Made by a program: the position numbers and the translations under genes
From: Callorhinchus milii
Taxonomy: Eukaryota
NCBI RefSeq assembly: GCF_018977255.1
Contig: NW_024704742.1
Coordinates: 106,144,001 to 106,208,000 of the forward strand
Direction: 5' to 3'
Length of the DNA: 64,000 nucleotides
Shown: positions 1 to 64,000 of the stretch, piece by piece
Numbering within the stretch: position 1 is the stretch's first letter
Layout: each line of letters starts with the position of its first letter
Notes under the pieces: model-generated
Told to the model about the DNA's origin: nothing
Databases searched by the model: none
The model's input: only the letters and a program-made list of their open reading frames with translations

Positions 1-667
1 GGAGTAGGCCATTTGGCCCTTCGAGCCTGCCCCGCCATTCAATCATGGCTGATCTTCTAATCTAACTTCAGCTAATTCCAACTAATAACCTGACCCTGCC
101 ATATCCCCATATCCCGTAATCTAATCCCTTTAGCGATAAGAAATCTATCTATCTCAGTCTTGAATATGTTCAAGGACTGAGCGTCAACTGCCCTTTGGGG
201 TAGTGAGTTCCATACATTCACCACCCTTGAGTGAAGAAGTTCTTCCTCAACTCAGTGCGAAAGGGCTGGCCTCTGATTTTAAGGTTGTGACTCCTGGTTT
301 TAGTTTCTCCAACCAGGGGAAACAATCTCCCACTATCTACTCTATCATGCCCTTTGATGATCTTATAGGTTTCTATAAGATCTCCTCTAGTTCTTCTATT
401 TTATAGAGAATATAGGCCCAAATTGGTCAGCCTATTCTCGTAACTCATCCCCTTCATCCCTGGCACTAACCTAGTAAATCTATACTGCACCGTCTCCAAG
501 GCAAGTACGTCCTTCCTTAAATAAGGAGACCAAAACTGGACACAGTATTCCAGGTGTGGTCTCACCAGGGCCCTATACAGTTGCAGCAAGACTTCCCTAC
601 TCTTATACTCTAATGCTTTCATAATGAATGCTAACATACCGTTCGCCTTCCTAATTGCTCGCTGCAA
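1..667 (-). mobile_element. CR1 LINE 3' fragment (ORF2 C-terminus plus 3'UTR)
   Basis: ORF 401-667(-) KANGMLAFI...LYRALVRPHLEYCVQFWSPYLRKDVLALETVQYRFTRLVPGMKGMSYENRL is the CR1 ORF2 post-RT region. 1-60 is the reverse complement of the shark CR1 3'UTR (agatcagccatgat...ggcctactcc). Confidence 0.95.
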
Positions 668-1220
668 TTTGACCCTTAATAACTGTAGATGTCTTTTATA
701 TATTCACTGCACAGCAATGGATCATTGCCACCATTGATATCAACATCTTCAATAGCTAGGATTGCATCTGAAAAAGCCTTTCACATCAGAAGCATGTCTC
801 AAATCATTTTACAGGACTTACTGTGAAGTGTAGTGACTGGTATTTTGCAGGTAAACTGGAGCAATGCTGCAATATTCATTTTATTAAACAATAGTAGAGG
901 CCCGAGGAAGAATTTTCAGCTGAAAAGTAAATGTGAAGTTTGAATCAATCCTCAAAATCAATCATAATGTCCATTCTTCCCTCTGCCAATGTCTGGGCTC
1001 TTGTTCATTTTGAAGTCCTGACTGCCTGAAACACCCAAATTGCGACAGATAAGAGATGAAAGAAAATTCAAATGAATCTTTCCGCACAGTGCATAAATTA
1101 CATTCCCGAGAGAATAAATTGTCAAAAATGAGATTGGCAGATTCAGAACAACACTTTAGTAAAACTTATTCTCAGTTTGGGAAGTCCAATTAGCGTAGGT
1201 TAGAAAATGTTACCTACAAC

Positions 1221-1292
1221 AATCACCAGACATGCAGGAATCACCAGACTTGCAATAATCACCAGGTATGTAGCCGTCACTGGGCATGTGGT
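1221..1292. repeat. Degenerate 18-bp tandem repeat, 4 units
   Basis: aatcaccagacatgcagg / aatcaccagacttgcaat / aatcaccaggtatgtagc / cgtcactgggcatgtggt. Confidence 0.75.
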
Positions 1293-1776
1293 AGTTAGTA
1301 TAATTGAGACTTGCCAAGACTCCAGTACTAAATAAGTCTTTAGTGTTCTAGTTAGAAAAGTAAAACCAATTAGCTCCAGTCAATTATTTTCAAGTGCTTC
1401 AAATTGGCACTGCTTTGTAATTGTTATCCAGTTCTCCACAACAAAACAGTCTATACCGTACTTCACATAGCCAGATCAGTGCACGTTGTACAATCTTTTG
1501 AAATCAAGTTCAAACTTTCCTGATGATTTGATGGGTAAATTAATCTTATGTTGTGGTGAATGCACAGCAAGGAAGTTCCAGATTGAATGGCTGAATTGGT
1601 TGGTCTCTGCTGAGATAGCAATGGTGCTGTGCAAAGTAGCTTCCAGATCCTGAGCCTAGAATGGGGGATGTTGGTCAAAGATCTGACTTCTGATCTATTT
1701 TTAATTTATTCCACTAGACATATACTATGTGGGGATAGGGATTAACTGTGTAGAATGATGAACAATAATAACAAGC

Positions 1777-1891
1777 TTATGGGGAGAGAGTGGGGAGTGG
1801 GATTAATTTGGATAGCTCTTTCAAGAGCCGGCACAGGCACAATGGGCCGAATGGCTTCCTTCTGTGCTGTATATTTCTATGATTCTATGAT
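1777..1891 (+). mobile_element. CR1 3'UTR fragment
   Basis: ttggatagctctttcaagagccggcacaggcacaatgggccgaatgg... ending in ttctatgattctatgat; near-identical to 56977-57058. Confidence 0.9.
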
Positions 1892-1985
1892 AACAATAAT
1901 AATCCTTTCATTTGATATAAAGCCACTCATCTCAAAGTGCTTTAAAGGATACACTGTAAAGTGTAGTGCCTGTGCATTTTGCTGA
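1892..1985 (-). mobile_element. Deu-SINE/L2-type 3' tail fragment
   Basis: aataataatcctttcatttgatata...aaagtgctttaaaggatacactgtaaagtg matches the reversed SINE tail seen in full copies. Confidence 0.7.
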
Positions 1986-4168
1986 TGAACATTGTACTGA
2001 TACTCTGTTGAGGCTGACAAATGAAGAGTGAGCACTTGGAGGATGCATGAAATGGCCAGTGACACTTACGCAATCATCAATTTGTGTTAGAAATGGTACT
2101 GATAGAGCAACACAATTGTAAGTGGGTAAAGAACAGGGAGAAAGATTGTAGAAATGTGAACACGTACTAATAGTTCAAAGTAAGCAAAGAAAGAGTGGCC
2201 AGAGTTCACAAATGATAAAAAATGCAGATCTTAGAATATCAAGAAAAACATCTAGAGATAGAGTTATGAATGCTTGTAATAATCTACCATGCAAGGAAAT
2301 AAAGGGAAAACATTTGGATTATTCAAAACATAATGAGATGTCATCATGGGAGTTAATACTGACATTTCAGTGGGCTGAAATGCTTTTACTCATCCTGACT
2401 TCTATGTTGTCACAAGGTGTGACCCTCGGGAAAGAAAATCAGCAGAAAAACTGGAGGAGGAAAAAACTCAATGTATTTAAAATGTGTACTTGACTCATCC
2501 AGGCTAATACATAATACAACAAAACAAAGAGGAAGATTAATCTAAAAAATTGGATTGACATATATTCCTAGTTGTCATACACTGTCCTGACAGTAGAAGA
2601 GAATTGTGGAATGACATAGTACAACAGCTTTAAAATACATATTGGAATTTTAATTAACCTATGCACTGGAGAAGGAGTAGCATATCATGTTTTTAATATA
2701 ACAAAGACTGTTACATCATTAATCACCATCACCACGTTTTTTATTTCATAGACATAGAAAAGGTTCTCTGACGGTGATTTAAGGGAGGGAAATTGATAAA
2801 TGTATTGGTTAAATGTAAATGTCAAATTAGTTGTAATCTGTTTTTAATTACATCTCTTCCGAGTGTATGATTCTCCATAAGAACTTTCTGAACTACTTTG
2901 AGCAGATTATAACCTAGAACTTATTCTCAGGTATGAACTCTTCACTATATCAGACACTGAACCCATTGATTAGATTAGAGAGTGGAAAATATGAACGTTC
3001 ATAACAGATATGATCACATTGAATCTGGTATGAAACGTCACAATGTTCACCCTTACCCCATAACTCATGCCTGGCTGTCCATTATTACTTCATAATTTAA
3101 TTGCAAAATAGATCTAGAAAGATTGTTTTTCAGAGTTGAACATATTTGTCAAGGTGTAATAAAAAGTCGAAATGATTTTCTCTGAAAACCAGGAGACAAT
3201 GTTTTCTTTTCTTCCTGTTGGCTCGAGGAAACTTGGTGACTCTTGACGTTCAACTGGGTTCATCTAAAATATGTCTTCCACAAGACAGTATAGGTCACTT
3301 GGTAATTCTGTTACTCTGCTTGTTACAGAAAAGAAGATAAATTATCAGTCTCACTTTCTGTAAGCTGAGGACTGTCAGGACCAAATGACAATTTGTCATA
3401 CTTAGCCTCACTGTGAAATACCAGGTAATCTCTATGGACAAGTAGACTGTACAGGCACTTGTCAAGTCAAATCTATTCAATACTGTATCTCTCTTAATAC
3501 TTAATGAAAATTAACACCATTTTCATCTTAAAATATCTTTGATGCAATACCTATCACACATATATATTATTAATGATCAGGGGAATAGAACACACAGACC
3601 TTTTGATGTTCATGATAACAAATTTTAAGAAGCTCTAAGCTCTCTGTTGAGTTATTCTGGTAGTTATCTAGTACTTAAACAAAATAACAAAAAAATTCAT
3701 ATGTAGGAAAGCAATTAAAACATATCTACTATCCACTACTCACTATAACCGCTCAATCATCATAAGGTGTTAAGATTGTTGTATTCTTATTTTTGAGAAT
3801 CTGCAAAGTGAGGATAGTGCTTTCTCTGGAGTGAGTTTAAAATTAAATAGCTCCCCTAAGGAATTTATCAAAAGGTAATCTGAGCCTAAATGAATATTTG
3901 TACATTAAAACATACAAAATTATAATTAAAATCTTTCATCTTCATTGTAGTCTCTCTCACGTACATCTATAAAATGTTTATTTCAATACTGTGCACAGAG
4001 CCGAGTGCACTTAGATCATAATCACTAATGGTGAACTGTTCGATGCTCCAATATGCTTTGTCACTGGGTATTTGGACACAATAGTGCGCTCCACACGGCA
4101 TGTTTCCTGAGCATGTCTGTGCAAACTGGAAAGAGCCAAGCTCTTTCTTTCCAAGGAAACAACAAAAA

Positions 4169-4416
4169 CTCCAGGAATATCCCAACACACACTGTGAGGT
4201 CCCCAAGCCTTGGCTCTTGCCAACTTGTGCCTAATACTTTCTGGAATTAGGTAAGCAGGATTCATCCCTCCAGGGAGAGAATGGGCATTTCATTCCAACA
4301 ATCTATCTCTGGAGTTTCCATGTGTAGGTGGGAATGCCTGGAATTCTAAATAGGGTTTGGATACACTTAAGCATGGTGATGGGCATGTGTCAGACACTCA
4401 GCTGACCAAAAAAAAA
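4169..4416 (+). mobile_element. Unclassified structured A-tailed retroposon ('family X'), 5'-truncated copy
   Basis: Aligns by eye to 42235-42803 and 32804-33244; ends gcatggtgatggg...gtcagacactcagctgacc followed by an A-run. Confidence 0.85.
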
Positions 4417-5287
4417 GACTGGAATAATTTTCTAGTCACTGCAGATATATTTACATTTGATCTTCTCTCTGAGCAGAATCTCTGCACACTTGTATTGTCA
4501 GACATAGGCTTGTTTCTACAAAGGCTAACATGCTTTGTCATGATTTTATTGCCACATATTTCATTGCGACTGGCCAGATAGACAACAGTCTTTCTTGGCC
4601 CTGTACATCCTCTACAAGGAAAACTAAAACCCTGTTACTGAATCCAATCGTCACAAACAGAAAGTGGCAATAGTCGGAAGACTATAGCTAATAATTTATG
4701 GTGACCATTAGCTATTGATTTTGCTGATTTCAGTAGAATTGGTGGTGGGGGAGCATTCTTACAAGTTGTTTTTAACCACAGTTGCAACAATACTTTGAGG
4801 TTTGAATAAAGCGTTGTAAAACTCTTGCTACACATTTTATGCCTCTTTGGGTTTTGGACTGCTCCTTAAAATACCTGTAGCGTATCTGTTGAATGCAATG
4901 AAAGCCTTTACTGATAAGATATATTGCTTTCCAGTAAATAAATAGAAATCTGCTCTTTTGAACCAAGGTCAGGTTGTGACATGAAATGAATTGCTTTTGA
5001 ATTCTTAGATTTTTTTCCTCCATGGATTGGTGTCAGCCGTTTTACTTATCATAGTAAAACTACATTTGGCCTAAAATAGTGAACACTATGTAGAGGACAG
5101 TCCAGTTGATTGAACACAGGTGTAGTTATTTGATTTACAGTTGCAGCGTCTAACATTAACCAAAGATCTTTTAGAAATAGTTATTACGGATGACATGAAA
5201 CGTAATTGCTAATTTTCTGCTTGAATTGCCACATATTTTCTCCAAATCTTAAGACTAATTCATCCTTTTCCTGTGCCCATTTTTCAG

Positions 5288-5323
5288 GCTCAAAGACAGA
5301 CATGTCTTTGGACCCTGGTGCAG
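5288..5323 (+). other. Candidate 36-nt symmetric exon (phase 1 GSKTDMSLDPGA; phase 0 AQRQTCLWTLVQ)
   Basis: Branch-like gactaat at 5253-5259, pyrimidine tract, ttttcag acceptor, CAG|gtaaat donor; protein not recognised. Confidence 0.35.
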
Positions 5324-5910
5324 GTAAATTGAAGCTGTCGGTTACAATCTACTGACTTCATTGCTCAAAAGCTTCAACCATGCCACTTACAAAGCATCGT
5401 TTTCTTCCTTGCTTATTTCTTTCCTCTCGCAAATCCCCGGGTCAGGCAAACAAAAAGGAAAAAATTTACATAAATCATTTTCCAGCAAAAGTTTGCTCAA
5501 ATCCCAAATCCTTTTGTTACTTCCTGTGTCAATCTATTAGGCCTGCACAATGGCTTATTGAAATTCGCAATCCAATGCTCAAGGATTAGTTATTACTATA
5601 AATTAGAGCACCATCTGTGAACGATCGGAAGTTTTAAATGGCATTTTCCATAATCGGAAAATGGAAAGATGCTTGGAGGTTTAAATGGAAAACAGCTAAC
5701 ATTTAATGGGGATGTCAAAATATGATTCCCTGAACTCAGGACTGTAAAAAGACAATGGTGGTGATTTGCAGTAATATGCTTTGTGTCAGATGTAGTTATC
5801 TGTTAGATTGTCTTCCGCTCACAGCATATGGTTACATGTATAGATATGCACACAAACATATTCACACACAAATACACAGATGACGGATATTGAATGAGCA
5901 AAAATACAAC

Positions 5911-6055
5911 TTTTTGGGGGGTCAGCCAGGGGTCTGATGCATGCGGAACCCATGCTTAAAGTATCCAAACCAAACTAAGAATTCGATGCATCCCACCTAC
6001 ACATGGAAATTCCAGAGATAAATTGTTGGAATGGAATGTGTACTCTCTCCCTGCA
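5911..6055 (-). mobile_element. Family X 3' fragment
   Basis: ttttt...ggtcagccaggggtctga...catgcttaaagtatccaaacc...catcccacctacacatggaaattccagaga is the reverse complement of the family 3' end. Confidence 0.8.
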
Positions 6056-6302
6056 AAAATTTAAAAACACAACACAAGTCTGAATTAATCTGAAATTGCC
6101 ATGATTTCTGTGTGGAATCTCTGCAACACAGCTTGGACTACTCTATGTAGAGCTTTCAGCCTGAAGAAAGGTAATGAACCTGAAGAATGAGCTCTCACCA
6201 TCTAGTGATGGCTCAACAGTGCTTGTCAGGTGTCATATGACTATCCTCCTGGCATAGTCATTTTAAGAACTATCCTCCTGGGGGGAGTGGGGAAGGGGGG
6301 AA

Positions 6303-6811
6303 GGGGGAAGGTGAGCTAAACTGGCTCCAAGGTGACAGACTTAGCAATAGAGTGTTGGAATCGATTCTGTGGCCTTCTTGATAGTCTGATTCCCGAGCCA
6401 GGCAGGTCTGCCATATTCCAGAGCACTGCTGATAACGCATCAGTCAGCCTGGCTCATTGGCAGGACTTGGAGGGGAAGACCAGTCCCTGGAAGCAAGAAT
6501 TTCTTTCAACTCAGCTCCCCCTAACCTTGCAAGCCAAACCCTCATGGGTAAGAACCAGACAGTGCTCTCAATACAAGCAGTACTCCAATATGCAACCTTT
6601 GGTTCCCGAACATTGTATCTTGCCAACGTGTGTCTAATACTCTCCAAAATTAGGTAAGCGCAGTGTGTCCCTTCAGAGAGAAAATGCACATTCCATTCCA
6701 GATGCAGGAAAATGTATATGTGTATAGGCAGGATACATTTGTGGATTGGATTCTCTTAAGCATGGTGATAGGTTTCAACTTATGTGAGACACTTGGCTGA
6801 TCAGAAGAAAA
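6303..6811 (+). mobile_element. Family X near-full-length copy
   Basis: ggggaaggtgag...ggctccaaggtgac...gagccaggcaggtctgc...ctgctgata...cttaagcatggtgatagg...ggctgatc plus A-rich end. Confidence 0.8.
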
Positions 6812-6858
6812 GTGGTCTTTCACTGAAGATTTTATAGCTGAGTTTTTTGAGTTTTCTA

Positions 6859-7763
6859 AAAACAAGCAAAATGACATTTGTACAGCACCTTTCATGTCGG
6901 GAGGATGTCCCAAGGCACTGGACAAACAATGTTTTGGACCCGAGCTGGGGGTTGGGATTGGGAGGGTGGATGGCAGGGGGGGAAGGAGGTTGACCAAAGA
7001 CACGGTTGAAGAGGAGGGTCTTGAGACAGGTCTTGAAGCAGGTAAGGGAGGGGGCAAGGCGGATGGACTGTGGGCTGGAGTTCCAGAGGGTGAGGGCAGA
7101 GTGGCTGAAGGCCTGCCCACCAATGGTGGGCGAGCGAGGCGGGAGAAGTGAAGCAGGCTGGAGCCCGCTGAGCGGAAGGAGTGGACAGGTTGGTAGGGGT
7201 TCAGGAGGTTCCAGAGGTAGTGGGGAGCGAGGCCATGGAGAGCTTTTTAAAAGTGAAGACCAGGATCTTGAACTGTATCCATTGTGTGATGGGAAGCCAG
7301 TGGAGTCGGGCTAGGATAGGGGTGATAGGGTCACGGAACCTGGTGCGGCAGAGGACACGGGCTGCAGAATTTTGGATGATCTGCAGCCTATGGAGGGAGG
7401 ACTTGGGGTGACTGATAAGCAGGAAGTTTGTGTCGTTGAGCCTGGTTGTTATGCATGTGTGTTTGAGCCTCTCAGCGTCCTGTGGTGTGAGACAGTGGTG
7501 GAGCCGAGTGATGTTGCGAAGGTGGGGAAAGGTGGAGCAGGTCATGGCACGGATGTGGGGGATTAAGAACAGTTGAGGGTCGAATAGGACCCTAAGGTTC
7601 CGTATTGGTTCAGTGAGATGTAGAGTGCATCCATCGTGGGTGATGCTGTCAGCGCCCAAGATTTGGAGGTGCTAACTGGAGCCAAGCAGGACGGCATCAA
7701 TCTTGTTGACATTCAACTGCAGGAAATTAGCCCTCATTCAGGACTTGATATCCGACAGGCATC
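6859..7763 (-). mobile_element. L2 LINE 3' fragment
   Basis: ORF 7201-7659(-) EPIRNLRVLFDPQL...LQIIQNSAARVLCRTRFRDPITPILARLHWLPITQWIQFKIL; L2 tail at 6860-6920. Confidence 0.95.
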
Positions 7764-7784
7764 TAAAAAGCAGGTATTGTTTCC

Positions 7785-8225
7785 TCACCACATCTCACCA
7801 GTTCGGGCCAGGCTCCATTGTTTCCCCATTTCCGAATAGATCGACTTCAAGATCCTCACACTCGTGTCCAAATCCCTTCACTCTCTGGCACATCCCTACC
7901 TCCCCCACTTCCTCACTTCCCAATCCACCACCGGGCGCCTTTGCTTGACTGGCACTGGCTTCCTGCTTGTCCCTAGCACCCTCCTCCCCACAGATGCGGA
8001 GGTCGCACTTTCAGCCACCAAGCCCCGAAACTCTGAAACACTCTCCCTCAATCCCTCCGCCTTGCCTCCTCTCTCCCCTTTGTGAAGTCCCGCCTGAAAA
8101 CCCTCCACTTTGATTGTGCTTACGGCCACCTCCCCACTCGCCTCCCCCACCCCCCCAACCCCCCGGCTCAGAGTCAGGCTCCGCCACTGTTAAGCCTCTG
8201 AGACGCTACCCTGCGTGGAGGGAAT
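7785..8225 (+). mobile_element. L2 LINE 3' fragment
   Basis: caccacatctcaccagttcgggccaggctccattg...gacttcaagatcctcac; closely similar to 16905-17393. Confidence 0.9.
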
Positions 8226-8394
8226 GATCCAGATCTTTCTGAACACTGCAAATCTTCCTGAAGGCTATTTATCTTCCTTATATCATTCACCTGCCTATGT
8301 GTTTTGGTATTACCAGCAAATAAGCACTCACTCACATGCACTCACACCCTCACACATTCATTCTCATACATATACTGTAACTTCAACGTATGGG

Positions 8395-8720
8395 TATTTT
8401 ATTTAGTTTAGAAAACAAGTTCAGTGCTGGTTGCTGATTCACTGTTGGGAAAAGTCTGCCTTTGCCCTTTGACATTTTGCACACTTTGAGTAGCCTTGGA
8501 GTTAACAGGTTCTTTTGTACAATTTGGTTGACAGCCTTTCATCTCCTTGGGCTTTGCCTGAGGGTATGATCTGGATCACGTCTTTTACTTCTGCTAATGA
8601 GGTTGGTTTTTCCAATGGTACAGATGTGCTCTTTTGTCCTACCTGATTATTAGACTCTAATTGGAGTGTTTCTGGCAGAAAAAGAAAGGCTCTCACACCC
8701 TACAACAATTAGCAACATTT
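8395..8720 (-). mobile_element. L1/Tx1-clade ORF2 fragment (pre-RT region)
   Basis: LEKPTSLAEVKDVIQIIPSGKAQGDERLSTKLYK resembles the LE.PIS.EE...I..L.SGKAPGPDG...EFYK motif; a shifted frame continues LTPRLLKV...KGRLFPTVNQ. Confidence 0.75.
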
Positions 8721-8914
8721 TCAAAGGGTACAACTAATGCCATCTCTCTTTGTTAAGAAGGCATCTTCATTGGTAACTCAGTTTGCTTATTGGCAAGTTC
8801 TATTATCCACCACAAAGAAAACCTTATTTCCCTCAGGAGTTTTAAATACCACTTTTAACATAGTGACATTGCAAAACAACACACTAAACAGTCCCTTTTG
8901 CCTTTCTTGCTTGG

Positions 8915-8995
8915 TGTACAATTCCTTCCTTTTAAAGCACTCCTTGACCCTAGCCTATGTGAAGGGTACTGTATAAATGTAAGTTGTTGTTGTTT
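8915..8995 (+). mobile_element. L2 3' tail
   Basis: ccctagcctatgtgaagggtactgtataaatgtaa followed by (gtt)n. Confidence 0.7.
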
Positions 8996-10529
8996 CAGAA
9001 TGGTTCTGAACAAAGTTTAAATCTTTCATACAAATTGCAAGGTCTTGTGAGCTACATTGGAAACTTCCAGCTTTTAGGTGTAATGCTACCTCTACTCCAA
9101 TAAACTATTATTGGCGAAATACTGTGGCAATGTTTGGCCATTGCTTCTAAATGTACAGAAAATCATTTGCAGGAATAGCTTTATTGCTTAATAAAGAATG
9201 AGCGTTAAAGTAGACCATAATGACTGGTAAAATTAGGTTGTCTTTAAGATTTTTGCAATGGAAAATGGTTCTCCATGATATCCGTTATCAAAATGTGTTA
9301 TCAATGGGAAACCATTCGAATAATGTCTTGTTCAAACCCTATAAATTGCATACTGAAGATCTCAATGTCAGACTCTGATTTCCCGTATAATTAAGCAGAC
9401 AGTCATGCTGGCTGGTTTTCAGAAGATTTCCAACTCTCCAAGGGCATTTGAGTCTTCCAGTTTTTTCCACAACAAACCCTGGTGGAGGATTTCTTGCTCT
9501 AATACATGTTCAGTCAGATAGTGGATTAATTTTTCAAGTTGTGTGGGAAACTGATGCACAGTTTTTCCTGCAAGCCAGGAAGCATTTCCCCAGCACCCAC
9601 CCTTCCCCACTTGCATACATGCATATCTTATTTTACAATCTATTATCTACTATCCACATATTGATCTGTATGAAAATGGCATCGGGTCTGGCAACTGAGA
9701 GAATAATGGAGTGAAAAATGTTATGTTTCATAACAGATTTGATGCGATAATTATGTCAGAGCTCTAGTTAATGATGGTGGTTACAGCCACAGAACCAGAA
9801 ATAGCTAGATTTCATCTTTCATTTGTTGATTGTTATTTTTCATTTTATTCAAACCTAAATAATCTAATGGATGGGACGAGATGATTGGTGACGGTCCAGT
9901 TGACATTCCATGATTGTCTCTTTGCAGAGAATCTGATTCTTTGCTGATCTACATTCAGTTCCTTTGATTGTCTGATCCTGGGTAATCTGTTGGTTAGTCA
10001 GGATAGAAGGGCAAGAAATTCCTTAATATATTTTAATTCAGATATGTGATGTAATTTGGAGCCTAAACTGGAATATTGAAAATTAATTAAGGAATTAGCA
10101 GTGAAAATTGTGAGGAATTAGCAGAGACTTTTTTTTGAATAGAGTAGCTGTGCCCAACCCATGGAAAAGGACTAAAATATCCATCTTTTTTTCTCTCGCA
10201 TTTTTGATAGACATTGGTCATTTTAATATTTTGACGGAAATAACTATTGCTTATTTACAGTTCCTTGAAACAGCTTAAACTATCTTGGTGTTGGCGGGGC
10301 ACTACATAGAAGTTGGGAAAATTATATCTATTCCAGAAATATTTACAGAGAGAAATGACTCAGAATAGTTATATGCTCAAATATATATATATATAGAGAG
10401 AGAAAGGTAAACGTCTACATATTTACACTCCCATCAATATGCTTACCATCAGTGAGCTTTGTTGTGGCTTCCTTGTTCCCAGCTCTTAACTGATGACGTT
10501 TCATTGTGGGCTCACTGACTTGCATCAGA

Positions 10530-10835
10530 AACAACAACAACAACAGCAACATTTGTGCAGCGCCTTTCACGTTGGGAGGACGTCCCAAGGCGTTGGACAG
10601 AGTGCAGCATTTCAGACCTGAGCTGGGGTCAGGGTGGGCAAGGGAGGGGAGGGGGTGTGGCCGATGGCATGGTCAAAGAGGAGGGTTTTGAGGTGGGACT
10701 TGAAGGAGGCTAAGGAGGAGGCGAGGTGGAGTGACTGGGGGATGGAATTCCAGAGGTTGGGGGCAAAGTGGCTGAAGGCTCTCCTGCCAATGGTGGGGCA
10801 GGTGGGTTGGGGGATGTGGAACAGGCTAGAGAGAG
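10530..10835 (-). mobile_element. L2 LINE 3' end
   Basis: (aac)n atttgtgcagcgcctttcacgttgggaggacgtcccaaggcg...ggtcaaagaggagggttttgagg. Confidence 0.92.
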
Positions 10836-11290
10836 GGAAACATGTGAGAGATGTTAAGATAGGGACTCCGCAGGTATATGTCCACAGAATACAAATATCA
10901 GAGAAGCAAGTGGAGCTTCATGCACTTGTGTCCTCACCCAAGAAACAGATTGCAGCTGGATCTCAGCGCACTCCCTTCTGAGGGTGCCTCACTGTTCCTT
11001 CCTCTCTTCCTTCCTCTTTTGACCTCAGCCCTACAGTGTTAAGTGCTTCACCATGTGGTGTCACATCATTTGCCTTTCTCTCTCAGCTGCCTTCATCCGT
11101 CTTGTGGTATGATGTTATAGTGCTTGATGCAATGCTGGACTTACATTATGCTGAGCCAGGGGCTTTTTATGAGGAGGAGGAATTCATCTCCATTGTTTCC
11201 CTCAGTTTCCTCCTCTTCTTCCTCCTCATGGCTCTCCTCTACTGAAGGATGATCGCGGTGATGTCCAGCACAAACATGTCACTCATGCTT
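10836..11290 (-). mobile_element. Possible decayed Harbinger-type transposase 5' region
   Basis: Minus strand reads RRAMRRKKRRKLR, later YSVDIYLRSPYLNISHM, loosely like the HARBI1-type N-terminus; many stops, no DDE core seen. Confidence 0.3.
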
Positions 11291-12134
11291 GCTGCTGTTG
11301 CTTGACTGCTGTTTGGGCTTTGTTCGCCACCGGAGGAGCAGACAGCAGTGAGGACACAGGAAGCAATAAATGACAAGCATGTGTGCAAGGTTCATTACCA
11401 AAGCATATGTTCCCTATTGAACTTCATAAAGCAGACCGGAAAACAGCATGCATTTGATGAGTTAAAACTCCATGCTCAAGATGATCAGAGTGCTTGGTGA
11501 TGGCAGGTTTCCTCCACACAGCCCAAACTGCTGGCAGGGTGAAGAAAAGAGGCACAAGAAGTGCCACTATAGGCCCTCACCTGTGCCCATAAATGTCCTG
11601 TTCTCTACAATCTTCCTCAGAAAACAAAACATGCATGTTCATAAGTTTCAGTTTTGTGATGGCCTCCATTTCTGTGATGACATGCGATGGGGGTCTGGGT
11701 TTATTTCAAAGTGGTACCATCTACTGCATCATGTTGTGTTGATTGTAACTTTGCATTCATCTCCATCTCTTCAAAGAGCCTTCTCAACAACTTGATCGGT
11801 AGAGCCAAAATTGACCAGGAGCATTACCTGGTACCAGGCCATGGCCCCTAGATGATGCCAGGTAATTGTGCCACAATTCCAAATAGATTGTGGCAGAAGA
11901 CCATTACACATTCTGTGCTGATGCACATAGCCACAGCCACCTTGGTCTCTCTCGCTCATCCTCCTTGATCTACCAAGGTAGCTTCTAATTATCTAAAGTG
12001 CTGCTATTAGTATGAGTGCTGGAAGCATCCACAGAATAACACTCACAAGTTCTTTGTGTTAGTGTTTAGATGATAAAGATTTCTGCCACCATCATCCAGA
12101 TTCCTTTATAGCAATTATGTCTGTATATTTGTTG

Positions 12135-12310
12135 TTCAGATGAGATATTAAACCAAGGTCCTGGCTACCTGTTTGATACAATTCTGAAAGAATAGTGTCC
12201 TGGCCAACAATCTCCTAGATACAATTGGTCATTCATCTCATGGTTTGTAGGACACAAGCAAGGCAAGTGTGAAAATTGGCTTCTATGTTTGCTTACAAAT
12301 AGAGTTACTA
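12135..12310 (+). mobile_element. Degenerate Deu-SINE core fragment
   Basis: cagatgagatattaaaccaaggtcc...gtgtcctggccaacaat...ttggtcattcatctc...aattggct. Confidence 0.65.
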
Positions 12311-12468
12311 ACTTTATAGAAAATCTCTTTGTTGAGACAATTTCCTGACTTGTGGGAATAATACTGGGTATTAGATTCCCAAATCAATCAATGAATCGAT
12401 CAATCAATCCACTATTTGAACATTTATTAGAACAAGCAATCCTCTGCAAAACACGATATAAAACTTTA

Positions 12469-12535
12469 CAACAACAACAACAAAATTACATATGTATAGC
12501 ACCTTTCACGTCGGGAGGACGTCCCAAGGCACTGG
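12469..12535 (-). mobile_element. L2 3' tail (~65 bp)
   Basis: (caa)n...atagcacctttcacgtcgggaggacgtcccaaggcactg. Confidence 0.85.
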
Positions 12536-12868
12536 AATCAAATGCAAGGAATATTCTTATCATCACAATGGAATTCTGACCCCAGTGTTCCTTAATGGTT
12601 GCAGTGAATAAGGTACAAAGGAGATAATTATTCATTAAAAACCTTCAACATTATTTAGCATACACTGTCCTCCGAAGCCTTGCTTTCTCAGTTCACACCC
12701 TCTCCGAACACTTCACTCTGTCAATCACCTGGTTGAGTCCACCTTTCAAAAAATACAAATTGCATCCATGAAGGAATGAATGTCTTTAATCACATTATGT
12801 TCCCATATTTGAAATGCTGGTCTCACGTGCTTTGATGCTAACCCTGCATAGAATTAATTATCCTTCTT

Positions 12869-13415
12869 GGAGGGGAGGTAAGTGGCATATTCTCCTGGCT
12901 CCAAGGTGACATGTCTTACAACAGAATATCAGAATCGAGCCAGCCTATCTGTGGCGATCTCGGTAGTCCGGTTCCTAAGCTAGGCAGGTTTGCAATATTC
13001 CAGGGCACTGCTGATGAGAGCACTTGGCTCATCAGCAGGAGTTGGAAGAGCAGACCAGTCACTGGGTCAGGGAAACCTGCTACTGTTAACCCTGCAACCC
13101 AAAGCCCTAACAGGTAATGTAATCCTAGCTGGACAAGCAACAACAACAACAACAACAACTTACATTTGTATAGCGCCTTTCACATCAGGAGGACAAAGCA
13201 GCAGGAAAGCCAACCTGAGTCTGATGTTTTCTGGAATTAGATAAGATGGGTGCGTCCCTCCAGGAGGAGACTGCGCATTGCATTCAAACAATCTATCTCT
13301 GGAATTTCCATTTGGAAGTGGGATGCATGGAAATCTCAGTTTGGTTTGGATTCTCTGAAGCATGGTGATGGGTTTCCACATGTGTAAGACATTCAGCTGA
13401 CCAAAAAACAACAAA
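12869..13415 (+). mobile_element. Family X near-full-length copy, interrupted by an antisense L2 tail (13138-13195)
   Basis: ggggaggtaag...cctggctccaaggtgac...ctgctgatgag-9nt-ctcatcagcag...gcatggtgatgggtttcc...cagctgaccaaaaaa; the insert is flanked by aagca on both sides. Confidence 0.85.
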
Positions 13416-13479
13416 GTTTTAACTGTTTACTTGCATTAAATTGTTAATGTCTCTTAAAACCTTCATCAATGTGTCAGAT

Positions 13480-13930
13480 GTCAATCTGGCTCAGTTGGCA
13501 GCATTCCTACCTCTGAGATAGAAGGCTGTGGGCTCAAACTCCAAGTTGAGCTTTTGAACTAATATTAAATAGGCTAACATTTGAATGCACTGCTGAGTGG
13601 TCCTGCATGGTGGAGATGCCATCTTTTGGAGGTCATGTGTGCCTGCTCAGGTGAATGGTAACGATCCCACGGCAACATTTGTAAAAGAGAAGGGAGTTTC
13701 TCCCGGTGTATTGGCCAAGAATACTCCGGGTAGATTTGGTCATTTATTTCATAACTGTTTATGGAACATTACTGTGGGTAAATTGGTTGCCAGATTTCAC
13801 CAACAAAATACACAGTCACTACACCTTACAGTATATCCTGTGAAGTGCTTTGGGATATAATCCTTTCAATTGCATTTGAGTGATGTCATCCTGATTTGAA
13901 AGTTGCAGTATCAAATGCGAGGATTATTTA
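13480..13930 (+). mobile_element. Older tRNA-headed Deu-SINE (SacSINE1/AmnSINE1-like body)
   Basis: Head gtcaatctggctcagttggcagca...gaaggctgtgggctcaa; Deu core gtttatggaacattactgtgggtaaattggttgcc; tail tatcaaatgcgaggattatt. Confidence 0.75.
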
Positions 13931-14065
13931 TCTAGTTCTCCAGAATGGGTTATTTACTCAGTTAAGTACTGTGACAACCTATTATTTCTCATCGGTGGAA
14001 TTTCAAGATGTCTTGGATTTCTTTCTCTCAATTTTTCTCATTTTTATCTCACCATTGTCCTTTGG

Positions 14066-14770
14066 TACCGCCTTCCACCACCTCCGGAATGTCGCCAGAC
14101 TACGGCACTACCTCACCCCTCACGCTGCTGAAACTCTGGTCCACACCTTTATCACCTCAATGCTGGACTATGGGAACTCTCCTCGCCGGCCTTCCCGGCA
14201 CCTCCCTCCACAAGCTGCAGGTCATCCAGAACTCTGCAGCTCGTGAACTGTCCCGCACCAGGCTTCGCGACCACATCACTCCCACCCTCGCTCGCCTCCA
14301 CTGGCTCCCCATCCCCCAGAGGATTGATTTCAAGATCCTCATCCTCACCTACAAGGCCATTCACGGCCTCGCTCCCTCCTACCTCTCCAACCTACTATCC
14401 CCCTACCTACCTGCCCGTACCCTCTGTTCTTCTGGCTCCGGTCTGCTCCACATCCCCCGCCCCAACCACCCTACCATCGGTGGCCGGGTCTTCAGCCTCT
14501 CAGCCCTGAGGCTCTGGAACTCTATCCCCCAGTGCCTTCGCCGCTTCCTCCCTTTCCTCCTTCAAGGTCGGTCTCAAGACCTTTCTTTTTGACCGTGCCT
14601 TCAGCTCCCCTCTCGACTCTCTACCCCCTCCTCGCTCCCTCCCTTCCCTCCCCTCACCCTGACCATTTCCCCCCCAATGCTCGGGTCCTGACCCAACTGT
14701 ACAGCGCCTCGGGACGTCCTCCCGAAGTGAAAGGCGCTCTATAAATGGAATCTTGTTGTTGTTGTTGTTT
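14066..14770 (+). mobile_element. L2 LINE 3' fragment (relatively young)
   Basis: TAFHHLRNVARLR...LHKLQVIQNSAARELSRTRLRDHITPTLARLHWLPIPQRIDFKILILTYKAIHGLAPSYLS; CpGs retained; (gtt)n tail. Confidence 0.97.
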
Positions 14771-15029
14771 TCTTCAGCACAAACATGTACGATTGGTCTC
14801 AGCATTCAACTCTCTTGAAGTATGAGTTTGTCCTAAAATGTATTTCTGTTTTGTTTTGAAGCGTAGAATCAACCCAGATTAAAATTGAACAGATTAAGAT
14901 GTTTGTCCACCTCCTTTTACTGGATGATTAACTCCCGAATTGCAAAGTTATTAATCACAGATTCTATTCTTTACCTTGCTATCCCTTTGTGATTGGCTTA
15001 TTGTGGTGTTTGCTGCTCACAGATACGAT

Positions 15030-15540
15030 GTGGCTCATCTTGAGTCCAGTGCTTCGAATGTTGATTTCTTGCACGTTTGACCAGCACTAAGAAGGTATTT
15101 GGGGTCATGCTTGGATCTGTCACTGCCTGCTGCTCCAGGTGAGAGGAGGTATAGCCCAAGACGATTTGTGATTTTAATCCCTCAACCACATCTGCAAATC
15201 ACAGGCAGCTGGCAACTGTCAAAATGATGTATGACACGTGTTTAGCAGTTCATTCAATCTCTGTCTGACTTGTCTAAAGATATGGGTCTCATATTGTATT
15301 ATTTGGCCTAAAATAACCTCTGTGGTTTTTCATGACTCTGTTATAGACATTTGCCTTGCCTGTTCCGGGTAGGATATCAAATATGTACTGGAGCTCTTCG
15401 TCAGTACTGAATAACACCAAAGGACACTTTCTCATCTTCTTTATTGTGTCTGGAACAGAAAATCCTAAAACTTGCAAATCTACTTTCTTGAATATTAGCC
15501 TTTCTCATTAATGTAATAAACAAAATGCTTTTGGTGAAAT
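15030..15540 (-). mobile_element. Ty3/Gypsy gag relic
   Basis: RKCPLVLFSTDEELQYIFDILPGTG...YFRPNN, then frameshifted YETHIFRQVRQ...ACD and EGLKSQIVLGYTSSHLEQQAVTDPSMT; follows the metazoan Gypsy gag pattern (LLLH..GEE.Q.IFDTLP...YF.P...YER..FRQ..Q...IKSQI..G..S..LR). Confidence 0.75.
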
Positions 15541-15914
15541 TGAATACTCAGGTATATTGTCTTCTTCAACTATGTGCTTCGATTTCACACCCTCACCAAT
15601 GAACATCAATTGTTTCCATCTATAACAAGACGTGGAATGGATGAGTGCAAGTGTATCAAAGTGCTATTATGGAAATATGGTCCATGCCATGTCTGGTGGG
15701 TTTGCTTTTTAACTTTATTAAAAACTCAGACTGTATTGTCTGAAACACTAGCTTCCACCAAATTAAACTGCCACATTACTGACAGTGGGAACCTGCTCAG
15801 GATGGCCCAAGGTTTGGAAGAATAATCCTTACATTTGATATAAGTCTTTTCACTTCAGGAGGACATCTCCAAGCACTTCACAGATTTACTACAAGGTGTA
15901 ATTCACCAAGAAAT

Positions 15915-16010
15915 ATGCAGTCAATTCACTTTACAGTATATTCTGTGAAGCACTTTGAGACGTCTCAAAGACGTGATAAGGCGCTATATCAAATGCAAAG
16001 ATTATTATTT
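15915..16010 (+). mobile_element. Deu-SINE 3' tail
   Basis: cagtcaattcactttacagtatattctgtgaagcactttgagacgtctc...gcgctatatcaaatgc. Confidence 0.85.
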
Positions 16011-16380
16011 ATAATAATAATAAAAATAATACTTGCATTTGATATTGCTCTTTTCACGTCTTCTAGATGTCTCAAAGCACTTCACAGAAGATGCTGTAGA
16101 ATTAATTGACTGTATATTTGTGGGCAAAACGTGGCAACCACTTGTGCACAGCAGTGTCCCTCAACAATCGTGGATTGAGTAACCAAATTATTATTTTTTT
16201 TTTGAGGGTATTATTATCCCTGAAAAAGTGATCGATCAATCGACGAACAACTGGGTTCCTACTTACTGCTAGGTAAACAGAGACATGTGGTATAAGGAAA
16301 CTTGCCTAAAATTTCATCCTGCTGGGAATAGAACTCAGGTCTCTCGATTGCTAGGCGAGTGTTCTAACCACTGAGCTATT
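16011..16380 (-). mobile_element. tRNA-derived Deu-SINE, long subtype
   Basis: Reversed tail, Deu core, ggttcctacttactgctaggtaaacagag segment and head ...ctaaccactgagcta. Confidence 0.88.
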
Positions 16381-16904
16381 AGGGTAGATATCACGACTTG
16401 CTGTGTCGCTCTGAAGAATTCAATTATCGTGCTTAGTCTCAAAGGCAATGTGGGACACTAAGGGTATTTCCCATTTTTATTAAGCTTTTTCAAAGGTGCT
16501 ACACGTAATGCTGAATGGAATTTCTATCCCATGGAAGGGGAAACAGTTTGTGGTATGTGTTGCGATAATTATCAATGGTGATACTTATCACAAGGACAGA
16601 ATATCTAATCATTTTGTCTTGTACTTAATGAAACATCTGGGTATGAATCCCCTCACCCCATCCCCAACTTCTGGAAAATGTTGTTTTCCCCCTGAATTCC
16701 AATCAGAACTTAATCCTTTTTTATTTAACTGCAATGGATTTGGTCTTATTATTATAATAACTATGTATTTCATAGGGAAATGCGACAGACAGTAGTATAT
16801 AGGAAATTGTTGTGAAGGCAAAGGTTTTCAACCCTTTTCACATCATTTGAATTTCTCATTTCTTTTGGGAAGGGAAGATCTAAGTTATCCTTAAACAGTT
16901 ATCA

Positions 16905-17393
16905 TTCAAAACTCTGCTGCCTGCATACTGACCTGGACCAAACTCCAGACACACATCTCACCAGTTCTGGCCAGGCTCCACTGGCTCCCCATCACCGAAT
17001 GATCCACTTCAAGATCTTCACTCTCGGGTTCAAATCCATTCACTCTTTGGCACCTCCCTACCTCTCTGACCTCCTCACTCCCCAATCCACCACCTGACAC
17101 CTTCGCTTGACTGGCACTGGCCTCCTGCTCATCCCTCGCATCTACTACTCCATCATTGGAGGTCGTGCTTTCAGCCACTACGTCCCAAAACTCTGGAACA
17201 CTCTCCCACAATCCTTCCGCCTTGCCCCCTTTCTCCCCTCTTTCAAGACCAACCTGAAAACTTTCCTCTTCGACTGTGCTTACAGCCAATTCCCCACTCT
17301 CCTTGGCTCGGAGTCAGACTCCGCCACTGTTAAGCACTCTGAGACGCTATCCTGTGTGGAGGGTGCTATTAGAAATGCAAGTTGTTGTTGTTT
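16905..17393 (+). mobile_element. L2 LINE 3' fragment
   Basis: QNSAA.ILT..K...[13 protein letters not shown]...GGRAFSHYVPKLWNTLPQS...FKTNLKTFLFD; (gtt)n tail. Confidence 0.95.
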
Positions 17394-17712
17394 GAGTTTG
17401 ATGTGAGATTTGAGTTCAATCTGAGGCTAGACTGAGCATAAATGTGCACCTTATTGCAGATGACAGTGCAGTTTTACAGATGTAACGTAGTGGATGTTGA
17501 CTTTCTTTCACAAACATTGTAGACAGTGATGAATTATTCAATACCATGTGGAAGTATTTCTTTCTGATGTGCAAAACCCAATTACATCGAACCACTTGTT
17601 TACTACAGTGACTCTCACCTCAAAATGGGATGGTACTCTCACTTAACTATCCAAACCCACTTATGAACTAAAACTTCCATTTGAAACAATACGTGGAAAT
17701 CACAAAAAGTAG

Positions 17713-17832
17713 CAACAACAACAACAACAAGATCGCATTTGCATAGCGCCTTTCACGTCGGGAGGACGTCCCAAGGCGCTGGACAGAGTACAGCATTTCA
17801 GACCTGAGCTGGGGTTGGGGGGGGTAAGGGAG
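17713..17832 (-). mobile_element. L2 3' end
   Basis: (aac)n...gcgcctttcacgtcgggaggacgtcccaaggcgctggacagag. Confidence 0.9.
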
Positions 17833-17949
17833 CATTTCGGACTTCTCATACTATTGTGCCAATTGACAAAGTAGAAACAAAAAGGAAACCTGAATGCTCA
17901 CAATGTGAAATAATTTTCTAATTCCTTTGGATTCCCAGTTCGCAAATCT

Positions 17950-18055
17950 AATTGAGGAGCCACTCAGTTGGGAGCGGAGGTACGAGAGCACGGGGCGGGG
18001 GGGAAGTAACGGGGCGGTGCGATTCACTAAGTGACGTCGGCGTGACATTCACAGT
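17950..18055 (+). promoter_or_regulatory. CpG-rich promoter-like segment, probably the 5'UTR of the downstream L2
   Basis: GC boxes ggggcgggg (17992-18000) and ggggcgg (18011-18017), ETS-like ggaagt (18002-18007), CRE-like tgacgtc (18032-18038). Confidence 0.45.
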
Positions 18056-20001
18056 TAAAAAAAAACAGCAACAACAACAATGTCCTGGCAGCCCCTGGCA
18101 CTGCCATCCCGGCCATGACCTGGGAGGCTGAGCCTGAGGGCTGATGCCGTCCCACTGATAGCTTGCACCCGATCTCTGCATGCGTGTTTTGGCTGCCACC
18201 CTGACCCGAGCCTCCCCCTCCACTCCAAATGTTTCTCCTCCCACTCCCTCTATGTCTCTCCTCCCATCCCCCTCTATGTCTCTTCTTCTACCCCTCTCTA
18301 TCCACTACTCTCCCTCTGTCCTTCTCTCCTACCACCCTCCCTGCCTTCTCTCTCTGCTCGACCCATCACCACTTCCCTCTGCTCCAGCCTGGGCATCCTC
18401 TGCATCATGACTCCTGGCACTGGCTGGCCCACAGCAGCAACACCAAGTATCCAATCATTCACTCCCTCCACTCCGAAAGGGAAACCCAACACCCCTTCCC
18501 TCATACGTACCCTCCCCAACTCTCCACTCACACCATTCTCCACAACCATCTCTCCTATACAACCCAAAATCCTCTCTGCACCACTCTCTCCTTCCTTCCC
18601 ACCCTGAAGCAAATGCACCCGCATTTCTAACCTGCCCTTTCTCTCAAAAGTTCTAGAATGTATTGTTGCAAACCAACTTTGAGGACACCTCTCCTCCCAC
18701 TCCGTCTTCGAACCCCTCCATCCAAACAAACAACATCCTCTCTATCTGTGACCAGGGCTCCCCCTGCCTCCTTGTCCTCCTGGACCTCTCCACTACGTTC
18801 GACACAGTCGATCACGCCATCTTCCTCCATCGCCTTTCCTCCGTCATCCACCTCAGTGGGACCGCACTCGCCTGGTTCGAGTCCTACCTCACAAACTGCC
18901 AGCAGTACATCTGCATCAATGGCTTCTCCTCCCGCTCTCACCCGGTCACCTGTGGGGTACCCCAAGGATCCATCCTTGGCTCCCTCCTCTTTCTGATTTA
19001 CATGCTTCCTCTTGGGGATGTCATCCGCAGACATGGGGTACCTTTCCACATGAATGCAGATGACACCAACTCTATTTTTCCTCCTCTCTTTGCGACCCCC
19101 AGTCCCCTGATGTTCTGTCAGCCTGCCTGTCAGATCTCAGGGGCTGGATGAGTGCAAACTTCCTTCAGCTGAACGTTGACAAGACGGAAGCCATACTCTT
19201 CGGTTCTTGTCAACGTCTAAAATCTCATGGTTCTCACCTCCTCCACCTACCTGACCTCCCCCTAAAACTCTCCGAACCCGTACGCAATCTAGGCATCCGG
19301 TTCGACCCCAATTATCCTTCCTCCCCCACAATCGGTCCCTCACCAGCACCGCTTTCTTCCACCTTCATCGTATCGCCCGTCTCCGCCAATACGTCTCCCC
19401 AAAAGCCGCTGAAACTCTGGTCCATACCTTTGTCACCTCTTGGCTGGACTACTCAAATGCCCTCATCGCCTGTCTCCCATCCACTATCATCCATAAAATC
19501 CAACTCAATAAGAACTCTGCCGCCTGCATTCTCACCCGCACGAAACCCGCTCCCCGATCACCCCAGTCCTTGCCAGACTGCACTGGCTGCCTATCCCAGA
19601 GAGGATCGATTTCAAGATCTTCACCCCCGTATTCAAGTCCCTACACTCCTCTGCACCCCCCTACCTCTCTGACCTCTTCTCTCCTCAGCACAGTACCTGT
19701 CGCCTTCGTTCCTCTGGGTCTGGCCTCCTCCTTGTCCCCCGAGTCCTCCGCTCCACCCTCGGCGGCCGTGCCTTCAGCCACTATGCCCTGAGACTCTGGA
19801 ACTGCCTTCCTCACTCCCCTCGTCCCGCTCCCTCCCTTCCTATTTTCAGGTCTCTGCTGAAGACCTTTCTTTTCGACCGCGCCTTTGGTCACCTTCCCAC
19901 CCCTCCCCCTGGCTCGGCCCCGGGATCCTAAACTGTAAAGCGCTCTGAGACGCCGTCCAGTGTGGAGGGTGCTATATAAATGTAAGTTGTTGTTGTTGTT
20001 G
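18056..20001 (+). mobile_element. Internally deleted L2 LINE with RT domain (pseudogenised)
   Basis: ISNLPFLSKVLE; ORF 18663-19151 LLVLLDLSTTFDTVDHAIFLHRL...WFESYLT...GVPQGSILGSLLFLIYMLPLG...MNADDT; LQLNVDKTEAI; (gtt)n tail to 20001; several frameshifts. Confidence 0.95.
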
Positions 20002-20539
20002 TAATTCTATTGAGGATGGATTCAGGGTTAGAATGGGAAGGGGAATCCCTGAAATTCCTGCCACAAAACAAATGCCTCGTCCATCGCTTAATCTCTAGGC
20101 AAAGATTGCTCCCAATGGTTAGGTTTTATCTGCTCAAGTATTTGAGGCACTTGCAGTATCTTCAGATGTTATTAAAATGTATGTCAGCTCAGATTCAAAT
20201 GATGAACATACGACTGTCAATCAGAGACATACAGTGGATGACAGAAACTGCAGCAGAACAGCATTGTTAGTCATGGAAGAGTTCCTTTTCAATTCCAGGA
20301 TAGAATCTACATATAGATTACACCACATCCCGTCTAAGAGCAGCAATTAACAAATTAAATAAATCCTTGAACTCTGCCTCGTTGTGATACATGTTTGTAT
20401 CTTTCTTTCCATCCTTGAAAAGAAACAATGCAGACAGTTAACAGATCATGATGTTGGATTACTGGGAAACAGAATAGCTGCTTTACTTTAACTTTTAGTT
20501 GTCAGGCTGGTTTCATAGTAACCAGCAGTCCAATGCTGC

Positions 20540-21105
20540 AAAACAACAAGATCTTTCATTTATATAGCACCCTTCACGCAGGGTAGCATCCCGGAGCGCT
20601 TGACAGTGGTGGAGTCTGACACCAAGCCAGGGGGAGAGGGAGGAGGTGACCCTAAGCATGATAAAAAAATGGTCTTTAGGTGGGATTTGAAAGTAAGGAA
20701 GGAAGAGGCAAGGCAGAGGGATTGAGAGAGAGTGTTCTAGAGTTTCGGGATGTAGGCACTGCCACTGACGGTGGAACAGAGGGGACGACGGACAAACAGG
20801 AGACCGGAGCCAGCTGAGCGGAGGCAGCGGGTGGTGGAGTGGGGGGGGAAGCAGATTGGATAGGTAGGGAGGTGCGAGGGTATGAAAGGATTTGAAAACG
20901 AGTGAGAGGATCTTGAAATCGGTCCGTATGGTAATTGGGTGCCAGTGGAGCCTGGCAAGGACTGGTATGCTGGGGATACGGAGTTTTGTGCCAGTGAATT
21001 TCTGGTTGATGGAATTTTGAATTAATTGAATTTTGTGGATGGTGGAGCTGGGGAGACCAGCGAGGAGGGCATTGGAATAGTCCAGCCGGGAAGTAACGAA
21101 TGGCA
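20540..21105 (-). mobile_element. L2 LINE 3' fragment
   Basis: ORF 20513-21106(-) [17 protein letters not shown]...[16 protein letters not shown]...LAPPYLS. Confidence 0.95.
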
Positions 21106-21842
21106 AACCCAGGGACCACCTTCATTATTAGCACTTTTTTCATGTGTCTCAATTGGTATCAGAGATAATAATTAACACATGTTAACGTAATGCACGTTAC
21201 AAATGTTTACCTCTATGTCCATTCACACCACTTTCATAAGTGATTGCAATTTTGAATTGGAACCATTGTCACATTTTATTCCTCTTAGCCGAAGGACACA
21301 AGACTGAGCTCAGTTTACGCTGCACACAGAACTCACATATTTCCACTTGTTGCTATCTATAGATCATTAACAGCTATTTATCTATGAACCATTGGGTACT
21401 AACTGCTGCTGCAGTTCTGAAAAATTCTAAGTTTATTTGGATTTAACAAAAAAAGCCACGTGTATCTTTTCTCCAATAGTGAGGGACTGCTTTAAGTTTT
21501 AATATTCAAGGGGAAGCCAGTAAAGGTGGATCACTGATCTCCAGACTAAGATGTCCCAGTTTAAATCTGTCCACTAGCCTGAAAACAGATATTTCCAGAC
21601 TCAGTTAAGATTATTTTCTATGAAGGACTACATTTTTCCAAACACTAATCTAGGAACATGATAAATTGAACAAGACTTGCATGCAAAATTGAATGATTGA
21701 TTTCATAACTCAGGTCCAGGGAAACCATCAAATGTAATTTTATTAGTACTGCTCTACAAAAAATGCATACTTTACTGAACAAATTACTACCTTGCAGGGT
21801 ATGTATAGACAATTTAGCTAAAATGGGAGAGGAAGGCAGCAT

Positions 21843-21960
21843 TGGATGAGAGAAAGTTATGTTCATATCTTTAAAATATCTATATCATATCTATACCTTA
21901 AAAATTACATATTTTTTAAAATATTTACTTAAAGATATGAACATAACTTTCTCTCAACCA
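21843..21960. repeat. 31-bp inverted repeat (30/31 match) around a 56-bp AT-rich spacer
   Basis: tggatgagagaaagttatgttcatatcttta (21843-21873) versus taaagatatgaacataactttctctcaacca (21930-21960). Confidence 0.9.
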
Positions 21961-23224
21961 CTATGTTCTGACCATGAATTCACTTCCTACCATCATAAGC
22001 CAGAGCACACTGACACTTGAGTCCACTTTGCCATGTGGCAATTTATTCTGATGGAAAGGATGTAAAGAGAGAATAAGCAGAGGAGCATTAGAGAAAACTA
22101 GGTTACTTCATTTGAAATGATTGGAGACAAAGAGAACCTCACTGTTTCTCTCCGTTTCAAGAGTTGCTTCTTATTAGTGACATGCGGCAGCACAGAAGTA
22201 GTGTGACAGTACCAGCTCTTCAGGACAGAGCATCAAGTAATTCTAGTACTAAGGTCATAATTGTCTCTCTAAGGAGATCCAAAGAGCTCAGTACAAGCTT
22301 GCAACGTGAGCATGAGATTTGCAGTGAAAAAAGATGACCTGATTGATTTTACTTCTGTGACTGCAGTCATGTATTCTCTGCTAGTCTACCAACCAGCTGG
22401 TCTGTAATGTAGGGCATGACATTCGAAAATATTTTTTTGTAAGTGAGATATCTATATATGTGAATCTGAGCTGATAGCAGATTGAAGCAGTGTTTCTTGT
22501 GTTGTTTTAAAAATTCAGATTGTTGTTATTTTTTAACCATGAGGGCTTAATACTAAGCAGAATTCTGCACTGCAAAAGTCTACTTTGTCAATTTTGCATT
22601 AGCCACTAGTGGAGGGAGGTCTTACTGAAAGGAAACCAACATTCTTGCCTCTCACAAGTGCTTATGATGCTCTGCTGTTATAGCAGCCATAGCACGAGTT
22701 TAAAATGGTACCTTTGGGGTCAACTCCCTCAAATTCTTCCTCTTTTCCTCTTTGATGGTGATGCCCAGCATCTTTGTAAAATGCTTTGAGAAGTTCATTG
22801 TATCAAAGATATGTTAAGTGCAAGGTGTTGTCCAAAAATGTCTTCACTTTCCCCTGTCTACAATAGGGGACAATAGGGAGAGCTGCTGAGACTTAGGGAG
22901 ATAGAGTATGATTATGACTGAGGCAGGTTAGAAGTTATCCAAATGACCACATAATTTCCACTGGTTTAGTATAATCCAATTATGTTTGATGAAAGGCTAA
23001 TGGAGGTTGGTCTTATAACCAATGTAGTATAAAATTACTGGCTACTGGAGGTATTAATACAAAATGAAATCCTGTCATTACTGGAAGTAGATTGCAGGTA
23101 TTAATGCAAATATATATATTTAAATAATAATACATATTACATGAAACAAAATAATAATACATATTTTTACCGGTGGACACATCTGTCTACAAATGTGAGG
23201 GCAGCCGATGAGAAAGTAAAGATA

Positions 23225-23400
23225 TATTTTCTCTCCCTTCCTCACTTAGTTCAAAGTTGGTCTCAAGACCTACCTCTTTGATGGCATGTTCGTTATTTTT
23301 CTCCTCCCAACCTCCCTCAGCTCCCACCCCCTGCTCGGGTACCAAGCCATTATTGGTAAGCACTTTGGAACATCTTCCCAACGTGAAAGGCACTATAGTA
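23225..23400 (+). mobile_element. L2 3' end, degenerate
   Basis: ttcaaagttggtctcaagacctacctctttga...cccaacgtgaaaggcactata. Confidence 0.75.
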
Positions 23401-24219
23401 AATTTGCATTCTATTATTTTACATTAAAAGTGCTATATAAATTTGAGTTGCTTTTGTAAAGTCCTTTAAATGTCCAAATATAGCTTTTCTATTTAAGCTC
23501 TTGAGCTGTATTGTATTGCTCAACTAGGGCAATAATGTTAAATTCAAGGCTGTACACTCACTACAGGATTATAAAACATTCAGACAAAGAAAGCCTTTTG
23601 TTTCATTTGAGCTCATCTTTCCAGAATACCAATCCTACTATTATCCAATGAGAGTATCAAACTGTTTTTTTAAACGGGGCAATGTGATGGATGAGTACTT
23701 ACAAAATACACAGTCCCTTCACTTTACAGTAAAATCCTGAAAAAAATGCTTTGCGACGTCCCCCTGACGTGAAATGTAAGTCTTATTATTATATTATTAA
23801 GAATTTGTAATGTATTTTTATTTTGGGGTTCCCTTAGAAATGTCTCTTATGAAGTCTGAGGTGCCATAGCTTATCTTTCTTTTAAATCACATTTCTCAGA
23901 GCTCAGCTGAGGATCAGCTTTGTTTCTCTTATTCTTATTGTTCCTAGGGTCTTTGGATGCCCATTATGCTGTGGTGACTAGAACTATGTGTAATATTCCA
24001 GGTAAGGCATGACTGGGGTTCAGCGTAAGTGTGACTTCTGGGAACTCTTCTGACACTATTTTGACTCATTGGGGTTCATCCTTGAGGTTGTGCTAACCAT
24101 GTCTAATTGTATGTGTACAGAGAAAATTACAGCATTTCCTTAATTATGTAATTAACAACCAATGAAACTGCTTTGAGAATCACCTTTAATCTTTTTCATT
24201 TGCTAGGAATTATATAATT

Positions 24220-24625
24220 GTCAGCCTGGCTTAATCGGTAGTACTCTAGAGTCTGAGTCAGAAGGTTGTGGGTTCAAGCTTTACGTTGGGACTTTGAGCT
24301 CCCATTTTCTCGTGTGACATTCTAATACAAGGCTATGCCGTGCATTGTCAGAGGCGCTGTCCTTCAGATGACATGCTAAAATGAAATGGCATGTCTGCTT
24401 GTTCAGGTGGATGCTAAAGATCCCAGGGCACTATTCTAAAAGAAAAGTGTCCTGGCCAACAATCCCCAAAATCAAGTTGCTCAATAATTTCATTGTTTTT
24501 GTTATGCGTAAATTGGCTGCTAAAATACCCAGTCATTGCACTTTATAATAGTTCACTGTATAGCTTTAAAGCGCTTTGGGACCTACTCCCAACATAAAAG
24601 GTGCTATATTAAATGCAAGCTTTAT
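24220..24625 (+). mobile_element. Older tRNA-headed Deu-SINE
   Basis: gtcagcctggcttaatcggtagtactc...ctgagtcagaaggttgtgggttcaag...gttcaggtggatgctaaagatccc...gtgctatattaaatgcaag. Confidence 0.8.
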
Positions 24626-25216
24626 CATTTAATTATTATATTTAAGGACACCTATACTTTCCTCTATACCTATGGTTTCCACATGGTTAGCACAATTAGA
24701 CACCAATTGGCTTTACTGCCATATTATCCAAGGTTCGAACCTCGGAATTTTGTTAGAACAAATTCAAATATCATTAATTTATTTGAAGCCTCAATTCAGC
24801 CCAGCTTTGTGCAGTTAATAGTTTTGCTTCAATATAGCATTCATCTCTGGGGAATATGATATATGCATTGAGGAGAAAGGTCCCTCATTAGTGGAGAGAA
24901 ATCCATTGGCTTGATAGAAACCTTTACAACTCATCTACAACCATCTGTTATTACCTCCCAAAGATTTGCTGTATTATTATTAATTGTGAAAAGATGACCT
25001 ATTGTATTGAAAACTAAATGACTTCTTCAATGGTCATTAAATCTCCTACAATCAAATACTCTACAATCAAATGAACAACCCATTGCTATAGCGGTAGCGA
25101 GCATTTAAATTAAGGAATACACAGCCCCAATTCAGAATTCATTCAGCAACAAATGTGATCAGTACAATGCTGGAGAGAAAATGGTACTGTCTGGTTCCCC
25201 TCCACCCCAAACTCTT

Positions 25217-25690
25217 TTAATTTTTTCCTCCTCCAATTTTTTCAACTCTGGTACTTTCTTCACGTGACCATTTCTTCATTTTGGAGCCCAGACAAATGAG
25301 CTCAGCAACTGTGCGGTGGCAGTACAGCTGAGACCAAACCTGATCTGATGCAATGTTCACAAATATACACTTTCCACTCCACCTATTTACACCTTCCAGT
25401 CCATGCACATTCACTTTACAGTCTACACGGGTATACACTTGTGAGGACTGTAAAGTGTATGTACACTTTGAGGTCTGTGCAGGTGCATTTTACAATCCAT
25501 GCATATACACTTTCCAGCAAGGACCACTGTACAGCAATTAGGAGAGATAATCTTGGCCAATTCCCCTGTCCTTAGCACAGGAGCACTGAGGCTGTTTATA
25601 GTGCCACACATTTTGATCCATCAGAGATCATCTCACATTATAAATTGGACTCTAATCTACAGGGACCTTTCTGATTTGTATAGCTCACCA
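25217..25690 (-). mobile_element. AmnSINE2-like ancient SINE with an internal palindromic insert
   Basis: Minus strand ggcactataaacagcctcagtgctcctgtgctaagg...gctggaaagtg...tgtctgggctccaaaatgaagaaatggtcac...gtacc...aaaattgg follows the AmnSINE2 consensus as I recall it. Confidence 0.6.
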
Positions 25691-25829
25691 GAAGAGTTAT
25701 GTTTATGTTTCTTTACTTTCTTATAACATATTGACCCAAGATATTTTCAAAGATGTTACATTATCTGACGTAGTCATCGGATAAACAAGAACTAGCATTT
25801 ATATAAGGCTATTTACATAAAAGAACTTA

Positions 25830-25915
25830 AGGTACAGATCAGCCATGATCTTACAGAACGGCAAACAACAAAACAGGCTTGAGGTGCTCAATGGCTTACT
25901 CCTGTTTCTATGTTT
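25830..25915 (+). mobile_element. CR1 3'UTR fragment
   Basis: ggtacagatcagccatgatc...aggcttgagg...aatggcttactcctgtttctatg. Confidence 0.8.
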
Positions 25916-26337
25916 TTGTGTTTCTGGACTTTAAACAAGACGCTAGAGAAATTTTGAGGTAAACAAGGAGATATGTCTTTAGAAGAATTTTGAAAATATG
26001 AAGAGAGGAAGCAAGTCAAAGTGATTTGGGATGAAATTTCCAGAAAACTGGAATATAAAAAAAATTGAGTATTAAATTGATCATCCACTTAATGGCTATT
26101 GTGGTACATTACTCTGTTCAAATTAGCTGATGGTTTCATCTACACAGTACAAATCAATCATTACACTTTATGGTAAGTCCTGTGATGCACTTTGAGGTAT
26201 TTCAGCATGTTAAGGGATTATTATGTATAGTGTTTGAATAAATTGGGCTCTGATGGTAGAGTGCAAGGAATGAGATATGAGCAGTAAACCAGTGCCAGAA
26301 GGGCAGAAAGTGCTAGCTGGGATGTACTGATGCCGAT

Positions 26338-26705
26338 TTTTTTGGGTCAGTTGCAGAAATTCATTACTATGCTAAAGAGTCTCCAAACCAAACTACTGAG
26401 AGTTCCACATGCACATGGAAATGTCCATTTGTATGGAATGGAGTGCGCACACTCTCCCTGCAACAATGGATGTTGGTCACTTAATCCTGGAATATTTAGG
26501 CACAGGTTTGAAAGAACTGAGGCTAAGAGACCCTAGAAGGCAAATTAAGGTGCTACTGGAATGTAACTGACTAAAACCCCATAGCTTGCCATTGTAAGCA
26601 CTGGCAGGAAAGCTTCCCACTACTTATCCAGCTAGGACCCTAAGCTTTGGCTTGCAGGGTTAACAGAAGTCAAGTGAAAAGAGTCCCAGCCCCCAGTGAC
26701 TAAAC
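26338..26705 (-). mobile_element. Family X copy
   Basis: tttttgggtcag...acatggaaat...catagcttgccattg...ccagctaggaccc...ttggcttgcagggttaa...ccccagtgact. Confidence 0.75.
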
Positions 26706-27266
26706 TAATTGCAGAATATTGGCCAGAACGGTCCTATTAGATTGGGGAGGGATTTGAAAACAAGGAAAATACCTTGAAATTGAACCGATGAAAGATGGAG
26801 GAAATGGAACTTGTCACAGGTGGGATGATGGTAGAATTGAAACTTGGTGTTGAGTGGCGGAATGGAACCAAGATAAAGAATTTGACCTTGCACAGAGACA
26901 AGGCAACAGATCTGATCATTTTAATATTATGCATAAGAAGTTTTAATCTCACCGTACCCATTAATTCATGCCTTATTAAACAATGTAACAATTATTTCTG
27001 TAAGTGTAATTATTCTGCATCTATTTTATGACTGGCATAACACTCTCAATTTTGTTGTTGTAAAAATGTTAATGAATGAGACTCGCGCCTAGCTTCAGTA
27101 TCAAGAAGTAAAGATGGATTGTAACATGGGGCAAGCGTTGATTGACTGAAAGATTCCTGCTTTCAAGGTTCTATTTTAAAACACAATTTTTTTTGTCAAC
27201 CTTGTAAAAAATGCAATATCACACATTCACTGTTGAATTCTCAGCTGAGAAGGGATTTCACCAATA

Positions 27267-27375
27267 CTAATAATTCTTGCATTTGATATAGAGCCTTATC
27301 ACGTCGTTGAGACGTCTCAAGGCGCTTCACAGGATATACTGTGAAGTGTAGTGACTGTATTTTTGTGAGCAAAAT
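27267..27375 (-). mobile_element. Deu-SINE 3' tail
   Basis: cttgcatttgatatagagccttatcacgtcgttgagacgtctcaaggcgcttcacagg. Confidence 0.85.
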
Positions 27376-27402
27376 GAGCCTGCATAAGTCATTAATTAAA
27401 TA

Positions 27403-27608
27403 CAGGGTGGTCCAACTGGAGACCCAGGGGCCAATTTAATCTGCCCCCTCTCCCACTCCGTCCACTTCATCTGGCCCACCCTCTCCTTCCTTAACCCGTC
27501 TATTTTGTGTTACTGGAAGTGAAACACAAAAATATTGCTTATGTGGCCGGCAGATGTTTCTTAAGTCGGGCATGCTGCCCTCAGCAGCCAACACATTGGA
27601 CTACCCTG
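27403..27608. mobile_element. hAT (Charlie-like) MITE
   Basis: TIRs cagggtggtccaa / ttggactaccctg; internal ggcc motifs; TSD not clearly preserved. Confidence 0.7.
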
Positions 27609-28494
27609 AACTACAAGAACTAATAAAAGGAGAGCATATAACTGTTGAATAAATTGCCAGAAGGTGAAAGGTTATTTCAGATACATGATATTTCCTGAGA
27701 TGCTGTGTACATTTCACAGGCAGAGGTAACATACAATATGCAATTCACAACTTAGTAGATGGTAAGCCATTCATTCAGAATGAAAAACATTCCTTTCTGC
27801 TGGCAAGGATTGAACCCTAACAGAATATTGAAATGGCTTTAATGATCCTATATGAGCTTGATGGACACTAACTTTATTGATGTTATGCTGGGTTTATGCA
27901 CTGGAGTGAATGTTTGAGAGAGGAGTAAATGAAGACTGATTTTTAATTGGAGAGTACTTGACACAAGACATTTTTGAAGGTTAAAGAGCTAAAATCTGTC
28001 AGTGTGAGTAAACTTTTGGTCTGATAAACTGAGTGGGAAAAAGACTAGAAGGTTGGCTGGTAAATATGTTGTTATCTTGAGGAGCAATGCAGCACCATCT
28101 GCTGTGTGTATAAGTAAGGAAAGATTGGGTTCAGAGCAAGGGGAAGTGCTGCATTTTAGTGCAATGATTTTGGTAGTAATGCAAAAATATCATCAACAAT
28201 AATATTAATTGTGGTGTGTTGATGACTGAAAAAATAACTGTACCCGAGTACATGAAGTTAGAACTTTCTTTACCAATTAATCTTCACATCACAATCATGA
28301 ATAGGCAAGGCCTTCAGCCCATCAGATCTCATCCCTCCAATACTGTATGATCAGTTTGTGGAATAGCTGGGATAGAGCAGCTGAACTCAATGTGAGAAGA
28401 GGTTGAATTGTCAGTGAGTACACCATAGTTCAATTAAGCTGGGATCAATATTTTTGACAGTTTGGGGGTGAAATTGCAGCATTTTAAAATTGTT

Positions 28495-28600
28495 TTCATT
28501 GCATTTGATATAATACCTTGGTTCGTCGATAAAATGTCCAAAAGCGCATCACGGTATTTACTGTACAATGCAGTGACTATATTTTGTAGGCGAAACTTAA
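28495..28600 (-). mobile_element. Deu-SINE tail fragment
   Basis: ttgcatttgatata...aaagcgcatcacgg...tattttgtaggcgaaac. Confidence 0.7.
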
Positions 28601-28699
28601 AGAGTACGTTAATTTATGGAAAATCATTAAAATATCTTTTGAAATAACCCCCACCCTCACCATGAGACTTTAAATAATATCAAAATTTTTACCCTACTC

Positions 28700-28850
28700 A
28701 GTCCATGGCTGTTTGTGGGACATTGCTGTACGCAACTGGCTACCGCATTTCACCTACAAAATAGTCAATCCACTTTGCAGTATATCCTGTTAAGCGCTTT
28801 GAGTTGTCTCAACAACATGATAAGGCACTATATCAAATGCAAGGATTCTT
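28700..28850 (+). mobile_element. Deu-SINE 3' half
   Basis: ctgtttgtgggacattgctgtacgcaactggc...ggcactatatcaaatgcaagg. Confidence 0.85.
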
Positions 28851-29380
28851 CTTCTCATGATTATCTTCAATCCTTGTAGATTTACGAGTTCAGAAAAAAG
28901 GAAACAAACTGTCCCTGATTAAGATTTGGTATCACAATATAGACTGATTTGTACTGTGTTGAATATTGATTCCTATTCTAAGTGTAGGTGAAATTGCTCT
29001 ATTAATCCTATAACACATCTTCATTCAAACTAGAGAGAATGGTTGTTCTTAATCATATTCCTTAGCATAGGTGAAACTGCACTGTGTGCCTTGTTGAACA
29101 ATGCTATTAAAGTATGGAAAGGAAACAATGACAGAATAAAAGATTTATGAACTAAAGGCCTGATAGATGGATAGCCAGATGAATGAGAGATAGATTCATA
29201 CATAGCAGACAGACATAAAAGAAACAGAAAGGATCAAAAGATAAAAGAGCATGTAAGGTAAGCAAGGTAAGCTATACAGAACTTCATGACTTTTTGTGAA
29301 GGTGACCTTGACAGTGGGTGATCATGTCATGACTGAATCTATTCTTTTTGTTGGAGAAAAATCACATCATGAGATGAAGT

Positions 29381-29562
29381 ACAACAACAACAACATGATT
29401 GCATTTATGGAGCGCCTTTCACGTTGGGAGGACGTCCCAAGGCGCTGAACAGTTGGGTCGGGACCCGAGCTTTGGGGGGAAATGGTCAGGGTGAGGGGAG
29501 GGAAGGGAGGGAGCGAGGAGGGGGTAGAGAGTCGAGAGGGGAGCTGAAGGCACGGTTGAAGA
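29381..29562 (-). mobile_element. L2 3' end (same subfamily as 14066-14770)
   Basis: Near-exact reverse complement of 14590-14770. Confidence 0.92.
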
Positions 29563-30062
29563 GAATAAGCCAATGATCACCAGTGGAACATAAAGGTATG
29601 GAGGAAGTTATCTCAGTTTGGTGCATCTAAAGTAGTTAGCCTTTTCTAGTTATGGTGTATAACAGTTATTGAGTTGCATTTGTTTCCGTAATTATCTTAC
29701 AATTTAATTTAAATTGAAACAAATGGCTCATACAAGGAGGCTTGTAAAATGGACTTCCTTTTCATTACTTAAACATCAGGGAAACAAGATTTCAATTGGA
29801 AGCAGTATTTCATTGGCTATTTATTGATAGGTTAATATAAAATCTTATTTTCTTGGGTAAATATGCAATAAATTCTTCAGCTGTTCACATCACATTATAT
29901 CCTCAATCGGCTCTGCTGATAATGTTCCAGAGAAAATTCCTGTTGGCAACATCTCATAAACAATCCAATGTCATGTTAAAGCAGTTTTAAATAATCCATA
30001 GCACACAAATATCACTCTTCATGCTGACTTTATTTTACTTGAAAAGGAGCTTAAGAAGGTGT

Positions 30063-30316
30063 TGTATAGTTACTTAGGTTGTACGTCCAGCAACAACATG
30101 TAACTGGAGGTACAGCAAAAGTAACTACACAGCTAACAGTTAAACATCTGAAACAAAATATTTCAAGTGAATAACTGTTAACTGTCGTTACCAGATCACT
30201 TTGGGATCCTGTATAACTTTCAGTATAACTGTTAACTGTATAGTTCTATATAGTTCTATACAGCTAACAGTTATCCTGCGAGTTATACTGGATCCCAAAG
30301 TAGTCTGGATGACAGT
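30063..30316. repeat. Chain of three overlapping imperfect palindromes
   Basis: Arms 30063-30090/30104-30131, 30121-30142/30172-30191 and 30181-30243/30256-30316. Confidence 0.85.
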
Positions 30317-30650
30317 AAATTGTGAAGTTTATGCTGATCTGCTGTAAAATTTACACCAAATGGCCACACAAAAAAACAATGTAAATTGGGTGAGACTTGC
30401 AAAGCCAAAACGATTTTCACTGCAGCTGATTTGCTGAGATCACATTGAAGACATTGTTTTGACAGGATACCCACTGAAACCACTACAGTATAAAAGCTCA
30501 AAGATGGTCCCTTCCCACAGTATAAACAAGGCAGTAGATGCAATGATAACAATTAAACTCGTACTCATAAAGTAGAAATGAATGATGTCTAAATTTGAAT
30601 TGATATGACATGAGCAAATTGTATGGTGTAGATAAGTATTAGCTCGCCAA

Positions 30651-30950
30651 AATAATAACTTGTATTTATGTAAGCGCCTTTCACATGAAATAAACATCTT
30701 AAAGCACTTTACAAAATAAAATTGATTGGAAATGAAGTGAATGTTGTTATATAAGCAAACGTGGGATCTAATCTGCACCAGCAGCATTCCCTAAATAATA
30801 ATGAGATGAACAACTAATTAATTTGAATTTGGCAGTAAATTTGGTTGAGAAAGAAATATAAATCTGGATAACCAGGAAAAAAATACACCTTTTGAATTCA
30901 TGATGTGTAGAGCGGCAGTCTTTTCATATCCACCTGAATTACAAGGCAGA
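30651..30950 (-). mobile_element. Degenerate Deu-SINE
   Basis: aacttgtatttatgtaagcgcctttcaca...tgcaccagcagcattccc...catatccacctgaa. Confidence 0.6.
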
Positions 30951-31109
30951 ACCTATGTTAATAATACAATTGAGTAAAGGATGATGATCTGGAAATAAAC
31001 AATAAAACAATATTTAATATAGAAGGTTGTTATGTGGACAAACAGTCATCAATTTACACCAGTAAATTACTATGACTACAGACCTGCAAATCAAAATAAG
31101 TAAAATCAA

Positions 31110-31660
31110 TTTAATAATCCTTGTATTTGTTGTAGCAGCTTTCATGGTGGGAGAATGTCTTGAAATCTTCACAGGATTTTACTGTAGTGTGTCATAACAA
31201 TGTATCTTGTAGGTAAATATGGCAGTCAATTTGCACCTATTTGGAAGATTGTTAGCCGGAACATTGGGAAAAACTCCCTTCTCTTTTTGAATAGTGCCTT
31301 GAAATATTTAATGCTACCTGAACAGGCAGTAACTTTGCCTGTTCAGGACTTTGGTTTGATGTCTCATTCAAAGGACATTTTGACTCTAATAATGCAGCAT
31401 GCCTCCAGCACTGTATTGAGGTGTTAGCCCAGACCAGTGGTGCCAACCTGTGGCCCACAGGCCAGAGATGGCCTGCAGGTGCCATCAAGAAGTGTCCCCG
31501 AATATTCATCTCAGGTTAGGTAAGTCCGTGTTTAATCGATAATGTGTTTTCAGTTTTTTCTTGATTGAATATTTTTTGATTTATGGCCATCACTGGGCTA
31601 GGCAATGAGCTCAAAGTTCAGAAGAGGGATTTGAACCCACACCATTAGCTATCAAGTTGT
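31110..31660 (-). mobile_element. Older Deu-SINE interrupted by a hAT MITE
   Basis: Tail, core and ...cactgtattgaggtgttagcc, resuming at ctaggcaatgagctcaaag...atttgaacccac. Confidence 0.6.
31435..31595. mobile_element. hAT MITE nested in a SINE
   Basis: Left end cagtggtgccaacctgtggcccacaggcc, right end ggccatcactg; flanks gcccagac/ggctaggc resemble a degenerate 8-bp TSD. A second hAT-like end (aggttggctgccactg) lies at ~31739-31754. Confidence 0.55.
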
Positions 31661-31755
31661 GATACCCATGGCGCTGCCATAAAAGAAGAATAAAGAAATA
31701 AAGAATAAAGAAAAATGTATTTGCTTGGCCACCCAAAAAGGTTGGCTGCCACTGG

Positions 31756-31870
31756 TGTAGATGCATTCAAGAGGAGGGAGTAAGGAGTGGGTGAAGACTC
31801 ATGCGGAGTATAAACATTGGCATGGACTGGTGGGCCGGGTGGCTTGTTTCTGATCTGTACATTCTTTGTA
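31756..31870 (+). mobile_element. CR1 3'UTR fragment
   Basis: gtagatgcattcaag...gactcatgcggagtataaaca...gggccgggtggcttgtttctg...attctttgtaa. Confidence 0.7.
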
Positions 31871-32803
31871 AATAAGTTGTAGACAAGGAATACAATAAGG
31901 AATATTTTGTAATTTACCCTTACGTTAATTGGAGGTATAGTTGGCAAATCTGCCATGGTCTGTCATGATCCAAAGAACCCCCACGTTATTGTAATAAGCG
32001 GGACTAGAACAGTTAAACTAACATCCAACAGAAAAGAAATTAAACAAATGTGCTTTCAAAGGAGTAAACACGAGTATATACATCTGAAGAAATAGTAAAT
32101 GTTTTGCAAATTCAGTGAGGTAGAATAGAAAATTGATTCGGCTTCGAATAAATAATTTCACAATTTAAAATAAAATGAGAAATGGCAGGTAATATAAGGG
32201 AACCACCTGCCCTGGTCACAACATTCAAATCTGCTTGATGTTTTGTGGAGGAGATAGAGTGGATGGACCTTTGTGTTCTCGAGCCAATTTTGCTCAGTGT
32301 AACATGATTTATAATTAGGCCTCAGTTAATTAGTCTCCTTAATCTCATATTATGCCACAGCTGCTTGTTTGTTATTATTCATTCCCAGGCAGAGTTAAAA
32401 TTAAAACAGATTTTTACAAAAACCATTTAACAAAGGTTAGTGCCTTACGGGAACAGCATCAAAGATTAGTACTGAATTATATCAGAATATACACATTTTA
32501 GCGACAGGTTGCAAAACAAATTCTATAGTTAATTTGTGACCTGAAATATTAATACTTTAGTGCTTCTGAGGTAAGATTAATTACAGTTGCTTTCAGAAAA
32601 CAGCAATTACTATGTTGTACAGTATAGTGCAGCTCAGTTTGTAAATTGAATTACTCAAAAACATTTATGAATGAATTTATTTAAATGTTCCTGGGATCGG
32701 CATCAAAATAGAATCTAGTTATTCCAAATAGTCTTTAGCTCAGTATTGGTCAGATGTACGATGAGCAAAATGATCTGAATCTTTTCCCTTTGTTAGAGGA
32801 ACG

Positions 32804-33244
32804 CAGTATTCCAGGGGGGCACTGCTGATGACAACACAGTCAGTCTGGCTCATAGGTAGGACCTGGAAGGGCAGAATAGTCACTAGGGGCAGGGAGTCAT
32901 CCCACTCAGCTTCTATTAACCCTGTAAGCCAAAGTCCTAATGGGTAGGATGGACCTAGCTGGACAAGCAGTAGGAAAGCTCGTCAGACAGCAATATCAAT
33001 GGCAAGCTATGCGGTTTTAGCTGGTTAGGCTCCAGCAGTACCCCAACACACAATCTGGGGTCCCCAAGGCTTGGTTCTTACCAACTTAAGCCTAATACTC
33101 TTCGGAATTAAATAAGAAAGATGTTTCCCTCAAGGAATTACAATGTGTAGTTGGGATTCTTTGAAATCTCAGGTTGGTTTGAATACTCTTAAACATGGTG
33201 ATGGGTTTCCGTATGTGTCAGACATCCGGCTGACCAAAAAAAAA
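32804..33244 (+). mobile_element. Family X copy (5' ~100 bp missing)
   Basis: cagtattccagg...cactgctgatgac...gcaatatcaatggcaagctatg...catggtgatgggtttccgtatgtgtcagacatccggctgacc followed by an A-run. Confidence 0.88.
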
Positions 33245-33619
33245 GTTACAAGGAACATTAGACAGGGATAATTCATATTTTGTTTCTGTGGCATAACCTG
33301 GAGATTTGTCTTCAGACAAATTATAGACAGCAATTGGTGCTAATATGTTCTGTAAATCACTGGGTGATTAGGTAATAAATATAAAATGAGGAAAGGCCAT
33401 TTTGGCCAAGTCTGCCCTGCAGCTTACTTGATGATGCATTCCACCCAATGTGAAAAGGCTTTGCAGAAAGTGTTATATCCGCAGTGTTATACATACCAGA
33501 GATAAATACTTATCAAAACTACTGATTTCTTTTAATCTGAAGCAGATCTATTTAATTGGCAAAGCCCAAACCCCCTTTTTGATCAGAAATGCATTTTAAA
33601 ATATCTGCATGTCAGTGTT

Positions 33620-33943
33620 ATAATAATAATAATAATCCTTGCATTTGATATAGCGCTTTTCACGTCGGGAGGACGTCCCAAAGCGCTTCACAGAACACAC
33701 TGTAAAGTGAATTGACTGTATATTTGTGGGCGAACGCGGCAGCCAATTGCGCACAGCAATGTCCCACAAACAGTCGTAGATTGAAAATGACCAATTTAAT
33801 TATTTTTTNGGTTTTTTGGAGGGATTATTATTAGGCGTGTGGAGTAAGGAAACTTGCCCAAGGTTTCGCCCTCTGCCTGGAATTGAACTCAGGTCTCTCA
33901 CTTGCAAAGCGAGTGCTCTAACCACTGAGCTACAGGACTCCAC
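33620..33943 (-). mobile_element. Young tRNA-derived Deu-SINE, short subtype, full length
   Basis: Minus strand gtggagtcctgtagctcagtggttagagcactcgcttTGCaagtgaga...gagttcaattcc (A and B boxes, Ala-like anticodon loop), Deu core, L2-like tail, (tta)n. Confidence 0.95.
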
Positions 33944-34274
33944 GTGTTGTACAACACATATAGGCTTTGAGATACAGGGTCAGCCCAATGTGACAGAGTT
34001 TCCTTTCTGCAATATAGAAACAATCAGAATGATCATTAACGGTACTTTGGAAAGGTTTAACAGCATTTAATGCTGTTTAAGAATGGAAGAGTATGTATTA
34101 ATGTATGTATAATTAAACTACAGGAGTGAAATTCCATTTGGAAATAAAATAAGCTGTGATTGTAAGAGGAGACTGCAATGAAGATTTATTTATTTAGAGA
34201 GATGTATTCAGACACACAGAATATGGTATAAGATGTTCTCTTCCATCCAAAAAAGGAAGTGTTTCAGCCCCATA

Positions 34275-34590
34275 TTTACAAAGGATGTACAACGTGAAAC
34301 GGGCCAATTGGGTTAACCAGTATGTTACGGTTTTATACTCCACACGAGTTTCCACCCATTCCTTACTCCCTCTCACACCCTTCTATTCCCGCTCCCTCAT
34401 GTGAAGGTCTATCTTCCTCTTGAATCCATCCACACTATTTGATTCAATATACTGCATGAAGTAGGTCCTTGTAAATTCTCTTTTTGATCCCCTAGTCGCC
34501 ATCTTATATTTGTGTCCCCTGGATAAGGACTCTCCAACCAGTGGAAACGGCTTATATATGTTAACCTTATTGAACTCTTTTATAATTTTA
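34275..34590 (-). mobile_element. CR1 3' fragment
   Basis: ORF 34383-34652(-) FKIIKEFNKVN...FPLVGESLSRGHKYK...FKRKIDLHM, followed by the 3'UTR. Confidence 0.85.
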
Positions 34591-35249
34591 AACATAATTT
34601 TATTTTTATCCTGATTGCAGTAACTTGCCAGCCATGGTATCATACTCTGCATGGATGTATGAGGGCTGTCATTACTGCTGTCAGGATAGACTGTATCGGT
34701 TGGGCCTTTTTCATAAGGGAAGAGATGATTAAGGTGGTACTTTATAGAAGTGTTTAATGTCTCTGCAATGACGTAACTACAGCATATGAAGTGACAGATA
34801 TTGATTTTTTCAACATGCCCAAAAGAAAAAAAAATTAATCATTCAATTAATAGAGAGCATGTTAGACTGATTATTTGAGGCATTATCTTTTTGTCAATGA
34901 ATGTCCTTTACAACGCAGCAGTTTGTGTGTTTTGAAGCTGGTTGTGAAATAGCTTTCATCGTTGAGGTTCCAAAGAGTTGCTATACTGGTTGAAATTCCT
35001 TGATTGTCAATTGGGTCACCTTGCTGCCATGGTCCATTGGGCACTCTGGTAATGAATCGTATTTATTGCCACTGTTGAATGTTGCCCTGTTAGAGGGTGA
35101 ATCTGCAGCTGTCAATGTGCTTAATTTTTAAAGTTCTTTCTGGATGATTGAGTGACATGACAGACAGGATGATTGCCGCAGACAATGGCAATACATACTG
35201 GAAGTGTTGCAGGATCTTGGTAACACACTCTGCTTTAAACATGTACTAA

Positions 35250-35880
35250 ATCTTCTTGTTCATAATATTCTAAGGGAACCAGATATCAGAGGCTCACATT
35301 TTCAGCAATGTTAATATATCTGCTCTGATGCTAGTCTGCAGCTACTACAGGGCATGAACTGCCAGAACATCATCGAATACAGGATCAGCGCCAACATTTT
35401 CATGTTGGTGATATATAGACTCAATAGCATCGGAAACAAATTGGTAGCAGTACAACACTCTGCAAGCAGACAATGATAATGAGTTAGTCAACTTGATGGG
35501 CTATTCAAAAAGCTCTGAAATGTGTTACTCACTCCACTGCAGACCATCCCAATTTGCTGGTGATACTCAAGTACATAATCATTTGAGAAAGAAAACTATC
35601 CCAGTCGCCACTGAGGCAAGAAATGTAACGTGGTACATCCCATGCCCTTGATCATGAAAGTATATACTTTAACCACATTTTGGCTCATTGGAGAATTATT
35701 CTACTGCTTTAGGACCTTAAAGATACAGAGGACGCAAGAATGTTGAACTCATCCAAACCTTTTATAACAATGGCAATGATGGATCAACATCCAGCTTTAT
35801 CTTGCTCAAATTAACTGTACTGATGTAAATCCTGAAGTCACCAACCATTATGGAGTTGATGGTTAGAGAGCTCAAAGGGT
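35250..35880 (+). mobile_element. Possible highly decayed Gypsy pol (RNase H to integrase) relic
   Basis: Scattered fragments QLLQGMNCQNIIEYR / HVGDI (cf. LQ.Y...I.Y.PG...VAD.LSR) and KSPTIMELMVREL (cf. SPAELL.GR.L); many stops and frameshifts. Confidence 0.3.
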
Positions 35881-36480
35881 ATATCAAGGTAATTGTTTTC
35901 CTACTTTTCTATTGATGGCATAAGAGCCGTTGTTGCCATACTTAAAATTCCGTCTAATCTTTGCCTGGTGACCAATTTATCTGAAAAAGTAAAGCACAAT
36001 AAAAAAGTCTTCAATTCAGTCTTTCATCTGAAACCTGCTTTTTTACAGTTTCTAAAGTGAAAATGCTTCTGAATTAAGACTGATCTTAAGGATTTTCCAC
36101 AGTTCTGTGCCGTGATTCTGTACTTTCTTGAATTTTACAACAATGTAGTGTTAAAGGCAAAAACTACAACACCACCAAAATTACATTTGTAAAGTACCTT
36201 TCACTTTGGGAGGATGTCCCAAGGCACTGAAGTGTTAGGGATCAGGACCTGACTAGATGGAATTAGGGACCACAGTAGTCAATTGAATGACAGAGAGACA
36301 CTTCAGTAATGCTCTGAATCCTACTCTGGGCCAGACAGGATGTGACCTACTGTTTGTTTACCTAGTTGAAGAAATAGCACGGAAATAGTTGGCAGGAGAG
36401 CTGTTGGCATGTAATGACTGATACGACTATTTGGGCTGAATGGCTTCTTTCTGTGCCATATCACTCTGTGTAAAACTCAC

Positions 36481-36646
36481 AACCTTTACCAGTGACTGAC
36501 CCTGATGGAACTGCATCAGCTGTTTCTGTTGCAGTTGGCTTGGTCCTTTCAGAAGCGGCACCTACTTGTGCTAGGCAACATGATGGAATGGAATTGGCAT
36601 TGAGTAGCCCATATGCTTCTTTGTCCACTCCATCGTTGCATGCCAT
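36481..36646 (-). other. Candidate 166-nt exon, open on both strands
   Basis: aaacag|ATGGCA...AAAGGTT|gtgagt encodes MACNDGVDKEAYGLLNANSIPSCCLAQVGAASERTKPTATETADAVPSGSVTGKG; not recognised. Confidence 0.3.
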
Positions 36647-37350
36647 CTGTTTTATGTCAACATAAAACAGTGGGTGAGGTTATCTATGACTATTTGGATT
36701 TATTCTACTACAGTTGCCAGTATCATTGCTGAAGGGAATTGGAGTTAGCCAGGATTGCATCTTGTAATTGTAACTTCAACATCTTTGCAGTGCCAGTGGA
36801 GCATTCCAAATAACTTATGTCCTTTCTATGGCCGTGTAAATGAAATCTCCATTAGCACTGCACCGGTTAATTAAATGATTCTCACTCTAATGTTTGTGCT
36901 GTGCCACTTTTTTGTTGTTTACAAATCTGTTCATGGTACTGAATTAGTTAACTGAGTATCGACTAATAGTGTGTGGGGCAGCTTGACTCATCTTTGACTT
37001 ACATAGCTTCAGCAGTTGTCTGCGCAGATGACCCAATAAGTGGTACCAAGGCAGTCAATTTTTGATTTTATTTCAGAATTACTGTTGGAAATGGAGGTCA
37101 TGGTATTTGAACTCCAGGGACAGAAAGATTGGAGGATGTAAGGCAGGAGAGAGTTCAGATTGATAGAGAGTCCCTTTGGTTAATAGTCGCAGCACGCAAG
37201 GCAGGAAAAAAACTTTACAGAAACTGGTTGAGGGAATCAAAGAAAGTCATGGATGTAACATGTAGAAGCATAGTGGTGTGAGTTGCTATGTGAAGGAAGG
37301 CAAAACATCTCAGGTAGCTCAGTCAGTTGAGCATCAACAACAACAGTTGT

Positions 37351-37685
37351 CGGAGTCCTGTAGCTCAGTGGTTAGAGAGAGCACTTGCCTTGCAAACGAG
37401 AGACATGGGTTCGATTCCCAAAAGGGCGAAACTTTGGGCAAGTTTTCTTACACCACGCACCTCTGTTTACCTAGCAGTAAGTCGCAACCCAGTTCCGGGG
37501 GTAATACTTTATTAAAAAAAAATTGGTCACTCAATCCACGACTGTTTGTGGGACACTGCTGTGTGCAATTGTCTGCTGTGTTTCACCACAAAATATACAG
37601 TCAATTCACTTTATAGTATATTCTGTGAAGTGCTTTGATTCGTCTCGATATAGTACCTTTCATGTCATGGGGATGTCTCAACATG
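37351..37685 (+). mobile_element. tRNA-derived Deu-SINE, long subtype
   Basis: ggagtcctgtagctcagtggttagag...ggttcgattcc...cctctgtttacctagcagtaagt...ctgtttgtgggacactgctgtgtgcaattg. Confidence 0.92.
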
Positions 37686-37866
37686 CTGCACAGTCAAGGG
37701 ATTGCACCTGAGCTGGAGGTTGGATCCGGGAGGGGTAGGGGCCAAGGGGGTGGAACAGAAGTAGGGGGGAGCGATCACTAAAGGTGCTGTCAAAGAGGAA
37801 GGTCTTCAGATGGATCTTGAAGGAAGTGAGGGAAAGGGTGAAATGATGGGACTTCAGGATGGAGTT
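37686..37866 (-). mobile_element. L2 3' end, degenerate
   Basis: Minus strand SFKIHLKTFLFDSTF. Confidence 0.8.
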
Positions 37867-38349
37867 GACTTGAATAACTTCAATGGTTGTCTGAGTAGAT
37901 GACCCAGTAAAAAGTACCAGGGCAGCCAATTTTTGATTTTATTTTAGAATTACTGTTAGAAATGGCAACTGTTGGAAATTACTGTCACTGTTTAGGAAAT
38001 GGGGACAGATAGGCTGGGACCAGATTTATCAGACTGGGGTTAGATAGTTAATGGGTTCAAATTTCTCTTTTGAGGTGGATAAAATTAGTACAATGTTTAA
38101 AAACTCTCTGAGGCATAAGCAGAGATCTAGGGTCTAAACTAGCTCTGAGATGACAAAAGTCTGATGCAATTTTGGAGTTATAGCCATATTCTCAAGCCAA
38201 AGCCCCAAAAGATAGCTGCCAGCTCTAGTTGGACAATACACTGTTTTGTAGTTACCTGCTTATTGGCAACAACAGAACAGCATATATTTGGGGTCTGATT
38301 TGTGATATTTCTTAATGAGATTCCTTAATAAGAAATATGAGTCATACAA

Positions 38350-38898
38350 ATGGAACGTATTTAACTTCTTAACTTTCCCTGCGTATCCCTCAGACACACC
38401 AAACCTGAACACCACCTTTGCATCAGGTTTGAATCCCAGTTATCCTTCCTATCCCACATCTGGTCCCTGACCTGTACAGCCTTACTCAACCTCCACCACA
38501 TTGGCTGTCGTCACTCTTATTTTACTTCAAATTCTGCTGAAATTCTCATTCATGCTTTCATCACTTTCTGCCTTGATTTTTCCCATGCACTCCTCGCCAG
38601 TCTCCCCAGCTCCACTATTAACAGGGTCCAAATGATTCAAAACTGCCAACCATATCCTCACCTGTATGAACCTCCACACTCCCATCTGTTCTTGCCAGGC
38701 TCCACTGTTGCGGAACGGATCGATTTGAAGATCATCAACTCTCCTCACATCCTGCCACTTCCCTGCCTCTCAAATCTGCTCACAAACAATTTTAATACCC
38801 ACCACCTTCACTCAGATGCCTCGGGTCTTCAGCATGTCCCTTGTCGCCTCTGCAACACAATTAGCGTCATGTTTTCAGCCACTATCCCCTGAATCTCT
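38350..38898 (+). mobile_element. Degenerate L2 fragment
   Basis: QMIQN...gccaggctccactg...RIDLKII...; followed by a 27-bp SINE head ggagtcctgtagcttagtggttagag. Confidence 0.7.
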
Positions 38899-40589
38899 GG
38901 AGTCCTGTAGCTTAGTGGTTAGAGTTGTTGTTCTAGTGTTAACCAGAAGTACATCATTTACTTCCAGGAAATAGATCCCTTTATTAAGGATTCGTGTTAA
39001 GAAATACCCTAAATTAGATTCAATTATTCCACAGAATTGGTCATCAGGAATATTATTTCAAGTTCAATTCAATTTCTTACAAAAAATTGATTTTCCCATT
39101 TATATCTATACAAGAAAATGAACATTTTAATGATTCTGTCCTTGTTCACTGCTCAATGGACTGAATGTCTGATCTAAGTATAGATTTTTTAAAAATTTGT
39201 GGACATTATGCTTCGAGGACCGAGGCTTTCAAGTCTTACGGATGGATTTCTATTTGCAACCCATTATTTCCAGTAAGAAAAATGGCAGAGTATTATTATT
39301 AAGCACCTGCATTAATAACATAGGCACAGGAAAAAAAAGTCCTGACAAGGGTTAAAAGACTTAGAAGGAAAATTGGAAGCAGTCTAAAATCATTAGTATA
39401 ATGCACCTGTGACACAAGGCATTATACACTGCAACAACCTAGTTCTCATTCAGAGCAGTATACAGTGCCTGGAGGCTCTAGATGACTTATTCAATTACTA
39501 AGGCTTTATCAGCGCAAGCTTTTAATCCAGTCAGAGTGTTCCTAAAATTACTATTTTTAGGACTTTTTTGGTTAATTTGTCATGAATATGAAATCCAAAT
39601 GATAGACAAAGATTCAGTGAATTCATAGAGAATGGAATAAGTTATCCAATGACTTATTGTATTATCCAAGCCTTGACACTGTCAGTGGATGAATTAGTGG
39701 AGCTTCCAATTAGATTTTTCATTTGCTTTGGATGTGGAAGATTGATCTTTTTCACCTCTCCCAGCAGCACCTCCACCAAATGCCATCGTGGAACAGAGTT
39801 TCATTGTTTCACCTTTCATGTGTTCTGAAAATTCTTGACTTAAGTAATATCTTTACTGTTTCAGAAATACATGACTAACATGGCAAGAAGGTACAGTAAT
39901 TACACCACTTTATATTGCTGCCGTGAACTTACCACTAAGTTATTTAAATATTTGTGAAGAATCATCCGAGTGTAATTTTTTCCCTCCTTGTTGGATATAC
40001 TTGTGCGTGTTCTTGCATCATAATACAAGTGAAGGTGAATTGAATAAGGAACATTATAATATGAACAAACTTTGACAAGATCACTCGTAATATTGCATGA
40101 ATCAGCTATCTTTTCACTCCAGCATATTAAAGGACAACTCTATCTTTTCCTTTTCAGAAACTGGAGAGGAATTGTGACCTATGCTCAGGCACTTCTTTTG
40201 CATTAATTTCTGATAAATGTGCTTTGCGACGTCCTCCGACATGAACGATATAAGATAAATGTAAATTGTTTTGTATTGGTATTATAATTATGTTACTGCA
40301 TTTGTAATAATAAACTTTTACTGCAAAACAATCTAGTCTGGTTTGTTTTCATAAACCAAGAAAATGATAAAACCTTGGACAAATCATTAAAGAAAGGCCT
40401 TGTGTCATCCTCGCATAACTGAAGAAAAAACATTGATTTTCATGCTTAATGACCTTTCTTATTTGCAATTTTTATTGGAGTGAAATAATTAATCCTTGCA
40501 TCATATATACTGTCATTACATTTTTGAAACATGTGAATTCTTCACATGATTCTCTTTTCGAATTGTGCCATGGTATCTTTGATGTTCAC

Positions 40590-40840
40590 CTGAAAAGATA
40601 GACAGGACTTTGGGTTAACGTCTCATTTAAAGAGGGCAAATCAATCAATGCAGCACGTGGCAAATACGGGGGCCAATTTGCACCCAGCGATGTCCCACAA
40701 ACAGGCATGAAGTGAATGACAATTTTTTTATTTGGGGATTGTTGGCAGGGCACTACAAGAAACTCCTCTCTCTTTTTAAATAGTGCCATTGGATCTTTAA
40801 CATCCACCTGAATAGGCAGACAGGAACTCAGTTTAACGGA
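40590..40840 (-). mobile_element. Older Deu-SINE fragments
   Basis: gccaatttgcacccagcgatgtcccacaaacag...ggatctttaacatccacctgaataggcagacagg. Confidence 0.75.
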
Positions 40841-42234
40841 ACTGGTGGAATTAAACTGTCTCCTGCCATTGAAATGATGTTCCAGCTCCCATCTCCTGAG
40901 CTGTCTTTAGGATTTTGGATGCCTCTCCAGCAAAGGTAGTTACAGAGCAAACGTATTTTGATTTTGTCTCCATCCAGCAAGAAGGTAATGCTGCTTTATG
41001 TCAAACAATCTATTTTTTCACTTCCAAGTGAAAGGATAAGGTCTTCATACAACTTTATGTTGTTCCCTCAGGGATACAAGAGCTGCATTAAGAGTTTCTA
41101 CAGGTGGGATATAATTTATATAAAACTTAATTTTAACATCTATGAGGCCTTGTAATTCTGTTGCATGAATATATGAACAGGTTGCTAACCTTTTTCTGAA
41201 GTATACTTTCTTTTCCGTGTCAAAAACGCAGAATAGCTCCAGTGTGACAAAGGGCAAAGTGGTACATTATTTGTTATATTCAATTTCCCTCCAGTGAACT
41301 TTAGCATTTGTGGATTTCCATTGGTCCAAAGCAGATTGAGTGAGGGTTCACACTTCCCATATGTTCTGTGTTTTGGAGTGAGTGAAAGTGACAACTCACC
41401 CAAAGGAAACATTCACTATGTACACTATGTAGACAGTCTAGGACTCTCCCCGCCCCAAGCCCCCACCACCCCCAACTAAGCACCGATCTAAAGCTGGCTT
41501 TGCTCTCTTTAAGTCTGAGAGAATATAAAGAAGTATATGTATGCTCATTCTCTACTCTGGGATATGACCTGTGCAAGATGCACTGATCACTCAAGCCCAC
41601 AAGCAATCCAGGCCCACCACAGCCCTGGAGTTTCCTGAGTCCCAACAGGACATTGCCTCACAAAACCATCTGGGTATCATACTGACCAGCCACAGGCTCA
41701 AGGCAAGTACTGATTTTCTCTATTGCGAACATGTGTTCTTAAACATAAAGTCTATTTGAAAGATATGGATGATGGAGGTAAATAGAGACATAATTGGTTA
41801 TACCTAGAGATCTGATAAGAATGTCAGGAAATTAAGCCTAGGGTAGAGGAGGAGATTGAACTATGCCTTTCAAGTGAAGGTCCTCAGTGATGGGTTCCAA
41901 GTCCAAATTGGTCATGATTACACAAACCAGGTGCAGCAATAGAACATAGTGAGTTAGGAGTTCAGTCTAGGAAGATAAAGAACAACAACGATTTACACTT
42001 ATATAACAACTTTCATGCTTGGTATCCTCAATCTTGATTTCAGCCCACAGTTCGGGTGCAAAATCTTCACAGTCCAGTGCCTTGTGTCATTCTTCCGCCA
42101 AAAGTAGGACTATATAACTGTAATTTTGTTGTTGTTGTTGAGTAGGAGCCCAAGTTGAGGCAAGGCTCAGGAGGGGTAAGATGGACTATGTAAGAAGTTA
42201 CTATATTGGGCTGTATCTGCTTCTCTAAATGAAC

Positions 42235-42803
42235 TTTTGTTTTGGTCAGCTGGGTGTCTGACACGCGTGGAAATCCATCACCATGCTTAAGAGTATCCAA
42301 ACTAAGATGAGAATTCCATGCATCCCACCTACATTTGATTGACGGAATGAAATGCGCATTCTCTCTCTTGGAGGGATGCATCCTGCTTACCTAATTCCAG
42401 AAAGTATTAGGCACAGGTTGGCAAGTGCCAAAGCTTGGAGACCCCAGTGTGTGTATTGGGATATTGCTGGAGGCTAACCAGCTAAAATCTCATAGCTTGC
42501 CATTGATATTGCTTTCTGGCAAGCTTTTCCACTGCTTCATCAGCTAGGACCACCCTACAACTCTACTCAGGGTTAACTGGTGTTGAGTGGGATGACTCCC
42601 TGGCGCTGTGACTGGTCTGTACTTCCAGGTCCTGCTGATGTGCCAGCCTGGCTGTGCTGTCATCAGCAGTGTCCTGGAATACTGTGGATCCGCCTGGCTC
42701 AGGAGCCATACGACTGAGACCACCACGGAGGGCTGACTCGATTCCAACATTCCATTGTCTCCTTGGAGCAAGCTCACTCTAAGGAAAACCTGCTTACCTT
42801 CCC
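42235..42803 (-). mobile_element. Family X, best-preserved full-length copy (~570 bp)
   Basis: Minus strand runs from gggaaggtaagc...gctccaaggagac through the hairpin region to gcatggtgatggatttccacgcgtgtcagacacccagctgaccaaaacaaaa. Confidence 0.88.
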
Positions 42804-43796
42804 ATCTGACAAGCGTGGGCTTGAGCCCTCGCTACATGGATGGTAGGTACAAGCAAGCTTCCTGGTGGGCAACACATTTCAGCATGAAATGCGTGAGAGC
42901 ATTGCTACCATCTTCCTGTCCACAGCTCAGCCATACACCCCTTCCCATTGAGGCATGGTTCCACCAATTGGAGGTGTGGAGTTCAAGCATCAGTTGCTTG
43001 CCTCTCATAATTTACAGTGGAAACATGTCGGAGCTATCCCACTATAAACAGTAAAGGTCTGGTAACATGACTACACATGGGCTTGACATTGTTAGCAAAA
43101 CCAGAAACTATGGAATGTCTCATTCCCCAAAAAGTTCTCCATATCAGTATGGAGGATAAGGTGGGTACTTGTACATACAAGTCAGGTGAGAGCTAGACTG
43201 CAGGCAAGGACTTCTGTCTCATCTACTGTAAAGACAAAATACTTCTGAAGGTCTGTGTCTGTTTTACGCAAGAATCCCAGATTGAAATGCTTCTTGTTAC
43301 TATATAATTCTTGGACAAGAATGACTGTCAAATATGCTTTTATTTGTTTTACTGCTGCAGGTTTGCACTCAACACTGAATAAAGTTCACTGGAATGAATT
43401 CTAACCCCTTTGGGGATCTCTTGCTTTGTATAGTACATATGTCTTGACATTTGTCCTCAATTTTAGTGAGCTAATCCAGGAGAAGATGTTAAATAAGATC
43501 ATATCTTCTTTACTTTCTGCTTTCATAGCTAGGTTACACATTTCAGATCCAGAATCTCTGCTACTGCACATAATCTACTTCTTTTCTTCTGAAGTTTAGA
43601 TTCAGAGAGATGTGGCTGAATAATCTATAGATTTGAACATAAAGTATATGAATAGATGATGTAAGTAAGATTCATATATAGTGAGTATGAGCTCTCTGAG
43701 AGCTATCCTAACGTGAAGGACTACATAATAATAATAATAATCCTTCATTTGATATAGCACTTTTCACATCTTCTCGATGTCTCAAAGCACTTCACA

Positions 43797-44655
43797 TGTT
43801 AGAATTTATACTTTTTGTATAATGTTAGAATCATAATAGATGTTGCGAACGGGTTAACTTTTAAGCTAAGTGTGGGGAGCAACTGGACTGACACTCATGA
43901 TTAACACTCAAGAGCAACAAAAGGTAACCCTCAAGCATAGCAGCTAACGAGCAAGTTGCTTAAACTAGAGGACCTTGGTACCATCCCAGGATACTGATAA
44001 GAAATAACCAGTCACTTAAAAGGAATGTACTAATGATCACACCTAACAAAATAACAAGCATCAGATAATAGGGGTCTTAAGGACAATGTGTATGTGTGCT
44101 GAGGCACGTACATCCCATGAAGTGTTCACGTGAACCCAGCATGATTTCGACCAGGTGTTCTAACGTCCGCACCATGATTGAACGAACATCGGTATAAGAG
44201 TTCCGATAACTTTGTATACTGGGCCGTCCCGGGTCGCGGAGATAAGGGTACGGGAGATGGGGCCATCCCGGGTCACGGAGACAAGGGTACGGGAGATGGG
44301 GCCATCCCGGGCTGCGGAAACAAGGGTACGGGAGATGGGGCCGTCCCGGACTGCGGAGACAAGGGTACGGGAGATGGAAGACTGAGAGCTAGAAACACTA
44401 AGACTGAGGATATCAGATGGAAGATTGAAAGCTGTAAGCAAGAAGACTGAAAGCAGGAAGAATCAAGCTTGTGTGCTGTAAAGGCACAGTGTTGTACTCG
44501 AGATATCTACGGTGGTATTGTTCTGTTATAAGATCTGTTGATTGTACCGGCCTTTGGTCTGACCCATCGGGATATTGGGGAATAACGAACGAATAATAAT
44601 AAAATAGTCTGATATCTGGCTGCAAACGGATTATGGCTGATTTTATTTTCTAACA
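43797..44655 (+). mobile_element. Solo LTR, 859 bp (Gypsy or ERV1-like)
   Basis: Ends TGTTAGAA...TTCTAACA, 4-bp TSD CACA/CATA, TATA-like tataag ~44193, aataaa ~44598; orientation inferred from these signals. Confidence 0.88.
44221..44376 (+). repeat. Four 39-bp CpG-rich tandem repeats inside the LTR
   Basis: Unit gggccRtcccggg...cggagacaagggtacgggagatg starting at 44221, 44260, 44299 and 44338. Confidence 0.97.
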
Positions 44656-45011
44656 CATAGAATAGACTGTAAAGTGAATTGACTGTATATTTGTGGGCGA
44701 AACGCGGCAGTTAATTGTGCAGGGCAGTCTCCTACAAACAGTCGTGGATTGAAAATGACCAATTTATTATTGTTTTTTGTTTTGGAGGGATTATTATTAG
44801 GTGTGTGGAGTAAGGAAACTTGCCCAAGGTTTTGCCCTGCCTTGAACCTGGGTGTCTAGCTTGGAAGGTGAGTGCTCTAACCACTGAGCTACAAGACTCC
44901 ACTCTTTATAAATACAAGTTGTTGTTGTTGTGTGACTTTGTATTCTGCATCAACTGAGAAGTTTATTTTTTCAAGAATTAACGATGTCTTTACAATATTA
45001 ATCAGTTAAAG

Positions 45012-45095
45012 TTTTTGCTCAGCTTACACACGCGGAAACCATTTACCAGACTGAGAGTCCCACACATTTATGCCACCTACACATGGAAATTTCCT
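45012..45095 (-). mobile_element. Family X 3' remnant
   Basis: tttttgctcagct...cgcggaaacc...ccacctacacatggaaattt. Confidence 0.55.
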
Positions 45096-45714
45096 TGTGA
45101 AATTCAGAAAGCAGATAACTAATAAGAATCAATGTGTGCCTTGCAAAGTGACATTAGCATTCATATTGCATTAATGTACATTATAAATGGCTAAAGTTTT
45201 TTTTNACACTGAACGACTGAGTGCAATTGAAAGTTAGAAAACAAATGGCCGGATTTCAGCGAATGTGACCCTCCATTACAAGTAAAATGTAAGGTTTGTT
45301 TCCATTTTGCACCGATATTCATTATCAATCAATTTCAAGCACATTATCATTTTGAGGTGACTGAGTTGTTTTCTGCATGTTGGAGCATCCCTTTATAGCA
45401 ACAAATACAGTACAGTTACGTTGCTTTCTTACATTCAGGATTAAGCAGCAATTCAGTGGATTGTACTTCCCCTGTAGCTATTCGATTTGCATGATTTCAC
45501 TGAACTTTCCATTGGATAGTTTTAACTTGCCATCAGCAATAAATTACCATATGAGATGCAGAGAATAGTATTCTTAGGCCATGGCATATGTAACTACTCA
45601 TGCATAGGCACTGCCAAAAGAGATCCTATCCACATGGGACGACACAGCCAAAACACCTTTAAGGAAATGATTTTGAACTATTTTTTCCGGATTTTGCAAA
45701 TTCTACAAAAGTAT

Positions 45715-45956
45715 TGGGTAGAATTTCCACCAGGGCTTAGATTTATTCTATTAACGTAGCATCTCAGGGGGTGCAGACTTTGGCAAACTGTTTGATTCAG
45801 TTTGAATTTTGAAGTCCTTTTTTCTGTAGCTCTTAAAAGGACTTACACAAAATCGGCACCAACATTAAACGGTTGTATTTAAGAATTTGACAGATTCTGA
45901 ACTCTTAAAATGTGACGTTAACAGAGCAAATCTAGATTCAGATGGAGTTTTACCCC
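45715..45956. mobile_element. Palindromic MITE with GGGTA termini
   Basis: Left gggtagaatttccacc...tagatttattctattaacgt matches the reverse complement of acgttaacagagcaaatcta...gatggagttttacccc over ~70 bp. Confidence 0.7.
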
Positions 45957-46004
45957 ATATGTTTGATATAAAAGATCCAGTAGGATCACTTGACTAACTT
46001 GGCA

Positions 46005-46381
46005 GTTAAGATGATAAAGGGATTTGATAGGGTAGATACAAATAAGCTATTTCCTCTGGTGGGGAATCCAAAACAAGGGGCATAGTCTTAAAATTAGAAC
46101 CAGGCCATTTAAAAGTGAAATCAGGAAGCATTTTTTCACTCAAAGGGTGGTAGAAATCTGGAATTCTCTCCCCCAAAAGGTTGTGGATATTGCATCCATC
46201 CACAGTTTCAAGAGTGAGGTTGAAAGATTTTTGGTAGCTCAGGGTATTAAGGGATATGGGGAGAAAGTGGGAATTGGAATCGAAAGGATTAGTTGAGGTA
46301 CAGATCAGCCATGATCTAATTGAATGGCAGAACAGGCTCGAAGGGCTGGATGGCCTACTCCTGTTCCTATGTTCCTATGTA
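46005..46381 (+). mobile_element. CR1 3' end
   Basis: KMIKGFDRVDTNKLFPLVGESKTRGHSLKIR...RKHFFTQRVVEIWNSLPQK, then the 3'UTR and (gttcctat)2 tail. Confidence 0.95.
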
Positions 46382-47309
46382 AGAACTTGTGTGAATGCAA
46401 GTCCAAATGCCATTATTTGTGTAGATACTAAGCAATGACTCTAGAGTTGGCTATAATTATTTTTATTTGTTAAATATATAAGGGCATCTGAAGTTATGTC
46501 TATATAAATGCATTTACACATTTAACCTAATTTAACCTGGTTAACCTAATCCACATATTTGTAACACATGTGAATTTGAACAATATTCAATTCCAGCAAA
46601 TGATCAGGATGGCACATTGCTATACATAAGACATGGTATTGGTGACTATTTGCCTCCATTATTCTAGCAACAGTCTGAAATCCACATCTCAGAATGTATT
46701 ATGAGCACTCACGATTGAAGACTGGAAGAACGATTGAAATACACCATTACAGTAGTTTGTGAATGTTCTATTTACTCTGTGAAGATCATTAGGCTGGAGT
46801 TCAAAGAAGATACTACTGTATTATGTGTTGTTTTCAGAGATTTATGTTTTGATATGTTTTGGTCTTTCCTCAATTCTTTATCATTGGGATGATTGTACTG
46901 GGAAATTTGATATTTATATCGAAAGTACCTCAAGCAGAACATAGATGGTGGGGCATCAAATGACTTGTAGATCGTAGACTTTAGCATAGGATGTCCATGG
47001 TCACTGGCCCAGCTTCTCAGATCTCATCATTGGTAACAAGTGGCGCTAAATTGTAGTGCTAGTGCTAAATTAACCCCATTGTGCATGAGAAGACTGGATG
47101 CAGAGTGTGCGTAAAAGTCAATGGCATATTTTTTGTCTTTTCTTTAATAGAATATAATTTTTTAAATAAATGTAGTATACTCTCCATTCTAGGTTTCCTC
47201 CATGCAAACTCCATTCCTAACCAAGAAGGTGATCTGATCATTTTCACCTTTTCCTCTCAAACACCGACTCAGGTAACAACATGATATGGAATAGAATTGT
47301 AGCTTAATT

Positions 47310-47545
47310 TATCCAGCTTGGTGTCAGTCTGGTTCACTCTCACCTCTGGGTCCGAAGGTTGTAGAAAACTCACATCAGGACTATGAACTCACATATTAAA
47401 TTGTGAATGCAGTGTTAGGGGAGCAATGCTTTATTGGAAGTGCTCTCCTTTGGATGAGATTTTAAACCAAAGTCCCATCTGCCTGTTCCGGTGGCCATTA
47501 AAAATCCCTTGACATTATTTGAAAAGAGAAGAGAATTTCTCTAGG
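47310..47545 (+). mobile_element. Older Deu-SINE 5' half
   Basis: ctctcacctctgggtccgaaggttgt...tttggatgagattttaaacc...ctgcctgttccggtgg. Confidence 0.7.
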
Positions 47546-47891
47546 TGCCCTTGGAGGCCATGAAACAAAATCCTGTTTAACATCCTCAATCCTTTTGAGT
47601 TCAGTGGATTGGAAATTGTCCTCACTTTCCCCTTATCCCCCACCCGACCACCCTCACACCCCTTTTCGGGTTCAGCCTTTGCAAAGTGCTTTGAGACATT
47701 CGCTTCATGAATGCTGCTAAAATTGGGAAATTGCTGAGAATGACCAATGTGAAAGACACTACAAATTGTGGCAAATTGTTGTTGGGGTTTTGGTGCATAG
47801 CCAATACAAACAGAATGAAAAGAAACAGATTGTTTCTATTGACTATTACACAAGAATCCCAACCTCTGTTGAGGCTAGCTTCTATTGCCAT

Positions 47892-47975
47892 CTTTCTGTC
47901 ACTCTCTGTCTGTCTCTCTCTGAGTCTCTTTAACATTCTATCTCTCTCTCTCTTTGTCTTGGTCTATCTCTGTGT
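47892..47975. repeat. Imperfect (TC)n low-complexity tract
   Basis: tctttctgtcactctctgtctgtctctctc...tctctctctctctt. Confidence 0.7.
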
Positions 47976-50900
47976 ATATTCTATTTCGTTGTCTCACCAA
48001 CCCTATATTGTGTAAAACACTTACCTCCATGTTACCTGATAAAATAAAATCCAATTGATGTGGATGTGCAAAGCTGCGCAAATGATTTCAATCATATCCT
48101 TATAATCTAGCAACTTTGCACATATAGACAAATGCAGAAGCTTAGCTTATCTCGCTTCTAATATTTAAAACAGAGATAGACAGACAATTTAGTAGTAGAT
48201 ATTAAAGGGTATAGCGAAAAGAATTAAAAGATCTGTCAAGATCTAATAAACTGATAAATAAATCTAATAAACTCATTCTAATAAATGAGCTATATGGCTG
48301 ACTCCTGTTTCCTATCTTCTTAATGAAGGTTCTGGACAACTTTATTCTAGAATAACTTCATTGATAAATTAAAACTTCCCACAAGGGCAAGGAGATTGTA
48401 CACATTATCCATGGAGGAAGAATGATATTATGACACTGGCCTTGATACATTTAACATGCATGTATGCATTTAAATTGGGGGAGAAATAACATAAATTTTA
48501 TAAGCAATATTTTTAGTTCAAGGATATTGCTGCTTGTGATATACTAGCGGATGCAGATTTTTTTTTACAATTTACATTGACATTTCTACGAAGTGTTTCT
48601 AACATGTTTTCTCTTTGGGGAGAATGCCTTTGCGTCCTGCTCTCTTCCACTAGCAGTTCAATTGGATTTCTACAGTTAAGAATAATTTCAGTTCAAACTT
48701 TGCCTCATTTTAATATGAACGCTAAAGTGCTAAAACCTATGAAAAACCCTTCATTTCCTTTAGTGCTCTTTAATTGATTCTGAATTGTTTTAATGCCTGC
48801 TTTCTTCCAGCATGTTGTTAGCATTTCAATATTATTATTGATTTTACAGTACATTTCAGGTTGGTTTCATTAATTAGTGGTCGGTAGGTATGAAGCAAGA
48901 GGAGAGCAAATGAATAGCATTAATTACTCTAACTACAGAACCAATAAAAGTAAGTATGGAATTAAACTGCACCTGTTGTGTTGTTTGATATTTTCCTCAT
49001 AATTTATTTGTTATGAAAACTTAATTTCACTATAATGAATGGTGCGCTTGCAGCAAATGGGACACTGGGTGTTAAGATTGTGTCCCTATGTACCTGCCAT
49101 TACTGTGATTTATTAGCCTGGGGTTGGAATAAGCAAAGGACACAGCATTATTTCAAAAAGCTGCTGATTTATAAAGCTGCAGAGACTATTCTGTCCTCAC
49201 TGTACATAAAAGAACAAAACAGCGCTTGCTTATTCTTCAAGGACGGAGCACTGTCTTGTGCCTAAATCCTTGACAATAAATTGAGCCCAACTGAGAAAAG
49301 CTTAAAATATATTTAGATGTCAGCTAGTGCTGACCTCAGGCCGGTCGCTAAGCACCAAGCACCCCAGAGAAAGTTAGTGGATTTCATTTCTCTGCTTGGG
49401 CGGGTTTATTTATTCAGTACAGGTGCACTGATTCTCCTCAGCACCAAACACCAGGCTAGTGGGGCTTATTTCTTACAGATCTGTCAACTTAGCCTGTCAG
49501 TTAATTTCTCTGGATATTGATTTAAAATAATCCTATTTATATGTGGGTCTTATCCTCCTGCCTCTGACTTGTATAATAAGTGCTATTAGGCTTTTACAAT
49601 TTGCGATACATATTATTTGTAAGATTCTTTGCACCTTTTTTATAAATACACATTTATTCTTGCTTCTTTGCTTGTTTGATCTCAAAGTTAACGCTAAAGA
49701 GGTACTGATTTTTTTGAAGAAAATATTAATATATAGTATTTCCGTGGTCTCTGTGACCTTCACAGAATCAGAAAGGTTTAACTTGACTGTTTTATTTCAT
49801 TGTCTGCTGTAACTGTTAGCTGACATTCAGACTTCAAATGTTGAGTGTGAACCCAGGCATCTTTTCCAGAGCAACATCATTTGCTAATGAAAAATTAAGT
49901 AACCCAAGTCAATTATATACATCATCTATTTGTGAGGGCATCTTGACTTCATGCCTAATAAACCAACTGCACTTAATGTCTTTTCAATTGCTTAAATAAA
50001 TAACCCTGCATCAGCTATGAGATAGCACCACAAAAAGGTATTGAATTTTTAATTCTTAAAAAAAAGCAAATGGCTCCAGAAGCTTTTTATCTATTAAAGG
50101 AAAATGGAACCGTAGTCCTTAAACCCGCAGAATCATTATAATACTCTGAAGGTTTCCCTTTGGGATCTACTGATTGCCACTTGCTGAATAGAAAGATTTG
50201 GGTTATTCAGTTAGTCATCATTGTGCAGCAAGTCTCTAACTCGGTCCCCCAGTATTATCGAGTAGTGTTCATTCTCCGTGGAAGAAATAAAAAGACAATT
50301 TTAGAAAATATTAGCATTTTGGTCAGAAGTGCTTCTATTGGCACGTTTTATGCAATGACTAGAATGTGTGGTGTAGGTCCTTTGAGCAGAGAAAATGTTG
50401 CTCTCCTGATTGTCACAGCCCACTCGTGGCTTTGTTACTCGTGGGTTACATGGCCAGATCCCTCTATATGTTTTTTCTGCATCCATTGACTCTCTACTGT
50501 TCATCTTTGTAAGACGTCCTCCTGACACGACAGGTGCTATATATATGTAAATTATATTGCGTTTTGTATTGCATTATAAGCCATATGCAGTAGCTGTCAC
50601 TTCTGCACATCTAACTTTGATCAAGTATTTGTTGCTTTAATATTAATATTTATATGCACTTTTTAATAAATTCAATATTTTGCACTCAACTTGCTTCAGC
50701 GATCATTAAAGATTCAGAAATTTCAGGATTCTGATTTAAAAAAAAAGGTTCCAGTCCATGTGGAGAATGACAATAGATTTACGCAATGGAACCTAATACT
50801 GTATTTCAAATAATGCGACAATAAATTAGTGAGATCATATAAATGTGTCTGTTATTACTGATGTACAAAGACCAATTTATGTCCTTTGAAACATTCTGCT

Positions 50901-51305
50901 TATGACACAGATTATGTGTGGAGGATAGTTATTTAGTTGAGCACTATAACAGTAACTGATATGTGCAAGGAATGAGTTAGAAGCTGTATAGCTGTTACAC
51001 GCTCCAGTGGAATTAAATTCATGTAAATTACCAATACTGTTTTGCAACACTGAATTCCCATTTTGTTTGTGGCATTTATAATGTTAATTGCAACATTTAA
51101 CACTGCATGAAAAAATGACTTGTGAACCAAAGGTACTAAATTATGCATGGTAAATTGAGCCACATTTGACTTTTTTTGCCTCCAAAAAAGTAGCGTTGAA
51201 AACATTTGTGTGTCAGAAGAATACGTACCAAATACAGCAATTGGAGTTTTCATCCAGAGCATTGCTTAGAAAACATACCTAGTTTTGTGCTTCTTGTTTT
51301 CATAG

Positions 51306-51314
51306 CTGATTCAG
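51306..51314 (+). other. Candidate 9-nt microexon CTGATTCAG (alternative donor at 51566 would give a 260-nt exon)
   Basis: ttttgtgcttcttgttttcatag|CTGATTCAG|gtaaag; second donor TTG|gtgagt after a purine-rich stretch. Confidence 0.3.
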
Positions 51315-52539
51315 GTAAAGGAAAACTATTACCATGAATCAAGATTGTCACATTAACATACAGAATGAAGAAGTGCCAAACAGCTCAACCAAATGGATCA
51401 AGAATGTGAAAGACTGTAACGGAAAAGAGAAACTGAAATATTGTAAGAAGAATGAATTCTAGACATGTTCATTATAGTGGAACAGAAGAAGCCACTCAGG
51501 CAAAAGAGAACAGAAAGAAAAACCAAGGGAGTGTGGATGACCAGACAGAAATGACAAAGGATTTGGTGAGTTGTAAAATAAATTCTATCAAGGTTTTCAA
51601 AGCTTTACAAAATGAAGTTCTGCTTCTGCACCTCAAAATTCTGTTCTTCTGTATAGGAAGGTGGCACCACATATTGTAAACAGCCTGCTGTGGAACACTG
51701 AAAATATAATTACATTCACTTGGCAACCACTGGAAGTTGGTTACTTGAATCACTGGGATGTGTCTTTCACATATTAAAATAAAATCTGAATTACATGTCA
51801 TTAACTCACAAAAGCAATGGCATAAACATGTTGTGTATGTCCAAGCCCAAACAAAGGGGATCAAACTTATATCTGATACTGATATCTAGTGTAGGATGAA
51901 GGGGACATGCTGCTGGAGACATTGTTCTGTTGGTCTAGACGTTTGACTGAAGGTTTACTGTCTGATGTGGTGGATGGTAAAGATCCTGGAGTGTGGTTCT
52001 ATGCTTCCTCGGTACAACTGACTGAAAACAATCAAATGGCACTTATCGCACAAGAAACAGTGTGCTAGTTTATTAAAGTGTTGCATTTATATCTCTACCT
52101 TCTTAATAGTGTCACTATTTTCTATAGCATTTTCACTAAATCATAAGGGTGAAATTTGCAAAGGGTGATGTGATATTGTTGGTAATAATTCTCCCATTGT
52201 TGAAAATTGTGGTGGAGACAAATACATTCACAATTACAATTGGAGAATGTTCTTAAAGCACTTCACATAGCTGACTGGGAGCCCAAACTCAGGGGAACTT
52301 GGGACAGGGATGGCTGCCAACAGCATCCATATGTTTTAATAATAATCTTTGCATTTGATATAGTTCCTTTCGTGTCGGGAGGAGGGCTCAAAGCACTTCA
52401 TGGGATATACTGTAAAGTGTGACAGTATATTTGTTGACGGAGGCAGGTTTTTATGGGTGTGGAAGAAGGGGACAAAAGGGAGAGACTCAAGGATGGAGTT
52501 CCAGAGAGCAGGGCAGTATGTCCGATTGGGGACAGGGGG

Positions 52540-52900
52540 CGACTTTAAAGTGCAGTGACTGTGTTTTTGTAGGATAATGCAACAGTCGATTTGAGCACAG
52601 CCATTTTACACAATCAGCTATGAAGTGAATGATCAATTTTATTTTGGGGGATTATTGGTCCAGACACCAGAAGAAACTCCCTTGTCTTTGCAATTGAGCC
52701 TTGGCATCCTCAACATCCACCTGAATGGGCAGACAGGGCTTTCATTTAGTGTCGGTTGTGAACGACAGCACCTCCATTAATGCAATGCCTCAACACTGTA
52801 TTGGAATGTCATTCAAGACTGTGAGTTCAGAGTTCCGATGTGGGGCTTGAACCCTTGAAGTCTTCTGAGTCGGAAGAAAAAGTGGTTCCAACTGAGCCAG
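52540..52900 (-). mobile_element. Older Deu-SINE
   Basis: aacatccacctgaatgggcagacaggg...gacagcacctcc...ggggcttgaaccc...ccaactgagccagact. Confidence 0.75.
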
Positions 52901-54109
52901 ACTTGAAGACTTGACACTAGTAGAATCATAAAAGAATCAAACACACATGAAGAAAAAAATCTTGAAAAGGTATACTGACTAACAAATAAGCTGCATAAAT
53001 ACAATTACCTGATCAGTCAAAATAAAGTTTAAAAACTAAACTGCAAGTCTCTGACCTGTAAGTCTAATTTTACTCATGGCATGGAATGTAAATGTGTAGT
53101 TTTCTTTTGCCTAAAACTACATTCTAGAGAGCTAGGGTAAAATTTAAACTTCTCCTTGAAGAATACTTAACATGCTACATTTTGTCTGCTTCATTTGTTT
53201 CCTGGGAAATTGGACAGTTGAGCAAAAGTCTTCATACAGTAATATGGCTGCTTGTCATGTGATATACTTTGCTTTGCCTTCAGACACTTTCTCATTGTAA
53301 AGTTAAACAAAATGAAAATCATTTTCGTTAAATAAGATTAAAGTGCCTTTGCATGAAACTATCATTTTCTTTCATTAAAAAGTGCTCAACATATAGAACA
53401 AATGTACAGTGACAGCAAAACTAAAATCTACGCTCTTCCATTTATTTTGATGTATTAAATTGTCCATTTTTCAGAATAAATAGGCTTTCATGACAGCTAT
53501 ATTAAAGCAGGTAATTGACTGAAATATATGATCTGTACTGGCAAAAAAACATCAAGTCCTAATGAAAATCTGAATAAAGGACATTATTCTGTAAATGGCC
53601 AATGGTCCATCATAAAAATGAAGCATAAAATTCATAAAGATTCTTTTAAACCTGTCATGATACCTGTACGTCTTATTTTTTCAAAGTATTTTCTATCAAT
53701 TAGCAATTAATGAAGAGAATAGTAATTATCTAAAATAATTTTACCATTGCTAAATATCAGATAAGTGAACATTTTTTCTTATTTTTTCTTATGTTAGATT
53801 CTTTTGTCCCTTCCACTGCGGAGGACACTGACTCATCACTCATTGATAGTGAATCTGCAGCGCTCATACCAACCTGAAGGAGCTATCCTTCATGTGAGAG
53901 CCAAGAGAGTGATTATTGGATGCTTTTTAGCCATGGGATCTCACAGGCGAAACTTATTTCTTTTTTCCCCTGAGGGAAATTTCACCTTAGTCTACACTTA
54001 GAGACATTGCTCTTAGAATTTCAGAGCATGCAAAATGTTTAGACAATTCTTAACCTCCATCTTAATTTTCTTCAATTCTTAAATAACTGAATTCTTATGA
54101 ATAAAATCT

Positions 54110-54332
54110 CAGTGTAGGCTCGGGCATCCTGGAATTCACAGATGCACAATTTCCAGAGGTCACAGGATAAAGACCAGGATTTGAAAATCCTGCCACAATG
54201 TTTCATAGCCGGGGGCACTCGTGCCAATTGTAAACTTCAACTGTTTCCCCAGCTGAGAGCAGCTAACCCCACTAACTCTGCACAGACTGTGAATATGAAC
54301 TTGCAACCTTCCACTCTGTGTGGCCTTAGTCA
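54110..54332 (-). mobile_element. AmnSINE2-like ancient SINE, 5' part
   Basis: Minus strand ggccacacagagtggaaggttgcaagttc...gtctgtgcagagttag...gctgctctcagctgggg...tacaattggcacgagtgcccc. Confidence 0.6.
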
Positions 54333-54848
54333 GGACCTTTCCCTGACTAAGACATCAGTTGAACCCTACATTGGATCCTTAACTGAAAATGATTGACACT
54401 GAAAATCTTTCCTCACCTATATAAATATCAGCATTTTAGAAATGTCTGACAGCTGTACAGCAACCAATAACAAATGGTCCAATCCATGTAAAGAAATGTG
54501 AATTTGGATAAAATATGCATAGCTACTTAATATCTCCTCACAATCAAAACATAAGATGACAAAGATTAATAGCATACAGTTATATAAATATAAGTGCAAA
54601 AGGTAATTTTTGTGGTCACAGTTGGGGTATATGGTTTTAAATCAATCAAATGGCACAGAGGTGAGTCTACCATCCCTAACACAGACCTTTATTGTTATAA
54701 AATCATGTTCAGTAGCCTTCTTATTGGTTGTACATTAACTGAAAAAATAAACTAAGAAATAGTACGTCAAACCTATTTAATGTACAGGGTCCAAAGCAGG
54801 TATCGGGGGAATAGCACACAGCCTGGCTGTTTCCTAAATTGTATAATT

Positions 54849-55218
54849 GTGGAGTCCTGTAGCTTAGTGGTTAGAGTATTTGCGTCGCAAGCGAGAAACC
54901 TGGGTTCTATTCTCGGCAGGGTGAAATGTTGGGCAAGTTTCCTTACTCCACACACTTCTGTTTACCTAGCAGTAAGTAGGAACCCGATTGTTAGTGGATT
55001 GGCGAATAACTTTTTGGGGGTAATAATTCCTTCAAAAAAAATTAAAAACAAAAAAAATTGATCCCTCAATCTACAACTGTTTGTGGGACACTGCTGTGTG
55101 CAATTTGCATTTCGCCTACAAAATACACAGTTAATTCACTTTGCAGTATATTCTCTGAAGTGCTTTGAGACATCTCAAAGACGGGATAAGGTCCTATATC
55201 AAATGCAAGGATTATTAT
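54849..55218 (+). mobile_element. tRNA-derived Deu-SINE, long subtype
   Basis: gtggagtcctgtagcttagtggttagag...ctgtttacctagcagtaagtaggaaccc...tatatcaaatgcaaggattatta. Confidence 0.93.
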
Positions 55219-55377
55219 CAGTGTTATAAGAGCTTTTGGACGACTTTCTCCTCTCCACCCTCTTGACTCCCACCCTCACCTCGGGTTACCATCCAGGACT
55301 CTGAATGCACCTTGGGATGTCCTTGTGACATGAAAGGCACTATATAAATATAAATTGTATTCTGTATTGTATAAGGG

Positions 55378-55670
55378 TTAATAATAATCCTTGCATTTGA
55401 TATAGCGCTTTTCACGTCGGGAGGACGTCCCAAAGCGCTTCACAGAATATACTGTAAGGTGAATTGACTGTATATTTGTGGGCGAACGCGGCAGCCAATT
55501 GCGCACAGCAATGTCCTACAAACAGTCATAGATTGAAAATGACCAATTTATTATTGTTGTTGTTTTTTTTTGGAGGGATTACTATTAGGCGTGTGGAGTA
55601 AGGAAACTTGCCCAAGGTTTCGCCCTGCTTGGAATTGAACACAGGTCTCTCGCTTGCAAAGCGAGTGCTT
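55378..55670 (-). mobile_element. Young Deu-SINE, short subtype (lacks the first ~25 nt)
   Basis: Near-identical to 33620-33918 and 63420-63720. Confidence 0.95.
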
Positions 55671-55875
55671 CTCTCAACTTGGCATAAAGTTAATGCCATT
55701 GAGAATATTGTGAAGAGCCTGCTGTTATGTTGCTCCTGATTTTTGACATAGATTGCAAACCCTAGTTCCCGTAAAGTAACACACATGTGGCAGAATGACC
55801 CTAGTGAACTGCCTCGTATTGTGAAACAACAACTTGCATTTATAAAACATCCTTCATGTAGGATAAAGTTAGCTA

Positions 55876-56815
55876 AAAAATTCCATAATTGTCATAATCT
55901 TAAATTTTAAGACAAAATTATCTTAAAGGCTAAAGCTAGATATAATTATGGGCCTCGGATGGGACGATCAAATGGACCAATGGTCTAGTCTTGAAACTCT
56001 TACTCTGTTATTATAGGGTGATAATATCACTCCAATGAAAGCAACAACCACCTTTCTTCTCCCAACAAAAGGGTGAGTCCAGGGCAGAATTTCTCATGCC
56101 TAATAGTACCTGTACAAAGAAGCTCTTCAAATCCAACATTTAAAAAATGTTCAGCTTCGTACAAAGCACACCCCCTGAGAGATAAATAACTTGGCCAAAG
56201 TCTCTGCTTCCTTAATTGCTCGCTTAGAAATTTCTGATTTCACAGCCAGACAAATTCAAATTAATGTTTCTCTTAACAGCCCCCAGCTGGGTACTGATAT
56301 AGCTGTAGTTTCCCTTAAATATTTCAACTTCAGAGAGAAAAGATTAAACTGAGTTCAATTTCTCCTTCTCTCGCAGCAGGCCAGCAAAATTACTTTGTAT
56401 CATAGAGGTGGAATTACAACTTGTGATGTGTTAATTAATACTGGTGCTAGTCACATTTTTGATAAATAAACTCAATCAATAACTAAAGACGTCAATATCT
56501 AAAGACTTGCATTGGGTGTGACCTCCCTCCCCCACTCTGTTACAATGGTTAGACCCGAAACCAGTCCATTGATTGTGGCATTGGACTGTCTTAACAGGAT
56601 ATTGACCTGACTCAACCTTTAAGATGGTATCTGTGACCAGCAATCCCCAGGTCACAATTTTCACTCCATAATAACAGAGTAAGAATTTCAGGATTAGATT
56701 ATTGGTCAAGGTAGTCTTCCCATCCCAAAATCCAAGATTCTATCTAGTCTTAAGCTTGTAAGATCATTTTGTCTTAAAATTTAAGATTGTGCATGCATAA
56801 TTGTGGAAATTCTAA
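55876..56815. repeat. ~75-bp inverted repeats about 0.8 kb apart
   Basis: aatcttaaattttaagacaaaattatctta...ctagata (~55896-55942) versus tatctag...taagatcattttgtcttaaaatttaagatt (~56741-56789). Confidence 0.75.
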
Positions 56816-56877
56816 ATTTCAGTCTTAATTTGCAAATTGGTTTTCTTAAGGCTCCCTAAACCCTATCTGGAATCTGG

Positions 56878-57058
56878 AAGCAGATTCATTAGTAGCTTTC
56901 AAAAGGGAATTGGATAGTTATTTAAAAAGGAAAAAATTGCAGGGCTACGGGATAATAGCAGGGGATTGAGATTAGTTGGATAGCTCTTTCAAAGAGCTGG
57001 CACAGGCACAATGGGCCGAATGGCCTCCTTCTGTGTTATAAGATTCTATGATTCTATC
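56878..57058 (+). mobile_element. CR1 3' end
   Basis: gaagcagattcattagtagctttcaaaagggaattggatag...gggccgaatggcctccttctgtg...attctatgattcta. Confidence 0.92.
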
Positions 57059-57632
57059 TAATCTGTCAAGTCTTTACTTTAAGTACCTTGGTCAAATGCT
57101 AACTCTTTGTCACTGAGTTGAGTTTGTCCATCTCTGTCCCTGTGAAACACTCTGAGATGTTACCCTAATTGAAGGATACAAATGCAAGTTATTGTTGTTG
57201 GATTCAACTGCCTGGTATAATTTGACTTTATTTGCAAGGCTTATTTCCAGAATACCCATCCTGCTGCCTTCCCATAACAATCTCTAGATGTATCTTACAT
57301 GAGTAAGTATCCAGTCGCAAATAGAACCTGAATAAACCTCACATATGTTGTATCAGTTGGAACCATACATTGAATATGACTTTGAAATGTATGAGTTATG
57401 TGAAACTTGCATAAGTTATGGGAAATTCAATGGGACTTGGCAATGTACAACTTAGGTAATTATACAATCAGACTTATGTGAGTTTTACTGTAGTATAAAA
57501 ATGTCCAATCTTGAAAGCACTTTTTTTGTCCGTGCCTTAAATATTTTGCTGCCAGTTGAATTGTAAACATTGCCAGCTAGATCTAAATGAAGTTGTAGAT
57601 GCAACATATGAGGGTGAAATTAGTGACGTTTT

Positions 57633-58490
57633 ATAATAATAACAGTAATAAAAATACTTGCATTTGTTATAGCGCCTTAACGTGTGGTCGAAACGTCTCA
57701 AAGCGCTTTACAGAATATACTGTAAAGTGAATTGTATATTTTGTGGGTGAAAAGCGGCAGCCAATTGTACACAGCAGTGTCCCATAAGTAGTCGTGGATT
57801 GAGTAACCAATTTATTATTATTTTTTTGATAAATTATTAGAATACATTAGAATATACAGCACGGAAACAGGCCATTCGGCCCAACTGGTCTATGCCGGTA
57901 TTTATGCTCCACGTGAGTCTCCTCCTGCCCTTCCTCAACTAAACCTTCAAGCATAACTTTGTATTCCTTTCTCCCTCATGTACCTATCTAGCTTCCCCTT
58001 AAATATATATATGTGCTATTTACCTCAACAACTCCTCGTGGTAACATGTTCCACATTCCCACTACTCTCTGTGTGAAGACATTTCTTCCCTATTTGATCT
58101 ATTTGTGACTATTTTATATTAATGGTTCATGGTTTTGGTCTCCCCCACAAGTGGAAACACCTTCCCTATGTCTACCCTATCAAAGCCTTTCATCATTTTA
58201 AAGACCTCTATCAGGTCACCCCTTATCCTCATCTTTTCAAGAGAAAAGAGTCCAAGCATGTTCCGCCTTTCCTGATACGTATAACCTCTCAGTTCTGGGA
58301 TCATCCTTGTGAATCTTATTACCCCCAGAAAAGCGATCTGCCAATCAACTAACAACTGGGTTCCTACTTAACTGCTAGTAAACAGAGACGTGTAGAGTAA
58401 GGAAATTTGCCCAACATTTTGCCCTGCCGGGAATCAAACCCAGGTCTCTCGTTTGCGAGGCGAGTGCTTTAACCACTGAGCTACAGCACT
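57633..58490 (-). mobile_element. Long-subtype Deu-SINE split by a CR1 insertion
   Basis: Tail and core at 57633-57837; resumes at ~58316 ttattacccccag...ggttcctactta...accactgagctacagcactc. Confidence 0.88.
57838..58315 (-). mobile_element. CR1 3' fragment nested in a SINE
   Basis: ORF 58119-58355(-) RFTRMIPELRGYTYQERRNMLGLFSLEKMRIRGDLIEVFKMMKGFDRVD; ttatta at both junctions. Confidence 0.93.
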
Positions 58491-59829
58491 CAAATAATGC
58501 ATTCAACATGATAATTATCATATTTAATACATTATGAACAGCTATTAATTTATTCCTGTAATCATCAGTACTCCACTTCCTATCCTACCTGCATTCAGAT
58601 GAGCCTTTTTGCATCAAATGTTTCAAAAAATGTTTGATATTTCAGGTGCAGAACCAACTTAAATTTGATGTCCAGGAGTTTGATATAATTTGAGTTGTGT
58701 TTCATAGGATATCCATAGGACCGTCCAGCATGAAGGGCGCTATTTAAATGCAAGCTGTTGTTTTCAATCGGTATCCTCTTCCAGCTGTACTCATTCTTTG
58801 CAGTCAGGTCAGCTTTCAGTGCAGGATTTGCTCATGCGATTACCATTGTACGGAGGTCATGGGAGGCTCGCATCAAACATGTCATGAAATATCACAAATT
58901 TTATCCTATAGAATCACAAGTGTGAAACAGATGAACAGCAATGTCCCTTGACTAATTATTGCGGCAGCTTGAATATCGGATTTCATTGGAATTTCATATT
59001 AAAAATCGTCTTCCTTTCATTTAAGCTCCAACCATCTAACACAAGCACTCGGACTGTCAAACACTGAAGCCACAAGGTTCAATTAGCTTCGATTGATGTT
59101 GTTTGATGTACTCAAAAATCATGTCAAGATCATTTAATGTACACTAAGTGTACAATTTAGAAAAGCAGCAATGATTCACAGTGTGTACATACATTACCAA
59201 TTGTAAATACATTGTAAATAATCCAGTTGTGGTTAATGGGAACTATGCAACACAGTGGATAATTTTATGCTCCAGTTGATTCCCAATGTATTCAAATCAG
59301 TACAAATGGATTTCAATTAATGGCACAATCTGATGAATGAGATTATTTAATTTCCACCAGCACATCCCAATTAACAGGCTTCCACTGTGCTGATCACTGA
59401 AAAACTGTCCTTGCAATGCAGATTGTAATAGGAATGTAATAATGGAAAAAAACATATAGACTTCGTAAAAGGCATGCAAACATACAGCCTGATCAATACG
59501 AGTGTTGTACTAAATTAACATCCTCAGGTAGGTGCCCATTAGCGGTGCTACTCAGATCACCAATGCAGAATGTTAATAGGAGCACAACGCTGAGGCTCTT
59601 AATTGGGCAGTGAGACAGAATGGCTTGTTTTTTCCACACACTAACTTTTAACGCACTCCAAGCAAATGAGAAAATTTCACCAACAGCTAGTTGAGTTGGA
59701 AAGCTCAAGCAATCTCCACAATCATGCTGAATAATAAGTGAAGATGGTAATTATGCATGTTTTTAATTCAATAACAACCAAAATCTTTATTAAAAAAAGC
59801 AAAGATTATTATATATGTCTTTCACGTAT

Positions 59830-60010
59830 TTCAGCTGCACCTTCCATAAACTCCAGACTATACTGAATGTCATAGCCTCTTTCCTCTCCTGCACCAGCAA
59901 GCCAATCATCCCAATCCTTGCCTCCGATCCATTGTCTCCCATTTTCCCAACTTTACGATACTTATCCTCACCTTCAAATGTACCCAAGGACTTGCTCCAT
60001 CCTATCTCTG
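59830..60010 (+). mobile_element. Degenerate L2 fragment
   Basis: FHKLQTILNVIASFLSCT..PIIPILA. Confidence 0.6.
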
Positions 60011-60021
60011 TGATCTCATAT

Positions 60022-60460
60022 GTCAGCCTGGCTCAGTTGGTAGCACTCTTATGTCTGAGTCAGAAGGTTGTGGATTCATATTGGAAGGTTGAGCTGATAG
60101 GTGGTCTAGACTGATGGTCCAATACAATGCAGAACTGGGGGTGTGCTGCATTTTTAAGATCCTGTCTTTCAGATGAGACATTAATCTACAGTTCTGTCTG
60201 CCTGTTCTGGTGGATGTTTAAGATTCTATGGAACTATGTGAAAAGAGTAGGGAGTTTCTCCCGGTGTCCTGTCCAATTCCCCAGATAGATTTGGTCATTG
60301 ACATCATGACTATTTGTGGAACATTGCTGTGTGCAAATTGTCTGCCACGTTCACCAATACAATACACATTCACAACACTTTACAGTAATTCCTATTAACT
60401 TCTTTGAGACATCTCAAATGATGTGATAAAACGCTATATTACATTTAAGGATTATTAATA
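60022..60460 (+). mobile_element. Older tRNA-headed Deu-SINE
   Basis: gtcagcctggctcagttggtagcactct...gtcagaaggttgtgga...tttgtggaacattgctgtgtgcaaattg. Confidence 0.85.
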
Positions 60461-60464
60461 TCAC

Positions 60465-60740
60465 CAGTGCCTCTACTTCCCTCTGGTCCACCACTCTGAT
60501 CTGTTTCATGCCTTGCCCCTCCTCCCACCGTTTCACCCCATTATCGGCAGACAAGCCTTCAACCACCGTGTCCCCATCCCTCTCTCCTGAAATTCCTCCT
60601 TCTAGCCCCTTCCATCCCACCTTAAGATCTACCTCTTTGACTATATTTTTAGCAATCTTCCTAATCTCCCTCCCAGCCCAGGTTCCCACTCTGTCTCTTG
60701 CATTGAGATATTCTCCCAACATGAAAGGCACTACGTAAAT
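60465..60740 (+). mobile_element. Degenerate L2 3' end
   Basis: ggcagacaagccttcaacc...cttaagatctacctctttgac...cccaacatgaaaggcacta. Confidence 0.7.
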
Positions 60741-62075
60741 TGTCTCAGTTACACTCAGTTTATACTCTACAGTAAAGTGTGCGACTCAGTTTTCTTCCAT
60801 AAGGTTACATCAATATTTCCAATGGGATGCTCTAGCTGTTGATGTAACCAACCAACGAACAGCTAGAAAGGGAGAACTGGAGTATCTTGCATCTTTAGGA
60901 GCAGAATCCATACTGCTGTCCAGCTATAAAGTGAGTGCTCAGAGGTTTCATCAGAAGTCAAATGAAGAACACTGTCGCAAAAATTGCCAGTTATTTAGTG
61001 TTCAATTTTCATGACATTTTGCTCCAAGATTTGAGATAAGTGTATCATCTATAAACCCTCAATCTAGCACCATGTGTTATTTTCCTGTCACTTTTCTCCA
61101 TCTTTTCTTACTTTGAAATATACTGAAAGGTCTGAGTACTGTTATTTCAATTCCATCAGGTGGCCCTTGCCAGATTTTAACTTAATGAGTACATTTAATT
61201 TTGAGCCTTTTAACAAATATGTGGAGCACTCTCCTTCTGATCCTCTATAAGTGATTGAGGATAGCAGGCAAAGGGGTTCAAAGAAACACTTGTTAAAGTT
61301 ATTGTTTGCATGACTTTTACCTATGCTTAGATGTTCTCTTGAGCTGCAAACCATGTTGAAAATCAAGACTTAGATCAGACATTCTCAAAGTAGATAAGAA
61401 ATATTTTATTCATTGTGGGATTTTGAGAACAGAATTTTCATTGACAGGCACAAAAATTGCTGAATATTTCCTCCTTGTTGAATTCATGTTTTACATTACA
61501 AAATAATTGGATGTTTATTTTGCCAGATTCAGTGTGAACAGAGCAGAATATGAAGATAAACTGTTTGGAATTGTTTCAATGCCTAAAAAAGGAATATATG
61601 GCTTCCTGAAATATTTTTTTTCACACTATGACAAGGATATTTATAAGTTGGGGCTGTTGATCTTTGTCACTAGCCACCATACTGGATGGATCATGGGCAT
61701 GACTCCAGCTATCATATCACTGGCAGTCAAATTGCAAATGTTAATTTGATTAATTTTCAAGTACTCTAAAACTACCTTGTGTGAAAGGTGCTATATAAAT
61801 GCAAGTTGTTGTTAGTGGTGGTGCCAGGGATTCAGAATTCTTACCTGTAAGGAAAACCATAGCTGACAAAACTTTTATTCCACCAAAATGTACATTCACA
61901 CTTGTGAGCAGAATAAACAGAATAATAGCTACCTGGAATCCTATTGAGGTTGCCAGTTGATGCTGTAATTCAGGGGAAGCAGAGCTCTTGTAATTTATAA
62001 CTTTTATTTGAGCCTGAGACAGATCACTATGTTGAAATCACTTCCAGATTTTGTTTATAATCAATGATATTTTTC

Positions 62076-62185
62076 TTTGCGGCTGTTGCGGAAACCCATC
62101 ATCGTTGCTTAAGAGTATCCAAACCAAGCTTGGAATTCTATGCATCCTACCTACACGTGGAAATTCCAGAGATGGATTGTTGAAT
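62076..62185 (-). mobile_element. Family X 3' fragment
   Basis: gcggaaacccatcatc...gcttaagagtatccaaacc...catcctacctacacgtggaaattccagagatggattgttg. Confidence 0.75.
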
Positions 62186-62949
62186 CTTATTCCACTTTTG
62201 CTCTTTCAATATCATGGTGGAGATTGATAGTCAGGATACTCCACAAGGGATGCCCAATGATGTCTTTACTATAGGGTGAAAAATTCTAATATAATTCCTG
62301 TAAATTTCTCATGAATGTTAATCTATGATTGATCACCTGAAAAAATAATATATGAATATTATAAAAATAATAGTATAAATTAAATATATAGGGCATAAGA
62401 CTTGGTCTGATTTAATAGACAATTGCAATGCTAATAAGAACCTGGCTTATATGATCATGCTGTCAATATGGTAGCCACTTCCCATGAGAAATATGAATAA
62501 GGTCGTCCCCACACACACCTTATTTCATCACTTGCTTATTGCATATAAATTCACATTCTAACCACCCAGTAAATAAAATTTTGGATATATCATGGGAACA
62601 AACTTGCCTGAACCGTGCTGCCCGCTAGGGATGCTCAGCGAACTCTTGTGATGAGCGGCCTGGGGCCATGGAGCAGGTTGCCCTCACCCTCAGCCAGCCA
62701 CATGGGTGGGCTGTTTTGACTGTTGTGGCCAGATCTCCGAGTGTAGAAATTTTAGACCTTCTATGAGGTTAGATTGTTAAAGTCTGAGTGATTCAGGCGC
62801 TTACTATATTTTTTATTCTGGTGCATGTTTAAATACCACTGCAGCAAAGATCAAGGAGATTATATTAGACCATGTATATATCTCATTTCTTAAAAAAAAG
62901 TAATTTAATGCTTCCAATTAGTTTTTCTATTATTCTTTCCATCCACATG

Positions 62950-63290
62950 TGCCTCTGCTCCTGGCCTGGCCTACTCTTGCTAAGGTACAGTTCCACAAGC
63001 ACTGGTTGCCCTTAATTACCCCAACAGTGAGTGTTGTTGGGCCACTCGACTGGAGAGGACATTGCAGCGAGTGTAACCTTACCCCACCAGACAGCCACAT
63101 ATTCACACAACAGGTGATAGATTCAATAGAGTGTCCAGGAGCAGAAGCCCTGGCTGGTTTCCTCACTAAATCTAGGAAGACCGAGGGCCAATTTAGTTTC
63201 TCTACGAAGGCTAAATTGGCTCTTGGCCTTCCTCACCAACTCAGCACAGACTGGGATTTGAATCAATGAGCCCTTGGTCAGTGAGCTGCA
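62950..63290 (-). mobile_element. AmnSINE2-like ancient SINE, near full length
   Basis: Minus strand gtctgtgctgagtt...aattggcc...aaaccagccagggcttctgctcctg...agtcga...acactcactgt...gtggaactgtaccttagcaagagt...ccaggag, in the order of the consensus as I recall it. Confidence 0.65.
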
Positions 63291-63304
63291 GCTCTATCTG
63301 CTAC

Positions 63305-63368
63305 ACAACAACAACAAATTACACTTGTATAGCTCCTTTCACGCCAGGAGGCCGTTCCAAGGCCCTGA
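63305..63368 (-). mobile_element. L2 3' tail
   Basis: (caa)n...tgtatagctcctttcacgccaggaggccgttccaaggc. Confidence 0.75.
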
Positions 63369-63419
63369 CTATCAGGGCTGTCCCTTATCTTCTACTCGAA
63401 AATGTATATGATTCAATTA

Positions 63420-63744
63420 ATAACAATAATAATCCTTGCATTTGATATAGCGCTTTTCACATCGGGAGGACGTCCCAAAGCGCTTCACAGAACACACTGT
63501 AAAGTGAATTGACTGTATATTTGTATATTTGTGGGCGAACGGGCAGCCAATTGCGCACAGCAACGTCCCACAAACAGTCGTGGATTGAGAATGACCAATT
63601 TATTATTGTTTTGTTTTTTTGGAGGGATTATTATTAGGCGTGTGGAGTAAGGAAACTTGCCCAAGGTTTCACCCTGCCTGGAATTGAACTCAGGTCTCTC
63701 GCTTGCAAAGCGAGTGCTCTAACCACTGAGCTACAGGACTCCAC
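63420..63744 (-). mobile_element. Young Deu-SINE, short subtype, full length
   Basis: Near-identical to 33620-33943, with a small tgtatatt duplication at ~63514-63531. Confidence 0.95.
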
Positions 63745-64000
63745 GTAGTAACAGGTTTTGAAATATGAGACACTCATTAGACATATGAACATAGAATGTA
63801 CGAGACAAGAGGAATTCTTCATGAATGGAATGAGATTCATTCAGTGAAGTGCCTGTTCTTTAAACCATATTGAGGATCCCACATGTTAAATTTATTGAGT
63901 ACGTGTGCACAACATAATAACTCACAGTGCCAAAGTTTCAAATCAGTCATAAGCAAGGGTGAAAGGGTCAGTTTTTCATCCTGTCAATTGCTATAGTTGC

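Follow-up and report, generated by a model that had tools for sequence, protein, structure and literature searches.

A hairpin-rich, A-tailed repeat of the Callorhinchus milii genome is very probably the 5'-truncated 3' end of a decayed LINE

The window analysed here, a 64,000-nt stretch of Callorhinchus milii DNA (contig NW_024704742.1, positions 106,144,001 to 106,208,000), holds nine homologous copies of a hairpin-rich, A-tailed repeat. They are listed below, the longest with its parts; coordinates are window positions, and family positions are counted from a G-run, plus values lying 3' of it.

42235..43006, minus strand: longest window copy, read as a 5'-truncated LINE 3' end, from -249 to +602 (770 aligned nt; 88% of aligned bases equal the family majority)
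42555..43006, minus strand: decayed C-terminal part of the ORF, frameshifted and with deletions; family stop codon at about 42557
42874..42933, minus strand: CCHC zinc-finger remnant, in translation W.SCG...THFMLKC with the first Cys mutated; the family reads C..C...H....C
42745..42803, minus strand: G-run (family codons LLGGEV) and the hairpin after it; zone of clustered 5' truncations
42244..42554, minus strand: 3' UTR, hairpin-rich, without AATAAA or ATTAAA; 326 nt in the family
42465..42493, minus strand: 5' arm of the UTR core, consisting of a helix strand, TTTTAG, a 5-bp stem with a 7-nt T-loop-like loop, and CA
42265..42273, minus strand: 3' arm of the UTR core (decayed here), made of TTT and the other strand of the long-range helix
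42245..42262, minus strand: terminal hairpin GTCAG-8 nt-CTGAC
42235..42243, minus strand: short A tail
4168..4416, plus strand: copy with 3' UTR only, from +349 (local alignment)
5911..6053, minus strand: copy with 3' UTR only, from +452 (local alignment)
6198..6811, plus strand: copy beginning near the G-run, at -72 by local alignment or +22 by blastn
12859..13411, plus strand: copy from -15, split by an L2-tail-type insert at about 13136-13194
26337..26701, minus strand: copy from +198 (local alignment)
32802..33244, plus strand: copy from +125, with the stop-codon hairpin kept at about 32945
45012..45090, minus strand: short, weak 3' fragment from +495, missed by blastn (score 62 versus a shuffle maximum of 29)
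62070..62182, minus strand: short fragment of the 3' end, from +477, with a decayed terminal hairpin

Using 42235-42803 as query, blastn recovered eight of the nine copies, and local alignment to the family majority recovered all nine, each outscoring 20 shuffles. A sequence-only reading had described these copies as a retroposon family of about 550 nt with a common 3' end and no conserved ORF, and had attributed it either to a non-autonomous element moved by a LINE partner or to retrocopies of a host non-coding RNA (ncRNA). Much of that description held on closer analysis. The window copies share their 3' end and differ at their 5' ends, and 31 of 48 copies from an unbiased sample end within the last 50-nt bin. 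The A tail is present but short (median 8 A within the first 10 nt, n = 47 copies), and at least four of the five pairs of the terminal GTCAG-8-CTGAC stem are kept in 33 of 47 copies. The tail is structured: the 42235 copy folds at z = -3.6 and the family-majority 3' UTR at z = -5.1. In a mismatch-tolerant test, 11 of 77 copies had target-site-duplication-like matches scoring at least 8, versus 2.0 expected, while an exact-match test was near chance (4.6 versus 4.3).

The unit is distinct from the other repeats of the window. Self-comparison of the window showed no similarity of the unit, tail included, to the local L2 or CR1 copies, as had been claimed, and an L2/CR1 identity was also rejected on differing RT motifs. 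A SINE with a tRNA, 5S or 7SL head was dismissed, since Rfam and ARAGORN gave no match on the copies, their matches in the window being confined to tRNA-like SINE heads at other places, and the 5' part of the unit is ORF sequence. A solo LTR is contradicted by the variable 5' ends, the A tail and the upstream non-LTR RT. A hammerhead look-alike (CTGATGA...GAAA) occurs only in the 42235 copy and is missing from the others; telomerase RNA and Helitron identities, weighed by eye, were abandoned when the upstream sequence showed non-LTR RT motifs.

The tRNA-Ala-like heads belong to an abundant SINE family and lie at 16314-16386, 33868-33938, 37354-37429, 54853-54924, 58419-58490 and 63669-63740; the copies at 33621-33945, 55379-55669 and 63418-63746 are 91-93% alike, as expected of CmiSINE/SacSINE-type elements. 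As described in PMC5499810, CmiSINEs and SacSINE1-CM (partner L2-2_CM) are abundant in the elephant-shark genome, of similar age to our family and equipped with tRNA-Ala heads like those in the window; they combine a tRNA head, a CORE/Deu body and an L2 tail, whereas our family has none of the three. Decayed L2-type 3' fragments with AAC/GTT tails lie at 6858-8222, 14067-14770, 16902-17392, 19124-19997 and 20541-21100. L2-type tails interrupt family copies, which makes at least some of this L2 activity younger. The window also carries a GC-rich 39-bp tandem repeat (four copies, 91% matches) at 44221-44377.

The proposed length and 5' start of the unit did not survive alignment. The 42235 copy runs on to 43006, 249 nt beyond the G-run, with about 40 nt deleted immediately upstream of it, and the three longest copies, said to begin at the G-rich sequence, start at about -249, at -72 to +22 depending on method, and at -15. 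Homology passes upstream of the proposed start in many of 30 genomic matches, and repeated searches with the upstream edge, in six overlapping steps, joined the unit to a decayed non-LTR retrotransposon. The upstream pile-up formed a scaffold of 4.64 kb, so the element measures at least 4.6 kb. Most of it lies in order within single loci (L141, L142 and L157), and locus L084 spans the RT through the A tail. From 3' to 5', first-pass candidates numbered 10,632, 2,440, 1,096, 174, 72, 16, 12 and 3, counts that are not normalised and come from queries of differing length (286-611 nt for the first six). Two to three copies were left at the farthest upstream step, and the family 5' end was beyond reach. 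A further ~630 nt upstream are common to two copies only (L322, oriented 881-1575; L327, 904-1575); Pfam found no match in the six frames of this region, which may be 5' untranslated sequence, an additional ORF or a segment captured from elsewhere.

The element is laid out as an N-terminal extension, an endonuclease, an RT and a CCHC finger. Pfam RVT_1 was matched above its cut-off by two frames of a real copy, L084 (E = 5e-10 and 9e-9). The AP endonuclease upstream of the RT was recognised from motif remnants and from blastp matches to homologues in their PF03372 region; Pfam itself did not pick up endonuclease pieces taken from single copies. An N-terminal profile matched the family (E = 7e-14), and one built from 114 homologue C-termini aligned to the scaffold through the G-run (E = 3e-10), significantly so for the family majority only and not for single window copies. 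An xLGG motif follows the finger in 103 of the 114 homologues, and the supposed G-rich start corresponds to the codons LLGGEV. In the majority of 19 long copies, a 277-codon open frame runs through LLGGEV and ends in QSPNG, resembling the Q[RS]PxG ends of relatives. Because this frame stops at +265, leaving a 326-nt UTR, 268 of the 603 nt of the unit, at its 5' side, are a coding remnant, the end of a LINE reading frame, contrary to the claim of no conserved ORF.

The unit is continuous with RT and CCHC coding remnants, and a LINE UTR was among the identities that the sequence-only reading had set against its own. We conclude that the repeats are very probably 5'-truncated, decayed 3' ends of an endonuclease-RT-CCHC LINE of at least 4.6 kb, likely extinct and likely inserted by target-primed reverse transcription from its own RNA. 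The earlier picture of a retroposed, 5'-truncated, A-tailed and structured repeat stands, and both proposed identities give way to the 3' end of the LINE itself. An origin as retrocopies of a host ncRNA (~550 nt, abundant and structured) would account for the strong predicted fold and the A tail, but the 5' half is LINE coding sequence whose homology goes on 4 kb upstream, the best 40 matches include no low-divergence master (76-80% identical apart from self) and no Rfam family matches at gathering level. Because of the upstream continuity with the LINE we regard this reading as refuted, its remaining probability being negligible.

Why, then, did a unit of about 550 nt appear? In an unbiased 658-kb sample, 10-14 of the 21 copies reaching +70 end in the next 100 nt versus 3.5 expected, an excess with p ~4e-7 for 14, although the 100-nt interval was picked afterwards and four copies are ambiguous by method or by lying at a locus edge. 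The zone contains two adjacent hairpins and the G-run (z = -3.0), a tentative link, since comparable folding is seen in other parts of the sequence. That 5' ends gather near the G-run, as had been noticed, is real, but they are spread over ~100 nt and the copies concerned are mixed with long ones. We read the clustered ends as a truncation hotspot produced by putative RT stalling.

A different explanation of the same excess is that part of the family is a non-autonomous derivative, with host promoters driving transcription of one or more truncated source copies that start near the G-run, and the parent LINE mobilising them in trans. PMC12477816 offers a precedent in the ~600-bp RTEX-N1_Ec32 of Ectocarpus, and short copies are enriched in an older subfamily marked by linked variants, which nevertheless includes a long member, L219. 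The 5' ends of 29 short copies are scattered over 21 different positions (-37 to +54), and the start zone is coding sequence without a distinct head. Short and long copies are equally diverged (8.4% versus 8.8%) and mixed in the tree, and none of 519 alignment columns separates the 29 short from the 41 long copies after correction. The tree shows slight clustering of the two length classes (16 changes versus 20.1 when shuffled; 17-20 of 500 shuffles as low), which stems partly from the older subfamily and from the way long copies were collected. On this balance we consider a derivative improbable.

Under the truncation reading, the RT would have bound the folded 326-nt 3' UTR, likely via a core common to distant relatives (below), started copying at the A tail and usually fallen off early. 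It would have done so more often ~600 nt from the end, where the GC-rich double hairpin and the G-run lie, and such drop-off would make many copies resemble a fixed-length element of 550-600 nt. The finding as given is an ordinary one, LINE debris resembling a headless SINE, and it carries the caution that a truncation hotspot can imitate a fixed-length element.

The family is abundant. Sixty stretches of 9.9 kb contained 40 copies versus none in a reversed control, the stretches being placed at round coordinates on large contigs only. Extrapolated to the 991.5-Mb genome, this gives an estimated ~67,000 fragments (Poisson range 48,000-91,000), mostly 5'-truncated, and an estimated 1.95% of bases, about 2% of the genome. 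One 24-mer of the family occurs 1,717 times in the genome and its control not at all. Long copies differ from the majority by a median of 10.7% (K2P, non-CpG, n = 19). At a crude rate of ~0.001 substitutions per site per million years, taken from PMC5499810, this places the family at roughly 100 million years. Substitution rates at codon positions 1, 2 and 3 are 0.10, 0.09 and 0.12, and the UTR core is no more conserved than the remaining sequence: the family decays neutrally. No intact or full-length copy was seen among 37 scored of 14,027 candidates; the open frames among these 37 belong to other LINEs, and the best genome matches of an outside homologue are broken family copies.

Sequencing runs under four other organism labels each placed 2,709-16,437 contigs on the stretch, nearly all of them within the element, with the greatest depth at its 3' end; none of these contigs spans the 42235 insertion locus. 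The locus pairs L002/L003, L034/L039, L100/L101 and L166/L167 are 97-99.9% identical over their whole flanks, and are either recent segmental duplications or assembly duplicates.

The nearest proteins to the family are single-ORF elements of 1,200-1,480 aa, 40-53% identical over a 133-aa piece of the RT; no relative exceeds ~55% identity. These relatives comprise P0002-P0015, P0089-P0235 and the loci L238, L352 and L354. Organisms were given for only two of 30 protein clusters looked up, the diatom Fragilaria crotonensis (KAI2500887.1) and the assembly of the nematode Acanthocheilonema viteae (VBB34653.1), and no cluster bore a vertebrate name; one further record is labelled a bacterial MAG. 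The environmental relatives share with the family an N-terminal extension, an endonuclease, an RT with QxGFRxxEEC, a CCHC finger, an xLGG...RFL C-terminus and an A tail, and three of them share the UTR core. They differ in state: the relatives are intact and low-copy in their contigs, whereas the family is dead and present in ~67,000 copies in a vertebrate.

RT trees placed the family inside a group of 60 homologous proteins and two loci, apart from 38 other environmental LINE RTs, a grouping that is partly circular because the tree proteins were picked by similarity to the family. FastTree support for the group was 0.90; in a second tree it was 0.82 with 62 rows and 0.23 when all 63 were counted. 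Of 80 loci obtained from a metagenome scan, three belonged to the family's clade. The RT-motif pattern matched five times in prokaryote assemblies, two of the matches being real elements, and not at all in viral contigs; in viral contigs the stop-region pattern gave five phage matches, all without RT, and plasmids gave no match. The two 4.7-kb contigs L352 and L354, found in bacterial bins, are whole eukaryote-type LINEs with frames of ~1,300 codons and are likely mis-binned; L354 ends in an A tail. The phage contigs L317, L318, L320 and L321 carry an identical 23-mer that fits the stop-region hairpin pattern with no RT nearby, probably by chance.

The genome also holds a resident RTE-type LINE family on small contigs (L337, L339, L340, L342 and L345-L347), with near-identical copies and open frames of ~380-1,065 codons, which is either young or an assembly contaminant. 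The RTE-type label is taken from its motifs, with L337, L342, L346 and L347 as reference loci. Like our family this is an AP-endonuclease LINE, and it belongs to a wider group adjoining the family's clade in the RT tree. It nevertheless forms a separate branch, with 24% identity in the RT alignment, another motif after QxGF and open frames, and the same trees place the family RT apart from it.

RTEX, RTETP and Deceiver/Inkcap are candidate clade names for the lineage (background in PMC12477816, PMC5753468, PMC4427930, PMC2806351, PMC9004415, PMC4350176 and PMC13343379). According to PMC12477816, RTEX-1_Ec32 and RTEX-2_Ec32 of Ectocarpus have, like the family's relatives, a single EN-RT ORF in 5.5-5.9 kb and, like the family, abundant short 3'-related copies; they end in C runs and target C-rich sites, whereas the family has an A tail, a comparison made by description only. 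The homologues have one ORF each, and the family shares their N-terminal part, its own 5' end lying beyond the sequence reached.

The family is possibly already catalogued. We give somewhat less than even chances to its being a catalogued vertebrate LINE (RTEX/RTE-X, or an unclassified Repbase or Dfam entry) that was vertically inherited in an unremarkable lineage. RTEX relics are known in vertebrates, as PMC5753468 and PMC9004415 report, the curated Ectocarpus RTEX-1/2 carry a single EN-RT ORF each (PMC12477816), and repeat finders would hardly have overlooked a family that fills 2% of a genome. Against this stand the C-run ends of those Ectocarpus elements (PMC12477816) and the 30 protein clusters lacking a vertebrate name, although animal transposable-element proteins are scarce in such collections and the absence is weak evidence. 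A literature search, in which subscription papers were thinly covered, returned no description of the family, its clade or its UTR core.

The UTR core is common to the family and the three intact relatives L238, L352 and L354, and has three parts. The first is a stop-region hairpin with a 4-bp stem, whose arms have changed yet remain paired in the four sequences. The second, likewise present in all four, runs TTTTAG, then a 5-bp stem capped by a T-loop-like loop of 7 nt, then CA; the inner arms of this stem covary (CTGG/CCAG, TGAG/CTCA, TGGG/CCCA and TCGG/CCGA). The third is a long-range helix whose 3' strand follows TTT near the tail, with 6, 5, 5 and 4 of 6 pairs formed. In an ENE-type triple helix, a U-rich internal loop between two helices binds the A tail; here, UUUU and UUU strands flank one long-range helix in the four sequences, with no inner helix evident. 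The core descriptors were drawn from these same four sequences, so that their presence there is circular; elsewhere they found no match in 275 kb of other LINE loci or in 3.9 Mb of shuffles, and the stop-hairpin descriptor made one chance match in the window. The AT-rich relatives L237 and L239 have neither the stop hairpin nor the UTR core.

Two reading frames of the stop-region motif are compatible with the terminal peptides of the homologues (14 of 83 in each, versus background counts of 11 and 27 of 773 windows), and this two-frame fit suggests that the constraint on the stop region acts at the RNA level. PMC3747384 describes the 3' UTRs of stringent LINEs as needed for retroposition. We infer that the core may serve as an RT-recognition element, with the U-rich junction binding the A tail.

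One Rfam family resembles this core. RF00524, the R2 3' UTR, aligns to L352 at 25.7 bits, below its gathering score of 38, and it does so through exactly the core parts; the order of its consensus, helix-UUUUAG-stem(UAGG..AAU)-CA ... GAAGAUUU-helix, is that of the family core. RF00524 had no match in L354, L238 or five family-copy searches, and at E-value level Rfam otherwise gave chance matches only on four family loci and two relatives. R2 has a restriction-like endonuclease and inserts into 28S rDNA; the family differs in having an AP endonuclease and dispersed insertions.

Horizontal transfer is possible. In its fullest form, this account has an ancient transfer into the chimaera lineage from a LINE lineage known mainly in microbial eukaryotes, expansion to 2% of the genome, and a UTR core (long-range helix, U-rich junction and T-loop arm) that shares its ancestral RT-recognition element with the R2 3' UTR; we regard this combination as unlikely, at about one chance in five.

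As it stands, a LINE lineage without a vertebrate relative among the proteins looked up makes up about 2% of a cartilaginous-fish genome. Its UTR core covaries across elements ~45% identical in the RT and resembles the R2 3' UTR, which makes it a small candidate RNA element for RT recognition. Descent shared with R2, if true, would link the AP-endonuclease and the restriction-like-endonuclease retrotransposons.
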